Origin: Candidatus Binatia bacterium
GTDB lineage: Bacteria; Desulfobacterota; Binatia; UBA12015
Direction: 5' to 3'
DNA length: 64,000 bases
Assembly (NCBI GenBank): GCA_965658895.1
Contig: CBFHUR010000006.1
Location: 50,131-114,130 of the forward strand
In this document: positions 1-64,000 of the stretch, piece after piece
How positions within the stretch are numbered: position 1 is the first letter of the stretch
How the letters are laid out: each line of letters opens with the position of its first letter
Notes under the pieces: model-generated
The model's input: only the letters and a program-made list of their open reading frames with translations
What the model was told of the DNA's origin: nothing
Databases searched by the model: none
Position numbers and translations under genes: made by a program

Positions 1-227
1 TATATGGGAGACGTGAAAATCGGTCGTTCGATCAAACTCGGCGATCAATTCGCGCGTGGGGCTGCCGGAGCCATCGTCCGCAAAGATGACTTCCTCGATC
101 CCCGCGGACTGTCGAAGAAGCGCTCGCTGCACCAGTTCGAGTGCCCTGGGCCTCTCGTGCGTCGTTATGATGATGGAGCATTTCATGGGGAGCCTTGCCG
201 ACGAGTTTCGAGCCTGCGGCGCCGGAA

Positions 228-1139
228 TCAGTCTCTCAGGAGTTCGGGCATCCGGGAGGCAATCATCCGTCGGATGCCATCCCTCCAGGGAACCTGAGTT
301 TCTCCCAGCAATTCCCGCATGCGCGTCAGGTCGGGCACGACGCTCTCGATGGTCTCGGTCGTGGGGTGGAACTGAGGTTCGAGTCCGGTGAGCTCACCCA
401 TATAGGCACACCATTGTTCGATACTTGTGGTCTCGGTGCCCGCCCAGTTGATGACATTCGCCGGAGTGCTGGCGATGTCGAGAAGTCCCGGTACCATTCG
501 AACGATATCGTCTTCATGGATCAAGTTGTAGGAACTGGGGGCATCCGTGTGGACCGGGATCGCCTGTTCTGCCTGCATCATCAGCAAATGGAAGAACGGC
601 CACCCACCCTCGTCTCCAAACGGCACATTCAGCCTGGCGATTGTGGTCGGCAGGTTCCATTCCTCGGCTCCGAACCGGGCCATCGCTTCCCCGGCGATTT
701 TCGTGATGCTGTAGGTGGGCAACATGCGAGCGTGATTGTCGCCCAGGAAGTCACCTTCCGCGAGAGCTTCATGGCCGCGTGGTTGGTACACCCCGGTTGT
801 CGAGCAGCAGAGGAAGGCACGGGCATTGCGGCATCGGGACATCAAATGCCCGACACCCACGGCGTTGGCGTTCAGATCCGCTTCGAAGTCCGCACTCTTG
901 GCAACAGCGAAATGAAGGACATAGTCGACGGCATCGGGAATCTGGTCGACATCTCCGCAAGCGAGATCCGCCCGCACGCACTCCACGCCCATGTCCTCGA
1001 GGCGGGCGCGATCCTTGGGGTTTGTAAAGCGCGCCGCGCCCACGACATGATTCTCGCGGGCAAGCGCCCGGGCTACGGGCAGCCCGACCTGACTGGCCGG
1101 GCCGGTGATGACGATTCGGGCTCCCTTGATCTCCTTCAA
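228..1139 (-). CDS. NAD(P)-dependent epimerase/dehydratase (SDR, Rossmann fold) family protein
   Basis: The N-terminal 'IVITGPASQVG' matches a Rossmann GxxGxxG-like motif and the length fits. The ORF ends 4 nt downstream of the thiolase gene stop on the same strand. Confidence 0.6.
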   Translation of the reverse strand: MKEIKGARIVITGPASQVGLPVARALARENHVVGAARFTNPKDRARLEDMGVECVRADLACGDVDQIPDAVDYVLHFAVAKSADFEADLNANAVGVGHLMSRCRNARAFLCCSTTGVYQPRGHEALAEGDFLGDNHARMLPTYSITKIAGEAMARFGAEEWNLPTTIARLNVPFGDEGGWPFFHLLMMQAEQAIPVHTDAPSSYNLIHEDDIVRMVPGLLDIASTPANVINWAGTETTSIEQWCAYMGELTGLEPQFHPTTETIESVVPDLTRMRELLGETQVPWRDGIRRMIASRMPELLRD

Positions 1140-1142
1140 CAG

Positions 1143-2315
1143 TCAGACTCGTTGCAGCAAGGTCGCATTGGCGAGTCCGCCACCTTCGCACATGGATTGC
1201 AGCCCGAATTCGTGCTCGCCCCGTTCCATCTCATGAAGCAGGGTGGTCATCAATTTGGCGCCTGTGCACCCGAGCGGGTGCCCCAGAGCGATCGCGCCGC
1301 CGTTCGGGTTCAACCTTGCGGTATCGGCCTCGAGGGCACGGGCCCAGGACATCGGGACCGAAGCGAAAGCTTCGTTGATCTCGTAGGTGCCGATATCCGA
1401 GAGGCTCATCCCGGTCTTGTCGAGCAATTTTTGGGTCGCCGGGATGGGGGCCCCGAGCATGACGACAGGGTCTTCGGCCGCGAGCGTCATGGTGTGGATT
1501 CGGGCGCGGGCTGTGGCGCCGCATTTGCGCAATCCCTCTTCATTGACGATCAGAATGGCCGCCGCGCCGTCGGAAATCTGACTGGATGTTCCTGCGGTCA
1601 GGAGTTCCTTGTCGCTGAGAGGCCGCAGACCGGCCAGCACATCGGTTGTCGTATCCGCGCGAATGCCCTCGTCGGTTGCAAATTTCTCGGTCCCGCCATC
1701 TTCGGTCTGGACCTCGACGGGAACGATCTCGCGCACGAAATGTCCTTGCTTGGTGGCGGATGCGGCCCGCCGGTGGCTCTCGGCACCGAAGGCATCCAGG
1801 GATGCCCGATCGAGGCCCCACTTTTCAGCCAGGAGCTCGGCGCCATCAAACTGGCTGAACTTGATTCCCGGATAGCGTTTCTTCATGCCTTCGCCGTACG
1901 GCACACCAAAGCCGGCCTTGTAGCCGGCGATCGCATTGCCTCCCAGCGGTACCTGGCTCATGACCTCGACGCCCGCGGCGATGACGACATCGTGAACCCC
2001 CGACATTACGGCTTGTGCGGCGAAATGAACCGCCTGTTGAGAGGAGCCGCATTGACGGTCGACAGTTGTCCCGGGGACCGATTCCGGAAGGCCGCCTGCG
2101 AGAATCGCGTTCCTGGCAATATTGGCGCTCTGCGCACCTACTTGATCGACACATCCGAAAATGACGTCATCGATGATTTCGGCATCGATGCCAGTTCGTT
2201 CCACGACCTCGGCGAGAACCTTGCCGCCCAGATCGATTGGATGCCACGCCGCCAGTTTACCGCGCCGTTTGCCCGCTGCGGTGCGAACGGCTCCCACAAT
2301 ATACGCTTCGCCCAT
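1143..2315 (-). CDS. acetyl-CoA C-acetyltransferase (thiolase II)
   Basis: 390 aa with thiolase hallmark motifs: 'QCGSSQQAV' (active-site Cys region), 'NPNGGAIALGHPLGCTGAKL' and 'CEGGGLANATLL'. Confidence 0.9.
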   Translation of the reverse strand: MGEAYIVGAVRTAAGKRRGKLAAWHPIDLGGKVLAEVVERTGIDAEIIDDVIFGCVDQVGAQSANIARNAILAGGLPESVPGTTVDRQCGSSQQAVHFAAQAVMSGVHDVVIAAGVEVMSQVPLGGNAIAGYKAGFGVPYGEGMKKRYPGIKFSQFDGAELLAEKWGLDRASLDAFGAESHRRAASATKQGHFVREIVPVEVQTEDGGTEKFATDEGIRADTTTDVLAGLRPLSDKELLTAGTSSQISDGAAAILIVNEEGLRKCGATARARIHTMTLAAEDPVVMLGAPIPATQKLLDKTGMSLSDIGTYEINEAFASVPMSWARALEADTARLNPNGGAIALGHPLGCTGAKLMTTLLHEMERGEHEFGLQSMCEGGGLANATLLQRV

Positions 2316-2455
2316 CGATACATTCCTCCGTTGGGGGGAGTTTGGCCTTCCAGATTGTCCGGTGCAAGCAAATCAGGGCAGTTCCCGCAGATGGGTGGCT
2401 GCTGTTTGAAAATCCTCGGTTTTACCGAGGTCGCCTTCCGGGATAGAAGCTCTGG

Positions 2456-3646
2456 ATGCCTATCTCGGAGCAGGATTTGCTGGCGGAAAGCGCCTGGCGT
2501 CAAATCGGAAGCCGATTGGCGGATATGGAAACGCTGGTTCTGGCGGCAGATGTTCCTGCCTCGCCTCGCGATCGGGCCGAGGGTTGGCGTTATCTTTTGC
2601 GTTTTGTGGCCGCCTCGATCCGGGCGACGATCGTGGCCGGCGACCCTGATTATCCAGAATTCGGTCGCTTGATCGAGCGAGGGTTGGCCTGGGGCCTGGA
2701 TAACCCGGATTGCAACTATTCCATGACTCGGGTGCGCGGTGATGCAGCCTATCGAGTGGCGGGGTATGCCGGGACGGCCCGGCATTTCGAATATCAGGTG
2801 AATACGGGGCATTTCGGCGACGGCAATGTGGGCGGTTGGGAGACGGTCTCCTCGGTGCACAAGCGCGAACTGGAAGTTGACGCGGACGGCCATTTCGAGC
2901 TCCTTCTCTCGGCCGAGGCCCAGCCGGGGAATTGGATGCCCCTCAATGAGAAAGCTTCCTTCCTGTTCCTGAGGCAGTATTTTTCGGCCTGGGAGAACGA
3001 GTCGCCGGCTCGGGTGTTCGTCGAGCGAGTCGGCGCCGACTATCCGGAGCCGGAATTGACGCCGGCGCGCCTGGCGCCTCGAATCGAGGAACTGCTCGAC
3101 TGGCTCTCCAAGGGGCTTCGCGGATGGGAATCCATGAGTCGATTGATTCTGGCCACCGAGCCGAATGCGGTGACCTTGACCGAGCCGATGGAGGGCAATG
3201 CCGGCCTGCGCGGGCAGGCTTACGGACTGGGACATTTCTATTGCGAGCCCGACCAGGCCGTGATCATCGAGTTTCGGCCACCGGATTCCTGTATGTGGGG
3301 CGTGCAGCTCTGCGGTTGGTTCTGGGATAGTCTGGACTTCGCGACGCGACAATCCTCGCTGAACGACTCCCAAGCGGTGCTCGACGCCGACGGGGTCTTC
3401 CGCGGAGTCATCGCCCACGAGGACCCCGGCGTACCAAATTGGTTGGATCCGGTAGGTCGCAGCGAGGGCTCGCTGGGTGTTCGCTACCTGTTTCCCGACC
3501 AGGTGCCGCAGCCGAGCTTCCGCGTGGTTCCGGCCGACCAGATTCGCGCGGAGCTCCCGGCGGAGACACCCCAAGTGGATGCTGTGGCGCGCCGGAAAAT
3601 TCTGGAGAGACGTCGGCGCTCGGTGCAATTGCGCTACGGTTACTGA
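2456..3646 (+). CDS. DUF1214/DUF1254-like hypothetical protein
   Basis: 396-aa ORF with protein-like composition and no homopolymeric Arg/Pro runs, whereas the antisense ORF 2138..3628 is Arg-rich junk. The family assignment rests on recalled motif similarity only. Confidence 0.45.
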   Translation: MPISEQDLLAESAWRQIGSRLADMETLVLAADVPASPRDRAEGWRYLLRFVAASIRATIVAGDPDYPEFGRLIERGLAWGLDNPDCNYSMTRVRGDAAYRVAGYAGTARHFEYQVNTGHFGDGNVGGWETVSSVHKRELEVDADGHFELLLSAEAQPGNWMPLNEKASFLFLRQYFSAWENESPARVFVERVGADYPEPELTPARLAPRIEELLDWLSKGLRGWESMSRLILATEPNAVTLTEPMEGNAGLRGQAYGLGHFYCEPDQAVIIEFRPPDSCMWGVQLCGWFWDSLDFATRQSSLNDSQAVLDADGVFRGVIAHEDPGVPNWLDPVGRSEGSLGVRYLFPDQVPQPSFRVVPADQIRAELPAETPQVDAVARRKILERRRRSVQLRYGY

Positions 3647-5133
3647 ATGGGTGCGAGGCCTCTGGCCTCACGCCAGCGAGCATATTTATAAAGATGCTCG
3701 AGTGCTGTCACCGCACGCCAGGATGACGGGTAGGCCAATACGCCGCGCTCGATCATGCCGGCGGCGGCCGGGTTTTCGGTTTGGCAGTCGACCAATTCAG
3801 TCGCCATCAGAATGGGTTTCCCGAACTCCTCCTCGCAATCGACGGCCAGCTTGGCGTAGCGGGCGTCTTGCCGAAAATGGAAGTCGACAATTCTCTCCAG
3901 TCCGTAATCGGGATAGAAGCGTCCGTTTTTTTCCATGAGCCCGAGATTGGATTGAATTCCGGCGCCCAGAAAAATGATGGAATCGACCTCGGGGTGGCCG
4001 GCCACCAGCCGCATGCACTCCGCGACCGTATCGCGCGTCTCGGAGCCGGCGAGGTCGGCTGGATTATTTCGACTCCATCGCGGGGGCAGTCGTTCATCGA
4101 AAGCCTCGCGAAGATCCTGAGGGATGGGCATGAGTTCGAGGTCCCGTGACTCGGTAAGCCGGTCGGCGGTGACAACGCCCCAGCCTCCGGCGGTCGTGAG
4201 GACAAAGACGTTCGGTCCCTTGGGGAGCGGGTGTGTGGCAAAGCTCGCCGCGGCTTCGAAGGCTTCCTCAAGCGAGTGTGTGCGTGTGATACCGGCTTGT
4301 TGGCACATGCCGTCGAAGACACGATCGTCGCTGGCAAGGGCCCCGGTATGCGACGCCGCTGCGCGTTGCCCCCCACTGGTGGCTCCGCCCTTGAGGACGA
4401 CCAATGGTTTTTGCCGGGACATCGTCCCGGCTTTGTCGAAAAACTTCCTTCCGTCTTCGATGCCCTCGACGTAGCTCAGTCCGACGCGGGTCTCCGGGTC
4501 GGCACCGAAAAATTCCAGAAAGTCCTCGAGCCCCAGGTGGGCGCAGTTGCCGGCCGAGATGGCTCGACTGACGCCGACTCCTGTTTTATGGGCATAGTTT
4601 TGCAAAGATTGGATAAAGCCACCGGATTGGCTGGCCAGACCGATATGGCCGCGCGGCGGGTAGGGGGCGATGATCTGGGCGCACAGGTCGCTGGGTGTGG
4701 AGATGATGCCCTGACCATTTGGCCCCGCCACCAGAAGGCCCAGCTCGTCTGCGAGGCTCGCCAGCTCGGCTTCGAGTTTTTTGCCCTCTTCGCCGAGTTC
4801 TCCAAAGCCGGCTGCCGCGATGAAGGCGGCCCGGATTCCTTTTTGCGCGGAGATGCGCAGCATTTCAGGGATGGTGCGTGGGGGTGTGCAGATGAAGATC
4901 AGATCCGCCTGACCCTCCGGGAGATCCTCTAGCGAAGAGAGGGCGGGGCGCCCGAGGACCTCGATCCCCTCGCGGTTCATGAAGAAGACATTTCCCTTGT
5001 ATCCCTCGCTCAGCACATTGTGGGCGGCCACGAAGCCGAATTTCCCGGGATGGTTCGAGGCGCCGGCAATAACGATGCCCTTGGGGTCAAACAGTGGCTG
5101 GAAGCGATCCTGTAAATTCTTGTTGGCGGTCAT
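3640..5133 (-). CDS. ADP-forming acetyl-CoA synthetase (acetate--CoA ligase [ADP-forming]) alpha subunit, CoA-binding/succinyl-CoA-synthetase-like
   Basis: N-terminal 'KGIVIAGASNHPGKFG' CoA-binding Rossmann motif and 'GQGIIST' ligase-CoA domain. It overlaps the beta-subunit gene by 4 nt. Confidence 0.8.
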   Translation of the reverse strand: MTANKNLQDRFQPLFDPKGIVIAGASNHPGKFGFVAAHNVLSEGYKGNVFFMNREGIEVLGRPALSSLEDLPEGQADLIFICTPPRTIPEMLRISAQKGIRAAFIAAAGFGELGEEGKKLEAELASLADELGLLVAGPNGQGIISTPSDLCAQIIAPYPPRGHIGLASQSGGFIQSLQNYAHKTGVGVSRAISAGNCAHLGLEDFLEFFGADPETRVGLSYVEGIEDGRKFFDKAGTMSRQKPLVVLKGGATSGGQRAAASHTGALASDDRVFDGMCQQAGITRTHSLEEAFEAAASFATHPLPKGPNVFVLTTAGGWGVVTADRLTESRDLELMPIPQDLREAFDERLPPRWSRNNPADLAGSETRDTVAECMRLVAGHPEVDSIIFLGAGIQSNLGLMEKNGRFYPDYGLERIVDFHFRQDARYAKLAVDCEEEFGKPILMATELVDCQTENPAAAGMIERGVLAYPSSWRAVTALEHLYKYARWREARGLAPIQ

Positions 5134-5798
5134 GATTTCACCTCGACCAGAGCATCTACAGCCACCGGGCTGCCTTCGGAAATGATCAACGGGTTGATAT
5201 CGATCGATACGATTTCTTCGGACTCGTCGGCGATTCGGGAAAGTCCTTGGAGAATGGCAATGAGTTGTTTCCGATCGACAGCCGGTTCGCCGCGGAATTC
5301 ACCAAACCAGCTCTGGTGCTCGAGGTCGTCGATCATGTCGGCCGCATCCTGCGGCGAAAGCGGTACGAGCCGGAAGGTCACGTCGGCAAGCGCTTCGGCA
5401 AAGATGCCGCCGATCCCGAGCATGACGCATTTCCCGAAAGTGGGATCCACCAGCATGCCGGCGATGAGTTCTCGTGCCCCGCTGACCATCGGGGCCACCA
5501 GAACGCCGCGCGCGCCGTCTTCGGGCCGCGCATTGGCGAGCAGCGTTTCTGTGGCCTCGGTCACGGCCTGGGCATCCCCAAGATTGAGGCGCACCAGACC
5601 GCGTTCGGTTTTATGTGCAATCGCGTCGCCGCATAGCTTTGCGACGACGGGGAAGCCGAAGCGTTCAGCCGCGGCAACCGCCTCTGATGCCGACTGGACA
5701 AGGCTTTCGGGTCCCATGGGGACTCCGGCCTCGGAAAGCCGCTGTTTGGAATCGAATTCGGAGAGCGTTCGGGTTTGCGAGCCGGACGAAGAAGTCAT
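5130..5798 (-). CDS. ADP-forming acetyl-CoA synthetase beta subunit (ATP-grasp domain)
   Basis: 222 aa with 'GFPVVAKL...ISEGSPVAVDALVEV', typical of the ACD beta/ATP-grasp subunit, and translationally coupled to the alpha subunit. Confidence 0.75.
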   Translation of the reverse strand: MTSSSGSQTRTLSEFDSKQRLSEAGVPMGPESLVQSASEAVAAAERFGFPVVAKLCGDAIAHKTERGLVRLNLGDAQAVTEATETLLANARPEDGARGVLVAPMVSGARELIAGMLVDPTFGKCVMLGIGGIFAEALADVTFRLVPLSPQDAADMIDDLEHQSWFGEFRGEPAVDRKQLIAILQGLSRIADESEEIVSIDINPLIISEGSPVAVDALVEVKS

Positions 5799-5829
5799 GC
5801 TGCAAATCTAGCCATTTGGGCCGCTGAAT

Positions 5830-6363
5830 TCACGCCCACAGGTTCGAGAGGACCTGGACCGTCAGGAGAGTCCAGATGATCACCCCGAGGATGGTCTTGC
5901 CGAGACTGCCGGCCACGCGGCCGACCGCTGCCCCTGTAGCTGCCTTGAGCGAGGCCCCTGGTGCTCGTCCGTCAGGTCCCGTGAGCTCCCCCACCAGGGC
6001 GCCGAGAAAGGCCCCGGCGGCGGCTCCCACAAGCGTTCCGACGATGGGAATCGGAAGCAGCCCGGTCAGCAGCACGCCGCCGACAAGACCACCGATGATC
6101 GCCCCCCACATGCCCCGCCGAGAGCCCCCTCCGGCACTCAATCCGGCAACAGAGGCCCATGTTTCCAAGGCCTCTCCGGCGATCGCGATCACCAAGGCGG
6201 CACCGAGGAACCCCCAACCGATGCTTCCCGTGCTGAGGAAGTGCATCCCGAGCGCGAGGGCCAGGAGAATCCAGTTTCCGGGCAATCCGAGGAGTCCCAG
6301 AATCAGGCAGACGACTCCGAGGAGCGAAAAAGCGATCGCGAGCAGGACTTGCAGTGCCTCCAT
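5830..6363 (-). CDS. DUF456 family membrane protein
   Basis: Gly/Ala/Leu-rich multi-TM protein with 'LLGLPGNWILLALAL'. I chose the start at the internal Met (MEALQVLL), confirmed by CAT at 6361-6363. The track ORF extends to 6450. Confidence 0.55.
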   Translation of the reverse strand: MEALQVLLAIAFSLLGVVCLILGLLGLPGNWILLALALGMHFLSTGSIGWGFLGAALVIAIAGEALETWASVAGLSAGGGSRRGMWGAIIGGLVGGVLLTGLLPIPIVGTLVGAAAGAFLGALVGELTGPDGRAPGASLKAATGAAVGRVAGSLGKTILGVIIWTLLTVQVLSNLWA

Positions 6364-6495
6364 GAGCGCGTTGTTCCGGGAAAAAGCTCCGGAAGCAACT
6401 GGAATCGTGGGGACTTTCGAGAGTGCTTGCAACGAGATTGGATATCTCATAAAACCGAATCAGATTCTCTTTTTGATCCAAGAGACCCGAAAAAC

Positions 6496-7212
6496 ATGGA
6501 GAAAACCCAAAAAACAAGGCCTTTGTCCTCGGTGGCGGCAACCAAGCAGGTGCGGAGCGAGCGCACGTTGATGCGTTTGCTCGATGCGGCCGAAGAGTTG
6601 CTCGAGGAAAAAGGTCTCGGTGCATTGTCGATCCCCGAGATCGTCCGGCGAGCTGGCTCGTCGGTGGGCGGTTTTTACGGGCGTTTCCGGGACAAGAACG
6701 AACTCCTGCGGGCCCTCGAAGAGCGTCAATTTCGCGAACTCGAGACGCGCGTCGATCAGTTGGTGGACTCGCGGCGCTGGTCGGGGGCGTCTGCGTCCGC
6801 AATTGTGACGGCGGCAACCAGCGAGTTGGTCTCGGTTGTACGCGAACGCAAGGCGGTGCTGGCCGCTTTTCTCTGGCGAGCGGCTCAGGACTCGGAAGTC
6901 CTCGAGGAGGGCCTTGCGTTCCGTGAGCAGGCAACCGTGCGGGTTCGAGAGCTGCTGCTCTCCGAATGTCGCGATGAGTTCACGCATGCGGATCCCGAAC
7001 TGGCGATCGACCTGGCTGTCCAGGCCGCATTCGCCTTCATGCAGCAACATATCGTCGTGGGCGAGACCCGGAGCGGCGATCGAGTTCTCTCGGACGAAGA
7101 ATTGGCTCAGGAATTGGCGCGCATGGTTTGCGCTTATGTTGGTTTCAGCAACCTGCCCGATGAGGCGACATCCCGTAGCTCGGCGCAGGAACGTTTAGGA
7201 GTGGCGAAATGA
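6496..7212 (+). CDS. TetR/AcrR family transcriptional regulator
   Basis: N-terminal HTH 'LSIPEIVRRAGSSVGGFYGRFRDKNELL'. I chose the start at MEKTQKT, with ATG at 6496. The upstream part of the track ORF is antisense to the DUF456 gene. Confidence 0.8.
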   Translation: MEKTQKTRPLSSVAATKQVRSERTLMRLLDAAEELLEEKGLGALSIPEIVRRAGSSVGGFYGRFRDKNELLRALEERQFRELETRVDQLVDSRRWSGASASAIVTAATSELVSVVRERKAVLAAFLWRAAQDSEVLEEGLAFREQATVRVRELLLSECRDEFTHADPELAIDLAVQAAFAFMQQHIVVGETRSGDRVLSDEELAQELARMVCAYVGFSNLPDEATSRSSAQERLGVAK

Positions 7213-8321
7213 ATTTCAAGCAAAAGTATCCATTACCCTTGCCGGAAAGAGGCGAGTTCGCCTCGATCAAATCGACCATGGAGACGGTCTTTGATTGGCA
7301 ATACGCGATGCGCAAGCAGAACCTTCTCAATCTCTACGAGAAGGGAAAGAATCTGAACTGGAATGCCTCGGACCTGGACTGGAGCATCGACGTCGATATG
7401 GACCGCATGATGCGCGAGCGCATTGACGGCGGCTTCACCGAGATGACCAACCAGCTGATGCAGCCACCGAAGCCGTTCACGGATGAAACCGCCATGCTGT
7501 TCATGCAACACCAGCAGGCGTTCATGCTCTCGCAGTTCCTGCACGGGGAGCAGGGGGCGTTGCTCGCGACGGCCAAGATTGTCCAGACAGTCCCGAGTGC
7601 CGAGGCCAAATTCTATGCGGCCAACCAGGTTGCCGATGAGGCACGTCACGTCGAGGTCTACCATCGCTATCTGACCGAGAAGTTTGGCCTTTCCTATGAG
7701 ATTCTACCGAGTCTCGAAACGCTTCTGGATGATATTATCCTCGATCCGCGTTGGGACCTTACCTTCCTCGGCATGCAGATCATGGTGGAGGGCGTCGCCC
7801 TGGCAGCTTTCTCGCTCGTTCGGATGCAACTGCCGGACGAACCGCTGATTCAGGACTTGATCACGCGCGTCATGCAGGATGAGTCCCGCCATGTGGCTTT
7901 CGGCGTGATTTCCCTCGAGGAGATTTATTCCGGCGGTCTGACCTCTACTGAAATGCGCGAGCGCGAGGACTTCGTGATTGAATCAGCGCACCTCTTGCGG
8001 GAAAGATTCCTTCTCACCCCGATGTTTGATCGTCTGGGCTGGGACAGCAAGGTCTGGACGGATTGGGCGATCAATACGCCGTTCCAAAAGGGCTTCCGGC
8101 AGATGACTTTTGCCAAGATCGTGCCGAACCTGAAGCGCCTGGGGTTGCTGACGCCCCGGGTTCGCGACGCTTTCGAAAAGATGGACTTGCTTCGTTTCGA
8201 GGATCTGAAGGATTCCGTCGAAGAGCCGGAAGCGCCACCGCCCACCGAATTGGTGGAAATGTTGAGTACCTACCTCCAGCAGTTGGATCCGGCAGCCGCG
8301 GAGACCAGCGCCGCGGGCTGA
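7209..8321 (+). CDS. ferritin-like diiron-carboxylate protein (AurF/CADD-like putative oxygenase)
   Basis: 370 aa with two E...ExxH motifs ('DEARHVEVYH' and 'DESRHVAFG'), typical of diiron four-helix-bundle oxygenases. Its ATG overlaps the TetR stop (ATGA). Confidence 0.6.
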   Translation: MNFKQKYPLPLPERGEFASIKSTMETVFDWQYAMRKQNLLNLYEKGKNLNWNASDLDWSIDVDMDRMMRERIDGGFTEMTNQLMQPPKPFTDETAMLFMQHQQAFMLSQFLHGEQGALLATAKIVQTVPSAEAKFYAANQVADEARHVEVYHRYLTEKFGLSYEILPSLETLLDDIILDPRWDLTFLGMQIMVEGVALAAFSLVRMQLPDEPLIQDLITRVMQDESRHVAFGVISLEEIYSGGLTSTEMREREDFVIESAHLLRERFLLTPMFDRLGWDSKVWTDWAINTPFQKGFRQMTFAKIVPNLKRLGLLTPRVRDAFEKMDLLRFEDLKDSVEEPEAPPPTELVEMLSTYLQQLDPAAAETSAAG

Positions 8322-8340
8322 TGTCGTCGGTAGCGCCATG

Positions 8341-8378
8341 AAAAAAGGGTCGACCCGGTGCGGGTCGACCCTTTTTTT
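8341..8378. terminator. bidirectional rho-independent terminator (perfect 10-bp palindromic stem)
   Basis: aaaaaa-GGGTCGACCC-ggtgc-GGGTCGACCC-ttttttt: a self-complementary stem with a 5-nt loop, flanked by an A-run and a T-run. It sits between the convergent genes ending at 8321 (+) and 8379 (-). Confidence 0.7.
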
Positions 8379-10163
8379 CTACTTGGTGTAGAGCGCCTCG
8401 ATTTCGGCTCGGTATTTTTCGTGGATTCCGCGCCGTTTCAATTTGGACGTGGGGGTGAGCAGATCCGAGTCCGGCAGCCACTCTTCCCCGAGAATGGAAA
8501 TACGCTTGACGCGCTCGGCGTTGTTGAACGAAGCCATGGACTGCTCCACGGCCGCCTCAAGTTCGCGGATCACGTCGGGGTTGGTGGCGAGTTCCTCGAG
8601 CTTCGCTCCGGCCATATCGTTGGCCGCAGCCCAGGCGCCGGCGGCGTCGGGGTCGAGTACGACCAGCGCCGAGACAAAGGGGCGTCCGTCGCCGATCGCA
8701 CAAGCCTGACCGATGAGCGGGATCATCTTGAGAGAGGATTCCAGATTCGACGGGCTGATGTTCTTGCCTCCCGCAGTGATCAGCAATTCCTTTTTTCGGT
8801 CCACGATTCGGAGGTACCCCTGATCGTCGATCTCGCCGATGTCGCCTGAATGCAACCATTGGTCTGCGTCAAGCGCCTCGGCGGTCTTGGCCTCTTCCTT
8901 GAGATATCCCTGAAAGACATTGCCACCGCGGCAGATGACCTCCCCGTCGTCGGCAAGCCGGACTTCGCAACCCGGCACCGCCTGTCCCACGCTGCCCGCC
9001 TTGACCACCCAGGGAGAGAAGGTGATCGGGCCGCTCGATTCCGACATGCCGTAGATCTCGGCGAGCGGAACACCAAGTCCCCGGAACCAGAGCATCATTT
9101 CGGGCGGGATGGGTGCGGCGCCCGTCACGGCGAGCTTGCATTCATCCATGCCGATCAAGGCACGAACCTGCGAGAAGGCGACCTCGTCGAGGAATTTCCA
9201 GGTCTCGCGGTCCTGGTCGGTTGCTGTGCCATTGGTGATGCGCTCCTGCAGCGGCATCGCTGCTTCGATCGCATCGTTGAACTTTGCCTTGCGCTCGGGG
9301 TCGGCCGCGAGGGCGGCGTTGATGCCGGCGTACATTTTTTCCCAAATTCGCGGAACGCCGAAAAAGTAGGTGGGGCGGACTTCACGGGCATAGTCGGCGA
9401 CTTGCGTGGGTTCGGGGCAAGTGGTGACCGTGCATCCAAAGGCCAGCTGCTGATAGTGGCCCACCATCCGCTCGGCGATATGTGCCATGGGGAGATACGA
9501 GACCAACTTGACCCCGCGGTAGGAGTCCCAACCGATGGTGATCCGCAGCGACTCGAGGGTCCAGCAGATGTTGTAATGACTCAGCATCACGCCTTTGGGC
9601 GGCCCGGTGGTGCCCGAGGTGTAGATCATGGTCGCGAGATCTTCGGGCCGGGCTGTTTCCGCCGCGGCTTGCAGGTCGAGAGGTTCTTCCCCGATCAGGT
9701 CCTCCCAGCTGAACTCGCCGTCCTGATGATCGCGCAAGCTGCCGAGCGATTGCAATTTGGGGAGCTTTTCTCGGACCGGCCGAAACCGCTCGAGGAAGCG
9801 ATCATCCTCGACAAATGCCAATTTCGCCTCGCAATGGTTTACCAGATACTCGATCTGGCTTTCGGAAGACGAGTTGTAGATGGAAACAGGAGCGGCGCCG
9901 AGAAAATAGGCCGCTGTGTCGATGATGTGGAATTCGGGAATGTTTCGCAGCATCAATACGATACGATCGCCGCGGCCGATGCCTAATTTTGCCAGACCGG
10001 CAGCGGCCCGTGCGACCAGGTCGGCGTATTCGTCAAAGCTCCAACTCTGGAAGCTTCCGTCCTCTTTCCGCCAGCGCACGGCCTCGTCAGGCCCGCATTC
10101 CGCTACGGTGGCCAGAAAACTTTTTGCCAGCGTTTGCCCGGCTACTGTTTCGTCTATGGTCAT
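8379..10163 (-). CDS. fadD: long-chain-fatty-acid--CoA ligase (AMP-dependent synthetase)
   Basis: 594 aa with AMP-binding motif 'MIYTSGTTGPPKGVMLSH' and a conserved C-terminal 'LTPTSKLKRRGI'. Confidence 0.85.
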   Translation of the reverse strand: MTIDETVAGQTLAKSFLATVAECGPDEAVRWRKEDGSFQSWSFDEYADLVARAAAGLAKLGIGRGDRIVLMLRNIPEFHIIDTAAYFLGAAPVSIYNSSSESQIEYLVNHCEAKLAFVEDDRFLERFRPVREKLPKLQSLGSLRDHQDGEFSWEDLIGEEPLDLQAAAETARPEDLATMIYTSGTTGPPKGVMLSHYNICWTLESLRITIGWDSYRGVKLVSYLPMAHIAERMVGHYQQLAFGCTVTTCPEPTQVADYAREVRPTYFFGVPRIWEKMYAGINAALAADPERKAKFNDAIEAAMPLQERITNGTATDQDRETWKFLDEVAFSQVRALIGMDECKLAVTGAAPIPPEMMLWFRGLGVPLAEIYGMSESSGPITFSPWVVKAGSVGQAVPGCEVRLADDGEVICRGGNVFQGYLKEEAKTAEALDADQWLHSGDIGEIDDQGYLRIVDRKKELLITAGGKNISPSNLESSLKMIPLIGQACAIGDGRPFVSALVVLDPDAAGAWAAANDMAGAKLEELATNPDVIRELEAAVEQSMASFNNAERVKRISILGEEWLPDSDLLTPTSKLKRRGIHEKYRAEIEALYTK

Positions 10164-10291
10164 GATTCACTCCCTCATGGCGGCCTCCGCGGCCCCCCGC
10201 TGACAGTTTTCCCTAGCGGACCAGATTGTTGGACCACAAGCCCCCGGCGATCGGGTTTGCCGACCGGCCCCGCTGGCTTTACAGTTTATCT

Positions 10292-13162
<2,871 letters not shown>

Positions 13163-13174
13163 ACGCGGGCGAGT

Positions 13175-14569
13175 CTAGAGGCGGTTGAGGCCGTCAAGAG
13201 CCGCGACCTTGTAGGCCTCGGCGAGGGTTGGGTAGTTGAATACCGTGTCGCGCAGAAATTCGACCGAGCCGCCCAGGGCCATGGCAGTCTGCCCGATGTG
13301 GATCAATTCACAAGCTCCGTCCCCGAGGATGTGCACGCCAAGGATCTCGAGGGTCTCGGCATGAAAGAGCAGCTTCAGCAGGCCCGAGGTGTCGCCGATC
13401 ATGTTCCCGCGGGCCAGTTCCTCGAATCGCGCCGAGCCGACCTCATAAGGAACCTTGTCATGCGTCAGTTCCTGTTCATTCCTCCCGATCATGGAGACTT
13501 CCGGGATGGTGTAGATCCCGTAGGGCAGCAAGGGCGGTGTTTCGGCGAGTTGCCCCCCGAACATATGTGAAGTGGCCAACCGGCCCTGTTCCATCGAGGT
13601 CGAAGCGAGGGCGGGAAATCCGATGACATCACCGGCGGCATAAATGTGTGTCTGGGTGGTCCGGTAGGCAGAGTCCACCGGCAGGCGTCCCCGATCATCT
13701 GTCTCGATGCCGAGCATATCGAGCCCGAGGCTGTCGGTGTTGGCATCGCGGCCCACGGTATAGAGCAATGTGTCGCCGGTGACTCGCTTGCCGCTTTCCA
13801 GATGGGCGCTGACACGGTCCTTGCTGTCGATTTCCACGTGGGTGACCTTCTCTCCCAGTCGGAATTTCGCTTTGCGCGAACGCAGATGGAAGCATAATGC
13901 CTCAAGAATCTCGTGGTCGACAAATTCGAGAATATCCTCGCGGGCATCGACGATCGTGACCTCGGACTTCAGCGCCGTCGCCATGGAGGCATACTCGAGG
14001 CCGATCACGCCGGCACCAACGACCACCGAACTATTGCCGACCGGACTGCGCGAGTGCTGGCCGCGGACCATTTGATCAGAGTCCATTACGCGTTTCCCGT
14101 CGGTTGGAACCAGCGGGGTGTGGGCCGGCCGGGTGCCCGTTGCGATCAGGATGAAGTCTGCCGTGATCTTCTCGACGCCGTCGGAGCCATCGATATGCAA
14201 GGTATGCTCGTCGAGGAAGCGGGCGACGCCGGGAATCAGCTGCACGCGATTGCGGAGCAGTTGATCGCGGACGATTTCCTGCTCCCGGTTCACCACTTCG
14301 CGGACACGCAGAGAGAGGTCCTCCCAGGTGATCTGGTCCTGGAGGGTGTAATTCTTTCCGTAGAAGGCTCGTTGGCGAAATCCGGAGAGATAGAGGACCG
14401 CCTCGCGCAGGGTTTTGCTCGGAATCGTGCCGGTGTGCGTCGAGGCACCGCCCAGCATCACGGCGCGGTCCACGACCGCCACGCTTTTGCCCATCTTGGC
14501 AGCGTTGATCGCTCCTTTTTGCCCTGCAGGTCCGGTTCCGATTACCGCCAGATCAAAATGTCGCGCCAC
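13175..14569 (-). CDS. sthA: soluble pyridine nucleotide transhydrogenase / FAD-dependent pyridine nucleotide-disulfide oxidoreductase
   Basis: 464 aa with FAD motif 'DLAVIGTGPAGQKGA', NAD motif 'VVGAGVIGLEYA' and an SthA-like C-terminus. Confidence 0.8.
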   Translation of the reverse strand: MARHFDLAVIGTGPAGQKGAINAAKMGKSVAVVDRAVMLGGASTHTGTIPSKTLREAVLYLSGFRQRAFYGKNYTLQDQITWEDLSLRVREVVNREQEIVRDQLLRNRVQLIPGVARFLDEHTLHIDGSDGVEKITADFILIATGTRPAHTPLVPTDGKRVMDSDQMVRGQHSRSPVGNSSVVVGAGVIGLEYASMATALKSEVTIVDAREDILEFVDHEILEALCFHLRSRKAKFRLGEKVTHVEIDSKDRVSAHLESGKRVTGDTLLYTVGRDANTDSLGLDMLGIETDDRGRLPVDSAYRTTQTHIYAAGDVIGFPALASTSMEQGRLATSHMFGGQLAETPPLLPYGIYTIPEVSMIGRNEQELTHDKVPYEVGSARFEELARGNMIGDTSGLLKLLFHAETLEILGVHILGDGACELIHIGQTAMALGGSVEFLRDTVFNYPTLAEAYKVAALDGLNRL

Positions 14570-14581
14570 GTCGATCTCCTG

Positions 14582-17500
14582 TCAGGACGGGTTGCCGGAA
14601 CGCCCCGCACGTACCTGGTTCCAGAATTCCTGTATGTCCTCAAGCGCCAGATAGAGCATCGGCACGACATACAGTGTCAATAAACTAGCTACCCCGAGGC
14701 CGAAGACGATGGAAGCCGCAAAGGGGCTGAAGACGGTGGAATAGCCGGAGAGCCCGATTGCCATGGGCGCCAGGCCCATGATGGTCGTCACTGTGGTGAG
14801 GAAAATGGGCCGGAAACGTTTCTCGCAGCCGCTCATGACGGCCTCGACCGAGCTCAGCCCGCGCTCGCGCTCCTTGTTGATGAAGTCGATCAGGACCAGG
14901 GAATCATTCACCACAATCCCCGCAAGGCCCACGATGGCATAGAGGACATACATCGAGAGGGCATAACCGCTCCATATCAGAGAGAGGAGGTAGAGGCCGA
15001 AGGTGACGCCGATGAAGGAGAAGACAATGACACTCATGACGATCGCGGGCTGGGCGTAGGAACGGAATTGCGCGGCAAGGATGGCGTAGATCGCGAGCGC
15101 GGCCAAAAGGAAGGCTCGACCCATGTCGGCGAACGCATCGTCGGTGGCCTGAAATTCGCCCCCAAAGATCAGATCGACACCGGGATAGCGGGTGGGCACA
15201 TCCGCGAAAGCCTCCTGCATCAGATTGTTGACCGAAAGTGAGGTGGCGTTCTCACCGTCGACATCAGCGTAGACCACAACGGCACGCTGCGCTCCATAGT
15301 GATACAGGCGTTGATAGCCTCGCTGTAGTTCGAGGTCAGCCACGTCGCCGAGCTGGATCAGGTAGCCATCCCGAGATCGTACCTCGACATCCATGAGATC
15401 CTGAATGCTGTCGCGGTCCGTGGGTTCGAGAAGGACGCGGATGTCGATATCATCGGTTTCCTCCGGCGGCCGGAAGCTTGAGGACACCAGTCCCTCATTG
15501 GCGGCGGTAAGCGCGAAGCCGACGTCCTGAAAGGTGAGTCCGTGGAGGGATGCGCGGTTCTCGTTCAGGACCACCCTCATCTCGCGAGGCCCCAGAGGGA
15601 CGTTGTCCTCGATGTTGAAGACCCCCGGCAGGCTGGCGAGCTTGAGCTTCATTTCGCCGGCGATCTGCTTGGCAATCTCGTAGTCCTCGGACTGGATCCG
15701 AATGGCTACGGGTTTGCCGATCGGTGGACCGTTTCTGGGTGGTGCAACGATCAGGCTCTCGATCTGACCCGGGTTTTCGTCACGGTAGGTTTCGAGTCGG
15801 TTCCGTACCAGACTCAGGATGCGGTCGGGGTTGGTGGTGTTCTCGGCGGTTTCGGGGAACGTGATGTAGAGAACGGCCCAGTTGACGCCCAGGACGGGGC
15901 GTTCGTCCGAGGTCATGCCCATTCCGATGTTGGTAGAGATGTCGGTGATTTCTTCGCCCAGGTCCGCCAGCGCGGTTTCGACGCCGGCAATGAGCTTGTC
16001 GGTGGAATCGAAACCGGCGTCGCGCGACGATTTGATGGTCACGAAAAGCATGTTGTAGTCGCTGGGGAAGAGGTCGACGGGCACGCGTGTGAACAAGGCG
16101 ATGGCAAAGAGAAAAGCCGCGCCGCAGGTTGCCAGAAATGCTCGTCGTTCGGGAAGCAGGCGTCGCTGTGAGTTGAGATAACGCTCTCGGAACGACGCCA
16201 GGCGTGTGTCCGAAGCGGTACGGATCGCGTGGAAGCGTTGGCTCCATCGATTCCCACGAGCCGTGTCTGCCAACGAGTGCCGACTCCCCCAATCAAGGTA
16301 GTGGACGGGAAGGATCAGCAGCGCTTCGAACAGGGAGCCCATGAGGCAGACGACGACGGTTTTGGGCAAGATCGACATGAACTCGCCTGAGGTTCCCGAG
16401 ATGGTCAACATCGGGATAAATGCCGCGGCGGTCGTCAGAATCGCGGCGGTTACAGGCCACATGACTTCCTCGGCGCCAGCGATAACGGCCTCGTGGATCG
16501 GTTCGCCATTCTCGACATGGCGGTAAATATTCTCGACCAGAATAATGGCATCGTCGACCAGCATCCCGCTGACCATCACGAACCCTACGAGCGAAAGCGA
16601 GTTGATGGTGATATCGAAAAACGGAAAGAGCGTAAGCGCGACGAGGAACGCAAAGGGAACGCCGACAACAGCGACCATGGCGTTGCGCAAGCCCACGGTC
16701 AGCCAAAGCAGCAGAACCACGAACAAGACCCCGAGCAACAGGTTGGAGGTCATGATGCCGATGCGATTGGCCACATAAAGCGAATCGTCAGTGGGGACGT
16801 CGATCGAGATCCCGGGGGGAAGCAGTTCCCGGTAAGAATCAAGATAGGTCGTGACCTCTGCCATCAATTGAATGACGTCATGGTCATTTTCCTTGGATAT
16901 GCCGAGGAAAATCGCAGATTTCCCATTCAGGCGGGAGGCGAGACGTCGTTCCTCGAAACCTTCCTCGATCCGTGCCAGATCGCCGAGTCGGATATGGGTG
17001 CCGGCGGCGCTTTTGCCAATGATCGTGTCGGTAATCGACTCCACGGTATCGTATTGCCCGAGCCCGCGGACCGTGATCTCCCCAAGTGCCCGATTGGTAA
17101 AGCTCCCGCCCGGGAAATTGCGGTTGTTCCGGGACAAGGTGGCGCTGATCTCGGGCAGGGTGAGGTTGTATTGCAGGGCCTTTTCCCGATCCACGACGAT
17201 CCGAAGCTCACGTTCGCGTTCGCCGCGTAGTTCGGCCTTCCGGACGCCGGGGATTTTCTCGATCTTTCGCTTGAGATCCTCGGACACCTGAAGCATCGCG
17301 GACTCGCCGACGCCGCCGGTGTCGGTCACGGCGATCGTGGCGATATGGTAGACCTCGGAGACCGAGATTTCGCGCAAGATCGGGCGCTCGGCATCTTCGG
17401 GCAGGTCGGGCACTCGTTCGATGGCCGATCGGAGGTCGTTGAGGGCCGACTCGGCCTCATTGTCGCTGAGCGATTCGTCCCATTCGATATTGATTTCCGA

Positions 17501-17764
17501 CAGGCCATAGGTCGAGTAGCTCGACATATTCTTGATGCCGGAAATTCCGTCGAACTCGTCCTCGAGTTTGGCGGTGACGAGTCGCTCGACCTCGCCTGGT
17601 GATGCGCCGACCCAGGGGGTTACAACGATGGCGGTGTTGAAGGAGATGTCGGGAAAGACATCGATGGGGATTCGTTTGGCGGTCTGGAATCCCGCAACGA
17701 TCAAGAGGGCAAAGGCCAGATTGATCAGGACTGGTTGTCGAACCGCGAACCGTGGCAGGCTCAT
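14582..17764 (-). CDS. RND family efflux transporter permease (AcrB/HAE1-like)
   Basis: 1060 aa with 12-TM RND architecture and two large periplasmic loops. It overlaps the adaptor gene by 4 nt. Confidence 0.9.
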   Translation of the reverse strand: MSLPRFAVRQPVLINLAFALLIVAGFQTAKRIPIDVFPDISFNTAIVVTPWVGASPGEVERLVTAKLEDEFDGISGIKNMSSYSTYGLSEINIEWDESLSDNEAESALNDLRSAIERVPDLPEDAERPILREISVSEVYHIATIAVTDTGGVGESAMLQVSEDLKRKIEKIPGVRKAELRGERERELRIVVDREKALQYNLTLPEISATLSRNNRNFPGGSFTNRALGEITVRGLGQYDTVESITDTIIGKSAAGTHIRLGDLARIEEGFEERRLASRLNGKSAIFLGISKENDHDVIQLMAEVTTYLDSYRELLPPGISIDVPTDDSLYVANRIGIMTSNLLLGVLFVVLLLWLTVGLRNAMVAVVGVPFAFLVALTLFPFFDITINSLSLVGFVMVSGMLVDDAIILVENIYRHVENGEPIHEAVIAGAEEVMWPVTAAILTTAAAFIPMLTISGTSGEFMSILPKTVVVCLMGSLFEALLILPVHYLDWGSRHSLADTARGNRWSQRFHAIRTASDTRLASFRERYLNSQRRLLPERRAFLATCGAAFLFAIALFTRVPVDLFPSDYNMLFVTIKSSRDAGFDSTDKLIAGVETALADLGEEITDISTNIGMGMTSDERPVLGVNWAVLYITFPETAENTTNPDRILSLVRNRLETYRDENPGQIESLIVAPPRNGPPIGKPVAIRIQSEDYEIAKQIAGEMKLKLASLPGVFNIEDNVPLGPREMRVVLNENRASLHGLTFQDVGFALTAANEGLVSSSFRPPEETDDIDIRVLLEPTDRDSIQDLMDVEVRSRDGYLIQLGDVADLELQRGYQRLYHYGAQRAVVVYADVDGENATSLSVNNLMQEAFADVPTRYPGVDLIFGGEFQATDDAFADMGRAFLLAALAIYAILAAQFRSYAQPAIVMSVIVFSFIGVTFGLYLLSLIWSGYALSMYVLYAIVGLAGIVVNDSLVLIDFINKERERGLSSVEAVMSGCEKRFRPIFLTTVTTIMGLAPMAIGLSGYSTVFSPFAASIVFGLGVASLLTLYVVPMLYLALEDIQEFWNQVRAGRSGNPS

Positions 17765-18924
17765 GCAGGTGTCTCTGGGGCAAGGACGACCAGATCGCCG
17801 TGTCCGAGCAATCGGATATCGGAGGTGGCGATGGACTGGCCGGGGCGGAGTCCGCTGACCACCTCGTAAAGTGTTGGGCGGAAGGGGACCGGCCGAACGC
17901 GGATTGCGCTCTTGCGCAGTCGGTGGAGTTCGGACTCCGGATCCTCTTCAAGCAGGAACACGGAGTGGACCCCGAGTTCCTCGAGGACAGCCTCGCGCGG
18001 GATGGCGAGGATCTCTTGCGATCGGCTTAGTTCGAGACTGGCCTGGGCGACCATGCCCGGGCGCAAGAGAGCCTCCGGGTTCCGGATCTCGATTTCGACC
18101 GGAAATTTTCGGTTCCTCATATTGGCAGCGCCGCCGATTCGCCGCGCCGTTCCGGTGAAAGAGCGGTCGGGCATGGCTTCGAGATGGATCTTCGCCAACG
18201 CACCAGATGGCACCGAGGCGATGTCGCGGTCGCTGAGTCCGACTTCGAGGATCAAGACATCCGGGGATACAAGTTCTCCGACCTCCTGGCCGGCGCGAAC
18301 GAATTCCCCGGGTTGGGGCGCGAAGGCACGCAAGACGCCCGCAAAGGGAGCGACGAGTGTACGCTTTTTCTGATCGTCGCGTGCTCGATCGAGTTGCGCG
18401 CGCGCTGCCGCCAGCGCGGCCCGCGCGACCCCCAGGCGACTTTCGGTGCTGTCGATTTCGGCCTGCGAGAGGACCTCGCGTTCGGCCAGAGAAGCGCTGC
18501 GTCGGCTTTGCGCGTCGGCCAGCGCCAGCTCGCTGGTGGTTCGGTCGACCTGTGCCTGTGCTTGGCGAACCGCTATTTCGGCGGGAACAGGGTCGATTTC
18601 CAGCAGGACGTCTCCGGCATCGACTCGATCGAAGGCCTGAGCACCTGTCCGCACCACGCGGCCGGAGCTTTCGACGGACAGGCGAACCTCTCGATCGGCC
18701 TCGAGAATCCCGGAAAGTCGTACCTCGGCATCGATGGTCTGAGGAAGGACCGATTGGCTGGTAACAGTCCGGAGCCCCTTCTGGGGCGAGGGGTCCGCGG
18801 AGTCGCTTCCATCAGGCGCGGTGGCCAGGAGATAAACGAACCCGAGGAGAAGGACCGCGGCGACGCCCAGAAGTTTGCGACGCAGCGTGTTGCGGCCTGT
18901 ATTGTCGGGGTTCTGATCTGTCAT
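17761..18924 (-). CDS. RND efflux periplasmic adaptor (membrane fusion protein, HlyD family)
   Basis: 387 aa with a signal/TM anchor followed by coiled-coil and barrel segments, and 'VAPFAGVL' biotinyl/lipoyl-like hairpin. No outer-membrane factor gene is adjacent. Confidence 0.85.
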   Translation of the reverse strand: MTDQNPDNTGRNTLRRKLLGVAAVLLLGFVYLLATAPDGSDSADPSPQKGLRTVTSQSVLPQTIDAEVRLSGILEADREVRLSVESSGRVVRTGAQAFDRVDAGDVLLEIDPVPAEIAVRQAQAQVDRTTSELALADAQSRRSASLAEREVLSQAEIDSTESRLGVARAALAAARAQLDRARDDQKKRTLVAPFAGVLRAFAPQPGEFVRAGQEVGELVSPDVLILEVGLSDRDIASVPSGALAKIHLEAMPDRSFTGTARRIGGAANMRNRKFPVEIEIRNPEALLRPGMVAQASLELSRSQEILAIPREAVLEELGVHSVFLLEEDPESELHRLRKSAIRVRPVPFRPTLYEVVSGLRPGQSIATSDIRLLGHGDLVVLAPETPA

Positions 18925-19008
18925 GACCTCTTGGCTCTAACGGATGGCGTGACGGGAGCAATCTTTGGGCGCTGGCATCCTCCCGTGGCGGTAGGCTAGG
19001 AAGCCTTC

Positions 19009-19815
19009 ATGAGCGACCTTCTATACGAAAAAGATGCTGGTGTTGTCACGATCACGATGAATCGTCCGGAACGGCGAAACGCGATCAGCCCCGAGATGAT
19101 GGTGCGTCTCGGGGAGGCATGGGTGAACTTTCAGGCAGATGACGACTTGCGTGTGGCGATCTTGACCGGAGCCGGCAGCGAAGCCTTCTGCGTGGGAGGA
19201 GACCTGCAGCTGCTGATTCCCCTGTTTACGGGCGCCCGACAGCCGGAAAGTGAGTGGGACCAGAAGCTGATGGGAAACCTCGGATTCACCATGACTTCGC
19301 TTCTCAAGGGGTTCGAACTCTATAAACCGGTGATCTCCGCGGTCAATGGTACCGCGACCGCGGGCGGCTGCGAGATCTTGCAGGCCACCGATATTCGGAT
19401 CGCTTCTACCAACGCCCGTCTGGGTCTTGCGGAGGCGAAGCGTGGTCTGGTTCCCGGCGGCGGCTCGTTGGTGCGGTTGCCTCGCCAGATTCCCTATTGC
19501 AAGGCCATGGAGATCCTTCTGCTCGGAGATTTGATCGAGGCCGAAGAGGCTTGGCGAATCGGGTTGATCAATGAGGTGGTCGCGCCTGAGGAATTGATGC
19601 CTCGGGCACGGGAAATCGCCGCGCGACTGGCTGCCAACGGGCCATTTGCTCTGCGCAAGATCAAGGAAGCGGTTTTGCGTACCAACGGTTTACCGCTCAA
19701 CGAGGCGCACGATATCGAGAACCAGCTCTCGGGCGAGGTCATGGCGTCCTCGGATGCCCGCGAGGGCCCGCGAGCCTTTGTGGAGAAACGTGCGCCAAAC
19801 TGGAAGGGCCGATGA
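19009..19815 (+). CDS. enoyl-CoA hydratase/isomerase (crotonase family)
   Basis: 268 aa with 'AFCVGGDL' and 'VNGTATAGGCEILQATDIRIA' oxyanion-hole motifs. Confidence 0.85.
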   Translation: MSDLLYEKDAGVVTITMNRPERRNAISPEMMVRLGEAWVNFQADDDLRVAILTGAGSEAFCVGGDLQLLIPLFTGARQPESEWDQKLMGNLGFTMTSLLKGFELYKPVISAVNGTATAGGCEILQATDIRIASTNARLGLAEAKRGLVPGGGSLVRLPRQIPYCKAMEILLLGDLIEAEEAWRIGLINEVVAPEELMPRAREIAARLAANGPFALRKIKEAVLRTNGLPLNEAHDIENQLSGEVMASSDAREGPRAFVEKRAPNWKGR

Positions 19816-19821
19816 GGGCGA

Positions 19822-20232
19822 CTATTCTTCGTCGGACGCGTCGGCCTCGAAGCCGAGACTGACAGAGTTGATGCAATAGCGCTGCCCGGTGGGCCTGGGT
19901 CCGTCGGGAAAGACGTGCCCCAGATGCGAACCGCATGCGCGGCAAAGCACCTCGGTCCGAATCATGCCGTGGCTGCGGTCTTGTTCTTCTTCAATGGCTT
20001 CGTCATCGGCGGGTGCGAAGAAGCTGGGCCATCCGGACCCGGATTCGAACTTGGTTTCGGATCGGAAGAGGCGTTCACCGCAGGCCGCGCAGACATAGAC
20101 TCCGGTTTCATGGTGGTCGCAGAAGTCTCCGGTAAACGCGCGCTCGGTACCTTTGTTTCGGCAGACGGCATATTGGTCCGGGGTGAGCACGGTCCGCCAT
20201 TCCTGGTCAGATTTTTCGATCTTGCGGTTCAT
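19822..20232 (-). CDS. msrB: peptide-methionine (R)-S-oxide reductase
   Basis: 136 aa with two CxxC pairs ('CAACGERLF' and '[12 protein letters not shown]') and an 'RYCINS' catalytic Cys. Confidence 0.9.
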
Positions 20233-22013
20233 GGGTCGAGTCCTTCCTCTTCTGACAAGCCTAGGGAACTTTCTGAATTGTTCAACTCGCGCAAGACGCG
20301 CAGAAAGGTCTCCCCATATTCCGCGAGTTTTTTGGGACCGACGCCACTGATCTCGGCCAGCGCGTCGGTCGTCTCGGGGTTCTCGCTCGCCATGGCATGC
20401 AGGGTGGCATCGTTAAACACCAGATACGCGGGAATTCCCCTTTCTGCAGCAATCGCCTTGCGTCGGGCTCGCAAGGCCAGAAAGCGGGCCTCCGCCTCCG
20501 GCGCAAGGTCGGGACTGCTTCCCAGCACTGCTCGCTTCGGGCGGTTTCTGGTCGCTTCGATCAGATCGACGCCAAGACAGCGGTCGCAGGAGGTTCCGCA
20601 GTTCTCGATGGTCTCACCGAAATGTCCGACAACGGCCCGATGGCGGCATTCCTCTCGTTCCGCCATGCGGAGCATTTGGCGGACTTGACGCTTTTGGCGG
20701 TCGGCCACCTCGGGCTGGAGTTCCTGGAGCATGTACTCGGCGCTTTTCACGTCACTCCAGCCATAGAAGATAAAGCAGTCGCTGGGCGCTCCATCGCGAC
20801 CGGCACGTCCGATCTCCTGATAGTAGGCCTCGACGGATCGAGGCATGTCGCGGTGGATCACAAAGCGGATGTCGGGTTTGTCGATGCCCATACCGAAAGC
20901 CACGGTGGCGACCACGACATCGATTTCGTCGCGACGGAACGCGTCCTGAACGCGGTTGCGCGTCTCGATCTCCATGCCGGCGTGGTAGGGCAAGGCGCGG
21001 ATGCCCTTTCGCTCCAGAAAGGTCGTGAGGGATTCGACCGATTTACGCGTCTGGCAATAGACGATGCCCGACTCTTCGGGTCGATCGCGAACGAGAGCCA
21101 GAATCGCATCGCGAACCTTCATCTGGGGGCCTTTGGCCTTGCCGTGCAATCGCAGGTTCGGGCGGAAAAAAGAGCCGCGCACGTGGAGCGGGGCTCGCAT
21201 GCCCAGCTGCTCCCCGATATCGTCGATCACCGCACGGGTTGCGGTTGCGGTCAGCGCGAGCACGGGAATACCGCCAAAGCGCGATTTCAAACCGGCAAGA
21301 TTGCGGTAGGCAGGGCGGAAGTCGTGTCCCCACTGACTGATACAATGGGCTTCGTCGACGGCGACCAGCCGAATGTCGGCCCGGGTCAGTGTGTCTCCGA
21401 GCCACGCTTCGATGCCCTCGGGGGCAGCATAAACAAGTTCGTAGGCGCCATCGATCAACTTGCGGACGCGTTCGCTTCGTTCGGCCGATTCCAGGCTGGA
21501 GTTCAGAAAGGTTGCGCGTACGCCGACCGAATCCAGAGCGTCGACCTGATCCTTCATCAAGGCGATCAAGGGTGAGATGACCAAAGTGGTGCCGCCGAGG
21601 AGTCGTGCGGGGATTTGGTAGGTGAGAGATTTGCCGGCGCCCGTGGGCATGACTCCGATACAATCGCTTCCACCGAGCACGCCCTCGATCAGGGGTTCCT
21701 GTCCGGCCCGGAAATCGGAGTAGCCGAACGTCTCGGTCAACACGGATCGGGCCCGCGCGCGAGACGCTGACTCGGAGGCTGTGCGAGGGCTTTGTCGCAA
21801 GGCGTTCGCCACAACCTGCAATCGTCCGATCAGCGGCTGCGGGAAGGTATCCTTGTGGCCGGACCAGAGGGCGCGGAGCCTTGCGAGCGTGGACTGGCAC
21901 GCACTGAATTCCTGGACGTCGGTCGGGTCGAGCTCAAGGACCCGTGTCTCGAGTTCTTCGACGAGGCGTTCGAGCTGGACGGTGTCGAGCGTGGTCATGG
22001 GTGATGCAGGCAT
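20229..22013 (-). CDS. recQ: ATP-dependent DNA helicase RecQ
   Basis: Helicase motifs '[16 protein letters not shown]', '[15 protein letters not shown]' and 'TATAT', a Zn-binding RQC Cys cluster, and a C-terminal HRDC. I took the start at MPASPMTT; the track ORF extends to 22163. It overlaps msrB by 4 nt. Confidence 0.85.
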
Positions 22014-22046
22014 GCGGAGCAAGAGGTTCGAGGATCCGCGACCGAT

Positions 22047-22739
22047 GTGCAAGTCCCGGAGGCGTCTGGATCGGCTCCGGCACAATTTTCTGCTAGGTCT
22101 GCGAACATGTCGGAGGCGAATACTCGTCTGGATCAGAAGCTGCGGGAGAGGGTGGAGCACCACCTGGCCGGGCTGCAGCGCCGGGAGCTACCTGCTTCGG
22201 GCCTGCGACGGGCGGCGGTAGCCATTGTATTGGTTGCCGGAGATCAGGGCCAACCGGCGTTTCTTCTCACCCGGCGCGCCTCGGGTCTGGCAGACCATCC
22301 CGGTCAATTTGCCCTGCCCGGTGGTCGGATCGAACCCGGAGAGACCGCCTCGCAGGCCGCGTTGCGCGAGACCGCCGAGGAGGTGGGGCTTGTCGTGGCT
22401 GCCGATGATATTCTCGGCCAGCTGGATGACTACCAGACCCGTTCCGGATTCGTGCTGACGCCGTATGTCGCCTGGGGAGGCAAGGCCCCGGGAGTTCATG
22501 CCAATCCCGAGGAGGTCGCCGTTGTGTACCGGGTGCCGCTGACCGATCTGGATGCCGATGCCATTCCTGTGTTGCGGAAGATTCCCGAGAGCGATCGTCC
22601 CGTGATCTCGCTGCCGCTCTGCGATACCCAGGTCCATGCCCCGACCGCCGCGGTTCTCTATCAATTTCGGGAGGTTGCCTTGCGGGGCTTGGCGACCCGT
22701 GTCGATGGCTTCGAGGAACCGGTTTGGGCATGGAAGTAG
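22047..22739 (+). CDS. Nudix hydrolase (CoA pyrophosphatase-like)
   Basis: Nudix box 'LPGGRIEPGETASQAALRETAEEVGL'. The start is uncertain, with an alternative at 22107. Confidence 0.7.
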   Translation: MQVPEASGSAPAQFSARSANMSEANTRLDQKLRERVEHHLAGLQRRELPASGLRRAAVAIVLVAGDQGQPAFLLTRRASGLADHPGQFALPGGRIEPGETASQAALRETAEEVGLVVAADDILGQLDDYQTRSGFVLTPYVAWGGKAPGVHANPEEVAVVYRVPLTDLDADAIPVLRKIPESDRPVISLPLCDTQVHAPTAAVLYQFREVALRGLATRVDGFEEPVWAWK

Positions 22740-22746
22740 TGATGGG

Positions 22747-23997
22747 ATGGGTCTGCAGATGGTTTTGAAACGCTTTGGGAGTTTCGTCTACCGCTGGGCT
22801 TGGCGATTTTATGAAGACGGCTGCCTGCTGCATGCGTCGGCTTTGGCGTATACAACGATGCTCTCGATCGTGCCCGTGCTGGCCCTGATGTTCGCGGCTC
22901 TCAAGGGGCTGGGTGTGGAGTCCGAACTCGAAGAGCTTCTCCTGGAGCGCTTGTCGCTCAGTCAGGAGGTCGTCACGCAGATCACGGCCTTCGTGGCGCG
23001 TGCCAATGTCGGGACTCTGGGGACGATGGGTGCGGTGGCGCTTTTTGGTTCGGCGCTCTCGGTTCTGGGGAGCGTCGAATCGAGTTTTAACCATATCTGG
23101 CGAGTCCGTGCCGGGAGGCCTCTCCTGCGCAAGATCACCGATTACGTGGCTGTCATCATTCTCGCGCCTTTTTTGATGGTGGCCGCAACGGGAGTGACCT
23201 CGTTTGTCCTGCAGCAGGATCTCATGCATGAGGCGCTCGCGCAGCCGGTCCTCGGTGAGGCGTGGCAGCAGCTGCTGCCGCTGATTCCCTACATTTGTAA
23301 TGTGATCGCTGTCGGTGTCCTCTATCTGGTGATGCCGAATCGGCGACCGAGCCCCCGAGCGCTATTCGTCTCGGCCGTGTTCGCGGGAATCGCCTGGCAG
23401 CTTGTGCAGATCGCCTACGTGCGTCTTCAGGTAGGCGTGGCCAACTATAACGCGATCTACGGTGCCCTGGCGCAACTTCCTGTGACGCTTGTGTGGATGT
23501 ACGTGAGCTGGGCTATCGTCCTGGCGGGTGCGGAGCTCGCTGCTTTTATGGAACTCGGCGGCGCCGAGGGGCGGGGGCGTCGCGTGAGCCGTCGTCCGTT
23601 GGCCCTGGCATTTCTGGTGGAAGCGGGTCGGCGCCAACGACTGGGGGAAGGTCCCACGGATCCGGGAAGAGTGAGTCGGCAACTGGGTGTCGACCGCGTC
23701 GATGTTTGTGAGTCCGTGGAACTACTGGAGAAAAATGGACTCGTTCTGCCTGTCGAAGGGTCAAATGGGAAGTATCTGCTGGCGCGAGACCCGGCCGCCG
23801 TCTCGCTGGCCGAGGTCTTCGTGATTTTTGCTGAAGATGGAAAACCGCTGTTCCTCGATGGTGCGATCTCCGAGGAGCTGGCACGCGAAGCCGCCGAGAG
23901 CGAGGCCTCGCTTGCCTCTCATACATTGGCCGAACTGGTGGACTCTCAGATATCGGGTGTCGAGACAGCCGAGAAGACCGATAGCGCCGCCGAGTAG
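22747..23997 (+). CDS. YihY/BrkB family inner-membrane protein with C-terminal extension
   Basis: 'ASALAYTTMLSIVPVLAL...GTMGAVALF...NHIW' is typical of YihY (RNase BN-like). A C-terminal acidic/wHTH-like tail of about 130 aa follows. ATG at 22747. Confidence 0.7.
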   Translation: MGLQMVLKRFGSFVYRWAWRFYEDGCLLHASALAYTTMLSIVPVLALMFAALKGLGVESELEELLLERLSLSQEVVTQITAFVARANVGTLGTMGAVALFGSALSVLGSVESSFNHIWRVRAGRPLLRKITDYVAVIILAPFLMVAATGVTSFVLQQDLMHEALAQPVLGEAWQQLLPLIPYICNVIAVGVLYLVMPNRRPSPRALFVSAVFAGIAWQLVQIAYVRLQVGVANYNAIYGALAQLPVTLVWMYVSWAIVLAGAELAAFMELGGAEGRGRRVSRRPLALAFLVEAGRRQRLGEGPTDPGRVSRQLGVDRVDVCESVELLEKNGLVLPVEGSNGKYLLARDPAAVSLAEVFVIFAEDGKPLFLDGAISEELAREAAESEASLASHTLAELVDSQISGVETAEKTDSAAE

Positions 23998-24015
23998 GGC
24001 GCTCCGGTCTCGAAG

Positions 24016-25737
24016 TCAGAGACCGAGAATCTTGTCGTAACGCGCCAGACGGGTCGCGTCCCCGCTGAGAATCCGTTTTGCGTTGAACTCGACCTCAAGC
24101 ATCTTCCGATTGATGTAGGCTTCGGCCAATGCGCCTTTCTCTTCCGAGGCGGCTGCCTGGAAGAGCAGCTCGGCCCCGACCATGACCGAGATGATCATGT
24201 CACAGATTCGCTTGGAGTTGAGCATCGCGTAGGAGATATCTTCCAACATGGTAGGAAGTGCATTGCCGATATCCGCGATTCCCTGATTGAGCTGGGCGAC
24301 CTGCTCGGGGTGGTCGGCGCGCAGCTTCTTGAGGTCATCGACCAGGCTGGCCAGCGCGGGGTCCAGGGCACCTTTGCCCATCTCCTTGAGCGCAAAACTT
24401 GCCTGAATCTCGGAGGTGCCTTCGTAGATCGTCGTGATGATCGAATCCACGTGATAATGAGCCGCCGCGGATTCAGCCATGAATCCACTGCCTCCGTGAA
24501 TCTGGATGCCACGCCGTGATACGTCGTTGGCGACTTCGGTCGAGAGGTACTTGCACAGAGGTGTGAGAAAGCGCAGCAACTGCTGGCCGGATTCGAGTTC
24601 CTTCTGCAGCGTAACGCGGTCGGTGCCGATGTCATCGCGATCGCTGGCAAGGTAGGCTTCGGTTGCTTCCATGCGGTCCGAGAGGGTCGCGGTGCGGTAG
24701 AGCAGGGCGCGAGCCCCCTCGATCTCCATGGCCATCTGGGAGAGCATGGATTTGACGAGCGGCTGCTGGATGATGGGAATTCCGAACTGGACTCGCTCGC
24801 TCGCGTGGGAACGCGCTTGTCGGTAAGCCGCCTCGGCAATGCCCAGCCCCTGAGCCGCGACGCCCAGCCGCGCGGCATTCATGAGGTCCAGCATGGCGCG
24901 GAACCCGTTGCCGCGTTCGCCGAGCAGGAATGCTTCGGCGTGATCGAATTCGACCGCGCATGTCGGGGACCCGTGCAATCCCATTTTCTCCTCGACGCGG
25001 GAGACGCTCACCGGGTTCCGGCTTCCATCGGGCAAGGTTACGGGGCAGAGCATCAGGTTGAGGCCGTTGGTGGTTCCTTTGGACTGCGCGTAGGTTTCCG
25101 CATCTCGTGCGAGAACCAGATGCACCTCGGCTCCGCCGTTGGTGATATAAATCTTGCCGCCATCGAGAAACCAGCGTCCGTCGATTTCTTCAGCCTTGGT
25201 AGTGATGCTGCCAAGGTCCGATCCGGCCTGAGGTTCGGTCAGGTCCATGCAGCCGTCGATCTCGCCGCTGGCGAAGCGTGGAAGATAGCGTTGCTTGATC
25301 TCCTCGCTTCCATATTTCTGAATATCCGAAGCGGCACCCGCCGAGAGGCCGACGATTGTCATCAAGCTGGTGTCGGCGCGCGACAGCATCTCGAGGTAGA
25401 AGATGTTGAGCAAGTTGGGGAGCCCGTAGCCGCCGTAGTCGGGACTGAGCATCATGCAGGTCAGCCCTGCGTCGCGCAGGCGGTTGTACCCCGCCACGAT
25501 ATGGGCCGGTTTTTCGACCGAACCATCCGTCAGGACGACCTCGTCGTGCCAGGCGGGTTTTGAATCGTTTTCGATGTCCTCACAGATATCTCCAAGTGAG
25601 GAGAGAATGGTCTTGAAAGTACCCAGTTCCTCTCCGAGGTCGAAATCCTCGGCGGATTTAAGACGGAAGAAGGTCTCCCAATCCACTCGTTTTTCGAGGA
25701 AAATAGAGATGTCTTTGTGAAAGAATTCAGAACTCAT
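24016..25737 (-). CDS. acyl-CoA dehydrogenase (long form)
   Basis: 573 aa ACAD fold with 'GSDLGSITTKAE', 'YITNGG' and a C-terminal catalytic 'IYEGTSEIQ'. Confidence 0.85.
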   Translation of the reverse strand: MSSEFFHKDISIFLEKRVDWETFFRLKSAEDFDLGEELGTFKTILSSLGDICEDIENDSKPAWHDEVVLTDGSVEKPAHIVAGYNRLRDAGLTCMMLSPDYGGYGLPNLLNIFYLEMLSRADTSLMTIVGLSAGAASDIQKYGSEEIKQRYLPRFASGEIDGCMDLTEPQAGSDLGSITTKAEEIDGRWFLDGGKIYITNGGAEVHLVLARDAETYAQSKGTTNGLNLMLCPVTLPDGSRNPVSVSRVEEKMGLHGSPTCAVEFDHAEAFLLGERGNGFRAMLDLMNAARLGVAAQGLGIAEAAYRQARSHASERVQFGIPIIQQPLVKSMLSQMAMEIEGARALLYRTATLSDRMEATEAYLASDRDDIGTDRVTLQKELESGQQLLRFLTPLCKYLSTEVANDVSRRGIQIHGGSGFMAESAAAHYHVDSIITTIYEGTSEIQASFALKEMGKGALDPALASLVDDLKKLRADHPEQVAQLNQGIADIGNALPTMLEDISYAMLNSKRICDMIISVMVGAELLFQAAASEEKGALAEAYINRKMLEVEFNAKRILSGDATRLARYDKILGL

Positions 25738-25800
25738 GATCCGCGCACTCCTTGGTCTACCTCGAGACTACCACGCCCGGACAGTTGAGCCACCCACTGG

Positions 25801-27069
25801 ATGGACGCCTTGTTCGATTTTCGGCAGGCCGGTTGCCGGGTGCGGCGCTTGCCACGGAGGCCTCTGTTCCGTACCCAACGATCGGTGAAGTGGTGTTCGG
25901 CACTTTCGACCGATGACGATATCGTGAGCGCGACGCGTTCGGTCGTCGATACGGTCCACGCGGGGATGGGGCCTCAGGAGCCAAATCTGGTGCTTTTGTT
26001 CGTTTCGGATGGCCACGCCGAGCACTACGGGGAGGTCGCTGCTCTGGTGGGCGGGGAATTCCCGGCGGCGCTGATCATCGGCTGCACTGCGCGCGGCGTG
26101 ATTGGCGGAGGTCTCGAGATCGAGTCCTCGGGGGCCTTGCCGGGAGTAACCTTGAACCCCTTTCATCTCGATGCTGAGGAATTGCCCGAGGCGGAACGGG
26201 CGTCGGCATTCTGGTCGCAGCGTTTTGGCGGGCTGGTGGGCGAGGATCCATGTTTCCTCGTGTTGGCGGATCCGTTCTCGATGGACGTGGAATCGATGGT
26301 GCGTGGCCTCGAAGCCGCCTTTCCCGGTGCGCCCGCGATCGGAGGTCTGGCAAGCGGGGGCGGGGCTCCTGGTGAGAATGCCTTGTATATTGGCAGCGAT
26401 GTGCACCGCAGTGGTGCTGTAGGCATCGCGCTCTCGGGCAATATCCTGCTCGAGACCGTCGTTGCGCAAGGATGCCGCCCGGTTGGTCTCCCGATGTTCG
26501 TGACGCGCGCGCGAGAAAATATTCTGTTCGAGCTTGATGGAAGGCCCGCGCTGCAGGTCGCCAATGAAGTCATCGAGAGCCTTTGCGAGAGTGATCAGAT
26601 GGCCGCGCATCAGGCGCTCCTGCTGGGTTTGGGTATGGGGGACGGTCAAGGGCCGTTCGGTCAGGGGGATTTCCTCATGCGGAACCTCGTTGGCAAGGAC
26701 GAGCCGTCGGGGTCCCTTCTGGTCGGAGCGATGCTCGATGAAAAGCAGGTCGTGCAATTCCAGCTTCGAGATGCGACCGCGGCGCGCGAGGAGCTTCAGG
26801 CTTCGCTGTCGCAGGTCGGCGGCGGTTTTGCGGGCGCAGTCCTTCTGTCTTGCCTCGGCCGCGGTGAGGGTCTCTACGGCTGCGCAAACCATGATTCGGA
26901 TCAGGTGCGCGCTCGCTGCGGAGAGATCCCGGTGGCGGGTTTCTTTGCGGAAGGGGAGGTCGGTCCGGTGGGTGGAGAAACCTTCGTCCACGGCTACACG
27001 AGTGTGATCGGATTGTTTCGGAGCCGAGACTCCGAAACGGCCTCAGTTGAGGTAACCGAGGGCTCTTAG
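25801..27069 (+). CDS. FIST (N+C) domain sensory protein
   Basis: 'SALSTDDDIVSATRSVVDTV...NLVLLFVSDGH' matches the FIST-N start and 'AGFFAEGEVGP' matches FIST-C. The start may be GTG at 25885. Confidence 0.65.
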   Translation: MDALFDFRQAGCRVRRLPRRPLFRTQRSVKWCSALSTDDDIVSATRSVVDTVHAGMGPQEPNLVLLFVSDGHAEHYGEVAALVGGEFPAALIIGCTARGVIGGGLEIESSGALPGVTLNPFHLDAEELPEAERASAFWSQRFGGLVGEDPCFLVLADPFSMDVESMVRGLEAAFPGAPAIGGLASGGGAPGENALYIGSDVHRSGAVGIALSGNILLETVVAQGCRPVGLPMFVTRARENILFELDGRPALQVANEVIESLCESDQMAAHQALLLGLGMGDGQGPFGQGDFLMRNLVGKDEPSGSLLVGAMLDEKQVVQFQLRDATAAREELQASLSQVGGGFAGAVLLSCLGRGEGLYGCANHDSDQVRARCGEIPVAGFFAEGEVGPVGGETFVHGYTSVIGLFRSRDSETASVEVTEGS

Positions 27070-29100
27070 GGACTCCTCCATCCGTTGCGGGATGGCTTGA
27101 TCGTCCATCGAGTTGCCACGGTCCTTGCCGGTGAGGTCTTCTCGAATCTTGGCGCTTTCCCTCCGGTGGGCCTCGATGATTGCCTGGCGGTCGGGTGGCA
27201 GCGTGGGCTGCTTGATCGTGTGCCATTCGAACGGGTCGGTCTCGAGCGGGTAGTTGCGGGTCTCCTCGTCGGAGTAGATCGATTTCCAGCTCTGGTTCCG
27301 CGCGCCAAGAGCTCCTTTTTGATGCCACGAGAAATAGATCTCACGGTTGGGTGCGATCGCCGTGCCGAACATCGCGTCGCGGAGGCTCCGGCCCTGGCCT
27401 TGCGGGAGTCCGGGAAGTTGCAGAAGCTCCAGCAAGGTTGGAGCAACGTCGGTCAAGCTGGCACTGCCGGCAACCTCGACTCCCTCCGGAATGCCCGGCC
27501 CGCGCAGGATCAGCGGAATCCGGAGTTGTTCGTCGTGGAAGGCGAACCCGTGCCCGGGCAAGCTATGTTCGCCAAAGGATTCGCCGTGATCGGAGAGCAA
27601 GATGACCAATGTGTTCTTGCTGAGTCCCGTCTTGTCCAGTGTGTCGAGAATCTGCTCGACCAGAGAATCCGCCTCGCGGATCGTCCGATCATAGCGATCG
27701 ACATGCTTCTGTTGGGGGTCGGGGACGTAGGGGAGCGGACCGCCGTTTTTCCAGTGGTTGTCGTTGCGGAACATTGCATCGAACTCGGGGCTGGAATCAT
27801 AGGGGTCATGGGTTTGGTAGGTATGAAGAAACAAAAAGAATTGCTGATCGACGTTTTTTTTCAGGTACTCTTCCGCCCGGGCGAAACTCACGGGTCCCAG
27901 CTTTTCGCTGACGACGGATTGCTCGGTAAACGCGTCAAAGCCGCGCCAGAAACCGAAGAGACCCGAGACCAGCGCATTTTCGGTGATGGCATCGGTTTGA
28001 TAGCCGGCGGCCTGGAGGCTCTCGGCCAGCGTGGTTACCGGGGAACCGGGTCGCAGGCGTCCGCGGACTGGCTGGGCATCGGGGTAGAGTCCGGTGAAGA
28101 GCGAGAGGTGGGAGACGTCAGTTTGCGGGAAGGTGCTGAAGACGTCGAGGAACGTTGTGCCCTCATCCATCAGGCGGTCATCAATCGCCGGTGTGGTCTG
28201 GCGTGGGTAGCCGTACCCCGACATATGATCGGCGCGCAAGGTGTCAAGGCAGATCAGCAGTACGTTGGGTTGCCGCACCTGCTGGAGCGAGCGGGTCCTG
28301 ACTTCGGGCCATGCCCAAAGACCGCGCGTTGAGGGCTGGCCGTCCGGATCGGTGACGCGCAGAGAAAGCTCGCATTGCTCGCCGCCTTGCGGGACGGCGA
28401 CCCGAGCGGATCGCCAGCCGGTGCCTGGCTCGGTATCGACGCGTCCCTCACCGAGAAGTGCGGTGCCTGGCCGTCCATCGCAGGCGAGATCGGCCTGGTA
28501 GCGCAGGGGCGGATCGGGCACGGCCCCCGCCGTGGGCGTAGAGCCAAAGTGGAATTGCAGTTCGGATTGCGCGGGGATCGCAAATCCATAGCTCCGGAGT
28601 TCGCTGGGGGCCGGTGTGGTCAGGAAGAGGCGCGCATTCATGAGCCCTTCCGCGCCGCGACCGCGTTCGTCTCGGATGATCACTCGGTAGCCATCCTGGT
28701 CTGGCTCGATACTCCAACCCTTTTCGATACGACGCCAGAAAACTTTATCCTGCAGCCCCTTGGCGATGTTATTGTCGCTGCTGGCCAGACCGGCAGCGAA
28801 GGTCTGGATGCTGAGATTGGCGCGCCGGATGTCGTCGGGTGCGATCTGGATGGAAAATTGCGCGACGCCGTCCTCGAGGGGGATGCCGATCTGTTCGGTA
28901 TGGAGTTCTTCGCCGACCAGGCCGAGCACCGGGCGGGCGGTGGCTCCGATGATGGATCGGGCAATTGGTTGGTCCGGGTCCATCCCGAACTGTTCGGGTC
29001 CGAGTCGCTGTTCGACTTGCCACCCCGGCGGGGGCTGGCTGCAACTGGCGATCAGAGACGCCAGCGTCAGGAGTCCAATGGTGCGAATCACGGTGGCCAT
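27043..29100 (-). CDS. sulfatase-superfamily (alkaline-phosphatase-like) lipoprotein, Thr-type; N-terminal ~300-aa domain of unknown function
   Basis: The lipobox 'LASLIASC' follows the Met at 29100 (CAT 29098-29100). Sulfatase-family motifs 'LLICLDTLRADHMSGYG' and 'LLSDHGESFGEH' are present. Thr, not Cys/Ser-x-P-x-R, sits at the formylglycine position ('TDVSHLSLFTG'). The protein ends in 'LRALGYLN'. Confidence 0.75.
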   Translation of the reverse strand: MATVIRTIGLLTLASLIASCSQPPPGWQVEQRLGPEQFGMDPDQPIARSIIGATARPVLGLVGEELHTEQIGIPLEDGVAQFSIQIAPDDIRRANLSIQTFAAGLASSDNNIAKGLQDKVFWRRIEKGWSIEPDQDGYRVIIRDERGRGAEGLMNARLFLTTPAPSELRSYGFAIPAQSELQFHFGSTPTAGAVPDPPLRYQADLACDGRPGTALLGEGRVDTEPGTGWRSARVAVPQGGEQCELSLRVTDPDGQPSTRGLWAWPEVRTRSLQQVRQPNVLLICLDTLRADHMSGYGYPRQTTPAIDDRLMDEGTTFLDVFSTFPQTDVSHLSLFTGLYPDAQPVRGRLRPGSPVTTLAESLQAAGYQTDAITENALVSGLFGFWRGFDAFTEQSVVSEKLGPVSFARAEEYLKKNVDQQFFLFLHTYQTHDPYDSSPEFDAMFRNDNHWKNGGPLPYVPDPQQKHVDRYDRTIREADSLVEQILDTLDKTGLSKNTLVILLSDHGESFGEHSLPGHGFAFHDEQLRIPLILRGPGIPEGVEVAGSASLTDVAPTLLELLQLPGLPQGQGRSLRDAMFGTAIAPNREIYFSWHQKGALGARNQSWKSIYSDEETRNYPLETDPFEWHTIKQPTLPPDRQAIIEAHRRESAKIREDLTGKDRGNSMDDQAIPQRMEESLRALGYLN

Positions 29101-29110
29101 GTTCGGGGTC

Positions 29111-29920
29111 TCACGGTCGCAGGTAGAGGGTAGCTGCCGAAACACGTGTCTCCTCGCGGTTGCTTTCGAGTCTGAATTGCAGCTCGGATTCGTCGGCTTT
29201 TTGCTCGATGGCGCGGAAGGAAAGTTGTTCACCAGGACCGCTGAAGGCACGAATCTTTACGCCACGGAGCTCTCGGATCTCGGGCAGCGAGCCGTCGGGT
29301 CGAGCATAGGCCTTTCGAGTCGCATCGATCTGAGTCTGCAGCAGCAAGGTGGCTGGAAAGACCGGTTGGCGGGGAAAGTGATCTCCATAGATGATAGACT
29401 CCTCGGGAAGACGAAAGCTGCCCGCGAGGCCCTTTCCGGATTCGCCGGGCTCAAGCAGGATGGTGGGTTGGTAGTCTGCCGGCTCGATGGCCCGGCGGGG
29501 TGCGATCCCGTCGGCGCATAGTTCCTCGAAGAGCCGTTTCACGCGGTTCTTGTCGTCGAATTCTTCCATCGGCAGCAGGGGGCCGATCGCACGTTGCAGC
29601 GAGAGACAGGGGGTCCCCTCGCTACTGGCGATTCCGTGATAGGAGATTGCTTGACGCCTGATGGCGGTGATCGTCACCTGGATCTCCAGAGGTGCTCCGG
29701 GTGCCGGTACCCGCAGGACTTCCACGAGGCCGGCAGAGGCCGCTACCGGGCGATGATCGAATTCGAGTTCCGGAATTGTTGCCCAGGAGGCGAGTTGGCC
29801 TACGGCCTCGACCAGCAGGCCGAGAGGCAGTGCCTCGGCGCCAGCTCCTGGCTGGAGGACCCCCGTGGCTTGCTCTCCTGGTCGGATCGAGAGGATTTGA
29901 TCAATCAGTTGGAAAGACAT
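29111..29920 (-). CDS. double hotdog-fold protein, FabA/FabZ-like dehydratase
   Basis: The C-terminal half 'DHFPRQPVFPATLLLQTQIDA' resembles the FabZ active-site motif (HFPxxPVxPGxL). The N-terminal half has a second degenerate hotdog repeat. It lies immediately upstream of the sulfatase-like lipoprotein on the same strand. Confidence 0.5.
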   Translation of the reverse strand: MSFQLIDQILSIRPGEQATGVLQPGAGAEALPLGLLVEAVGQLASWATIPELEFDHRPVAASAGLVEVLRVPAPGAPLEIQVTITAIRRQAISYHGIASSEGTPCLSLQRAIGPLLPMEEFDDKNRVKRLFEELCADGIAPRRAIEPADYQPTILLEPGESGKGLAGSFRLPEESIIYGDHFPRQPVFPATLLLQTQIDATRKAYARPDGSLPEIRELRGVKIRAFSGPGEQLSFRAIEQKADESELQFRLESNREETRVSAATLYLRP

Positions 29921-30009
29921 TTCTACAAGCCCGAAAATGCTTTACCATAAAGTGTGATGCTTTTCCGATCGGGACCTGGATGCGGCTCGTCGGAAACATT
30001 CATTCGCAT

Positions 30010-32013
30010 ATGAAATCGAACAAGAACCGACGGATTCCCTGTTTTATTCTCGCTCTGGCGCTGCTGTCCCTGCCGCAGCTTGCGCAAGCGGGCGACGAAC
30101 TCGACCGGCGGGTGAAGGCGACCGGTTCGGTGCGTGTGATGGTACGGTTGGCGCTACCTGAGGCACCAGCCATGGCGTCTGCTGCAGACCGCGCGAAGGA
30201 CCGTCGCGAGCGGATCGCCCGCGCCAGCAACCGCGTGGCATCTCCCCTCCGGAAACAGCGGGCGGGTGGTGTCGTGCGCCGCTTCTCGGAGGTTCCCTGG
30301 GTCGCTGTCGAGGTGGATGCCAAAGGTCTCGCCGACCTTCGGGAATCGTCTCACGTCCAATCGATGAGGCTGGATCGCCGTGAACGGATTCAATTACGAG
30401 AGTCCTCGGAACTTGTGGGCGCTTCCACCGTGCATCGTCGCGGGGTCTCGGGTCAAGGTTGGTCCATCGGGATTCTGGACACCGGAGTTGAGGCCGCGCA
30501 TCCCTTTCTTGCAGGTCGCGTTCGGGGGGGTGCGTGCTTTTCGGCTGATGCCAGTTGCCCGAACGGCCAGACGACCATGATCGGGCCCGGCGCCGGCGAG
30601 CCCTGTGATTTCGGGGAGAGTTCCTGTGGTCACGGGACCCACGTTGCCGGAATCGCAGCGGGGCAGGGAGTCTCAATTGCAGGAATGGCTCCGGCGGCCG
30701 AAATCATCCCCGTCCAGATCTTCACCGAGTTCACCGGCGAGGATTGCGAGGATATGGATGAGGACCCCTGTGCGCTGGCCTACCTCTCCGACATCACCAG
30801 CGGGCTTGAGTATCTCTACTCGATTCGCAACGAGGTTCGGATCGCTGCGATCAACCTCAGCATCGGGGGCGACCTCTATTCCTCTGTGTCGGAGTGCGAG
30901 GCCGCAGATCCGCGGACCGAGATTGTCGGGTTGTTGCGCGCTGCAGGGATCGCCGTGGTCGCCGCGGCCGGCAATGAGAGTTCGACCGATTCCCTGACCA
31001 CGCCGGGATGCCTCTCGGATGTCATCAGTGTCTCGTCGACCAATGACGTGGACGAGATCTCGTCGTTTTCGAACACAGCCGAATTTCTGGACTTCTTTGC
31101 GCCGGGGGCTCAGATCGTCTCATCGGTGCCCTTTGGGAACTATTCGAGCATCTGGGGTTCTTCACAAGCAGCACCCCATGTGGCGGGTGCCTATGCGTTA
31201 TTATTCGAAGCCCTCGGTCAGTCGTCGCTCGAGCTGAGCAGCGAGATGCTGCGTGCTTCGGGTGAACCGATCCCGGTGAGGAATCTGCGTCGGGATATTC
31301 CCCGGCTCCAGGTTGATCGGGCTCTCGACCTGCTGGAACTGGATCGCCGCGGTACCGGTCTGCAGCAGACACCCGACGGTGAGCGGATCTTGCTGAGCAA
31401 GGATCTGGCCGGCGAGCGGTGGGCCATCGTGTTGAATCTGGGTGATGGTTCGGTTTCGGGTAACGTCTTTCTGGAAGATGGCAGTGACCCGGCCTTTGTC
31501 TCCTGCGTCGCCTCCGGGGAGGCGTCGCGGAATGGGTATCTGTCTTTCGCGTGTTCGGGAGCCTCGCAGTGTCGGTCGGGTTGCCAGCCCGAGGATTGGA
31601 CGTCGCTCGGGTCGGTGACCTTACCCGAGTCCTTCTTTTCGCCGCGACCGCGGTATCCCCTGCCGGAACCGTTGGTGCAACCGGGCGGGCGCGCTTCGGA
31701 CTCGCAGGCGGGTGTCCGCGAAATTCCAGGTCAGGATCGCGTTCTGGTCAGCAAGGATGCTGGCGGGAAGCGCTGGGCGATTGCCTGGAACGAGGACGGA
31801 ACGGTCACGGGTAATGTCTATGATCCGGAGGGAGGTGCTCCACAATTTGTCTGGTGTTCCGACCTGGGGAACGATGGGAATCCTGACCTCGCGGCGCGAA
31901 TCTTCCGATTCCGCTGCGCGGGTTCCGATCCATGCTTTGAGGGTTCCTGTCGCGCGGAGAACTGGACGGACCTCGGCGCGGTCGAGTTGCCGGGATCCTT
32001 TTTTCAGCCCTGA
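30010..32013 (+). CDS. secreted subtilisin-like serine protease (peptidase S8) with two C-terminal tandem repeat domains
   Basis: Signal peptide 'MKSNKNRRIPCFILALALLSLPQLAQA'. S8 catalytic triad motifs 'GILDTGV' (Asp), 'CGHGTHVAG' (His) and 'GSSQAAPHVAGA' (Ser). ATG at 30010. Confidence 0.85.
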   Translation: MKSNKNRRIPCFILALALLSLPQLAQAGDELDRRVKATGSVRVMVRLALPEAPAMASAADRAKDRRERIARASNRVASPLRKQRAGGVVRRFSEVPWVAVEVDAKGLADLRESSHVQSMRLDRRERIQLRESSELVGASTVHRRGVSGQGWSIGILDTGVEAAHPFLAGRVRGGACFSADASCPNGQTTMIGPGAGEPCDFGESSCGHGTHVAGIAAGQGVSIAGMAPAAEIIPVQIFTEFTGEDCEDMDEDPCALAYLSDITSGLEYLYSIRNEVRIAAINLSIGGDLYSSVSECEAADPRTEIVGLLRAAGIAVVAAAGNESSTDSLTTPGCLSDVISVSSTNDVDEISSFSNTAEFLDFFAPGAQIVSSVPFGNYSSIWGSSQAAPHVAGAYALLFEALGQSSLELSSEMLRASGEPIPVRNLRRDIPRLQVDRALDLLELDRRGTGLQQTPDGERILLSKDLAGERWAIVLNLGDGSVSGNVFLEDGSDPAFVSCVASGEASRNGYLSFACSGASQCRSGCQPEDWTSLGSVTLPESFFSPRPRYPLPEPLVQPGGRASDSQAGVREIPGQDRVLVSKDAGGKRWAIAWNEDGTVTGNVYDPEGGAPQFVWCSDLGNDGNPDLAARIFRFRCAGSDPCFEGSCRAENWTDLGAVELPGSFFQP

Positions 32014-32843
32014 GCTGGTTGGGGGAGTCGCGCGCAGAATTCAGCGAGGCCTTCCTCCCAGGGAGGCAGATGGATGGGACGGGCTTTCGTCGTGATCAGG
32101 GGGGCGTAGGCGGGACGCTTTGCCGGTCGCGGGAAAGCGTCGGTGCCCACCGCTTGCAGGTCGACCTCAAGGGCTAGGAGGCGGAGCAGTTCTTTTGTGA
32201 ACCCGAACCAGCTGGTCTCGCCGCTGCCGGCCAGATGCCAGGTTCCGTAGTCGCTGCGGTCGATCAGAGCCGCGATTGCCTTCGCCAGATGCGGAGCGTA
32301 AGTGGGGGACCCGACCTGATCGTCGACCACGCGGAGATTGCCACTGGCGGCCAGGCGGATCATCGTGCGGGGAAAGTTTGCGCCCTCTTCGTGGAAGACC
32401 CAAGCCGTGCGAGCGATATGGTGGCGCGGGTTAATCAGCCGGACGGCCTCTTCGCCGGCCAGCTTGCTGGCGCCGTAGACCGATGCTGGACGGGGCGTAG
32501 CGGTTTCATCGTAGGGGCTCGTGGCCGTTCCATCGAAGACATAATCGGTCGAGACATGGATGAGACCAGCCCCCAGAGCGGCGGTGGCCTCGGCAAGATT
32601 ACGCGGCCCCGCGGCGTTCACGCGATAGGCCGCCGATACCTCTGTCTCGGCAGCATCAACCTGGTTCCAGGCGGCCGCGTTGATGACCCACTCGGGCCGA
32701 TGACGGCCGATCACCTCGGCGGTCTGGGCATTGTCGCTGATATCGAGCATCTGCCGATTGCAGGAGATGATTTCGTGGCCGGCCAGCGCCGCCGGCAGGG
32801 AGCGGCCGAGTTGTCCGTCGGCACCGGTCACCAGAATTTTCAT
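32004..32843 (-). CDS. rmlD: dTDP-4-dehydrorhamnose reductase
   Basis: '[13 protein letters not shown]' Rossmann motif and RmlD length. The ATG overlaps the rmlC stop. Confidence 0.85.
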   Translation of the reverse strand: MKILVTGADGQLGRSLPAALAGHEIISCNRQMLDISDNAQTAEVIGRHRPEWVINAAAWNQVDAAETEVSAAYRVNAAGPRNLAEATAALGAGLIHVSTDYVFDGTATSPYDETATPRPASVYGASKLAGEEAVRLINPRHHIARTAWVFHEEGANFPRTMIRLAASGNLRVVDDQVGSPTYAPHLAKAIAALIDRSDYGTWHLAGSGETSWFGFTKELLRLLALEVDLQAVGTDAFPRPAKRPAYAPLITTKARPIHLPPWEEGLAEFCARLPQPAQG

Positions 32844-33403
32844 GGCACGCTCGTCCAAAGCTCCTGGAGAACGCTCTTCCATGCCGCAAGCGGTTTGCCG
32901 GCGCGGTCTTTCTCCGAGAGGGTGGGGTTCCCCACCGGCCATTCGACGCCGACGGCCGGGTCATTCCAGATCAGGCAGAGCTCATGGCTGGGATCATAGA
33001 TATCCGAGCATTTATATTCGACTTGTGCCGAATCGCTGAGCACGCAGAAGCCATGCGCGAAGCCAACGGGGACATAGATTTGCCGAAAATTTTCCGCCGA
33101 GAGTTCGACGGAAAGCCAGCGACCAAAGGTCCGCGAGGACGGTCGGATATCGACCACGACATCGAGGATCGCGCCTTCGATGGCCCGGACGAGTTTTGCT
33201 TGTGGATGGGTGAGTTGGGCGTGGAGTCCGCGCAGTGTGCCCCGAGCGCTGCGCGAGTGGTTGTCCTGCACGAAGGTGTCCGGAATTCCCGCTTCGCGGT
33301 ACCGATCGGCGTGGTAGGTCTCGACGAAAAAACCCCGGTCATCGCCGTGGACCTTGGGGTCGACCAGGAGGACGCCGGAGAGGTCTGTCGGGGAGACGTT
33401 CAA
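32840..33403 (-). CDS. rmlC: dTDP-4-dehydrorhamnose 3,5-epimerase
   Basis: '[21 protein letters not shown]...RGLHAQ...[10 protein letters not shown]' cupin motifs. The proposed TTG start overlaps the rmlA stop (TTGA); the track ORF extends into rmlA. Confidence 0.8.
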
Positions 33404-34293
33404 CCTTCGGGCCCCTCCTGGGCCAGCATCCGGATCAGATACTGTCCGTAGGATGTTTTCGCGAGCGGCTGGGCCAATCGCTCCACATCGGAAGCCGAGA
33501 TATAGCCTCGCCGCCAGGCGATCTCTTCCAGACATGCGACTTTCAGGCCCTGACGTTCCTCAATTGCCTGAATGAAGTTTCCGGCCTGCAGCAGGGCTTC
33601 GTGGGTGCCGGTGTCGAGCCAGGCGAGCCCGCGACCCATTCGTTCGACTTGAAGGTCGCCGCTGGCAAGATAGGCGCGATTGACGTCGGTGATTTCAAGC
33701 TCGCCGCGAGGCGATGGGTTGAGTCCGCGAGCAATCTCGACGATGCGGTTATCATAGAAATAGAGCCCGGTGACGGCCCACGAGGAACGGGGCTCGAGGG
33801 GTTTTTCTTCCAGCCCGATCGCACTTCCCGATCCATCAAATTCCACCACGCCGTATCGCTCAGGGTCCGAGACCCAGTAGCCGAATACGGTGGCTCCTTT
33901 CTCGCGGCTTCCGGCGCGTTGCAGCATCTCGGTAAGGCCCTGGCCGTAGAAGATATTGTCCCCGAGAGCGAGAGCCGCACGACCGCCCTGGAGGAAATCC
34001 TCTGCAATCACAAATGCCTGGGCGATACCTTCCGGGCGCTCCTGGACCGCATATTGAAGGGAAATCCCGAGGTCGGAACCATCGCCGAGCAGGCGCTGGA
34101 ATGCGGGTTGCTCATGCGGTGTCGTGATGACCAGGATCTCGCGTATGGACGCCTGCATGAGCGTCGATAGCGGGTAGTAGACCATCGGTTTGTCGTAGAT
34201 CGGCAGGAGCTGCTTGCTGGTCGCCCGGGTTACCGGGTGCAGGCGCGTGCCGGCGCCGCCAGCGAGCAGGATTCCGCGAATGCTTGCACTCAT
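33400..34293 (-). CDS. rmlA: glucose-1-phosphate thymidylyltransferase
   Basis: '[40 protein letters not shown]' is the canonical RmlA N-terminus. Confidence 0.9.
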
Positions 34294-35375
34294 GATCGAC
34301 TCCCCAGGCCCAGACGGGCCCGCTCGGTTGGGTCCTCCTGAACTGTGTGACACCAATCCTGATGCGCGAGGTACCAGGCAACGGTCATGCGAAAGCCTTC
34401 GTCGACCCCGACCGAAGGTCGCCACCCAAGCTCTCGGACGGCCTTGCTTCCATCGATCGCGTAGCGCCGGTCATGTCCGGGTCGGTCGGTTACAAACCGA
34501 CGCAGCTCCGAGTAGCTTTTCAGTCCCCGGTCCCGGAGAGCTGCATTCTCGTGCGCGGGGCGTTGGTCTTCGAGAAGTTCGCAGATGGCGTCGACCACCT
34601 GTAAATTGGTGCGTTCGCCACCGCCCCCGAGGTTATATTTCTCGCCAGCGACACCCTTGCGGAGCACCGTGAGAATTCCATCGCAATGGTCTTCCACGTA
34701 GATCCAGTCCCGCACATTGCTGCCATCACCATAGATCGGGAGATCGGCAGCATCGACGGCGTTGAGGATCATCAAGGGGATGAGTTTCTCGGGAAATTGG
34801 TAAGGGCCGTAGTTGTTGGAGCAGTTCGTCAGGAGAGTGGGCACGCCGTAGGTGTGGAACCAGGCGCGCACCAGATGGTCGGCCGAGGCTTTGCTTGCCG
34901 CATAGGGCGAGTTTGGCGCATAGGGTGTGGTCTCGGAGAAGGCCCCTTGCGGCCCGAGACTCCCGTACACCTCGTCAGTCGAGACATGGAGGAAGCGGAA
35001 AGCATCGCGGTCTTCTCCTGTGAGCGATTCATGGAGTCGTCGTGCCGCTTCGAGCAACTGGAAGGTGCCGAGAATATTGGTGCGGAGAAACTCATCCGGA
35101 CTTTCGATCGAGCGATCCACATGGGATTCTGCTGCAAAGTTGACAATCCAGCGGGGCTTTTCCTCGAGGATCAACTGGTGGGTCCGGTCAGCGTCGGCAA
35201 TATCACCCTCGACAATTGTAAGACGTTGCTTGTCGAGACCTGCCAGCGAGTCTCGATGGCCTGCGTAGGTAAATTTGTCGAGGACTAGGATCCGGGCATC
35301 GGTCCGCTCGAGAGCCATGCGGACGAAGTTGACGCCGATAAATCCAGCCCCACCGGTGACGAGCATGGTTTCCAT
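34290..35375 (-). CDS. rmlB: dTDP-glucose 4,6-dehydratase
   Basis: '[15 protein letters not shown]' and '[15 protein letters not shown]' (YxxxK). It overlaps rmlA by 4 nt. Confidence 0.9.
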
Positions 35376-35441
35376 GTCGTTTTGCTTACCCGAGGTCCTC
35401 GTGGGTCGCCACCGCCGGGGAGAAGGAACGTGGCTCCCGGG

Positions 35442-37013
35442 TCAGGATGAGGGGGCGTGGCCCGGGCCCAGCAGGTCGAGCAGGGATTTGACGGGTTGAA
35501 ATGTCTCGCGGGGGACCTCGACAAAGATCGTCGTCCATCCGGCCATCGAACCGTTCCACAGGCCTGGGTGCTCCAGCGCAAGAAGATCGCGGCCTTCGCT
35601 GGATTTTTTTGCGACGAAGACCGCCTCGGTGTCGACGAAATCACCGAGATCAAACGGCTGTCCCGCGGCATCGCGCAAGGCGCAGACCATATCGGTAGGA
35701 TTGAAATGGGTGGCCTCCTCCAAGTTGCGGGTTTGCTCGGGGTCGTCGGGGTCGATCTCGGCGGTCTCCACGATCTGCCGCGAGACGCTGCCATCATGGG
35801 CGCGCACCCAGAACGGACCGCCCCCGGGGTCGCCGGTGTTGCCAACGACGCCGCAGACGCGCATCGGCCGGCCGGCTACCTCCTCGAGGAGCGCTGGCAC
35901 GGGCTTGTCGAGCGCAAGGCCCAGTTCTTCGTTCAGGAAGTTCCCGGCAGCCTCCAGCACCGAGGGTTCGTTCGGGGACCTCTGGAGCTTCTCACGCCAT
36001 TGCAGAGTCTCGCGCTGCAGTTGGGCGAGCAGTCCGCCCAGAATTCGTCGCCAGTGAAGGATCGGCTCGCGTCGGTCGTCCGGCACGATATTGTCGATGT
36101 TCTTGATGAAGACGAAATCCCCGTCGAGTTGGTCGAGATTGTAGAGCAGCGAGCCGTGCCCTCCCGGGCGGAAGAGGATCTCTCCGTCTCCGGTTCGGAA
36201 AAGCTCTCCGTTCGCGTCCAGCGCAATCGTGTCCGTGGAGGGCGCCTGAGTAGAGAAGCTATGTCGGAATTCAATCGCCTGTGTTTTCTGGATTGCGGGC
36301 GCGACGCGGGAAAGGGTCTGCTCAAACTGGTCCTGGTGCTGGGGGGAGACGGTGAAATGCACTCGAGCGTGGCCATCGTGGTCCGCCAGTAGCGAGCCGG
36401 CTTCACGCAGGTGTTCCTCGAAGGCCGTACGAGCGGCGTTCGGGTAGCGGTGAAATGGAAGTAAGCCCTTGGGCTGGGCTGGCAAATTCAGGGCCTGGGC
36501 GTCGAGCAACGCGTCAACCAGCGGTGCATAGTTCCCTGACCGGATCGTGGTCTCCAGTCCTGTCTCGGTTTCGTCGAGATAGCGCGCGAGGTCATCCTCG
36601 ATTGCGAGGCGGTCTATCGAGGAAAACGTCGTCAGGACATCGAGGTCCTCGGGGGCGTCGGAGGACTCCAGGCTCTGCCGATCGAGCGCTCGCCCACTCG
36701 ATTTGGCCTCCAGCAGGGTCTTGAACATTCGCGAAGCGGCACCGGAGGCGGGGACAAAGGAGAGATAGCGTCCCGCGAGAGCTGCTTGCGAAAACTCGCT
36801 GAGGCAGGCTTCGATCTCCTTGGGGGACAGCTTTCGAACCCCGTCCCCGACGGTCGCGGGCCGATCGAGTACCCGGTAGGTCGCGCTGCCTGCGAGGAGG
36901 TCGCGCTGCCGGGCGACCTCCTCGAGGGTCAGGCCGCGGGCTTCAATTGCGGCCTGGTCGGCCTGATCGAGATGGAGATCGTTTGGTTCACGCATCACGG
37001 GGCGAGATAGCAT
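35442..37013 (-). CDS. DUF4301 family protein (putative UGPase/UAP-like sugar-1-phosphate nucleotidyltransferase fold)
   Basis: 523 aa. Motifs 'FVPASGAASRMF', 'FIKNIDNIV' and 'RPGGHGSLLYNL' resemble the nucleotide-binding, NxDN and PGHGD motifs of eukaryotic-type UDP-sugar pyrophosphorylases; this is inference. It is directly upstream of rmlBACD on the same strand. Confidence 0.55.
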   Translation of the reverse strand: MLSRPVMREPNDLHLDQADQAAIEARGLTLEEVARQRDLLAGSATYRVLDRPATVGDGVRKLSPKEIEACLSEFSQAALAGRYLSFVPASGAASRMFKTLLEAKSSGRALDRQSLESSDAPEDLDVLTTFSSIDRLAIEDDLARYLDETETGLETTIRSGNYAPLVDALLDAQALNLPAQPKGLLPFHRYPNAARTAFEEHLREAGSLLADHDGHARVHFTVSPQHQDQFEQTLSRVAPAIQKTQAIEFRHSFSTQAPSTDTIALDANGELFRTGDGEILFRPGGHGSLLYNLDQLDGDFVFIKNIDNIVPDDRREPILHWRRILGGLLAQLQRETLQWREKLQRSPNEPSVLEAAGNFLNEELGLALDKPVPALLEEVAGRPMRVCGVVGNTGDPGGGPFWVRAHDGSVSRQIVETAEIDPDDPEQTRNLEEATHFNPTDMVCALRDAAGQPFDLGDFVDTEAVFVAKKSSEGRDLLALEHPGLWNGSMAGWTTIFVEVPRETFQPVKSLLDLLGPGHAPSS

Positions 37014-37061
37014 GTCGCTGGTTGTCGGGAAACGGCTTGGTTTTGGGAACCTGCCCGCTTA

Positions 37062-37727
37062 GTGTACATGCGTACCGCTGGGAAACGTGAAATGGGCAAG
37101 GCAAGCGAACAGATCGGGTTGGGTGGAGATCCGGCCAACGGAACTTCGACGCGGATTCTGGACGCCGCAGAGGGGTTGTTTGCCGATGCGGGCTTTGCCG
37201 GCGTTTCCGTGCGTGAGATCGCAGGTGCGGTCGGCCTGAATCAGGCGAGCATCTACAACCATTTCTCGAGCAAACGGGCTCTCTACGAGGCGGTGCTTGA
37301 TCGGGGACTGCGTCCGCTGCAGGAGACGCTCGCAGCCGCCGCCTTGTCGCTGGATGCGCCCGATGCCGGCGGTCGGTTGCTCGAAGACCTTACCGAACAA
37401 CTATGGCGTTCGCCGAATCTGCCGCGCCTGATCCAGCGCGAGATCCTCGATGATGGCGAGTATCTCGAGCGGCTGGCGGAACAGTGGCTCCGGCCGATTG
37501 TCGAGGAGGGTCGTGGGGCGATGGAGAAGTCTTCCTGGGCGTCGAGTTGGGAGAGTGATGCCGACTCGCTGATCATCCTGCTGATGTACCATGTGATCTT
37601 CGGGTACTTTTTTTCGGCGCCGCTAACCCGTCGAGTTTTGGGTGTGGAGCCTGCCAGCGAGGAGATGCGCCACCGCCAGGTCGAGTTTCTCAAGCTGGTG
37701 GCGCAGCGATTGATGGTGTCGAGCTAG
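37062..37727 (+). CDS. TetR family transcriptional regulator
   Basis: HTH 'SVREIAGAVGLNQASIYNHFSSKRALY'. The start may be at 37092. Confidence 0.7.
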   Translation: MYMRTAGKREMGKASEQIGLGGDPANGTSTRILDAAEGLFADAGFAGVSVREIAGAVGLNQASIYNHFSSKRALYEAVLDRGLRPLQETLAAAALSLDAPDAGGRLLEDLTEQLWRSPNLPRLIQREILDDGEYLERLAEQWLRPIVEEGRGAMEKSSWASSWESDADSLIILLMYHVIFGYFFSAPLTRRVLGVEPASEEMRHRQVEFLKLVAQRLMVSS

Positions 37728-37732
37728 CCGGC

Positions 37733-39064
37733 TCAGACCGAGCCTTTGACCTCGGTTTCGCGGGGGCCTGCCTCGGGGCGCTCTTCAAGTGAAACGTAAT
37801 CGCGAGTGGCGGCGCCGATGTAGAGCTGCTTGGGGCGCACAATCCTCATATTCGGATCGTCGAGTGCTTCGGCCCATTGCGCGACCCAGCCCGACGTTCG
37901 TGCGATGGCAAAGAGTACCGTGAACATGTTGGTGGGGAAGCCCATCGCTTCGTAGATGATGCCCGAATAGAAATCGACGTTCGGGTACAGCTTGCGCTTG
38001 ATGAAGTACTCATCTTCCAGGGCGATCCGCTCGAGTTCCAGAGCGATGTCGATGATCGGATTCTTCCCGGTGGCCTCGAAGACCTGGTAGGCGATCTGCT
38101 TGATGATTTTGGCTCGCGGGTCGTAGTTTTTGTACACACGATGGCCGAAACCCTCGAGTCGAACTTCGCCTTCCTTGACGCGCTTGATCATGTCGGGGAC
38201 TCGACTGACCGAGCCGATCTCGCGCAACATGCGGACCGCGGCCTCGTTGGCTCCACCGTGGCGAGGGCCCGACAGGGCCGCGGCGGCTGCGGCAACCACC
38301 GAGTAGGGGTCGGCATGGGAGCTGCCCACTGTACGGGCAGCTGTGGCCGAACAGTTTTGTTCGTGGTCGGCGTGCAGGATGAAAAGGACGTCGAGCGCGC
38401 GTTCCAGGATCGGATCCGGTCGATACTTCAGCTCGGTCATCTTGAAGAGCATGGAGAGGAAGTTGCCGGTGTAGGAGAGTTCATTGTCCGGCAGAACATA
38501 CGGCAGACCTTTGGAGTGGCGGAACGCCATCGCCGCAATCGTCGGCAGCTTGGCGATCAGGCGACGGGTCTGAATCCGTTTGGATTCGTCATCGGCAATG
38601 TCCTTGGCTTCCGGATAGAACGTGGACAAGGCGCCGATGGTTCCGATCAGGATGCCCATCGGGTGGGCGTCGTAGCGGAATCCTTCGATGAAGTCTTTCA
38701 CGTTCTCATGCACGATGGTGTGCATCTTGAGGTTGTGTTCCCACATGGAGAGGTGCGTGGGTGTCGGGAGTTCGCCCTTGACGATCAGATAAGCTGTCTC
38801 GAGATAGGTTGATTTCTCGGCAAGTTGCTCGATCGGATAGCCGCGGTAGCGCAGGATGCCCTTTTCGCCATCGATGTAGCTTACGGCACTGCGGCAGGCG
38901 GCCGTGTTGGCGAGCGCGGGATCGAAGCTGACCAGTCCCGGGCTGTCGTCATCGACGCGGATCTGACCCAGATCCTCGGCTTTGATGGAATTATCGTCGA
39001 TCGGCAAATCGAACTGCTTGCCGGTGCGATTGTCGGTAACGGTCAGGGTATTGGGCATCTTCAT
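37733..39064 (-). CDS. gltA: citrate synthase (type II, hexameric-like)
   Basis: 443 aa with 'LHADHEQNCSATAART', 'GPRHGGANE' and 'GFGHRVYKNYDPRA'. Confidence 0.9.
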   Translation of the reverse strand: MKMPNTLTVTDNRTGKQFDLPIDDNSIKAEDLGQIRVDDDSPGLVSFDPALANTAACRSAVSYIDGEKGILRYRGYPIEQLAEKSTYLETAYLIVKGELPTPTHLSMWEHNLKMHTIVHENVKDFIEGFRYDAHPMGILIGTIGALSTFYPEAKDIADDESKRIQTRRLIAKLPTIAAMAFRHSKGLPYVLPDNELSYTGNFLSMLFKMTELKYRPDPILERALDVLFILHADHEQNCSATAARTVGSSHADPYSVVAAAAAALSGPRHGGANEAAVRMLREIGSVSRVPDMIKRVKEGEVRLEGFGHRVYKNYDPRAKIIKQIAYQVFEATGKNPIIDIALELERIALEDEYFIKRKLYPNVDFYSGIIYEAMGFPTNMFTVLFAIARTSGWVAQWAEALDDPNMRIVRPKQLYIGAATRDYVSLEERPEAGPRETEVKGSV

Positions 39065-39631
39065 TTACTCCATGCCGAGCTTGGTGCGGCCTTCGGGCGA
39101 AATCATGTTCGGGTTCCATACGGGCGCCCAGACGATTTCGACTTCGGCTTCTTCCACACCGGGAATTGTGAGAATTTTGTAGCGAGCATCCGCCGCGATG
39201 GTGTCTCCCATCCCGCAGCCAGGCGCCGTCAGGGTCATCTTGACGTCAACCTTGTGGCGGCCCGCATCGATGGGCTGCGCACTCAGGTCATAAACAAGGC
39301 CCAGATCAACGATGTTCACGGGGATCTCGGGGTCGTAGCAGGTGCGCAGCTCCGTCCAGATCCGTTGCTCGAGTTCTTCGCCTTCGAGCGGGTCTTCACT
39401 CGAGGCAGGTGCCTCGGTGGTCTCGGCTCGCTTCTGGCCGACAGCGTCGGCATCCCGCTCGGAGATTCGGACGAGTCCCCCGTAGTCGGGGACGCTGAGC
39501 GTGTAGGAGCTGCCGAGCGCCTGGGTGATCACCGCCCGGGTCCCTTTCGGGATCAGTACGGTATGTCCGGCCGGTACCAGCACCGCCTCGCAGTCCCGCG
39601 ACAATTCAATCCAATCGGTCGATTCATTCAT
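39065..39631 (-). CDS. DUF59 (MIP18/SufT-like) Fe-S assembly-related protein with N-terminal extension
   Basis: The C-terminal 'CYDPEIPVNIVDLGLVY...TLTAPGCGMG' is the DUF59 signature. The start is uncertain (track ORF to 39751). Its stop abuts the gltA start. Confidence 0.55.
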   Translation of the reverse strand: MNESTDWIELSRDCEAVLVPAGHTVLIPKGTRAVITQALGSSYTLSVPDYGGLVRISERDADAVGQKRAETTEAPASSEDPLEGEELEQRIWTELRTCYDPEIPVNIVDLGLVYDLSAQPIDAGRHKVDVKMTLTAPGCGMGDTIAADARYKILTIPGVEEAEVEIVWAPVWNPNMISPEGRTKLGME

Positions 39632-39987
39632 TTGGTCTAATTCCCGAGGTTTGGCGGAGAAGAGTCCGAGTTTACAAAGGATTTTTGCGAAGCCGAGCTC
39701 TGAAAGAGCATCCGGAGCGCCGCGGACCGTCCGCAGAAGAAGTCTACCCAATCGGCGGCCCTGTTGCCACTTTCGTCCTCTGGCGGGGCCAAATTATAGA
39801 CTCCTCCATAGCGATTGCGTGTGACAGGCAGCCGCTCGCGTCGAAGGTGTATTGCTCGCGGCCGTGTCGGCCGATAGTCTCTCGAAGTTCCGTTGTTTTC
39901 GTTCACTTTTCCATGGCTTCGAAATTCCAAATAACACCTGCCTCGGCTTTGGACTCGACGCGCCTCGAGCGCTGAGGGAATCCGTTC

Positions 39988-42900
39988 ATGATCATGCTGC
40001 TCCAGTTTCTGGCCATCGTTGTGATGATGGTGCTCACCAGCCGCCTGGCGGTCGAACCTCTCAAGGGTCGCTTGATGAATATCTTCAAGCTCCTGCTGAC
40101 CGTGGGCATGGTCTACCATTTGTTGTTCTGGCCTGTCAGCGATGGGGCCGGTGGTACCGTGCCGGCATGGGATCTGATGTTGGAGCTGCTGCGCAACATC
40201 GACCCCGTCGTCTTCTGGACGTTTGCGGGGATCGGTGCCGGGGTTCGATTTCTGGGAGTTTTGGCCTCGATGTATCGCTGGCGATTGGTGCTGCGGGGCC
40301 AGAAGATCGAACTTCCCTTCTGGCATATCCTCGGAGCCTTCCTGATCGGTCGTGCGATCGGATTTTTCCTGCCCAGCACGGCAGGACTCGATGGATACAA
40401 ACTTTATGATGCGGCCCGATTCAGCGGCCGCACGGTTGAAGTCACGGCGGGCACGGTGCTCGAAAAGGTTCTGGGTATCACCGGGATTTTCCTCACCTAT
40501 CTGGTGGCTCTTCCCTTCGGGATGTCGATTTTTGGTGAGAATGCGGTCACGGTCGCGCTGATCACAGTGCCTTTGGCGATTGCGATCATCGGTGGTCTGC
40601 TGACTCTGCTCTGGTTCCCCGGCGTGATCCAGTGGGTCATCGAGACGGTGCCTATTCCGGCAAAAGCTCAGATTGAAGGCCTGGTCCTGCGCACTTCGGC
40701 GGCCGCGGCTGCTTATCGCGACCAGAAAATGCTCGTTCTGGGGATGCTGGTGATGAGCTTTCTCTCGCATTTCTTCACCGCGGCCATGTACTTTTTCATG
40801 GCGATTGCCGTTGGTGCCGGGGCAGATGCCGTATTTTGGCCCGTCGTCTTCGGCTCCTCGATCCAGATCTTCGCGACCGTTCTTGGCCCGACCATTGGTG
40901 GCATCGGCGTGCGCGAGGCCGCCCAGGTTCTTACCCTGGGCGCTCTGCTCGGGCCGATCGTGGCGGCGGTTTCGGCGACGCTCGGATTCTGGGTGGGCGA
41001 AGTACCGACCCTCTTCGGATTCCTCTTCTGGATGGTTCGGGGTCCTGATTACCGGCCGAGTTATTGCCGTGTAGACGGCAAGCAAGTTGACTACGAAGAA
41101 ACGGCCAAGATGGCCATGGAGCTCGAGACCGAAGAGGAACGCCAGGCACGCGAGGACCGCCAGGCGGCAGGCGATGTGGTTTCCGCCGCCGTTCTGGAGC
41201 AACCGACCCGACTGTTTGTGTCCAGCGGGCTTGGATTGGGTGCCGGGGTACTCTCGGGAATCTTGATCGGCACGATCGAGGCTATGGTGATTGGTGCTGG
41301 AGGCTTCGGACCGGAATCACAGGTCTTGTGGTACGGCCCGCTGCTTTACGCGGCTTTGCTCGGTGGCCTGGGGCTGCTGGGCGGCGCGGTCCTCAGCATC
41401 CTGCCGATGCAGGAGTCCGAGGTCCGTGGTTGGGTGCCGACTCTCGGCTTTGCCGCAACGCTGGTGCCGCTCGGGCTGGCGATCGTTGTCTTTCGGTTGA
41501 AGCGAGACGTCTATCTCGAGCAAATGCCTCCCCTTCCCGTGCTGCTCGGTGTGGTGGCTGGCGCGGGCGTGTTGGCGCTTGTGATTTTGATGTTCGGGCG
41601 ACGGTTTTTCCAATCCGGCGCCGGACGCATCGCGCGTCCGCTGCCGGCTTTGTCGCTCTTGCTGGTCGTGATGGCGGCCGGGGCGCTGTTGGGTCCGCGG
41701 GAACCGGCGGTTGTGGTGGAAGCCCGCACCGAGGTGCCGGCGCATCTGAGGGACCGCCCGAACGTGGTCCTGGTCATCGCCGATACGCTGCGGGCGGACC
41801 ATCTGGGCTCCTATGGGGATCCTCGTGGCCTGACGCCGAACCTGGATGCCATGGCGGATGAGGGCACTGTCTGGGAAGCCTTCGGGCAATCGTCGTGGAC
41901 CAAGCCGTCGGTAGCGACCATCCTGACCTCGCTCTACGCATCGACGCATGGTGCGATGAGCAAACCTTCGATCTTGCCGGAAGTCACAACCGTGGCGGAC
42001 GCCTTGCAGGCGGAGGGCTACGCGACGTCGGGTTTTGTTTCGAATGTCAATCTGGCGCCTTCGTTCAATTTCCAGCAGGGATTTGATGAATACACCTACT
42101 ATGCGCCCGACTATTTATTTGAGGCCGAGGAGTCTTCGTCGAAGCTGATTCTCTACCAGATCCTGCGGCCGCTCTATTTCAAGGTCATGGGCTCGCAATG
42201 GGTGGAGTTGTTCTACCAGGACTCGCGCACGGTGAATGCCGATGCTCTTCCCTGGCTCGAACGGCATAAGGACGATCGGTTCTTTGCCTTGCTGCATTAT
42301 ATGGACCCGCATGACCCTTATTTTGCCCACCCCTACGACGGACGCGGAATCGCAAGGGTCGAGAACCAGAACCCCGACCCGGAACAAGCCGCCGAGATGC
42401 TCGAGCTCTATGCGGGTGAGATTCAGTACATGGACGAGAGTTTCGGAGATTTGATTGCCACGCTCAAGGAGCATGACATCTACGATGATACGCTGATCGT
42501 CTTTACGGCCGACCATGGCGAAGAGTTTCAGGAGCACGGTGGCTGGTGGCATGGGACGACTCTTTACGAGGAGCAGGTTGCGGTTCCGTTGATCGCCAAG
42601 TTCCCGGCGGGGTCGCTGGTGCCTGCGCGGCCTCAGGGAGTTGGTCGTTTGCTGGATATCGCCCCGACGATTCTGGCCGCTTCCGGAACCGCGATTCCGC
42701 GCGAGTGGCAGGGTGCTGATCTGGCGTTGCCGATCCCCTCTCATCGCGTGGCGTTTGCCGAGGAGGACCATGAGGGCAATATCATTACGGCCGCCCGCAA
42801 TGCGCGCCTCAAGCTGATTCGAGCCAATGCAGGAAATCCCCGGGGGCTTCCGGAGCTGGAACTATTTGATCTGCAACGGGACCCCGGTGAACAGGAAAAT

Positions 42901-43056
42901 GTGGCCCCCGATCGCCCTGTGGAGGTCGAGGATCTGGATCGCGAGGTCGTCTCGATCACGACGGGTGCTGCTCAGGAAGCAGTGGCAAACGACGGCGAGG
43001 TCGAGATGGATGATGCCACCCGGGACCGACTGCGCGCGCTCGGCTATATCGAATAG
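39988..43056 (+). CDS. fusion protein: MprF-type flippase-like (lysylphosphatidylglycerol-synthase TM region/UPF0104) domain + multi-TM linker + Thr-type sulfatase-superfamily (LtaS/EptA/OpgB-like) domain
   Basis: Residues ~1-330 carry 'YRWRLVL', 'GLDGYKLY' and 'GGIGVREAA', characteristic of the LPG_synthase_TM/flippase-like family. Residues ~390-580 form a second TM block. The C-terminal ~440 aa carry 'VVLVIADTLRADHLGSYG', 'SSWTKPSVATILTSLYAS' (Thr at the nucleophile position) and 'VFTADHGEEFQEHG', and end in 'LRALGYIE'. Confidence 0.7.
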   Translation: MIMLLQFLAIVVMMVLTSRLAVEPLKGRLMNIFKLLLTVGMVYHLLFWPVSDGAGGTVPAWDLMLELLRNIDPVVFWTFAGIGAGVRFLGVLASMYRWRLVLRGQKIELPFWHILGAFLIGRAIGFFLPSTAGLDGYKLYDAARFSGRTVEVTAGTVLEKVLGITGIFLTYLVALPFGMSIFGENAVTVALITVPLAIAIIGGLLTLLWFPGVIQWVIETVPIPAKAQIEGLVLRTSAAAAAYRDQKMLVLGMLVMSFLSHFFTAAMYFFMAIAVGAGADAVFWPVVFGSSIQIFATVLGPTIGGIGVREAAQVLTLGALLGPIVAAVSATLGFWVGEVPTLFGFLFWMVRGPDYRPSYCRVDGKQVDYEETAKMAMELETEEERQAREDRQAAGDVVSAAVLEQPTRLFVSSGLGLGAGVLSGILIGTIEAMVIGAGGFGPESQVLWYGPLLYAALLGGLGLLGGAVLSILPMQESEVRGWVPTLGFAATLVPLGLAIVVFRLKRDVYLEQMPPLPVLLGVVAGAGVLALVILMFGRRFFQSGAGRIARPLPALSLLLVVMAAGALLGPREPAVVVEARTEVPAHLRDRPNVVLVIADTLRADHLGSYGDPRGLTPNLDAMADEGTVWEAFGQSSWTKPSVATILTSLYASTHGAMSKPSILPEVTTVADALQAEGYATSGFVSNVNLAPSFNFQQGFDEYTYYAPDYLFEAEESSSKLILYQILRPLYFKVMGSQWVELFYQDSRTVNADALPWLERHKDDRFFALLHYMDPHDPYFAHPYDGRGIARVENQNPDPEQAAEMLELYAGEIQYMDESFGDLIATLKEHDIYDDTLIVFTADHGEEFQEHGGWWHGTTLYEEQVAVPLIAKFPAGSLVPARPQGVGRLLDIAPTILAASGTAIPREWQGADLALPIPSHRVAFAEEDHEGNIITAARNARLKLIRANAGNPRGLPELELFDLQRDPGEQENVAPDRPVEVEDLDREVVSITTGAAQEAVANDGEVEMDDATRDRLRALGYIE

Positions 43057-43117
43057 ACAGCGCCGGGCTGGTCGGCCTCAGCCTTGGTTTCCGGGCCTCT
43101 GGCTTTTGCGCTAGGGT

Positions 43118-45319
43118 GTGGCGGTGCGTTCGTCCACTGTCCTAGCCGTTCTGCTCTTTGCGGCGTCGGCGACCTTCATGCTTCGCGAAGTGCTGCCGGC
43201 CCCGGCCTCGCTTCTGCAGACGTCCGTGCAGACGCACGATTCCGAGGGGGGTGGGGCCGAGTGGGAACTTCTCGGGCAGTTCGACCAGCAGATGGTCGTT
43301 GCCCTCGTCGCGCGCAATGCGGATCTTCTTCTCTCGGATCCCGCCGGATTGTTCGGCGTGGGCCAGTGTTTTCCCTTTCCCGCATCTTTTACGCTGGGTG
43401 AACATGCTTTCGTTGAGGGGGCGATGGCGGCGCTTCCGCTGGCACTGACCGGGGAGCCCATCCTGGCCTACAACTTCATGCTTTGGGTTGGCTATGTCCT
43501 CGCCGGCTTCAGCATGTTTCTGCTGGTTCGTCACTTCACGGGCAGCGTCGCCGCGGGCATCCTCGCCGGCTTTCTTCTGCAATGGTTCCCCAGTCGTATC
43601 ATCGATGGCGGCCACCCGTTCCTGCACACGGAATTCTGGCTGGTCTTCGCCCTGCTGTTTCTCCACCGCCTTTTTGTTTTGGGACAAATCCGATCGATGT
43701 TCGGCGTGGCTTTCTTTCTGGGGATGCAGGCCCTCGGCAGCTTCTATCTGATTCTCGCAGTGATTCCGGTGGTGCTGATCTACGTGGTTTTTCTGGTCTG
43801 GACCCATCCCCGCTACCGCCTCCGGGCTCTGGCTCTCACGATGGTCGCCGGCCTGTGGGTGGCGGCGGTCGGTTTGATGGTTCTGATGCCGTATCTCCAG
43901 ACCCGGCAAGAGTGGTCGCTTCTGGGCGGACGCGAGGGGATTCTCTTGCCCTTCAGTGTCTTTTTGCCGGGCTCGAGCTCGTTTCCCGGGTGGGTGTATG
44001 CCTTGCTTTTCCTGATCGGCGCGGGCGACCGGCTTCGGGGGCGTCGTGGTTCCAGGGGGGAAGATCCGCGCGCGCCGTTTCTGGTGGCGACTTTGCTGGT
44101 CCTGGTCTGCGCGACTTCCGGAATCGAGGTGCCGGGAACCTCGATTCACCTCGACTCTCCCTGGAGCTATCTGACGGGCATTGTCCCCGGTCTCGATGCG
44201 GTCCGGGCGCCGGGGATCATGGCCAATATCATGTGGGTTCCGGCCACGGTCGTGGCCGGGTACGGGGCGCTGGTCGTCTTTGAGGTTCTCGGTCGTCGGG
44301 CCGAGCATTGGGCCTTGGCGGGCCTGGTGCTCGCCGTCGCATTGATCCGATTTGTGCCGGTCCTCTCGGAGTTCACCTATGGGGGCAGCCTGGGTGTGGA
44401 GGCGCGTGACGCGCGCCCCGGGCAAGCCGATGTTGCGTTGATCCGGGCAGCTTCTCCAGGTGCTGTCATCCACGTGCCGATGGCCAAGGAGGGCCCGGCA
44501 TCCACGGGCGGGAATGCGAGCTTGCAACTCCTGCTCGGCAGCTTCTCGCCCAGTCCCTCGACCAGTTGCTACAACTCGTTTTTGTCACCCTATGCATCTC
44601 AGCTTGGTCAATTGGGGAGTCGCCTTCCGACCATGGAATCGCTGGAGGCGTTGGGCGCGATCGGGATCGACACGATCGTTGTCCACAAACTTGGGTCGGG
44701 TGGGGCGCCCCTCATGGGTAATTTTCTCGATTGGTTTCGCGCACAGATCGAGGAGTCCGCCGAGTTGCAGTCCCGGCTGAAGCTGGTGGGTGAGACAGAT
44801 CGTTTGCTGGTCTATTCGTTGACGCCGCGGGGGCTGGCAAGCTCTCGTGAGTCCGCCCTCCACCGTGGCGTAGCGTGGGGAGAGCCCTGGCGGGAAGGCG
44901 AGTCGACCACGGTGCGTTTCTGGACGCGTAATCGGTCAAGTATGGTCTTTCGGGATGCCGAACCCCGAGGGTATCGCGAGGGTGCTGTCCTCTGGGTGAA
45001 TGAGGACGGTGACGCCATCTCGCGGTCGCCGGTTCGCTTTCTGATGCCGCTGGCGCTGGCTCCGGGCGGCAGGATTGGTCTCGATATCGAGGTCGAGCCG
45101 CCTCCGAGTGACGGAACCCTCCTGGGATATCTGAGCCCCGCCGGGAAGCGCTGGAATGGGATGGCACTCGCTCGGGTTTGGCGAGAGCAGCCCTCGGCGT
45201 CTGCGGCGGGCTCCACGTCCGAGGGAACGGTCGGGCTCGAGGAGAGCTCCGAGGCCGTGGAAGTCTCCGAGCCCGAGGAAAGCTCCGGCGCCGATGCCGA
45301 GCGCGGCGCCGGGAGTTGA
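43118..45319 (+). CDS. large polytopic membrane protein with C-terminal soluble domain (GT-C-like / YfhO-like glycosyltransferase candidate)
   Basis: 733 aa from a GTG start. About 11 predicted TM helices span residues ~1-400, followed by a ~300-aa non-membrane domain and a Ser/Glu-rich acidic tail. The GT-C assignment is topology-based inference only. Confidence 0.45.
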   Translation: MAVRSSTVLAVLLFAASATFMLREVLPAPASLLQTSVQTHDSEGGGAEWELLGQFDQQMVVALVARNADLLLSDPAGLFGVGQCFPFPASFTLGEHAFVEGAMAALPLALTGEPILAYNFMLWVGYVLAGFSMFLLVRHFTGSVAAGILAGFLLQWFPSRIIDGGHPFLHTEFWLVFALLFLHRLFVLGQIRSMFGVAFFLGMQALGSFYLILAVIPVVLIYVVFLVWTHPRYRLRALALTMVAGLWVAAVGLMVLMPYLQTRQEWSLLGGREGILLPFSVFLPGSSSFPGWVYALLFLIGAGDRLRGRRGSRGEDPRAPFLVATLLVLVCATSGIEVPGTSIHLDSPWSYLTGIVPGLDAVRAPGIMANIMWVPATVVAGYGALVVFEVLGRRAEHWALAGLVLAVALIRFVPVLSEFTYGGSLGVEARDARPGQADVALIRAASPGAVIHVPMAKEGPASTGGNASLQLLLGSFSPSPSTSCYNSFLSPYASQLGQLGSRLPTMESLEALGAIGIDTIVVHKLGSGGAPLMGNFLDWFRAQIEESAELQSRLKLVGETDRLLVYSLTPRGLASSRESALHRGVAWGEPWREGESTTVRFWTRNRSSMVFRDAEPRGYREGAVLWVNEDGDAISRSPVRFLMPLALAPGGRIGLDIEVEPPPSDGTLLGYLSPAGKRWNGMALARVWREQPSASAAGSTSEGTVGLEESSEAVEVSEPEESSGADAERGAGS

Positions 45320-45350
45320 GGCAACAGGCGATAGAAGCGAGGATGGTGAT

Positions 45351-47159
45351 ATGCGCTACCAGCCAATCGAGAACTACGGGATTATCGGCAATTTGGAGAC
45401 CATTGCTCTGGTGGGGCTGAATGCTTCCATCGACTTTTTCTGTTTCCCGAATTTTGATTCACCTTCCGTCTTTGGGGGGCTTCTGGACGCGGCGTCCGGG
45501 GGATGCTTCTCGGTGGAAGCCGAGCTGCCGGAGGCTCGGCATACGCAGCTCTATCTTCCCGAGACCAATGTGCTCCTGACCCGAATGCTGGCGGCTGACG
45601 GCGTGGCCGAGATCAGCGATTTCATGCCCATCGGGGAGGAGTCGGGGCGGTGCGCCCTGGTGCGTCGAATTCGCACCGTTCGAGGACGGGTTCGATTCCG
45701 GATCCGTTGCGCGCCCCGGTTCGACTACGGGCGAGCTTCCCACGATACCGACCGGACAAGCGATGGCGTGGTCTTCTCGTCGCGTGGTCCGGATGGAACA
45801 GCGCTGCGATTGCGCAGCGGCCATGCCCTGCGTGTCGAGGACGGGGCTGCGCTGCTGGAGGTCGAGCTTGCTGCGGGTGAATCCGTGCATCTGGTGCTCG
45901 ATGACGCCCATGCCCCAGCGCATGGCGAGGATCTCGGGAATTGGTGTGACGCCGCCTTTGACGAAACCGTTCGGTATTGGCGGGGCTGGTCGGATCGATC
46001 GAACTATGATGGGCGCTGGCGCGAGATGGTCCAACGCTCGGCCTTGACGTTGAAGCTGCTTACCTCACGACGATACGGATCTCTGGTGGCAGCCCCCACG
46101 ATGGGTTTGCCCGAAGAAGTCGGTGGCGAGCGGAATTGGGATTATCGCTATACCTGGATCCGCGATTCGGCTTTTACGGTCTATGCACTTCTTCGGCTGG
46201 GCTACACCGAGGAGGCGGGCAATTTCATGCATTGGGTCGAAGCCCGTTGTGAGGAGTTGCAGCCCGACGGTGCCCTGCAGATCATGTACGGCATTGATGG
46301 TCGGCACCGACTCGAGGAATCCGAACTCGCGCATTGGGAAGGGTACCGGGGCTCGTCGCCGGTCCGGCTGGGCAATGGCGCCTATGATCAGCTGCAGCTG
46401 GATATTTATGGCGAGCTGATCGACTCGATTTACCTCTACGACAAATACGGTACTCCGGTCTCGTTCGATTTTTGGGAGAATATCGTGCGCCTGGTGGAGT
46501 GGGTGTGCACGAACTGGCAGCGTCCGGACGAAGGCATCTGGGAGGTGCGCGGCGGTCAGCAGGAGTTTTTGTATTCTCGCCTGATGTGTTGGGTCGCAAT
46601 CGATCGGGCCCTGCGGCTGGCGGAGAAGCGCTCGTTGCCGGCGCCAGTGGTGCGTTGGCGTGGCGTGCGCGACGCGATCCACCACGAGATTGTGAACCAA
46701 TTCTGGTCCGAGAAGCGCTCCGCCTTCGTGCAATACAAGGGCTCGGAGACGATCGATGCGTCGTGCCTGCTGATGCCGCTGGTGCGTTTTATCAGCCCCA
46801 GGGACCCGCGCTGGCTCTCTACCCTCGATGCGGTGACAAATGATCTGGTCGATGATTCTCTGGTCTATCGGTATCGCAATGAACAGGCGGCCTCCGACGG
46901 GCTCTCCGGTTCCGAGGGGACCTTCAATATTTGCTCCTTCTGGTATGTCGAATGCCTCTGTCGAGCCGGGCAAGTGGAAAAGGCACAGCTGCTCTTCGAG
47001 AAGATGCTCGGTTACGCCAATCATCTCGGTTTGTATTCCGAAGAGTTGGGTCCCGCCGGCGAACATCTGGGGAACTTCCCGCAGGCTTTCACTCATCTGG
47101 GGTTGATCAGCGCGGCGTTCAGCTTGAATCGGAATCTTGAGGGAGGCTGGCGGCCCTGA
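45351..47159 (+). CDS. glycoside hydrolase family 15 (glucoamylase/trehalase-like)
   Basis: The N-terminal '[36 protein letters not shown]' is the GH15 N-domain signature, with an (alpha/alpha)6 region '[14 protein letters not shown]'. ATG at 45351. Confidence 0.8.
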
Positions 47160-47229
47160 GACGGCGGACTGCGCCGAATGTTGCAGATCCACTGTTGCGC
47201 CGGGAAGCGGTCTGGGCAAAACTCCGGGC

Positions 47230-47694
47230 ATGTCGGATCGACCATTCAGGATTTTAGGGGTGCAGCAGATTGCTGTGGGGAGCGAGAGCAAGGACCGCCT
47301 TCGCAAGTTGTGGGTGGAGCTGTTGGGCCTGGAGGTGCAGGGCACCTTCCGTAGCGAGAAGGAAAATGTCGACGAAGACATCGCGGTGGCGGGCAAACCC
47401 CCGTTTGCGGTTGAAGTCGACCTGATGGAGCCGATTGACCCGAACTCGCGCCCCAAGGTGCATGTGCCCCCCCTGAACCATGTTGGTCTCTGGGTGGATA
47501 ATCTTCTGCTGGCAGTCGAGTGGCTCGAAGGACAGGGAATGCGGTTTGCTCCGGGCGGCATCCGCAAGGGCGCCGCCGGCTTTGATGTCTGCTTTGTGCA
47601 TCCGGTCGGCAATGAGTCCTCGCCCATCGGCGGCGAAGGCGTTCTGATCGAGTTGGTTCAGGCACCGCAAGAGATTATCGACTCGCTTGGCTAG
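47230..47694 (+). CDS. VOC family protein (glyoxalase / methylmalonyl-CoA epimerase-like)
   Basis: About 155 aa with 'HVGLWVDNL...[23 protein letters not shown]' paired beta-alpha-beta-beta-beta modules. ATG at 47230. Confidence 0.6.
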
Positions 47695-47769
47695 GGGATC
47701 CGGGCCTACGGATTCGTTGCCTGGGTGGGTCTCGGAGGTGTTTCTTCCGGAGGCTCGGGAAGCTAGGGT

Positions 47770-49554
47770 TTGCGGGGCATGAGACGCCTCTGGCAAACTG
47801 TACTGCAATACCGGGCGCGGTGGATTGCTGGCTGCGCGATGCTGGTGGTGACGGCGTCGTTGGCGATGGTGATCCCGCTGCTGTTGCGGGCGGCTGTCGA
47901 CCGGATTGCGGGGGACGAGACGGCCTCGGCGCTTCCGGAAGTCTCGTATTACGTGGGCTGGATTCTGGCCATTGCCGTGGTGCAGGGCTTCACGAGGACG
48001 ATTTCGCGGTTTCTGATTTTCAATACCGGGCGCGATGTCGAATACGACCTGCGCAACGACTTATTTGAACATCTGGAGTCGCTGCCGCCGGAATTCTACA
48101 AGAAGCATCCTACCGGCGATCTGATGTCGCGGCTGGTCAACGATATCTCGGCTGTGCGTCTGATGCTGGGGCCGGGGATCCTGAATCTGATCAATACCCC
48201 GATCTATTACATCTACGGCCTGACGATCATGCTCTCGATTGATCCCGCCCTTACTTTGGCGGCGCTCGCGCCTTACCCACTGGCACTGCTTTTTATCAAG
48301 GCGACCACCGGGCGCATGATGGAGCGCCAGCTTCGGGTGCAGGAGGGGATTGCCTCGATGACCAATGCGATCCAGGAGCACGTCAGTGGCATTCACGTTG
48401 TGAAGGCCTATACGATGGAGGACCGCGAGCAGGAACGCTTTCAGGAAGAAAACGAATCCTTTCGGACCGCCAGTATCGACCTGGCCAGACTGCGCGGGAT
48501 GATTGCCCCCGTCACGCGTCTGGTCAGCGCGTTCGGGATTCTGATCGTACTTTGGTTTGGTGGGGCAAAGGTGGCACGAGGTGCACTGCAGTTGGGCGAC
48601 CTGGTTGCCTTCATGGGCTACTTGCACCTGCTGGCATGGCCCACGATGGCTTTGGGATGGATGATCTCGATCGTGCAGCGAGGCCGGGTTGCCATGGATC
48701 GTCTCGAGGAGATTTTCTCGGTGCAGTCCACCTTGCAAGTGGAGCAACCGGTCGCCGCACGCGCGCCGGCGACGGTGCGGGCCGGTGCCATCGATTTTCG
48801 TAACGTGAGTTTTGCCTACCCCGACGATCCGGAGAATCTGGTTCTGCATGATATCTCGCTTCAGGTACCCGCGGGATCGACTCTGGCGGTTGTGGGGCGG
48901 GCGGGTTCGGGCAAGAGCAGCCTGATCCAATTGATCCCGCGCCTTTTTGATACCACCGAGGGCGTGGTTCGCGTGGACGGCCGTGACCTGAGGGAATTTG
49001 ATTTGGAGGCGTTGCGGGAATCGATCGCCTTCGTCCCTCAGGATCCGTTTTTGTTCTCCACCTCGATTGCCGAGAATATCGGCTTCTCTTCGCCCGAGAG
49101 CAGCGAGGGAGAAGCGGGCGAGATCCCCGAGCGCATTCGGGAAGCGGCGTCATGGGCCGCGGTGGACGGGGATGTGGGCGCCTTCCCGCATGGATATCGC
49201 ACGATGGTCGGAGAGCGCGGGATTACGCTTTCCGGGGGGCAGAAGCAGCGAGTTACCCTCGCGCGGGCCTTGCTTCATGACGCCCCCATTCTGATTCTGG
49301 ACGATTCGCTCTCGAGCGTGGATACGCAGACGGAAGAGGAGATCCTGAGATCATTGGGTTCCCGGCGCAAGGGTCGTACCTGCTTGATCGTGGCCCATCG
49401 CCTTTCGACCGTTCAGGATGCAGACTCGATTGTGGTTCTCGATGGGGGCCGGGTGGTCGCGCAGGGCAGGCATGAGGAGCTTTTGCGGGACTCGGTTCTC
49501 TATAGCGATCTGTTCCGCCGCCAGATTCTCGCGGAAGAATTGGAGGCGCTATGA
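47770..49554 (+). CDS. ABC transporter permease/ATP-binding protein (type I exporter half-transporter)
   Basis: TMD followed by an NBD with Walker A 'GRAGSGKSS', signature 'LSGGQKQR' and Walker B 'ILILDDSLS'. Confidence 0.9.
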   Translation: MRGMRRLWQTVLQYRARWIAGCAMLVVTASLAMVIPLLLRAAVDRIAGDETASALPEVSYYVGWILAIAVVQGFTRTISRFLIFNTGRDVEYDLRNDLFEHLESLPPEFYKKHPTGDLMSRLVNDISAVRLMLGPGILNLINTPIYYIYGLTIMLSIDPALTLAALAPYPLALLFIKATTGRMMERQLRVQEGIASMTNAIQEHVSGIHVVKAYTMEDREQERFQEENESFRTASIDLARLRGMIAPVTRLVSAFGILIVLWFGGAKVARGALQLGDLVAFMGYLHLLAWPTMALGWMISIVQRGRVAMDRLEEIFSVQSTLQVEQPVAARAPATVRAGAIDFRNVSFAYPDDPENLVLHDISLQVPAGSTLAVVGRAGSGKSSLIQLIPRLFDTTEGVVRVDGRDLREFDLEALRESIAFVPQDPFLFSTSIAENIGFSSPESSEGEAGEIPERIREAASWAAVDGDVGAFPHGYRTMVGERGITLSGGQKQRVTLARALLHDAPILILDDSLSSVDTQTEEEILRSLGSRRKGRTCLIVAHRLSTVQDADSIVVLDGGRVVAQGRHEELLRDSVLYSDLFRRQILAEELEAL

Positions 49555-51380
49555 GTGCCCCCCGAGATGATCGATCGGATCAGGGAATTCACGAGGAGGC
49601 CGACGTCCAGAAGGCGTACGATCGCGACCTGCTCTTCCGGCTATGGCCCTTCCTGAGGCCGTATCGGGGAATTTTTGCGCTTTCCCTGGTGCTTCTGCCG
49701 TTGATCTCGGCGCTGATGCTGGTTCAGCCCTACCTGATCAAGGTGGCCATCGACGAGTACGTATCCCGGGGCGATGCGGGCGGCCTGGCTCGGATCGGGA
49801 TGTTCTTCATGAGCGCTCTGGTTGCCGAGTTTTGCCTCCTCTACGTGCAATACTATCTGACCATGTGGCTGGCTCAGCACGCGCTGGCCGACCTGCGTGC
49901 CAAGTTATTCGCCCATCTCGGCAGGCTGCCGCAGCGATATTTTGACCGGAATCCGGTCGGCCGTATTGTCACCCGGCTGACAACCGACGTCGATGTGCTC
50001 AACGAAGCGTTTGCCTCAGGTGGCATGACCATCTTCATGGATCTCCTCACCCTTGCGGGTATCGTCAGCGTGATGCTCTGGATCGATTGGCGCCTCGCGC
50101 TGGTAACCTTTGCTGCGGTGCCGATCCTGCTCTTTTCGATCGACTTCTTTCGCCGCAAGGCCAGGGTCACCTACCGGCTGATCCGGGAGCGGGTGGCCGG
50201 GATCAACAGCGTTCTCCAGGAGTCGATTTCCGGGATGACCGTCATTCAGCTCTTCGCTCATGAAAAGGCGAGTTTCTCGAAATTTGAAAAACAGAATCTC
50301 CTGCACCGCAATGCATACCATCGCGCCAATATTTACGAGGCATCGCTTTTCTCGGTCGTGGAGGCCGTCAGTTCGATCTCGGCAGGGTTGGTGATCTGGT
50401 ACGGGTCCGGTCAGATTCTGGCTGGGGTCGTGGCCTTCGGGACTCTGGTGGCCTTTATCGAATATCTGCAGAAGTTTTTCATCCCGATTCGTGACTTCTC
50501 GGCCAAATACGCGGTCCTGCAATCTGCCATGTCGGCGGCGGAACGCATCTTTCAATTGCTCGACGAGGAGATTTCCATCGAGGGCGCTGACCACGCACGA
50601 GTCCCGAAGCCTCAGGGGTTGGATCGCGGAGCCGTCTCGTTCCGCGATGTTTCATTTGCCTATCGGGGGGATGAGAATGTTCTCGAGGAGATCTCTCTGG
50701 AGATCCTGCCTGGCGAGACGGTCGCGATCGTTGGCGCCAGTGGATCGGGAAAGACCACGCTCACCAAGCTGATCGGTCGGAGTTTCGATACAAGCCAGGG
50801 CTCGGTGCGGGTCTCGGGTATCGATGTTCGGGATTGGGATCTTCACGCTTTGCGGCGCGAAGTTGGTATCGTACTGCAGGATGCCTTCCTGTTTCGCGGG
50901 AGCGTTGGCGAGAATGTTTCCTTGGGGCGTCGGGATACATCGGATGCGGACGTTCGCGCCGCGATCGAAGCCGCGAGTCTCACGGAGTTTATCGGGGGAC
51001 TGCCCGGTGGGCTTGAAGAGGGTATTCGTGAACGAGGCAACAATGTTTCCGTTGGCCAGCGTCAGCTTTTGGCATTCGCCCGCGCTCTGGCCTACGATCC
51101 GCGTATCCTGATTCTGGACGAGGCCACCTCGAGCGTGGATACCGAGACCGAGAGTCGGGTCCAGCAGGCACTCGACCATCTTCTCGCCAACCGTACCGCG
51201 ATCGTGATTGCTCATCGTCTCTCGACCATCGAGAAAGCCGATCGGATTGTCGTGATGCATCATGGGCGGATCCATGAAATCGGGACTCATCACGAGCTTC
51301 TTCGCGCCGATGGTCTCTATGCGAGGCTGCACGCTCTGCAATACGTGCGCCGAGAAAGTAGCGGCGGTTCGGCTGCATGA
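49551..51380 (+). CDS. ABC transporter permease/ATP-binding protein (heterodimer partner)
   Basis: Walker A 'GASGSGKTT', signature 'VSVGQRQL' and Walker B 'ILILDEATS'. It overlaps the upstream half-transporter gene by 4 nt. Confidence 0.9.
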   Translation: MSAPRDDRSDQGIHEEADVQKAYDRDLLFRLWPFLRPYRGIFALSLVLLPLISALMLVQPYLIKVAIDEYVSRGDAGGLARIGMFFMSALVAEFCLLYVQYYLTMWLAQHALADLRAKLFAHLGRLPQRYFDRNPVGRIVTRLTTDVDVLNEAFASGGMTIFMDLLTLAGIVSVMLWIDWRLALVTFAAVPILLFSIDFFRRKARVTYRLIRERVAGINSVLQESISGMTVIQLFAHEKASFSKFEKQNLLHRNAYHRANIYEASLFSVVEAVSSISAGLVIWYGSGQILAGVVAFGTLVAFIEYLQKFFIPIRDFSAKYAVLQSAMSAAERIFQLLDEEISIEGADHARVPKPQGLDRGAVSFRDVSFAYRGDENVLEEISLEILPGETVAIVGASGSGKTTLTKLIGRSFDTSQGSVRVSGIDVRDWDLHALRREVGIVLQDAFLFRGSVGENVSLGRRDTSDADVRAAIEAASLTEFIGGLPGGLEEGIRERGNNVSVGQRQLLAFARALAYDPRILILDEATSSVDTETESRVQQALDHLLANRTAIVIAHRLSTIEKADRIVVMHHGRIHEIGTHHELLRADGLYARLHALQYVRRESSGGSAA

Positions 51381-52423
51381 ACAGTTGGCGCGGGCTGTTG
51401 TTCTCCCTTCTCGCTTTCACTCTGGTGGGTTGCGGGGGCTGTTCGCCGCTCTATGTGCTCGAGGGCGCCGTGGTGCAGGGGCGGATCTTGCTGAGTCGCG
51501 AGCCGGTAGTACGGGTGCTGCGGGATCCGGAGCTGCCGGAGGCCCAGAGAGCGAAGCTCGAACTTCTCCTGGAAGCCCGCGCGTTTGCCGCCGGGGGAAT
51601 GGGGCTCGAGGTGGGGGACGCCTATGCAAGCTACGCGGAAGTCCCTGAAGGAGCGCTTGTTTGGGTAGTATCAGCCGCGCGTCAAACACGGCTGGAGAGC
51701 TATACTTGGTGGTTCCCGATCGTGGGGAGCGTGACCTACAAGGGCTTTTTCGAGAAGTCGGATGCCGAATCGCTCGCGCGCGATCTGCAGCAGGAGGGTT
51801 GGGATACCTATATGCGGCCCTCGAGTGCGTTCTCCACGCTGGGCTGGTTCGATGATCCGATTCTCTCGAACTGGCTCCGCCGGGATGATGTGGCGCTGGT
51901 CGATCTGCTTCTCCACGAGCTCACGCACCGCAGCTTTTACCGCTCTGGTCATACTGATTTTAACGAGTCTTTTGCCAGCTGGGCAGGGCGTGCCGGCGCC
52001 TACGCCTTCTTCCGAGACCGCGACGGTGCCGAGGCGGCCAATACGCAACTGGCCTTCAAGCGGTTGCAGGAATCCTTTCAGAGTTCGGCGCGTTGGGGAG
52101 CGGAGATCGAGAAGCTCGAGAAGTTTTATCGTCAGGCCGCAAGAGAGAAATGGCCGAGAGCGAAAATTCTGGAGGAGCGGCGAGAGGTCTATCGGGTGTT
52201 CGGCGATCCCGACCGGGTAAATAATGCCGTGATTCTTGCTCGCTGGGCCTACCGGCGTGACCTCAGTGATTTTCGCTGTGCGCAGGAGGCCACTGGTGCC
52301 CCCTTGCGCGAGGTGCTGGCTTCCACCTGGAGCCAAGCTTCTGCGTCAGCCGATCCCTTTGCTGCAATCCGCTGTCAGGACGACGGTGGGCAACCGGAAG
52401 GGGCGCCAGCAGGGCGTTCGTAA
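51377..52423 (+). CDS. predicted aminopeptidase lipoprotein (DUF2265 family, HExxH)
   Basis: Lipobox 'LVGCGGC' and HExxH 'LLHELTHRSFY'. It overlaps the ABC gene by 4 nt. Confidence 0.6.
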   Translation: MNSWRGLLFSLLAFTLVGCGGCSPLYVLEGAVVQGRILLSREPVVRVLRDPELPEAQRAKLELLLEARAFAAGGMGLEVGDAYASYAEVPEGALVWVVSAARQTRLESYTWWFPIVGSVTYKGFFEKSDAESLARDLQQEGWDTYMRPSSAFSTLGWFDDPILSNWLRRDDVALVDLLLHELTHRSFYRSGHTDFNESFASWAGRAGAYAFFRDRDGAEAANTQLAFKRLQESFQSSARWGAEIEKLEKFYRQAAREKWPRAKILEERREVYRVFGDPDRVNNAVILARWAYRRDLSDFRCAQEATGAPLREVLASTWSQASASADPFAAIRCQDDGGQPEGAPAGRS

Positions 52424-52989
52424 TCTTTCAGGGACGACGGTAGTCGCGGAGGATCCTGCTCGGCCCAGCAGGCCGCAGCCAGCTGGGATGCGGTCAGTTT
52501 TTGCTCGGCGGCCTGTTGGTGGGCGTGTGGCCATCCCATCTTCACGCCACTGAGATTTGCGCCGGCAAATTTGGTCTCGGCCAGAAAAGTGTGGCGGAGG
52601 TCGGCACCACGTAGATCCGCTCCGCGCAAGTCAGCTCCTTCAAGGTTGGCGCCGTCGAGATCGGCCTTTTGCAGATCGGCATGGCGCTCCGGGCCACCGA
52701 AGTCGGCGCCAGCGAGCTCGGCATTTGTGAGGTCGGCGCCCGCCAGCCGGATGCCGCTCAGATCGCGTCCGGTGAGGTCGATGCCCACCATGGAGGTGCC
52801 ACATTGTCCCAGGAGTTCCAATTGCGCGACGGAGAGCTCTTTTTGGCGGTCTGGCTCATCGAGAAGAAAGCGTGCCTGAAGAAGCTCCATGCCTTTGCAT
52901 GCGTCCGTATCTGTCGTAGGCTCGCCGAGGATTTCCCTCGGAAGCAGAACTATGAGAATCATCACGACGATGCGAAGGACCGTGGACAT
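52375..52989 (-). CDS. pentapeptide-repeat protein (secreted)
   Basis: Signal peptide followed by repeated A(D/N)LxG(A)xL pentapeptides, for example 'ADLTNAELAGADFGG' and 'ADLEGADLRGADLRGADLR'. Confidence 0.8.
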   Translation of the reverse strand: MSTVLRIVVMILIVLLPREILGEPTTDTDACKGMELLQARFLLDEPDRQKELSVAQLELLGQCGTSMVGIDLTGRDLSGIRLAGADLTNAELAGADFGGPERHADLQKADLDGANLEGADLRGADLRGADLRHTFLAETKFAGANLSGVKMGWPHAHQQAAEQKLTASQLAAACWAEQDPPRLPSSLKDYERPAGAPSGCPPSS

Positions 52990-53321
52990 GCCCCCAGACT
53001 CTATGGAACCGACGCGAGCTGCAAGCGGTTCGGTCCGGGACGGAGCACGGGTGCGAGGACCTCGCCGGTGTTGAGCGCTGTGGATCGCTTATCCAGCGCC
53101 GGTGGCTTGCCCAGTGGCTTCTGCGGATCTTGCGACCGGCAGGTGCTTCTGGCTTCGGGTGAGCAATCCGGTTGGGCCTGTGTTCATTGCGAGGCCGAAA
53201 TCTCGACGGTTTCCCTCGTTGCGGAAGAGGAAATCTCGACGTTGGGGTACGGAATCCTCGAAGAGCCCAAGGCAGGTTGTGCAACCGGTTGCGGAGCGGG
53301 CGGTTGCGGTGTTGGTTCTGC

Positions 53322-53771
53322 TCAAACCCGCCCGAGCTGACGCAGGCCCTCATAGAGGACGATCGAGACGGCATTGGCCAGGTTGAGGCTTCGGACGCCG
53401 GTCCCGGGCATGGGGATGTGCCAGAGCGGCGCGAGCTCCTCTTTCAGTTTTGGGGACAATCCTTTGGATTCGGATCCAAAGACAAGAGCATCACCCTCGG
53501 CATAGGTGGCCTCGGTGTAGCTGCGCTGTGCATGCGTACTGAACCCCCGCAGCGCGCTGGGCTGCACTTCATCGACAAAGGCCTCGAAGTTGTCATGGGT
53601 ATAGAGGTCCACGAAAGGCCAATAGTCCAGACCGGCGCGCTTGAGGTAGCGGTCCTCGAGGGAAAAGCCCAATGTTCCGACCAGATGCAGCGGGCTGCCG
53701 GTGGCCGCGGCCAGCCGGGCAATCGAGCCCGTATTTTGCGGAATCTCCGGCTCGACCAGGACGATATGCAT
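53322..53771 (-). CDS. trmL: tRNA (cytidine/uridine-2'-O)-methyltransferase, SpoU/TrmL family
   Basis: 'MHIVLVEPEIPQNTGSIARLAAATGSPLHLV' and 'SLNLANAVSIVLYE' SPOUT motifs. Confidence 0.8.
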   Translation of the reverse strand: MHIVLVEPEIPQNTGSIARLAAATGSPLHLVGTLGFSLEDRYLKRAGLDYWPFVDLYTHDNFEAFVDEVQPSALRGFSTHAQRSYTEATYAEGDALVFGSESKGLSPKLKEELAPLWHIPMPGTGVRSLNLANAVSIVLYEGLRQLGRV

Positions 53772-54253
53772 CAGTGAACGTCCGGTGAACGCAGGGGCCA
53801 TCGCTCGGCACCCGGACCGGGAAGAAAGTATGCGCCGGCCTCTTCATCGGCGTGCGCGAGAAGTTCCATTTGGGGTGCACGGAGGAACCGGATGCGATGC
53901 CGACCCTCCTTGGCCTGCCCGTAGAGAACATGGTCGGGCGCCAGCGAGAGTGACCCTGCATCGAGGGGCTCTGAGGATCCATCATTCAATCCGAGTGTGA
54001 ATCCGGCCGCGGGGGAGCCGTCGACCCGGACCACGACCCAGGGCGTATCCTCGATCACGACCTGCGCGCGCTCGTCCCCCATCACAATCCACCACGAACC
54101 ATCGTCGCGCTGGAGGAGATGACGCGAGAAAAGCAAGGCAATCCGGGGATTCTCGATCCACTCATCGTCCGAATACCAACGCCCGTCCTTACCGAAACGG
54201 ATCTCTCCGCTCTCGATCGACCAAAAACCTGCCATCGCCATAGTCACCAGCAT
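53771..54253 (-). CDS. DUF1285 domain protein
   Basis: 'FGKDGRWYSDDEWIENPRIALLFSR...VVVRVDG'. I chose the start among three in-frame Met codons at 54253, 54241 and 54235. Confidence 0.55.
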   Translation of the reverse strand: MLVTMAMAGFWSIESGEIRFGKDGRWYSDDEWIENPRIALLFSRHLLQRDDGSWWIVMGDERAQVVIEDTPWVVVRVDGSPAAGFTLGLNDGSSEPLDAGSLSLAPDHVLYGQAKEGRHRIRFLRAPQMELLAHADEEAGAYFLPGPGAERWPLRSPDVH

Positions 54254-54328
54254 TCCACTGCAATGGCGGGTCGGCAAGTTTGTCGAGACCTTTCGGCTTG
54301 GACGACCAGAGTATAAGAAGAGAAGTCG

Positions 54329-55606
54329 ATGATTCCTGTTTTGTTCTCGATTGGGCCGTTTTCGATCCACACCTTTGGTGCGATGCTGGCGCTCGCCTTT
54401 CTGGCCGCCTCGGCGGTGTTGGTGCGAAATCTGGAGCGGCGTGGCCTGAACGGCGAATGGGCCGGTCCGATTACGTGGTCGGCCGTGATCGGTGGGTTGG
54501 TCGGCGCGCGATTGCTTTCGGTGATCAATAACTGGCAGCAATTCCTCGCCGATCCAGTGGGGCAGTTATTGACCGGCGCGGGTTTTGTCTTTTTCGGGGG
54601 ACTCCTCGGTGGTCTGGTGGCCGTCTCGTTCTGGGTCTATCGCAATGGCGTTTCGTGGTGGTTGATCGCTGACGCCGTGGCTCCGGCGGTGATTATGGGC
54701 CAGGCGATAGGGCGCATCGGCTGTCAGTTGGCCGGCGATGGAGATTGGGGCACGCCCACCGAGCTGCCGTGGGGCATGGCATACCCGGCCGCGATCTTCG
54801 GATGGGTTCATGCTCCGGGAGTTCTGGTTCACCCCGCGCCGGTTTACGAGAGTTTGTTGTACTCGGGAATCTTTGTCGCCTTGATGCAAATGTATCGCAT
54901 GCCGGAACGTTGGCGGCCCGGGGCAGTGTTGTTTGCTTTTCTGGCACTCTCCGGCCTCGCGCGCTTTGCTGTAGAAATCGTGAGAATCGAACCAAGGATC
55001 TTCCTCGGAGGTACCGAGGCCCAGTGGATCGGCGCGGTCATGGTTGTGGTCGGCCTGGTCGGTCTGGCCTACGTTCAGGGCCGTCGCGGATTGCGTTCGG
55101 CGTTGGGTGTGGTGCTTCTCGCGCTGATGACGACTTCTTGCGTAACCGGTCCGCCGACCGCACCCGATGTCCGGGCCCAGCATCTGGACGGCAAGTCCTT
55201 CCGCCTGTCGGCTCAGCGCGGGAAAGTTGTATTGCTCAATATCTTCACTACCTGGTGTCCTCCCTGCCGGGAGGAGATGCCGTCGATGCAGCGACTTGCC
55301 GACGAACTTGCCGATGAAGATTTCCTGATCGTGGGGGTGGCCGAGGACGATGGAGGGGCTCCGGTGGTCAAGGAGTTCGGGGACGAACTCGGCGTTCGAT
55401 TTCCTCTGCTGACCGAACCTTCCGGTACAGTTGGGCAGACCTACAAGATCTCCGGATATCCCGAGACCTTCATCATCGATCGGCAGGGGAAGCAGTTGGC
55501 AAGGATTATCGGGCCTCTCGAATGGGATGATCCGGTCCTGGTAGCGGACCTTCGGCACCTGATCCGAACCGGGGAATGGCGTCGCGGACCGGATGGTCGA
55601 CCCTAG
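54329..55606 (+). CDS. lgt: prolipoprotein diacylglyceryl transferase fused to C-terminal TlpA-like thioredoxin domain
   Basis: The N-terminal ~270 aa are Lgt ('GPFSIHTFGAMLALAF', 'GRIGCQLAGDGDWG', 'HPAPVYESLLY'). The C-terminal ~150 aa hold 'VVLLNIFTTWCPPCREEMPSM...GYPETFIIDRQG', a TlpA/ResA fold with a WCPPC active site. Confidence 0.8.
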   Translation: MIPVLFSIGPFSIHTFGAMLALAFLAASAVLVRNLERRGLNGEWAGPITWSAVIGGLVGARLLSVINNWQQFLADPVGQLLTGAGFVFFGGLLGGLVAVSFWVYRNGVSWWLIADAVAPAVIMGQAIGRIGCQLAGDGDWGTPTELPWGMAYPAAIFGWVHAPGVLVHPAPVYESLLYSGIFVALMQMYRMPERWRPGAVLFAFLALSGLARFAVEIVRIEPRIFLGGTEAQWIGAVMVVVGLVGLAYVQGRRGLRSALGVVLLALMTTSCVTGPPTAPDVRAQHLDGKSFRLSAQRGKVVLLNIFTTWCPPCREEMPSMQRLADELADEDFLIVGVAEDDGGAPVVKEFGDELGVRFPLLTEPSGTVGQTYKISGYPETFIIDRQGKQLARIIGPLEWDDPVLVADLRHLIRTGEWRRGPDGRP

Positions 55607-56342
55607 GCGCCTTCTGGCGGCGGGCTGTCTGATTGTCCTGCTGGCCGAGCCCGCCCTCGCGAGGGTGGGCTTGCCACGCGCGGTCCAGATCGAATTACGG
55701 GTGGTGGCTCGGGAACTCGCGGTGAGTCGTCGGGCGCGATTGGTGGCCAGCCGGGCGGCCGTCCGAGCGCAGGCCGACTGGGCCGCGGCCTCTGCCGAAA
55801 ATAATGCCCAGCGAGCGGAGCTGGCCGAGCGTGCCGCTCAAGCGCGACAGGTTTATCATTTCTGGCAAGCTCGCTGTGTCGCATTGGAACAACAGCGGGT
55901 GGACCTCCGCGAACGTCGCCGTGCGTGGCGTCGCAGCGGCGGTGCAATCTCACCGCGTCAGATGCCGGCGGTCGGCCTGGTGGAGGTTCCGTTTCGGGCC
56001 GATGGGACCCGCTCGGGATGGGAGGACGGAATCGGGATCCGCGTGGCTGCCGGGGATTGGGTGCGAGCCGCCGCTCCCGGCACCGTCGCCTTTTCCGGCG
56101 AACTCCCCGCCTACGGGGGCGTGGTCATTCTGGACCACGGCCTTCGTGTATTTACCGTATATGGAGGCCTCGCCGAGCCCACGATGCCGCTGGATGCTCC
56201 GGTATCGGTTGGGGCGCGCCTGGGTCAGGCGGCCCCGGACGGGGGTGGTCTGGTCTATTTCTCCGTGCGCCGTGGTCGCAAGGCGCTTGACCCCGAGGAT
56301 TGGCATCGTGAGGCGGATCCGGCAGATTTGCCCGGGGAGTAG
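55593..56342 (+). CDS. M23 family metallopeptidase (LytM domain, EnvC-like with coiled coil)
   Basis: Signal peptide, a coiled-coil region, and a C-terminal 'GIGIRVAAGDWVRAAAPGTVAFSG...VILDHGLRVFTVYGGL' LytM domain. Confidence 0.7.
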   Translation: MVDPRRLLAAGCLIVLLAEPALARVGLPRAVQIELRVVARELAVSRRARLVASRAAVRAQADWAAASAENNAQRAELAERAAQARQVYHFWQARCVALEQQRVDLRERRRAWRRSGGAISPRQMPAVGLVEVPFRADGTRSGWEDGIGIRVAAGDWVRAAAPGTVAFSGELPAYGGVVILDHGLRVFTVYGGLAEPTMPLDAPVSVGARLGQAAPDGGGLVYFSVRRGRKALDPEDWHREADPADLPGE

Positions 56343-56416
56343 GCGCGCCTCGCTTTTATCGGTTAGAGTGTTTCCATGAGCTTTTCTGAATTCTTCGTAC
56401 CGGAGGGATCTCCTTC

Positions 56417-57841
56417 ATGATGCGCCGCTCGGGTCTTCGTCCAAGCCCGATTGCCTTCGCCTTGGGCGTGGGGATTGTCCTTGGCGCCATTTTTCTCGGT
56501 GGCGGAGGTGTGCAGCGCGTGGTGGCCGTGGATCAGGACTCCTACGACGAGTTGGAGACGTTCACCAATATTCTCACCATCGTGCAGAAGAACTACGTGG
56601 AAGAAGTGGGCACTCAGGAATTGATGGAGGGCGCTGTCAACGGGATGCTCGCTTCGCTGGACCCGCATAGTGCCTACCTGACACCCGAGCTCTACAAGGA
56701 GCTGCAGGTGGATACGAAGGGCAGCTTTGGCGGGCTCGGGATCGAGATTACCAACCGAAGTGGTGTGCTGACGGTGGTCTCTCCCATCGAAGATACTCCC
56801 GCGTTCCGCGCAGGAATCCAGCCCGGCGACCAGATCGTGAAAATCGAGGACGAGCTGACCAAGGATATGTCCCTGATGGATGCGGTCAAATTGATGCGCG
56901 GTCCACGCGGGACTGACATTACCATCTCGATTCGTCGCGAGGGATTGGCTGACTTTCTCGAAATGACCCTCACTCGGGAGAACATTCAGATCGAGAGCGT
57001 GAAATCCAAGAGTCTGGGCAATGGCTACGGCTATATCCGAATTACCCAGTTCCAGGAGCGCACGGGCCCGGCCGTGATCGAAGCCCTCGCGGCATTGAAC
57101 GAAACGGCGGAAGGCGATCTTGAAGGGTTGATCCTGGATTTGCGCAACGACCCCGGTGGTTTGCTTTCTCAGGCGGTTCAGGTTTCGGACGCCTTTCTCG
57201 ACTCGGGGATGATTGTCTATACCGACGGGCGCCTGGAGAATCAGAAGCAGAAGTATTTTGCGCGCAAGGCAGGGAGCCATACCGATTTTCCGATGATCGT
57301 TCTCGTCAATGGCGGGACCGCTAGTGCGGCCGAAATTGTCGCGGGTGCCCTGCAAGACCATCATCGGGCTCTGGTTCTGGGCACGGAGACCTTTGGCAAA
57401 GGGTCCGTTCAGACCATTCTGCCGCTGGATGAATTCTCGGCCTTGCGACTGACCACGGCGCGTTATTACACCCCGAGCGGAAGGTCGATCCAGGCCACGG
57501 GAGTCGTGCCGGATATTTACTTCGAAAATGAACTGCCGGCGGCCCAGAACGCGGCGACCCGCAGCGGGTCGCTGGTTCTCCGCGAGTCGAATCTTCCCAA
57601 GCACCTCCAGAGCGGGGAGCCCGATTCCGGCCAGATCGATGATGAAGCAGCGGATTCGGATGATTCGGACTCGAATGAGGATCCGGAGGCCGAGAAGCCA
57701 TCCGACGAGGATGCATCGGGTGCGGCGGATTCACTGGGGCTGAAGCTGGGAGAGCCGGGCCGTGATCCTCAGTTGGATCGAGCGATCGAATTGCTCAAGA
57801 GCTGGCGCGTGTTTCGAACCATCGACGCGCAGCGGAGCTGA
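56417..57841 (+). CDS. ctpA: carboxyl-terminal processing protease (peptidase S41)
   Basis: PDZ ('GLGIEITNRSGVLTVVSPIEDTPAFRAGIQPGDQIVKI') plus S41 catalytic 'GGTASAAEIVAGALQDH' and 'LDLRNDPGG', followed by an acidic C-terminal tail. Confidence 0.85.
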   Translation: MMRRSGLRPSPIAFALGVGIVLGAIFLGGGGVQRVVAVDQDSYDELETFTNILTIVQKNYVEEVGTQELMEGAVNGMLASLDPHSAYLTPELYKELQVDTKGSFGGLGIEITNRSGVLTVVSPIEDTPAFRAGIQPGDQIVKIEDELTKDMSLMDAVKLMRGPRGTDITISIRREGLADFLEMTLTRENIQIESVKSKSLGNGYGYIRITQFQERTGPAVIEALAALNETAEGDLEGLILDLRNDPGGLLSQAVQVSDAFLDSGMIVYTDGRLENQKQKYFARKAGSHTDFPMIVLVNGGTASAAEIVAGALQDHHRALVLGTETFGKGSVQTILPLDEFSALRLTTARYYTPSGRSIQATGVVPDIYFENELPAAQNAATRSGSLVLRESNLPKHLQSGEPDSGQIDDEAADSDDSDSNEDPEAEKPSDEDASGAADSLGLKLGEPGRDPQLDRAIELLKSWRVFRTIDAQRS

Positions 57842-57847
57842 AGGCTC

Positions 57848-59239
57848 ATGGGCGCTCAGCCGCCGGAGCCGGCAAAGCGCCGGGCCGTCTCGATCCGGAG
57901 GTTCGTCACCCGAATTCAAGTGGGTCTCGAGGAGTCGTTTCCCGGAAAGTTCTGGATTGAGGGGGAAGTCTCCGGCTTGAGCACCTCCCCGCAGGGGCAT
58001 CTCTATTTTTCGCTGAAAGAGGAGAAGGCGCAGGTCTCCGTTGTGGTCTGGGCGAGCCGAGTGCGCGGACTGTCGGTTCAGCCAGCCGACGGAATGGCGG
58101 TAGTCGCCCGTGTGGCAAAGGTCGATTTTTATGGTCCGAGCGGGAGGCTTTCCCTGCATCTCGATGGTCTGGAGGCCTGTGGCGAGGGCCAGATCGCTCG
58201 CCGACTCGAGGCGAACCGAAAGAAGTTTCAGGCGGAGGGACTTTTTGCAGAGGAACGCAAACGGTCCTTGCCGTTTCTGCCGCGGCGTATCGGTATCGTG
58301 ACGGCGCGGCAGGGCGCGGTCATTCACGATATTTGCCGAACCATCGAGCTCCGCTATCCGGAGCGTGAGATCCTTTTGCGGCCGTCCCGCGTGCAGGGTC
58401 CAGGTGCGGCGCAGGAAATTGCCGACGGGATTGATGATCTCAACCGGCACGGTGGTGTGGACGTGATGATCGTCGGCCGAGGCGGTGGTTCCGTCGAGGA
58501 CCTTTGGGCTTTTAATGAGGAGGCTGTGGTGCGGGCGATTGCCCGCTCCGAGGTCCCGGTGATCTCGGCGGTCGGTCATGAATCGGATTGGTCGCTGGCG
58601 GACGCGGTAGCCGACGTACGCGCTGCGACCCCGACAGCTGCAGCCCAGATGGTGGTGCCGATCCGGACCGCACTCGAGTCGGATCTCCAAGGCCTGGGTC
58701 AGCGGTTGTCGAATGTGATTGCTGGAGGGTTGGACAGCCGCCGCAAGTTTCTGGACCACGCCGAGGTGGTTCTTCGGGATCCAGAGCGATTGGTGGCGCA
58801 GAAACGCGCAGAATTGGCGGGGGCGGCCGGCCGCTTGCGGGGGGCTCTGGTCGGATTGACGCCGGCTCGTCGCCGCCGGCTCGCATCGATCGGTCAGCAA
58901 ATGAACGACCTTTTGCCCAGAACCGATTTGCATTCCTTGCGTCTCGAAGGCTTCGGCCGCCGTCTGGGGATGGGAATCGAGAGGCGACTGGAGCGCGACC
59001 GAAAGGGATTGAGTCATCTGGCCACGCAATTGCACGGCCTCTCGCCGCTGGCCGTCCTTGATCGGGGGTTTGCCTTGGTCCGGGATGCGGATGGAAGTAT
59101 CGTGCGAAGCGCCTCGGAACTTCAGCCGTCGGAAGTCCTGCACTTGCGACTGGCTCGTGGAGCGGTTTCGGCACGGGTGGAAGAGGTACTCGAGACAGAA
59201 GAGGGGAATGGGGAGCAAGATGACAGCAAGGAAAGCTGA
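57848..59239 (+). CDS. xseA: exodeoxyribonuclease VII large subunit
   Basis: OB-fold N-terminus 'FWIEGEVSGLSTSPQGHLYFSLKE' and catalytic 'IGIVTARQGAVIHDI...GRGGGSVEDLWAFNEE'. Confidence 0.9.
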   Translation: MGAQPPEPAKRRAVSIRRFVTRIQVGLEESFPGKFWIEGEVSGLSTSPQGHLYFSLKEEKAQVSVVVWASRVRGLSVQPADGMAVVARVAKVDFYGPSGRLSLHLDGLEACGEGQIARRLEANRKKFQAEGLFAEERKRSLPFLPRRIGIVTARQGAVIHDICRTIELRYPEREILLRPSRVQGPGAAQEIADGIDDLNRHGGVDVMIVGRGGGSVEDLWAFNEEAVVRAIARSEVPVISAVGHESDWSLADAVADVRAATPTAAAQMVVPIRTALESDLQGLGQRLSNVIAGGLDSRRKFLDHAEVVLRDPERLVAQKRAELAGAAGRLRGALVGLTPARRRRLASIGQQMNDLLPRTDLHSLRLEGFGRRLGMGIERRLERDRKGLSHLATQLHGLSPLAVLDRGFALVRDADGSIVRSASELQPSEVLHLRLARGAVSARVEEVLETEEGNGEQDDSKES

Positions 59240-59474
59240 GAAGCCGGGCAGCGACCTCACGTTCGAGGAGGCGATGAGCAAGCTCGAGACAATCGTGGCA
59301 CGTCTGGAGCAAGGCAATGTACCGCTCGAGGAGTCTCTGGCCTCGTTCGAGGATGGGGTTGGCCTGTTGCGTGCTCTGCATGGGCGGCTCGGTGAAGTCG
59401 AAAAACGCGTCGAGGTGCTGGTGCGAGATGCCGGTGGCGTTCTGCGTCAGGAAGACCTCGAGGTCGAGGAATGA
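59220..59474 (+). CDS. xseB: exodeoxyribonuclease VII small subunit
   Basis: 'LTFEEAMSKLETIVARLEQGNVPLEESLASFEDGVGLLR'. ATG at 59220 overlaps the xseA 3' end. Confidence 0.8.
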   Translation: MTARKAEKPGSDLTFEEAMSKLETIVARLEQGNVPLEESLASFEDGVGLLRALHGRLGEVEKRVEVLVRDAGGVLRQEDLEVEE

Positions 59475-60373
59475 ACGCTGCGGGCCTCGAGCGTTACCTG
59501 CGGCTCCGGCGTGGAGAAGTGGATGCCGAACTTCGGACCATATTGTCTCCTCGATCGGGTCGCCCCCCAGACCTGACGCGCGCGATGCGCTATGCGGTTC
59601 TTGGTTCAGGCAAACGAATTCGTCCCATTCTGGCGCTTGCTGCGGCCGAAGCCGTCGGCGGTGCCCGAAAGCGACGTCGCGCAATGGCGGCTGGCTGTGC
59701 AGTGGAAATGATCCACGCCTATTCTCTGGCCCATGACGACCTGCCCGCGATGGACGACGATGATCTGCGCCGTGGCAAGCCATCTCTGCATCGAAAGTTT
59801 GATGAGGCCACAGCGATCCTTGCCGGGGATGCCTTGCTGACGGACGCATTTGCCGTGGCGGCCTCCGGGGCACGCCGGGCGGAGGCTGCAGGCGGACTGC
59901 AGGTCGTGGTCGAGATCGCTGAAGGCGCGGGGAGCGTCGGGATGGTGGCCGGTCAGGTTGCCGATATTGCGTCAGAGGGAAAGCGGCACCCCAGCCGTCG
60001 GCAGGTCGATGGAATTCACGCCCGGAAGACCGGCGCGCTGATTCGGGCAGCGGTTCGGGCGGGGGCGTTGGCCGCCGGGGCGACGCCGTCGGAGCTGAAG
60101 GACCTGACGCGATTTGCCGAGAGTTTTGGTTTGGCTTTCCAGATCGTTGACGACTTGCTTGATGAGACCGCGTCGGTGGCGGTTCTGGGCAAGAAGGCGG
60201 GCGGCGATCGTGCCCGGGGCAAAGCGACCTATCCCGCGATTCTGGGTCTCGAGGGGGCTCGTGCGGCCGCTGAGTGCGAACGCCAACAGGCCGTGCAGGC
60301 TTTGCGGCGGTTTGGTCGTCGAGGCCAGCCGCTGGAGGCGATCCTCGATCGTGTCTTCGCGCGAGCGGCTTGA
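59471..60373 (+). CDS. ispA: polyprenyl synthetase (farnesyl diphosphate synthase / geranyltranstransferase)
   Basis: FARM 'LAHDDLPAMDDDDLRRG' and SARM 'FQIVDDLLD'. The xseB-ispA order is conserved. It overlaps xseB by 4 nt. Confidence 0.85.
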   Translation: MNAAGLERYLRLRRGEVDAELRTILSPRSGRPPDLTRAMRYAVLGSGKRIRPILALAAAEAVGGARKRRRAMAAGCAVEMIHAYSLAHDDLPAMDDDDLRRGKPSLHRKFDEATAILAGDALLTDAFAVAASGARRAEAAGGLQVVVEIAEGAGSVGMVAGQVADIASEGKRHPSRRQVDGIHARKTGALIRAAVRAGALAAGATPSELKDLTRFAESFGLAFQIVDDLLDETASVAVLGKKAGGDRARGKATYPAILGLEGARAAAECERQQAVQALRRFGRRGQPLEAILDRVFARAA

Positions 60374-61097
60374 TACTCGTCTGGTCGGCCTTGGGCTCGC
60401 CGAGAGTCGGGAGCGTGCCAAGGGTTTGATTCTGGCGGGGCTGGTGCGAGTGGATGGGGAGCCCGTCGCGCAAGCGGGGTTCCGTGTTCGCGAGGAGCAG
60501 AAGATCGAGGTGAGCGGTCCGGAGCATCCGTTTGTTTCGCGTGGGGGCGTGAAGCTTGCGGGCGCGCTCGATGGATTCTCCTTTTCTGTGCGAGATCGGA
60601 TTTGTTTCGATGTGGGGGCCTCCACCGGCGGGTTTACCGATTGTCTGCTCCAGCGAGGGGCCGCGACGGTGCATGCTGTTGACGTCGGCTACGGCCAGCT
60701 TGCCTGGAAATTGCGCGAGGATCCGCGGGTCCTGGTGCGAGAGCGTACCAATGTGCGCAAGATGGCCCCGGGGGTCCTGGACCCGCAACCCAGCCTCGCG
60801 GTCATCGACGCTTCGTTCATTTCCTTGCGATTGTTGCTCGCCCCGACGCTCGCGCAGCTCGGTGGCGCTCGCGAGATTATCGCCCTGGTCAAGCCGCAGT
60901 TCGAGGTCGGTCGGGAGAAGGTTGGCAAGGGGGGCGTGGTCAACGACCCGGAACTCCGTCGAGAGGCGGTCGAAAATGTGGCTCGCCACGCCGAGGGCTT
61001 GGGGCTTTCGGTCTGCGGTGTGCGGGACTCGACCCTCCCGGGGGCAAAAAAGGGCAACGTCGAGGCATTTCTCTATCTGCGATCTGTCGACAGTTGA
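60351..61097 (+). CDS. tlyA: TlyA family rRNA (cytidine-2'-O)-methyltransferase / hemolysin A-like
   Basis: S4 domain 'RLDTRLVGLGLAESRERAKGLILAGLVRVDG' plus FtsJ-like MTase 'FDVGASTGGFTDCLLQRGA'. The proposed GTG start at 60351 overlaps the ispA end; the track ORF runs from 60114. Confidence 0.7.
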   Translation: MSSRERLDTRLVGLGLAESRERAKGLILAGLVRVDGEPVAQAGFRVREEQKIEVSGPEHPFVSRGGVKLAGALDGFSFSVRDRICFDVGASTGGFTDCLLQRGAATVHAVDVGYGQLAWKLREDPRVLVRERTNVRKMAPGVLDPQPSLAVIDASFISLRLLLAPTLAQLGGAREIIALVKPQFEVGREKVGKGGVVNDPELRREAVENVARHAEGLGLSVCGVRDSTLPGAKKGNVEAFLYLRSVDS

Positions 61098-61130
61098 AAG
61101 CCAGCCTCAGCCCCGGTATCTACTCCCACC

Positions 61131-61574
61131 GTGGGATGGTTTACGACAGAAAAAAGCGGGGTCGCTGACGAACTCGAGGCTCTCTACAACGAGTACCGTC
61201 GTCTGGAGCGTCAATTGGACGATCAGGCTGACAAGGCGCCTTACCCGCAGGATGCCATCCGGCTCAAGGCTCTTCTGGTATCGGAGGGCGAGAATGCCGC
61301 TTCGGTATCCGCCCGGCTGGCCGTTTTGGGCCGCTATGCCGAGTGGGATGCCACCGCTCGCGTTCGGGTGGGCAGTAATGCCTGGGAGCGTCTCAACGGG
61401 ACTCTCGAGGACTATCGGGCGCTGATCCGGACGCTGGGCCAACTCCTGGTGCGTTGGGACGATGAGAGCCCAGAGGATGCCATTTTGGTCCGGGATCTGC
61501 GGGAACGTGCCCAGCAAGGGCGGATGGAAGTCTCGGATATGGTTTCCCGCGCCGATCCGCACGCCTTGAATTGA
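61131..61574 (+). CDS. hypothetical protein
   Basis: 147-aa ORF between tlyA and rpoZ with protein-like composition and no recognisable motifs. Confidence 0.4.
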   Translation: MGWFTTEKSGVADELEALYNEYRRLERQLDDQADKAPYPQDAIRLKALLVSEGENAASVSARLAVLGRYAEWDATARVRVGSNAWERLNGTLEDYRALIRTLGQLLVRWDDESPEDAILVRDLRERAQQGRMEVSDMVSRADPHALN

Positions 61575-61633
61575 TGGAATTCAGGGCAATTTTTCTCTTT
61601 GCCGCTCCAGACTCGGTTCGCTAAGGTTTTCCC

Positions 61634-61831
61634 ATGGCACGCGTTACCGTTGAAGATTGTCTTGAGAAGGTTCCCAGTCGTTTCGAGCTTGTCCTGCTGG
61701 CCTCCCGGCGCGCAAAGCAGCTGCTCAAGGGCTCTCGGCCGCTGATAGACTCCTCCAACAAGGAAGTTGTCAGCGCCCTCCGCGAGATCGCAGCAGGCAA
61801 GGTGACTGCTGTTCGCTCCGAAGAGGGCTGA
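61634..61831 (+). CDS. rpoZ: DNA-directed RNA polymerase subunit omega
   Basis: '[30 protein letters not shown]' is the canonical RpoZ N-terminus. Confidence 0.9.
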
Positions 61832-62100
61832 TCAGGGTCGGTTCTCTGAAACCGCGCGACACGGATTCGAGCAAGGCCGAGGTCCCCATTCTGGATGCGG
61901 AGGTTCTTCCTCCCGATTCGGAAGATGAGCTCAAGGCAGCTGCCACGGCAGAGGAAGTCGAGGAGGCGATCCTCGTCTCCGAGGACATCTCGGACTTCCC
62001 TCCAGAGAACACCGCCGACGAAGAGCCTTCCCCCGGGGAGGTAGATGAACCGGACAAGGCCGGGACCTCAGCTGGAGAAGGGATCGTTCCGAGCGATCCC

Positions 62101-62961
62101 TTGCAGCAGTATCTCGCCGAGGTGCGTCGGCACCCGCTGCTCGATGCCGACGAGGAGCATGCGCTGGCGGTTCTCTGGAAGGAAGATGGCGACCGCGAGG
62201 CTGCGCGAAAACTGGTCTCCGCCAATCTCCGGCTGGTCGTGTCCATCGCGCGACGCTATGAGCGCGCGTTTCGGAATCTTCTGGATCTCGTCCAGGAGGG
62301 CAATATCGGTCTGCTCGAGGCCCTGAAGAATTTCGATCCCTACAGAGGTGTACGATTCCCGTCCTATGCCGTGTGGTGGATTCGGGCGTATGTGATCCGG
62401 TACGTGATGAATAACTGGCGGCAGGTCAAGCTCGGCACGACGCAGGCGCAAAGAAAGTTGTTCTTCAACTTGCAGAAGGAAAAGGATCGGCTCGAACGTG
62501 AGGGGTTCTCTCCCGATCCCAAATTGATTGCCGACCGACTCGCGGTGAAGCCGTCGGAGGTTATCGAGATGGATCAGCGACTTTCGGGTCGCGACCTTTC
62601 GGTGGATACGCCGGTGGGCGAGGGCGGGGAGTCCACGATGCTCGACTTTCTCGGTGCCGGCTCCCCGGATACCGAATCCAGTTTCGGTGATGCTCAGGCG
62701 CGTCATATGATTGCCAGCCGCATTCGCGAATTCGGGGAAAGTCTGGAGGGCAAGGAAGGCGAGATCTTCCACGAGCGCATGATCGCCGAGGAACCTCTGA
62801 CGCTGCGGGAACTGGGCGAACGCTACGAGATCAGCCGCGAGCGAGTTCGCCAGTTGGAGGACAGGATCCGCAAGCGCCTCCGGGATTTTCTCGTGGAGGC
62901 GATCCCGGATATCGCGGACGTCGAGGTTCGTCGCTCGATCACCGATGGCGGCTCAAGCTAG
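62101..62961 (+). CDS. rpoH: RNA polymerase sigma-32 (heat-shock sigma factor)
   Basis: RpoH box 'QAQRKLFFNLQKEKDRL', region 2 'LVQEGNIGLLEALKNFDPYRGVRFPSYAVWWIRAYV' and region 4 'LRELGERYEISRERVRQLE'. The only in-frame start upstream of region 1 is TTG at 62101. Confidence 0.8.
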   Translation: MQQYLAEVRRHPLLDADEEHALAVLWKEDGDREAARKLVSANLRLVVSIARRYERAFRNLLDLVQEGNIGLLEALKNFDPYRGVRFPSYAVWWIRAYVIRYVMNNWRQVKLGTTQAQRKLFFNLQKEKDRLEREGFSPDPKLIADRLAVKPSEVIEMDQRLSGRDLSVDTPVGEGGESTMLDFLGAGSPDTESSFGDAQARHMIASRIREFGESLEGKEGEIFHERMIAEEPLTLRELGERYEISRERVRQLEDRIRKRLRDFLVEAIPDIADVEVRRSITDGGSS

Positions 62962-62992
62962 CGGGGCCTGCGCGGATTCGTTCGCTGTCTTT

Positions 62993-63032
62993 CTCAGTCG
63001 CCCTCAGTCGTGCTCAGCAGCGCTCAGTAGCC
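62993..63032. repeat. 4x tandem 10-bp repeat (CTCAGYNGYS) in convergent 3' intergenic region
   Basis: The four units are ctcagtcgcc, ctcagtcgtg, ctcagcagcg and ctcagtagcc, contiguous with helical 10-bp phasing, between the rpoH stop (62961) and the MBL-hydrolase stop (63024). Confidence 0.5.
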
Positions 63033-63707
63033 CATGGCCGAGAGGAAGTCCTGCAATTTGCCGAACCTCATATAGGGATTGGTGCGCACTTCCTGCCCGA
63101 TGGTGGAGGTGGTCTGCGGTGAGTAGTTGTGTCCGGGGAACAGGACAGTCGGCTCGGGCAGTTTCTTGAGCGTATCATTCAGCGACCGGTAGAGATCCTC
63201 GGGGTCGCTGCCCGGCAGGTCGACGCGTCCACAGGCGCCGATGAAAAGCGTGTCGCCGGAGACCAGGTGTCCGTCCACCAAAAAACATTGCGATCCAGGC
63301 GTATGGCCTGGCGTATGAAGAAATTTGATCTCGATATCGCCTGCCATGCAGGTGTCGCCGCCTTCGGTGGCGACCATGTCCGAGTCCGAGAGTTCGGCAA
63401 CCTTGTGGGCGTAAGGGACCTCGCTTTTATGAAGGTGGATTTTGACCGACTTTTTGGCGATCAATTCGGCCGCGCCATCGATCTCCATGCCCATCATCGA
63501 ACCGCCCATATGGTCCGGGTGGAAATGTGTCACCAGACCCGCGGTGATCTTCATATCATCAGCTTCCGCAATGTTGCAGATGGCATCGATGTCCCATGCG
63601 GCATCGATGACGACACATTCGTGCTTCTCGCGGTCGCCCACGAGGTAGGCGAAATTCTGCATCGGTCCGATTTCGATTTGTTTCAGGTAGAGTCGATCTT
63701 CAGCCAT
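63024..63707 (-). CDS. MBL-fold metallo-hydrolase (hydroxyacylglutathione hydrolase/glyoxalase II-like)
   Basis: 'HFHPDHMGG' (HxHxDH) and 'FLHTPGHTPGSQCF'. I took the start at MAEDRLY (CAT 63705-63707). Confidence 0.8.
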   Translation of the reverse strand: MAEDRLYLKQIEIGPMQNFAYLVGDREKHECVVIDAAWDIDAICNIAEADDMKITAGLVTHFHPDHMGGSMMGMEIDGAAELIAKKSVKIHLHKSEVPYAHKVAELSDSDMVATEGGDTCMAGDIEIKFLHTPGHTPGSQCFLVDGHLVSGDTLFIGACGRVDLPGSDPEDLYRSLNDTLKKLPEPTVLFPGHNYSPQTTSTIGQEVRTNPYMRFGKLQDFLSAMGY

Positions 63708-64000
63708 TGCTGTCCTCGCTTGGTGATTTTCCCAGCCGGAGTCCCTTTTCCCAGAGGACTTCAGGCGTTCCGGTATGATGAGAGATCCAGCGCGCCAGAA
63801 CAAAGAGGAGGTCCGAGAGTCGGTTGAGATACTTCAGTACCTCGGGTTCGACTCCTTCCTCGCGATGCAGACGCAGAACGCTTCGTTCGGCGCGGCGGCA
63901 GACGGTTCTCGCCTGGTGCAGACTCGCTGCCACGCGCCCGCCTGCGGGTAGGATGAAGGATTTCAAATCTTCGAGATCCTCCTGGCAGCGGTCGATGGTG
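63700..64000 (-). CDS. ATP:cob(I)alamin adenosyltransferase (PduO/MMAB type), 3' portion, gene continues beyond window end
   Basis: The C-terminal 'ILPAGGRVAASLHQARTVCRRAERSVL...LNRLSDLLFVLARW' matches the PduO-type adenosyltransferase C-terminus. The reading frame stays open to the window edge. Confidence 0.6.
   Translation of the reverse strand, partial: TIDRCQEDLEDLKSFILPAGGRVAASLHQARTVCRRAERSVLRLHREEGVEPEVLKYLNRLSDLLFVLARWISHHTGTPEVLWEKGLRLGKSPSEDSNG

Follow-up and report, generated by a model that had tools for sequence, protein, structure and literature searches.

The window, a 64,000-nucleotide stretch of DNA from an uncultured and probably marine member of the Binatia, carries a same-strand, two-gene unit that encodes a double-hotdog protein and a Thr-type sulfatase-fold lipoprotein, each a member of a large uncharacterised family. 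The two products most likely function independently, and we read them, with rather more belief than doubt, as a cytoplasmic hotdog dehydratase with a composite active site and a periplasmic phospho-enzyme with a Thr nucleophile. Because neither subfamily has a characterised member, the chemistry proposed for both rests on analogy. What the data show directly is the domain architecture, the fold, residue conservation, family distribution and synteny; substrates, active-site pairing and localisation are deduced from these.

Layout of the two genes

The hotdog gene (29111..29920, minus strand, 269 aa) lies upstream of the lipoprotein gene (27043..29100, minus strand, 685 aa plus stop codon; N-terminus MATVIRTIGLLTLASLIASC). 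An earlier, sequence-only reading of this DNA had placed the hotdog gene just upstream, as it is, at a distance of 11 bp; read from the sequence, 10 nt (29101..29110, minus strand) separate the stop codon of the hotdog gene from the ATG of the lipoprotein gene. The ORFs and motifs listed in that reading were all recovered at their positions. A consensus scan of 26800..30300 found no promoter-like site and no minus-strand terminator-like site.

Catalytic domain of the lipoprotein

Residues 278 to ~660 of the lipoprotein (27121..28269, minus strand) have the two-subdomain architecture of S1 sulfatases, with a Pfam Sulfatase match (PF00884) over residues 278-561 (E 8.6e-55) and a sub-threshold SGSH_C match (PF16347, 22.2 bits against a cut-off of 29.3) on the C-terminal subdomain. 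In Foldseek searches with the AF2 model (pLDDT 92.7, pTM 0.93), the top 50 matches were exclusively S1 formylglycine sulfatases or phosphonate monoester hydrolases, at TM-scores, normalised to the target, of about 0.6-0.7 (0.57-0.70 for the best matches). By this measure the overall fold is nearest to true sulfatases and not to phosphotransferases, an observation that runs against the phospho-enzyme reading.

About 100 full-length homologues were found, 73 of which (26-65% identity) were used to assess conservation. The first metal ligand, D286, begins the stretch D286-T-L-R-A-D-H (28225..28245, minus strand), which aligns opposite D-D-M-R-F-D of the solved S1 sulfatase 6pt6; D286, T287, L288 and R289 are invariant. 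At the formylglycine position, T327-D-V-S-H331 (28108..28122, minus strand) stands opposite S(C84S)-S-P-S-R of the same structure, so that a putative Thr nucleophile replaces the modified residue and a His the motif Arg; both T327 and H331 are invariant, as are H426, H431 and, within S-D504-H505-G-E-S-F-G-E-H-S-L-P-G-H517 (27550..27591, minus strand), the metal ligands D504 and H505 and the conserved H517. The lipoprotein shares with S1 sulfatases (SulfAtlas S1; carrageenan, choline and aryl sulfatases) the PF00884 core, the first metal Asp and the D-H pair, but differs from them in having Thr327 for Cys/Ser, His331 for the motif Arg and Thr287 for the second Asp. Its lipobox, 250-aa beta region and conserved C-terminal L-x-x-L-G-Y tail all fall outside the alignments to solved sulfatases.

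With an invariant Thr327 in T-D-V-S-H rather than C/S-x-P-x-R, the lipoprotein cannot make formylglycine. The position of the Thr and the D...T...D-H metal set are those of EptA/MCR-1, LtaS, OpgB and NPP-type enzymes, and the complete set of D286/T327/D504/H505 with H331/H426/H431/H517 resembles the Thr-nucleophile branch of the alkaline-phosphatase superfamily (NPP, EptA/MCR-1, LtaS). The T-x-P-x-H...T-G-L-Y-P motif resembles T-F-P-N-H...T-G-L-Y-P of NPP, and the D504-H517 segment is similar to the S-D-H-G-E...H-G segment of phosphoethanolamine transferases. NCBIfam models of the latter do match the lipoprotein at residues 463-532 (E 1e-13), far below their cut-offs; scores against the Thr-nucleophile transferase models as a whole are 10 to 50 times under the cut-offs. 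In contrast to these transferases, the lipoprotein lacks a multi-pass membrane domain and retains the sulfatase C-terminal subdomain. Given a Thr where sulfatases need formylglycine, it is by analogy probably a phosphoesterase rather than a sulfatase. Thr327 would attack a phosphoester with metal assistance, and the resulting covalent phospho-Thr intermediate would be broken down by water, as in a phosphoesterase, or by transfer to an acceptor, as in a transferase. The enzyme's probable substrate is a phospho-compound of the periplasm or envelope. The SulfAtlas paper says of Thr-containing PF00884 proteins that they are unable to form formylglycine and that they are uncharacterised (PMC5066984).

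Export signal and N-terminal region

The lipoprotein opens with a signal peptide and a lipobox, L-I-A-S-C20 (29041..29100, minus strand), whose Cys20 is kept in at least 90% of the 73 homologues, and the window also holds an lgt gene (54329..55606). The mature enzyme would thus be lipid-anchored in the periplasm. Between the lipobox and the catalytic domain lies an all-beta region (residues 21-270; 28291..29040, minus strand), which DSSP assigns to strands almost throughout, with three short helices. The sequence-only reading was right that this domain carries no recognisable motif, as residues 21 to ~270 had no sequence match in Pfam or the PDB, although its length is nearer 250 than the ~300 aa proposed. 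Among 1.84 billion representative clusters the region turned up in just 23, and there it is always N-terminal in sulfatase-like proteins of 650-730 aa or their fragments. The Cys207/Cys243 pair, W229 and W262 are invariant or near-invariant among homologues, and the conserved Cys pair is consistent with export. The region probably serves to position the enzyme or to bind its substrate.

The double-hotdog protein

The AF2 model of the upstream gene product (pLDDT 91, pTM 0.90) and fold searches agree on two hotdogs, an ApeI-like N-terminal half and a FabA/FabZ-like C-terminal half, and one of the halves overlays FabZ at 1.7 A, with 19% identity. The protein has no signal peptide. As the earlier reading had noticed, the second half bears a FabZ-like HFPxxPVxP motif: D180-H181-F-P-R-Q-P-V-F-P aligns opposite HFPGKPIFPG of FabZ, and His181 (codon 29378..29380, minus strand) is invariant in all 123 family members. 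So are E38 and Q42 of Glu38-Ala-Val-Gly-Gln42 (29795..29809, minus strand), on the central helix of the N-terminal hotdog. Where FabA has its usual Asp and FabZ its Glu, the C-terminal half has Gln195 (codon 29336..29338, minus strand); this position is Asp in 110 of 111 relatives outside the Binatia and in six Binatia loci (L008, L091, L010, L013, L020, L092), Gln in the window's closest subclade and Gly in L007. An hhalign comparison of the two halves, a weak match at 40% probability, sets E38 opposite Q195, the N-terminal half having no His loop. The catalytic His expected of a dehydratase is in place, and an acid is available, though as Glu38 of the N-terminal half and not at the usual C-terminal position. 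From the geometry of FabZ, FabA and PKS-DH, we infer that Glu38 is the catalytic acid paired with His181, so that His181 and Glu38-x-x-x-Gln42 would form one composite FabZ-type site.

This division of the H-F-P-x-x-P-x-x-P loop and the E-x-x-x-Q helix between halves is the layout of the FabZ dimer and of the ApeI:ApeP heterodimer of aryl-polyene clusters (PDB 6qsr; PMC8253772), with which the protein shares the hotdog fold. It differs from FabZ, FabA and ApeI:ApeP in being a single 269-aa chain scoring under the Pfam FabA and NCBIfam FabZ cut-offs, in the Gln at the C-half acid position of this lineage and in being encoded outside any KS/KR/ACP cluster. A close known parallel is a fused ApeI-like plus FabA double-hotdog family (about 280 aa, >2600 proteins), homologous over the full length at 32-37% identity (phmmer E down to 7e-38) and with the same invariant residues. 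These relatives exceed the Pfam FabA threshold and belong to KR-KR-ACP-DH-KS-KS-ACPS/acyltransferase clusters, whereas the genes of the Binatia branch have as neighbours, in place of synthase genes, those for an S8 peptidase and for the sulfatase-like lipoprotein. A deletion of 4 residues follows the C-half helix in this branch, and the precomputed annotation of the subclade closest to the window lacks PF07977. The protein is probably a cytoplasmic enzyme that combines in one chain what ApeI:ApeP-type or FabZ-dimer-type dehydratases divide between two, and its reaction would be to dehydrate a 3-hydroxyacyl thioester or to hydrate an enoyl thioester, on ACP or CoA. That it is instead an acyl-CoA/ACP thioesterase or an inert scaffold we consider improbable, given the invariant dehydratase signatures D-H-F-P-R-x-P-V-x-P and E-x-x-x-Q, the FabZ superposition, and relatives that score above the FabA threshold while occupying the dehydratase slot of KS/KR/ACP clusters.

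Adjacency across relatives and alternative functions

Same-strand gaps of 7-138 nt separate the two genes in the window and at five independent loci (L001/L002/L003, L007, L008, L091, L094) spanning 47-100% protein identity, so that tight spacing is kept down to about 47-50%. One or two opposite-strand genes intervene in L010, L013, L020 and L092, and no hotdog gene was found within 10 kb upstream of the lipoprotein homologue in L011 or within 7 kb in L093. The adjacency is confined to part of the Binatia. The hotdogs found for this clade number ~12, against the ~100 full-length lipoprotein homologues. A pairing of dehydratase and phospho-transferase-like lipoprotein to modify a lipid's tail and head-group, as the sequence-only reading had suggested, has the adjacency in its favour but is weakly supported, because that adjacency is limited to part of the Binatia and interrupted or absent in other Binatia, and the products belong to different compartments. 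We accordingly hold it unlikely, if worth entertaining, that the unit is a functional operon acting on one lipid, with the hotdog protein shaping the acyl tail in the cytoplasm and the lipoprotein, once the lipid has been flipped, transferring or removing its phospho head-group on the periplasmic side. The 10-nt gap and its counterparts at the five loci would fit such an operon, as would the lipid-A-type acyltransferase/ACPS protein adjoining hotdog relatives, the likeness of the lipoprotein active-site segment to lipid phosphoethanolamine transferases, and the core of S8 peptidase, hotdog, sulfatase-like and FIST genes kept in L092 despite differing outer flanks. Against it stand the split and missing pairs, the disparity in family size, and the fact that the lipoprotein has no membrane domain of the kind by which EptA- and LtaS-type enzymes reach their lipid donors.

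A non-catalytic role for the lipoprotein, as a binding or regulatory pseudoenzyme in the manner of PbgA/YejM, a sensor or binder of an envelope lipid with a fold of the same superfamily, would agree with the lost formylglycine motif, with an N-terminal beta region that could serve as a binding module, and with a weak NCBIfam YejM/LapC match (residues 276-558, E 1.5e-10). That match scores 40 against a cut-off of 825, however, and the invariance of all expected catalytic and metal positions (D286, T327, D504, H505, H517, H426, H431) is what an active enzyme would show, so we give this possibility little credence. Less probable still is a genuine sulfatase using Thr or another non-formylglycine mechanism: S1 sulfatases make up all of the nearest solved folds, sulfatases also give the best sequence matches to solved structures, and homologues bear that name in databases, but C/S-x-P-x-R is absent, Thr is not oxidisable to formylglycine, the second Asp of the D-D pair and the motif Arg are replaced, and a Thr-type PF00884 sulfatase is not known (PMC5066984). 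An independently acting phospho-enzyme remains our preferred reading.

The window paralogue and the C-terminal tail

The window's only other PF00884 protein is a fusion of 1022 aa (39988..43056, plus strand) that joins a flippase-like domain (LPG_synthase_TM, PF03706, E 1.1e-13), a membrane domain other than that of the Thr-nucleophile transferases, to a Thr-type sulfatase fold (PF00884, E 9e-48). It too has no formylglycine motif, with Thr638 in T-K-P-S-V (41899..41901, plus strand), and ends in LRALGYIE. Scanning the window located DTLRADH only at 28245 (minus) and 41782 (plus), LRALGY only at 27069 (minus) and 43030 (plus), and the nucleophile motifs TDVSHLSLF and TKPSVATILT once each, at 28122 (minus) and 41899 (plus), bearing out the earlier description of a soluble and a membrane-fused Thr-type protein with these features in common. 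Their sulfatase-like domains are homologous, with an alignment far better than expected by chance (29% identity over 476 columns, 141 bits, E 8e-39), and closer to each other than to solved arylsulfatases, against which the best score of either is <=69 bits.

A lineage-specific paralogous pair, the origin first proposed for them, finds no support: both proteins score 180-250 bits against proteins of other phyla (180-228 bits for the fusion protein) and 141 bits against each other, and their nucleophile motifs fall into different subgroups, T-x-x-S-H and T-x-P-S-V. The combination of DTLRAD, Thr and LRALGY tail recurs in Binatia, Acidobacteriota, Aminicenantes, Planctomycetota, Myxococcota, KSB1 and other phyla, and judging from these sequences it marks a multi-phylum family, not the pair of one lineage. 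The tail in particular (L678-R-A-L-G-Y-L-N-COOH; 27046..27069, minus strand), once taken as specific to the pair, is a family hallmark in its strictly C-terminal form, L-x-x-L-G-Y-[LIV]-[EDQ], present in 118 of 120 homologues, 113 of which have just 1-2 residues beyond the G-Y. L678, L681, G682 and Y683 are invariant in the set of 73, and AF2 places a short helix here (672-680, pLDDT about 85).

The lipoprotein gene and its surroundings

Two adjacent ORFs lie on the minus strand of the window, separated by a spacer of 10 nt (29101..29110): one for a homologue of double-hotdog dehydratases (the hotdog protein; 29111..29920, 269 aa) and one for a sulfatase-fold lipoprotein (27043..29100, 685 aa). 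The lipoprotein starts with MATVIRTIGLLTLASLIASC, a signal peptide with a lipobox at its end (...LASL-I-A-S-C20) that fits the pattern [LVI][ASTVI][GAS]C and predicts a lipid anchor; in an alignment of 73 homologues, no fewer than 90% have Cys20. A promoter and terminator scan of 26800..30300 was uninformative. The assignment to Binatia is based on named homologues with at most 65% identity.

The only other sulfatase-like protein in the window is a fusion (39988..43056, plus strand, 1022 aa) in which a sulfatase-fold domain (PF00884, E 9e-48) is joined to a flippase-like one (LPG_synthase_TM, PF03706, E 1.1e-13). In a six-frame motif scan of the window, DTLRADH, the T-type nucleophile strings and LRALGY were each found in two places, belonging to the lipoprotein and the fusion only. 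The sulfatase-like regions of the two proteins align over 476 columns with 29% identity (141 bits, E 8e-39), a homology far beyond chance. ORF calls, motif scan and Pfam thus agree with the sequence features and domains described for these genes in the sequence-only reading.

Catalytic domain and probable chemistry of the lipoprotein

The lipoprotein matches PF00884 over residues 278-561 (E 8.6e-55), and its AF2 model (pLDDT 92.7, pTM 0.93) has the sulfatase fold behind an N-terminal region that is mainly beta and includes three short helices. Each of the top 50 PDB fold matches of this model (Foldseek) is either an S1 formylglycine sulfatase or a phosphonate monoester hydrolase. With the S1 enzymes the lipoprotein shares the alkaline-phosphatase-like fold, including the C-terminal subdomain, but their C/S-x-P/A-x-R motif is lacking both here (T327-D-V-S-H331) and in the fusion (T-K-P-S-V). 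In an alignment with the solved S1 sulfatase 6pt6, C84(S)-S-P-S-R is the counterpart of T327-D-V-S-H331, and the D-D metal pair that of D286-T287. Ten residues of the catalytic domain (D286, T287, R289, T327, H331, H426, H431, D504, H505 and H517) are invariant in 73 full-length homologues with 26-65% identity. Since Thr cannot become formylglycine, the lipoprotein, judged from its sequence, is a sulfatase scaffold that is most unlikely to carry out sulfatase chemistry. The SulfAtlas authors consider Thr-bearing PF00884 sequences uncharacterised and not to be named sulfatases (PMC5066984).

The phosphoethanolamine/glycerophosphate transferases EptA, MCR, LtaS and OpgB combine a Thr nucleophile with a D/E...D-H metal site, for which the lipoprotein has the equivalents T327, D286, D504 and H505. 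Segment 463-532, which includes S-D-H-G-E-S-F-G-E-H-S-L-P-G-H517-G, matches the P_eth_NH2_trans model (E 1.1e-13). Those enzymes, however, have an N-terminal multi-pass membrane domain where the lipoprotein has only a signal peptide and lipobox, and their family-model cut-offs are not reached (20-50 bits with the NCBIfam phosphoethanolamine-transferase-type models, against cut-offs of 404-1250). We also take the lipoprotein's T-x-x-S-H...T-G-L-Y-P to resemble the NPP nucleophile motif. From the Thr at the formylglycine position, the transferase-model match and the NPP-like motif, we therefore infer by analogy a metal-dependent periplasmic phosphoesterase or phosphotransferase that would act via a phospho-Thr327 intermediate.

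Terminal regions of the lipoprotein

Nothing is recognisable by Pfam before residue 278, and region 21-270 has no relative by Pfam or PDB profile search. Among 1.84 billion representatives searched exhaustively with phmmer, it occurs in just 23 clusters, in all of which it is the N-terminal part of sulfatase-like proteins of 650-730 aa or their fragments; none of these searches gave the region a relative outside this architecture. The final ~100 residues of the N-terminal region are more widespread, with profile matches from other phyla starting near position 165-200. A Cys207/Cys243 pair within the region is invariant, which fits an exported protein.

At the other end, both window proteins finish in the tail (27046..27069 on the minus strand, 43030..43053 on the plus strand), whose family form, L-x-x-L-G-Y-[LIV]-[EDQ]-COOH, is strictly C-terminal and is also seen in the related loci L011-L090. 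L-x-x-L-G-Y occurs in 118 of 120 homologues, and in 113 of these just one or two residues follow it, usually [LIV][EDQ]. Its residues L678, L681, G682 and Y683 are invariant in the 73 lipoprotein homologues; in a family spanning many phyla, the tail is as conserved as the catalytic residues. Alignments of solved sulfatases to the lipoprotein stop short of this tail, and a literature search on the LRALGY motif returned nothing relevant.

A large family of Thr-type proteins

Relatives of the two window proteins are encoded by at least 514 loci in a scan of one genome per species. The best 80 of these come from Binatia, Acidobacteriota/Thermoanaerobaculia, Aminicenantes, Planctomycetota, Myxococcota, KSB1, Gemmatimonadota and others; in nearly all of them D-T-L-R-x-D is accompanied by a Thr nucleophile motif and by the tail; many of the loci are multi-copy. 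T-x-x-S-H, as in the lipoprotein, is the majority motif class, while T-x-P-S-V/L, as in the fusion, recurs in Bryobacterales, Planctomycetota and Thermoanaerobaculia.

The proposal that the lipoprotein and the fusion form a lineage-specific paralogous pair has to be given up on this evidence. The two do resemble each other (141 bits) more than they do any solved arylsulfatase (69 bits at most), as had been anticipated. The motifs they share are nevertheless family-wide, and each scores higher against proteins of other phyla than against the other, the catalytic domain of the fusion reaching 180-228 bits against at least 25 such proteins and that of the lipoprotein 186-250 bits. By their sequences, they belong to one large family but are distant from each other within it.

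The hotdog protein and its probable active site

A single-sequence search returned 20 relatives of the hotdog protein and a profile search more than 2600. It matches P0133-P0140, of the fused ApeI-like + FabA family, over 90-100% of the length (phmmer E 7e-38 to 1e-31). The distant relatives (32-37% identity, ~280 aa) are annotated ApeI-like + FabA, exceed the Pfam FabA threshold and occupy the dehydratase slot of KR-KR-ACP-DH-KS-KS-ACPS/acyltransferase clusters. With this fused family, whose precomputed hits include PF22818, the hotdog protein shares full-length homology and the two-hotdog fold, but the KS/KR/ACP type II synthase context belongs to the distant relatives only; in the window, the gene is accompanied by those for an S8 peptidase, the sulfatase-like lipoprotein, a FIST protein and an acyl-CoA dehydrogenase. 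The protein also matches the H-x-x-x-x-P-x-x-P-G His loop of FabZ/FabA (PF07977, TIGR01750), although it falls below the cut-offs (17.4 against 23 bits for PF07977, 30.5 against 113 for NCBIfam FabZ).

A two-hotdog protein with a FabZ-like His motif in its second half had been read from the sequence, and it is borne out by the AF2 model, a double hotdog, and by the alignment of H181-F-P-R-Q-P-V-F-P-A with HFPGKPIFPG of FabZ structures. In 123 family sequences, D180-H181-F-P-R-x-P-x-x-P and E38-A-x-G-Q42 show little or no variation, H181, E38 and Q42 being present in every one. Of 111 non-Binatia members, 110 have Asp at position 195, where FabA has Asp and FabZ has Glu in the C-terminal half, as do six Binatia loci; the window's subclade has Gln there. 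A half-against-half profile alignment, itself weak (40% probability), places E38 opposite position 195 and shows the N-terminal half to be without the His loop. In FabZ, FabA and PKS dehydratases, the catalytic His and acid are supplied by different hotdogs; because of this division, the functional dyad should, on sequence grounds, be His181 with Glu38, and intact. The expected catalytic His is therefore in place, while the acid is to be looked for in the N-terminal half and not at position 195. Inactivation through Gln195 was rejected as the main reading, given the invariant Glu38 of the other hotdog and the Asp195 kept in six Binatia loci. With such a dyad, the protein would illustrate how fusion can turn an ApeI:ApeP-type heterodimeric dehydratase into a single polypeptide that has one composite active site.

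Do the lipoprotein and the hotdog protein act together?

It had been suggested that the two genes form a pair modifying the tail and the head group of a lipid. In favour of this, they are adjacent on the same strand in five independent related loci, with gaps of 7 nt (L001/L002/L003, counted as one locus), 18 nt (L007), 138 nt (L008), 32 nt (L091) and 10 nt (L094), and the core order of S8 peptidase (divergent), hotdog protein, lipoprotein and FIST protein (convergent) is kept where the outer flanks differ (L092). Elsewhere in the Binatia, however, the arrangement is interrupted or lost. The two are separated in L010, L013, L020 and L092 by one or two genes on the opposite strand, which encode a conserved 500-550-aa protein without assigned family, in some cases together with a beta-eliminating lyase. 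In L011 the lipoprotein and the inserted genes are present, but no hotdog gene is detectable within 10 kb upstream, and at the paralogous locus L093 all of the partner genes are missing. Moreover, the hotdog protein is predicted to be cytoplasmic and the lipoprotein exported, so they would reside in separate compartments. A genuine partnership of this kind seems to us unlikely.

A broader proposal would take the family defined by T-x-x-S-H or T-x-P-S-V and the tail as an unrecognised class of periplasmic phospho-transfer enzymes on a sulfatase scaffold, with the tail functional, for instance as a peptide for docking or recognition or as a lid over the active site, and with the Binatia lipoprotein acting with the hotdog protein on a specialised envelope lipid. 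As a whole, we regard this combination as quite improbable.

Implications for annotation

The lipoprotein and the hotdog protein are further members of known families, in which no close relative is characterised; specialists will find little surprise here, and no long-standing question depends on these results. Their practical value lies in correcting annotation. In Binatia, Acidobacteriota, Planctomycetota and other phyla, the labels 'sulfatase' and 'arylsulfatase A-like' have been given to hundreds of proteins that carry Thr in place of formylglycine and should therefore be left out of sulfatase counts in metabolic reconstructions. The most useful outcome is a flag on a large mis-annotated family with a conserved terminal tail, which has a testable signature (the invariant Thr, the His-rich active-site residues and the terminal L-x-x-L-G-Y). 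This clear signature and the high-confidence model make it a tractable target in the search for new activities of the alkaline-phosphatase superfamily.

Neighbouring genes

The gene divergent from that of the hotdog protein, across an 89-nt spacer (29921..30009), encodes a secreted S8 (subtilase) peptidase (30010..32013, plus strand) and adjoins the hotdog gene in every examined Binatia locus that reaches upstream of it. The C-terminus of the peptidase contains a tandem pair of Cys-rich repeats, each ~100 aa long (residues 450-548 and 568-667), with 44% identity between them (E 1.6e-25). On the other side, a FIST/FIST_C sensor-domain protein (25801..27069, plus strand) is convergent with the lipoprotein gene, the 3' ends overlapping by 27 nt; this neighbour is kept in seven Binatia loci (L001/L002/L003, L008, L010, L091 and L092), including those where the adjacency is broken. 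The inserted 500-550-aa protein, absent from the window, is found at 6356..7861 (minus strand) in L010 and 5021..6679 (minus strand) in L092, with homologous ORFs in L011, L013 and L020 (37-61% identity among loci, no recorded Pfam hit).

Directly downstream of the fusion, and for that reason possibly part of the same operon, which may serve envelope modification, lies a gene (43118..45319, plus strand) whose 733-aa product is a multi-pass membrane protein; its C-terminal soluble part is large, and Pfam gives no match. Two further plus-strand ORFs combine domains: a single 425-aa ORF (54329..55606) joins Lgt (prolipoprotein diacylglyceryl transferase, PF01790) to an AhpC/TSA-type thioredoxin-fold domain, and a BrkB/YihY-family membrane protein (22636..23997) ends in an Rrf2-like winged-helix segment, which scores 29.5 for Rrf2 against a Pfam cut-off of 30.

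Follow-up and report, generated by a model that had tools for sequence, protein, structure and literature searches.

The locus

The window is a stretch of 64,000 nucleotides from a contig of a Candidatus Binatia bacterium. Its forward strand carries an uninterrupted ORF of 1022 aa, in which an MprF-type membrane domain is joined to a sulfatase-fold domain, followed by two further genes on the same strand. A paralogue of the sulfatase-fold domain is encoded on the opposite strand. The features are listed below, with residue numbers referring to the fusion protein.

39988..43056 (+), fusion gene: PplT domain, cytoplasmic linker, 5-TM module and Thr-type sulfatase-fold domain
40060..41037 (+), PplT / LPG_synthase_TM (MprF-type flippase/scramblase) domain, residues ~25-350, with one extra N-terminal helix (residues 2-20) ahead
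40270-40305 (+), MYRWRLVLRGQK motif
40378-40410 (+), TAGLDGYKLYD motif
40888-40926 (+), PTIGGIGVREAAQ motif
41038..41199 (+), charged linker, residues 351-404, predicted cytoplasmic (AF2 secondary structure)
41200..41691 (+), five-TM module, residues 405-568, AF2 helices 405-437, 446-469, 476-508, 516-542 and 551-568
41749..42942 (+), sulfatase-fold (alkaline-phosphatase (AP) superfamily) domain, residues 588-985, predicted periplasmic
41893-41907 (+), SWTKP motif, coordinates checked
41899-41901 (+), Thr638 within SWTKP, at the formylglycine (Cys/Ser) position, predicted nucleophile
42511..42555 (+), DHGEEFQEHGGWWHG, with metal ligands D842/H843 and invariant H850 and H855
43118..45319 (+), ORF2, GT-C-fold membrane protein, 733 aa, probable start 43124, a variable neighbour
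45351..47159 (+), GH15 glycoside hydrolase, trehalase-like, no signal peptide (ORF 45156-47159)
27043..29100 (-), paralogous Thr-type sulfatase-fold lipoprotein, PF00884 186.4 bits, N-terminus MATVIRTIGLLTLASLIASC

The fusion gene

The initial annotation proposed that two domain classes are combined in a single chain, and this is confirmed. Both Pfam families match, LPG_synthase_TM (PF03706) at residues 61-332 (profile positions 21-289 of 302, 51.8 bits against a cut-off of 33.4, E 1.1e-13) and Sulfatase (PF00884) at residues 591-900 (163.6 bits, E 9e-48). There is also a match to SGSH_C at residues 850-976. The four motifs listed above, first read from the sequence, are all present and conserved. 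The AF2 model of the 1022-aa protein has a mean pLDDT of 82.2.

An assembly chimera of two genes, or a frameshift, is ruled out. Among the matches listed, 118 of the 120 fusion homologues are 1000-1070 aa long, and almost all span 98-100% of the query with an identical Pfam architecture. They were drawn from JGI, ENA, NCBI and Logan assemblies. The domain junction contains the invariant residues R351, Y355, P357, G364 and D368, the start of a conserved linker with family means of 6.5 K+R and 10.3 D+E. The fusion of a scramblase-type domain to a Thr-type sulfatase-fold domain is real, is conserved across several phyla and is uncharacterised. A literature search for a PplT-sulfatase-type fusion found no paper, and the text of the PplT survey names no sulfatase-type partner.

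The N-terminal PplT domain

MprF-type PplT domains are almost universal in prokaryotes, and the roles given to them outside MprF are largely guesses. The N-terminal domain belongs by its profile match to the PplT/LPG_synthase_TM family (PF03706, COG0392), as first annotated, and is predicted to scramble lipids. In fold comparison, it shares the fold of the transmembrane (lipid-translocating) domain of MprF. The closest known system for this half is MprF, an aminoacyl-phosphatidylglycerol synthase/flippase, with the wider PplT/YbhN/GpgF family. PaMprF has been reported to scramble many lipids without an energy source, and it was proposed that specificity comes from the fused enzyme (PMC11980842).

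There are several differences from MprF. The domain scores 21.4 against NCBIfam TIGR00374, below the cut-off of 43.2, and neither the single sequence nor a 44-sequence profile matched any solved MprF chain among PDB sequences; the likeness was found by fold comparison alone. The aminoacyl-PG synthase domain (DUF2156 / LPG_synthase_C) is missing, with no Pfam or NCBIfam match in the fusion, and the C-terminal half is instead PF00884. The partner enzyme, cytoplasmic in MprF, is predicted to be periplasmic in the fusion, and a separate 5-TM module joins the two halves. A stand-alone PplT protein 52% identical to the N-terminal domain (P0167) was considered as a split gene and rejected, as the fragment downstream of it does not match the 5-TM region.

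The five-TM module and topology

Residues 350-591, covering the linker and the 5-TM region, match no family in Pfam. The five AF2 helices agree with hydropathy. The module has conserved motifs of its own, GxxE (E431) and FRxxRDxxxE (F502, R503, R506, D507 and E511), and relatives without PplT carry the same module and motifs. This conservation argues that the module has a role beyond anchoring.

The sulfatase-fold domain follows the five helices, an arrangement also seen in the membrane-anchored AP-superfamily transferases. Stand-alone relatives of this domain carry lipoprotein signal peptides, as does the paralogue in the window, which is 29% identical to the C-terminal domain (E 2e-40), aligns a Thr to T638 and has the C-terminal LRALGY motif in common with it. 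Because of these signal peptides, the sulfatase-fold domain of the fusion is almost certainly extracytoplasmic, and is predicted to be periplasmic. The orientation of the 5-TM module rests mainly on the same signal peptides. The positive-inside rule is ambiguous, as an invariant RLKRD would lie outside, and alone did not settle the orientation.

The sulfatase-fold domain and its active site

When the domain is aligned pairwise by HMMER to 7oz8, 9ihk and 9s03, T638 falls on the Cys/Ser of the sulfatase signature C/S-x-P-x-R and V642 on its Arg, so that the fusion reads T-K-P-S-V. The Thr noted at this position in the initial annotation is a family trait. Of the 120 listed homologues, 117 have SWT[KRT]P, and SWT[KR]P also occurs in distant fusions, with S636, W637, T638, K639 and P640 as invariant alignment columns. 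No alternative C/S-x-P-x-R signature was aligned in the domain. With Thr in place of Cys/Ser, no formylglycine can form.

D599, D842 and H843 are invariant together with T638, their positions being assigned by alignment to sulfatases. In sulfatases, a Lys/His pair and a second Lys bind sulfate. In the alignment to solved sulfatases, the Lys/His of GKWHLG is met by N686/N688 (SNVNL, both invariant). In short-segment alignments ('GWFDKR'), the catalytic Lys is met by G856, beside the invariant H855. The position of the motif Arg is occupied by V/A/T across the family. By alignment, the residues that bind sulfate are replaced while the metal ligands are retained.

By sequence and fold, the nearest relatives of the catalytic domain are the formylglycine S1 sulfatases and the phosphonate monoester hydrolases (PMHs). 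The sulfatase fold and profile are shared, whereas the fusion is membrane-embedded through its 5 TM helices and PplT domain. All NCBIfam equivalog scores are below cut-off: arylsulfatase 119.4 against 481, choline-sulfatase 97.7 against 433 and PehA 86.7 against 900. The EptA, LtaS, CptA and YejM models are far below theirs, with weak local matches to EptA/MCR models in the 42511..42555 stretch. The domain is not of the lineage of LtaS, EptA and OpgB, to which it had been likened; the Thr at the nucleophile position is a resemblance by convergence.

Downstream genes

The call of ORF2 as a GT-C-like membrane protein was correct, as it has the GT-C membrane fold. A database entry identical to ORF2 is 731 aa long, which favours the start at 43124. 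The sole Pfam match is PTPS_related, at 15.5 bits against a cut-off of 26.4, and D56 near the N-terminus is invariant. For the GH15 gene, a start at 45351 is the most likely, relatives being 602-603 aa long, so that it does not overlap ORF2. With the corrected starts, the gaps are about 61-67 nt (fusion-ORF2) and 31 nt (ORF2-GH15). The GH15 protein matches PF00723 (253.3 bits) and TREH_N (71.1 bits) in Pfam, scores 391.6 bits against the TreH1 model (cut-off 820) and resembles cytoplasmic trehalases.

It was previously suggested that the fusion, the GT-C protein and GH15 form an operon encoding a single head-group transfer-and-flip envelope module. The shared strand and short gaps stand, and a GT-C-fold ORF2 would act at the periplasmic face. 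A scan of 39600-47900 found no promoter-like site and no convincing terminator, terminator-like sites not exceeding shuffles. Conservation was assessed by locus look-ups, tblastn of ORF2 and GH15 against 89 loci, and neighbour clustering. All three genes stay together in L007, L008 and L009, and GH15 adjoins the fusion only in close relatives (L002, L003 and L007-L009). Against a module, L002, with a fusion 88% identical, lacks ORF2, and in a Binatia MAG with a fusion 71% identical neither gene follows, an ORF2 homologue lying ~55 kb away. Neither gene was found within 10 kb of the fusion in any of 80 species-level loci, and clustering found no neighbour of the fusion common to different clades. 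Divergence is also much faster in ORF2 than in the genes beside it (in L008, 56% identity against 86% for GH15), and the GH15 protein, similar to cytoplasmic trehalases, carries no signal peptide. The gene order is lineage-specific and, as a conserved module, largely refuted; a joint function of the three products is highly doubtful.

Distribution and genomic context

The fusion occurs in the clade of the window and in Myxococcota, Polyangiales, Hydrogenedentota and Fermentibacteria, in at least 36 clusters at 50% identity. Fused and unfused forms are intermingled in a rough tree, and the fusion is both conserved and recurrent. All members come from uncultured MAGs, mostly from the ocean. Beside the fusion itself, neither the 80 species-level loci nor neighbour clustering showed a conserved acceptor-pathway gene.

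The relatives without PplT adjoin GT4 glycosyltransferases (10 loci) and NPP-type phosphodiesterases (15 loci), the latter being the commonest neighbours. Four loci are of XrtA/PEP-CTERM-like exopolysaccharide type, a context that comes from relatives only 36-39% identical to the fusion and without PplT. At one locus (L038), a stand-alone PplT gene lies 6 kb from a 5TM-AP gene. This locus also holds a sulfotransferase.

Proposed function and alternatives

It is tentatively proposed, at somewhat short of an even chance, that the fusion is a periplasm-facing phospho-head-group transferase, similar to BcsG, OpgB and EptA, combined with a scramblase that exchanges its lipid substrate and product between leaflets. 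The protein would act as one self-contained inner-membrane enzyme with two cooperating halves. The C-terminal half (residues 405-1022) would be an S1-sulfatase-derived unit of 5 TM helices and a periplasmic AP-superfamily domain, re-tooled for phosphoryl transfer. The 5-TM module would hold a membrane phospholipid at the outer leaflet, and Thr638, activated by metal at D599/D842/H843, would act as nucleophile on the phosphodiester of this lipid. A phospho-Thr intermediate would form and diacylglycerol would be released. From there, the phospho-head group would move on to the hydroxyl of an acceptor, most likely a periplasmic or exported glycan, through the chemistry of BcsG, OpgB/OpgE, EptA and LtaS. 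The N-terminal half, as an MprF-type energy-independent scramblase, may exchange the donor lipid and the lipid product locally between leaflets. The spread and recurrence of the fusion, and the L038 locus with its nearby PplT and 5TM-AP genes, favour a functional coupling of the two halves.

The order of events would be 'flip, then use outside', the reverse of the 'modify inside, then flip' of MprF. The initial suggestion that the enzyme decorates a lipid or glycan and then translocates it probably has this order wrong: for an enzyme on the outside, scrambling would be expected ahead of catalysis or together with it.

The comparison underlying the transferase reading is with EptA/MCR-1, EptB/C, CptA, OpgB, OpgE, BcsG, LtaS and GacH, and with the related binder PbgA/YejM. 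Known membrane-anchored members of the AP superfamily carry 4-5 TM helices at the N-terminus and move phospholipid head groups onto a variety of acceptors (bioRxiv 10.64898/2026.09.23.753746). The fusion likewise has TM helices ahead of a predicted extracytoplasmic AP-fold domain, a Thr (Ser in BcsG) as putative nucleophile at a D/E-T-D-H metal site, and local similarity around DHGE...HG. The gene bcsG lies in a glycan biosynthesis locus, as do the fusion's relatives, and the GT4, NPP and exopolysaccharide neighbours of the PplT-less forms suggest a glycan acceptor. Against this reading, the catalytic domain resembles hydrolytic sulfatases and PMHs more closely than it does any known transferase. 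The fusion is a member of none of the curated head-group transferase families, as all models score below cut-off, and in the loci surveyed no acceptor-pathway gene is conserved beside it. Diacylglycerol flips spontaneously, so the need for a scramblase is not obvious.

A hydrolase, with water as the acceptor, is a less likely but serious candidate. Outer-leaflet lipids would lose head groups or phosphate to the periplasmic Thr domain, through an activity of phospholipase-C/D-like, lipid phosphatase or polyprenyl-(pyro)phosphate phosphatase type. The scramblase would supply the substrate or take back the product, and in a marine bacterium such an activity could serve to remodel lipids, scavenge phosphate or recycle carrier lipids. 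The hydrolytic nature of the nearest relatives, the NPP-type genes near the PplT-less forms, the lack of a linked acceptor pathway in the loci surveyed and the predominance of ocean MAGs all favour it. In the lineage of the window, the fusion also adjoins a GT-C enzyme, a class that uses polyprenyl-phosphate-linked donors. However, the conserved 5-TM module would be needless for a simple periplasmic hydrolase, and the exopolysaccharide context of the relatives favours decoration. Every characterised enzyme of the '4-5 TM + periplasmic AP domain' type is a transferase, or in PbgA a lipid binder (bioRxiv 10.64898/2026.09.23.753746).

A mainly lipid-binding role similar to that of PbgA/YejM is improbable. 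In this case, a lipid such as cardiolipin or LPS would be sensed or trafficked through binding to the AP-fold domain and 5-TM module, aided by the scramblase. Neither the nucleophile nor any of the four metal-site residues varies in ~120 homologues and in distant fusions, and many more invariant His/Asp/Glu surround the site, a pattern typical of an active enzyme. It is very improbable that the protein is a true sulfatase, or acts on sulfated lipids or glycans, with Thr or another residue replacing formylglycine. The overall fold and best family matches are those of sulfatases, and a sulfotransferase is present in one relative's locus. The C/S-x-P-x-R needed for formylglycine formation is missing, the Arg, Lys/His and Lys positions have become V/A/T, N/N and G, and the scores of sulfatase family models fall well short of the cut-offs.

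Significance

The head-group transferases EptA/MCR-1, OpgB and BcsG consume outer-leaflet phospholipid. To our knowledge, the replenishment of this pool is rarely addressed. A hard-wired scramblase suggests that the supply of donor lipid at the outer leaflet can be limiting. The fusion family may be the first case in which a lipid scramblase is built into the same chain as an extracytoplasmic enzyme, working in an order ('flip, then transfer outside') topologically inverse to that of MprF. It may also contain the first S1-sulfatase-lineage domain that became a phospholipid-dependent phospho-head-group transferase, decorating an envelope glycan, through the exchange of Cys for Thr and the loss of the residues that bind sulfate. 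This combined claim is possible, although rather unlikely as a whole. If true, the supply of donor lipid to periplasmic head-group transferases can be protein-assisted, and PplT domains gain a physiological role that is directly assayable.

The fusion of PplT to a periplasmic enzyme is also a natural experiment on cargo and direction. The practical impact is limited for now by the origin of all members in uncultured MAGs. The Thr in the fusion suggests an independent recruitment of this nucleophile within the sulfatase branch of the AP superfamily, which bears on studies of catalytic promiscuity. It is also relevant to annotation, as the fusion proteins are now labelled 'arylsulfatase A-like' or 'sulfatase-like hydrolase/transferase'.

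Gene content and integrity of the fusion

The features considered in this part are the following.

39988-43056 (+): fusion ORF, 1022 aa, on the same strand as the other two ORFs
43118-45319 (+): ORF2, a GT-C-fold protein of 733 aa (identical database protein, 731 aa)
Mechanical start 45156 (+): ORF3, the GH15 gene (602-603 aa in relatives)
27043-29100 (-): second Thr-type sulfatase-fold protein, opening with a lipoprotein signal peptide, MATVIRTIGLLTLASLIASC

The start of ORF2 is probably at 43124, as judged from the 731-aa length of the identical protein, and that of ORF3 is almost certainly at 45351, given its length in relatives. GC content is even throughout the three-ORF region. The initial annotation described the first ORF as two domain classes in one chain. 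This is confirmed: all of the motifs it quoted were found at the expected positions, and Pfam matched both classes: PF03706 (LPG_synthase_TM, the MprF-type flippase/scramblase domain referred to as PplT; residues 61-332, 51.8 bits against a cut-off of 33.4) and PF00884 (Sulfatase; residues 591-900, 163.6 bits), together with SGSH_C at residues 850-976. ORF2 gave a PTPS_related match only, below threshold, and ORF3 matched GH15 and TREH_N.

The fusion is genuine and of old origin. Among 5.8 billion proteins searched, there were more than 120 homologue clusters at 53-99% identity, with the same Pfam architecture and, in nearly all, a query coverage of 98-100%. These come from mutually independent JGI, ENA, NCBI and Logan assemblies. 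The length is 1000-1070 aa in 118 of the 120 listed homologues, and the junction residues R351, Y355, P357, G364 and D368 are invariant in a 68-sequence alignment. An assembly chimera or frameshift, raised as a possible fault when the ORF was first described, is rejected on the basis of these full-length homologues and invariant junction residues. The family is already present in public databases under generic names, as ‘sulfatase-like hydrolase/transferase’ at NCBI and ‘arylsulfatase A-like enzyme/uncharacterized membrane protein YbhN (UPF0104 family)’ at JGI; no paper on it was found in the literature.

Residues 1-410 were also compared exhaustively by phmmer with 1.84 billion cluster representatives; 1535 of these matched at E <= 1e-3, of which 80 reached E <= 1e-30. 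Among the best 149 matches, the C-domain was also present in at least 36 representatives, nearly all with SWT[KR]P. Among contigs taken from one genome per species, those with the full fusion come from the clade of the window (relatives named Candidatus Binatia, ‘Proteobacteria TMED72’ and Myxococcota), from Polyangiales, from Hydrogenedentota and from one Fermentibacteria MAG.

Domain layout and membrane topology

Layout of the fusion protein from an AF2 model (mean pLDDT 82.2, pTM 0.62) and hydropathy
Residues 2-20: extra N-terminal helix
Residues about 25-350: PplT domain
Residues 351-404: charged linker with a small structured element
Residues 405-437, 446-469, 476-508, 516-542 and 551-568: five long helices
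Following 20 residues: tether
Residues 588-985: alpha/beta domain
Remainder: C-terminal tail, with an invariant L..LGY at its end

Unlike MprF, the fusion contains no aminoacyl-PG synthase domain, and it is therefore not an MprF. The PplT domain is almost universal and has been counted in 148 architectures; the text of the survey concerned names no sulfatase partner (Hauser et al., bioRxiv 10.1101/2022.03.11.483950). PaMprF has been reported to be a promiscuous, energy-independent scramblase whose specificity is proposed to stem from the fused enzyme (PMC11980842), and for the GlcN-PG operon the flippase is predicted to be GpgF (PMC12713373). The literature thereby supports a broad role for the PplT domain. 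The closest stand-alone PplT found, P0167, is 52% identical to the fused N-domain (L090 1204-5769) and has a GT4/TreT_GT1-type glycosyltransferase and a DUF5752 gene in its vicinity, an arrangement reminiscent of synthase-flippase pairs such as gpgS/gpgF.

No Pfam family matched the linker and 5-TM stretch, in which E431, Q445, W448, F502, R503, R506, D507 and E511 are invariant. Recognisably the same 5-TM module, including the GxxE and FRxxRDxxxE motifs, is found in PplT-less relatives with 36-39% identity to fusion residues ~415-1022. As this module has invariant residues of its own and recurs without PplT, the evolutionary unit is ‘5-TM + Thr-type sulfatase-fold domain’, with PplT as a later addition. 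In a rough neighbour-joining tree of the C-domain, indicative only, the fusions form four or more groups with unfused forms lying between them, which suggests that PplT was gained or lost repeatedly.

If the PplT domain crosses the membrane eight times with both of its ends inside, the arrangement described for MprF, the five helices after it would place the predicted catalytic domain outside. The positive-inside rule favours the cytoplasmic side for loops 19-34, 95-112 and 541-551; its signal is not clean inside the 5-TM module. A comparative argument for export is stronger than this rule, as lipoprotein-type signal peptides begin the short stand-alone SWT.P members (L057, L079, L081, L071, L062, L056 and L064) as well as the paralogue in the window.

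The paralogue (27043-29100, (-)) is 29% identical to the fusion C-domain over the whole domain (E 2e-40). It has a Thr aligned to T638 of the fusion and a DHGESFGEH..GHG pattern, and ends in the LRALGY motif seen in the fusion; its N-terminal region of about 270 aa has no Pfam match. The C-terminal motif L-R-x-L-G-Y-[ILV] is kept invariantly throughout the fusion family (L1015, L1018, G1019, Y1020; residues 1005-1022, window 43000-43056), where AF2 confidence is low, and is shared with the paralogue at 27046-27070 (-).

Lineage and active site of the C-domain

Among PDB sequences, the C-domain is best matched by genuine S1 sulfatases (lowest E 1.6e-25), and the top 50 Foldseek matches are without exception sulfatases or phosphonate monoester hydrolases. 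Comparison values are 30-40.7 for S1 sulfatases, 32.7 for PbgA/YejM, 32.5 for LtaP, 29.8 for LtaS, 26.9 for EptC, 26.7 for EptA, 26.2 for MCR-1, 22.0 for BcsG and 19.6 for GacH. The domain thus belongs to the sulfatase branch and lies outside that of LtaS/EptA/OpgB, so the likeness to the latter enzymes drawn initially does not hold as lineage. NCBIfam sulfatase-type and transferase-type models scored far under their cut-offs against the fusion. The EptA/MCR models and chains gave weak local matches only, in the DHGE...HG stretch, a pattern which presumably resembles that of MCR-1; this likeness is a lead rather than a test.

The proposal of a Thr at the formylglycine position was borne out, with T638 aligned on the formylglycine Cys/Ser of S1 sulfatases and a SWTKP-type motif in 117 of 120 homologues. 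V642 (variable A/T/V/S) aligns on the motif Arg, the Lys/His of GKWHLG are replaced by the invariant N686/N688, and the second catalytic Lys is replaced by G856, with an invariant H855 alongside. D599, D842 and H843 are still invariant in the family. By these alignments, the active site has been rebuilt relative to sulfatases. As no formylglycine is possible, the sulfate-binding residues are lost and the metal site is kept with Thr, the domain most likely performs phosphoryl transfer, as inferred from established alkaline-phosphatase (AP)-superfamily chemistry.

Genomic context

Genes for NPP-type phosphodiesterases flank the PplT-less relatives in 15 of 39 loci, and two lie directly upstream of the Fermentibacteria full fusion. 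GT4 glycosyltransferases flank PplT-less relatives in 10 loci. In four loci (L033 (1-21677), L036, L039 and L088), a PplT-less ‘5-TM + SWTRP sulfatase-fold’ gene lies inside an XrtA/PEP-CTERM-like exopolysaccharide locus, in which no family score reaches its equivalog cut-off (XrtA-associated-type ATPase, 278.6 bits vs 324.5). Also encoded there are a sigma-54 regulator, GT4, an XrtA-type ATPase that carries a SPOR domain, an export protein and a chain-length determinant, together with a protein resembling O-antigen ligases and a second sulfatase-like membrane paralogue. A Myxococcota locus (L038, 1025-16908) has a stand-alone PplT of 348 aa (PF03706, 121.7 bits) 6 kb from the 5-TM Thr-type enzyme, with two NPP-type phosphodiesterases, a GT2, a sulfotransferase, a DUF3604 protein, a further sulfatase and a spermine-synthase-like methyltransferase of the membrane. 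The locus is a candidate island for head-group modification of lipids or glycans. The context of the relatives and the neighbour-joining tree point to glycan or exopolymer decoration by the enzyme half, and to a useful yet dispensable role for PplT.

The operon proposed for the fusion, ORF2 and GH15 holds as a gene order of close relatives only. The trio is kept in L007 (ORF2 84% identical) and L008/L009 (56%), whereas in L002/L003 (fusion 88% identical) GH15 directly follows the fusion and ORF2 is absent. Both genes are missing after the fusion of a Binatia MAG (71% identical); its ORF2 homologue lies about 55 kb away (L004 8001-10085), next to and ahead of a Polysacc_deac_1+DUF3473 deacetylase, whose architecture is one of XrtA/PEP-CTERM loci, and also precedes an Acetyltransf_9 gene. 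The tblastn matches of ORF2 and GH15 were confined to loci retrieved by protein look-up (L002-L004, L007-L009); the 80 species-level loci gave none. In the Myxococcota-like clade (L005, L006, L010-L013), feoA-feoB and a conserved 282-294-aa ORF are always 5' of the fusion, and the downstream genes differ. This ORF (L005 7044-7928; L006 6894-7742) has weak SHOCT/GvpG-like C-terminal matches and no confident Pfam domain. Neighbour clustering around the fusion found nothing common to different clades.

ORF2 belongs to a small GT-C-fold family, for which 45 homologues were identified. It evolves fast, has been acquired or lost among closely related lineages, and has no Pfam domain over the homologous region.

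Putative function

Membrane-anchored AP-superfamily enzymes with 4-5 TM helices move head groups from phospholipids to a range of acceptors (bioRxiv 10.64898/2026.09.23.753746). The C-terminal two-thirds of the fusion resembles these in architecture, nucleophile, metal site and context; it is not a member of their class, though it would work in a similar way. The reading tentatively favoured here is a phospho-head-group transferase. A phospho-head group would be taken from an outer-leaflet phospholipid onto Thr638 and passed to a glycan acceptor, while the fused scramblase would equilibrate donor and product lipids locally. The main rival is hydrolysis instead of transfer, serving lipid remodelling, phosphate scavenging or carrier-lipid recycling; the nearest fold matches include phosphonate monoester hydrolases, the likeness to head-group transferases lies on the other side, and it is considered rather unlikely.

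A PbgA-like binder is improbable for a domain whose metal site is kept with Thr. With its trio intact in some loci and broken in others, a fusion-ORF2-GH15 module acting as a conserved system is quite improbable. A true sulfatase would agree with the lineage of the domain and is very improbable for an active site that has lost the sulfate-binding residues and can form no formylglycine. Both halves of the putative transferase-scramblase are of known kinds. What is new is their combination, the predicted topology, inverted relative to MprF, and the descent from the sulfatase lineage of a Thr enzyme that has head-group-transferase architecture.

Other features of the window

A DUF4301 protein (551.6 bits; 35442-37013, (-)) adjoins rmlA/B/D-like dTDP-sugar genes (32004-35375, (-)), and the Binatia-like clade (L001, L002 and L008) keeps this arrangement upstream of the fusion. 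At 54329-55606 (+), Lgt (prolipoprotein diacylglyceryl transferase) is fused to an AhpC/TSA-redoxin/thioredoxin-like domain in a protein of 425 aa, an architecture also present at 425 aa in the close relative L002.
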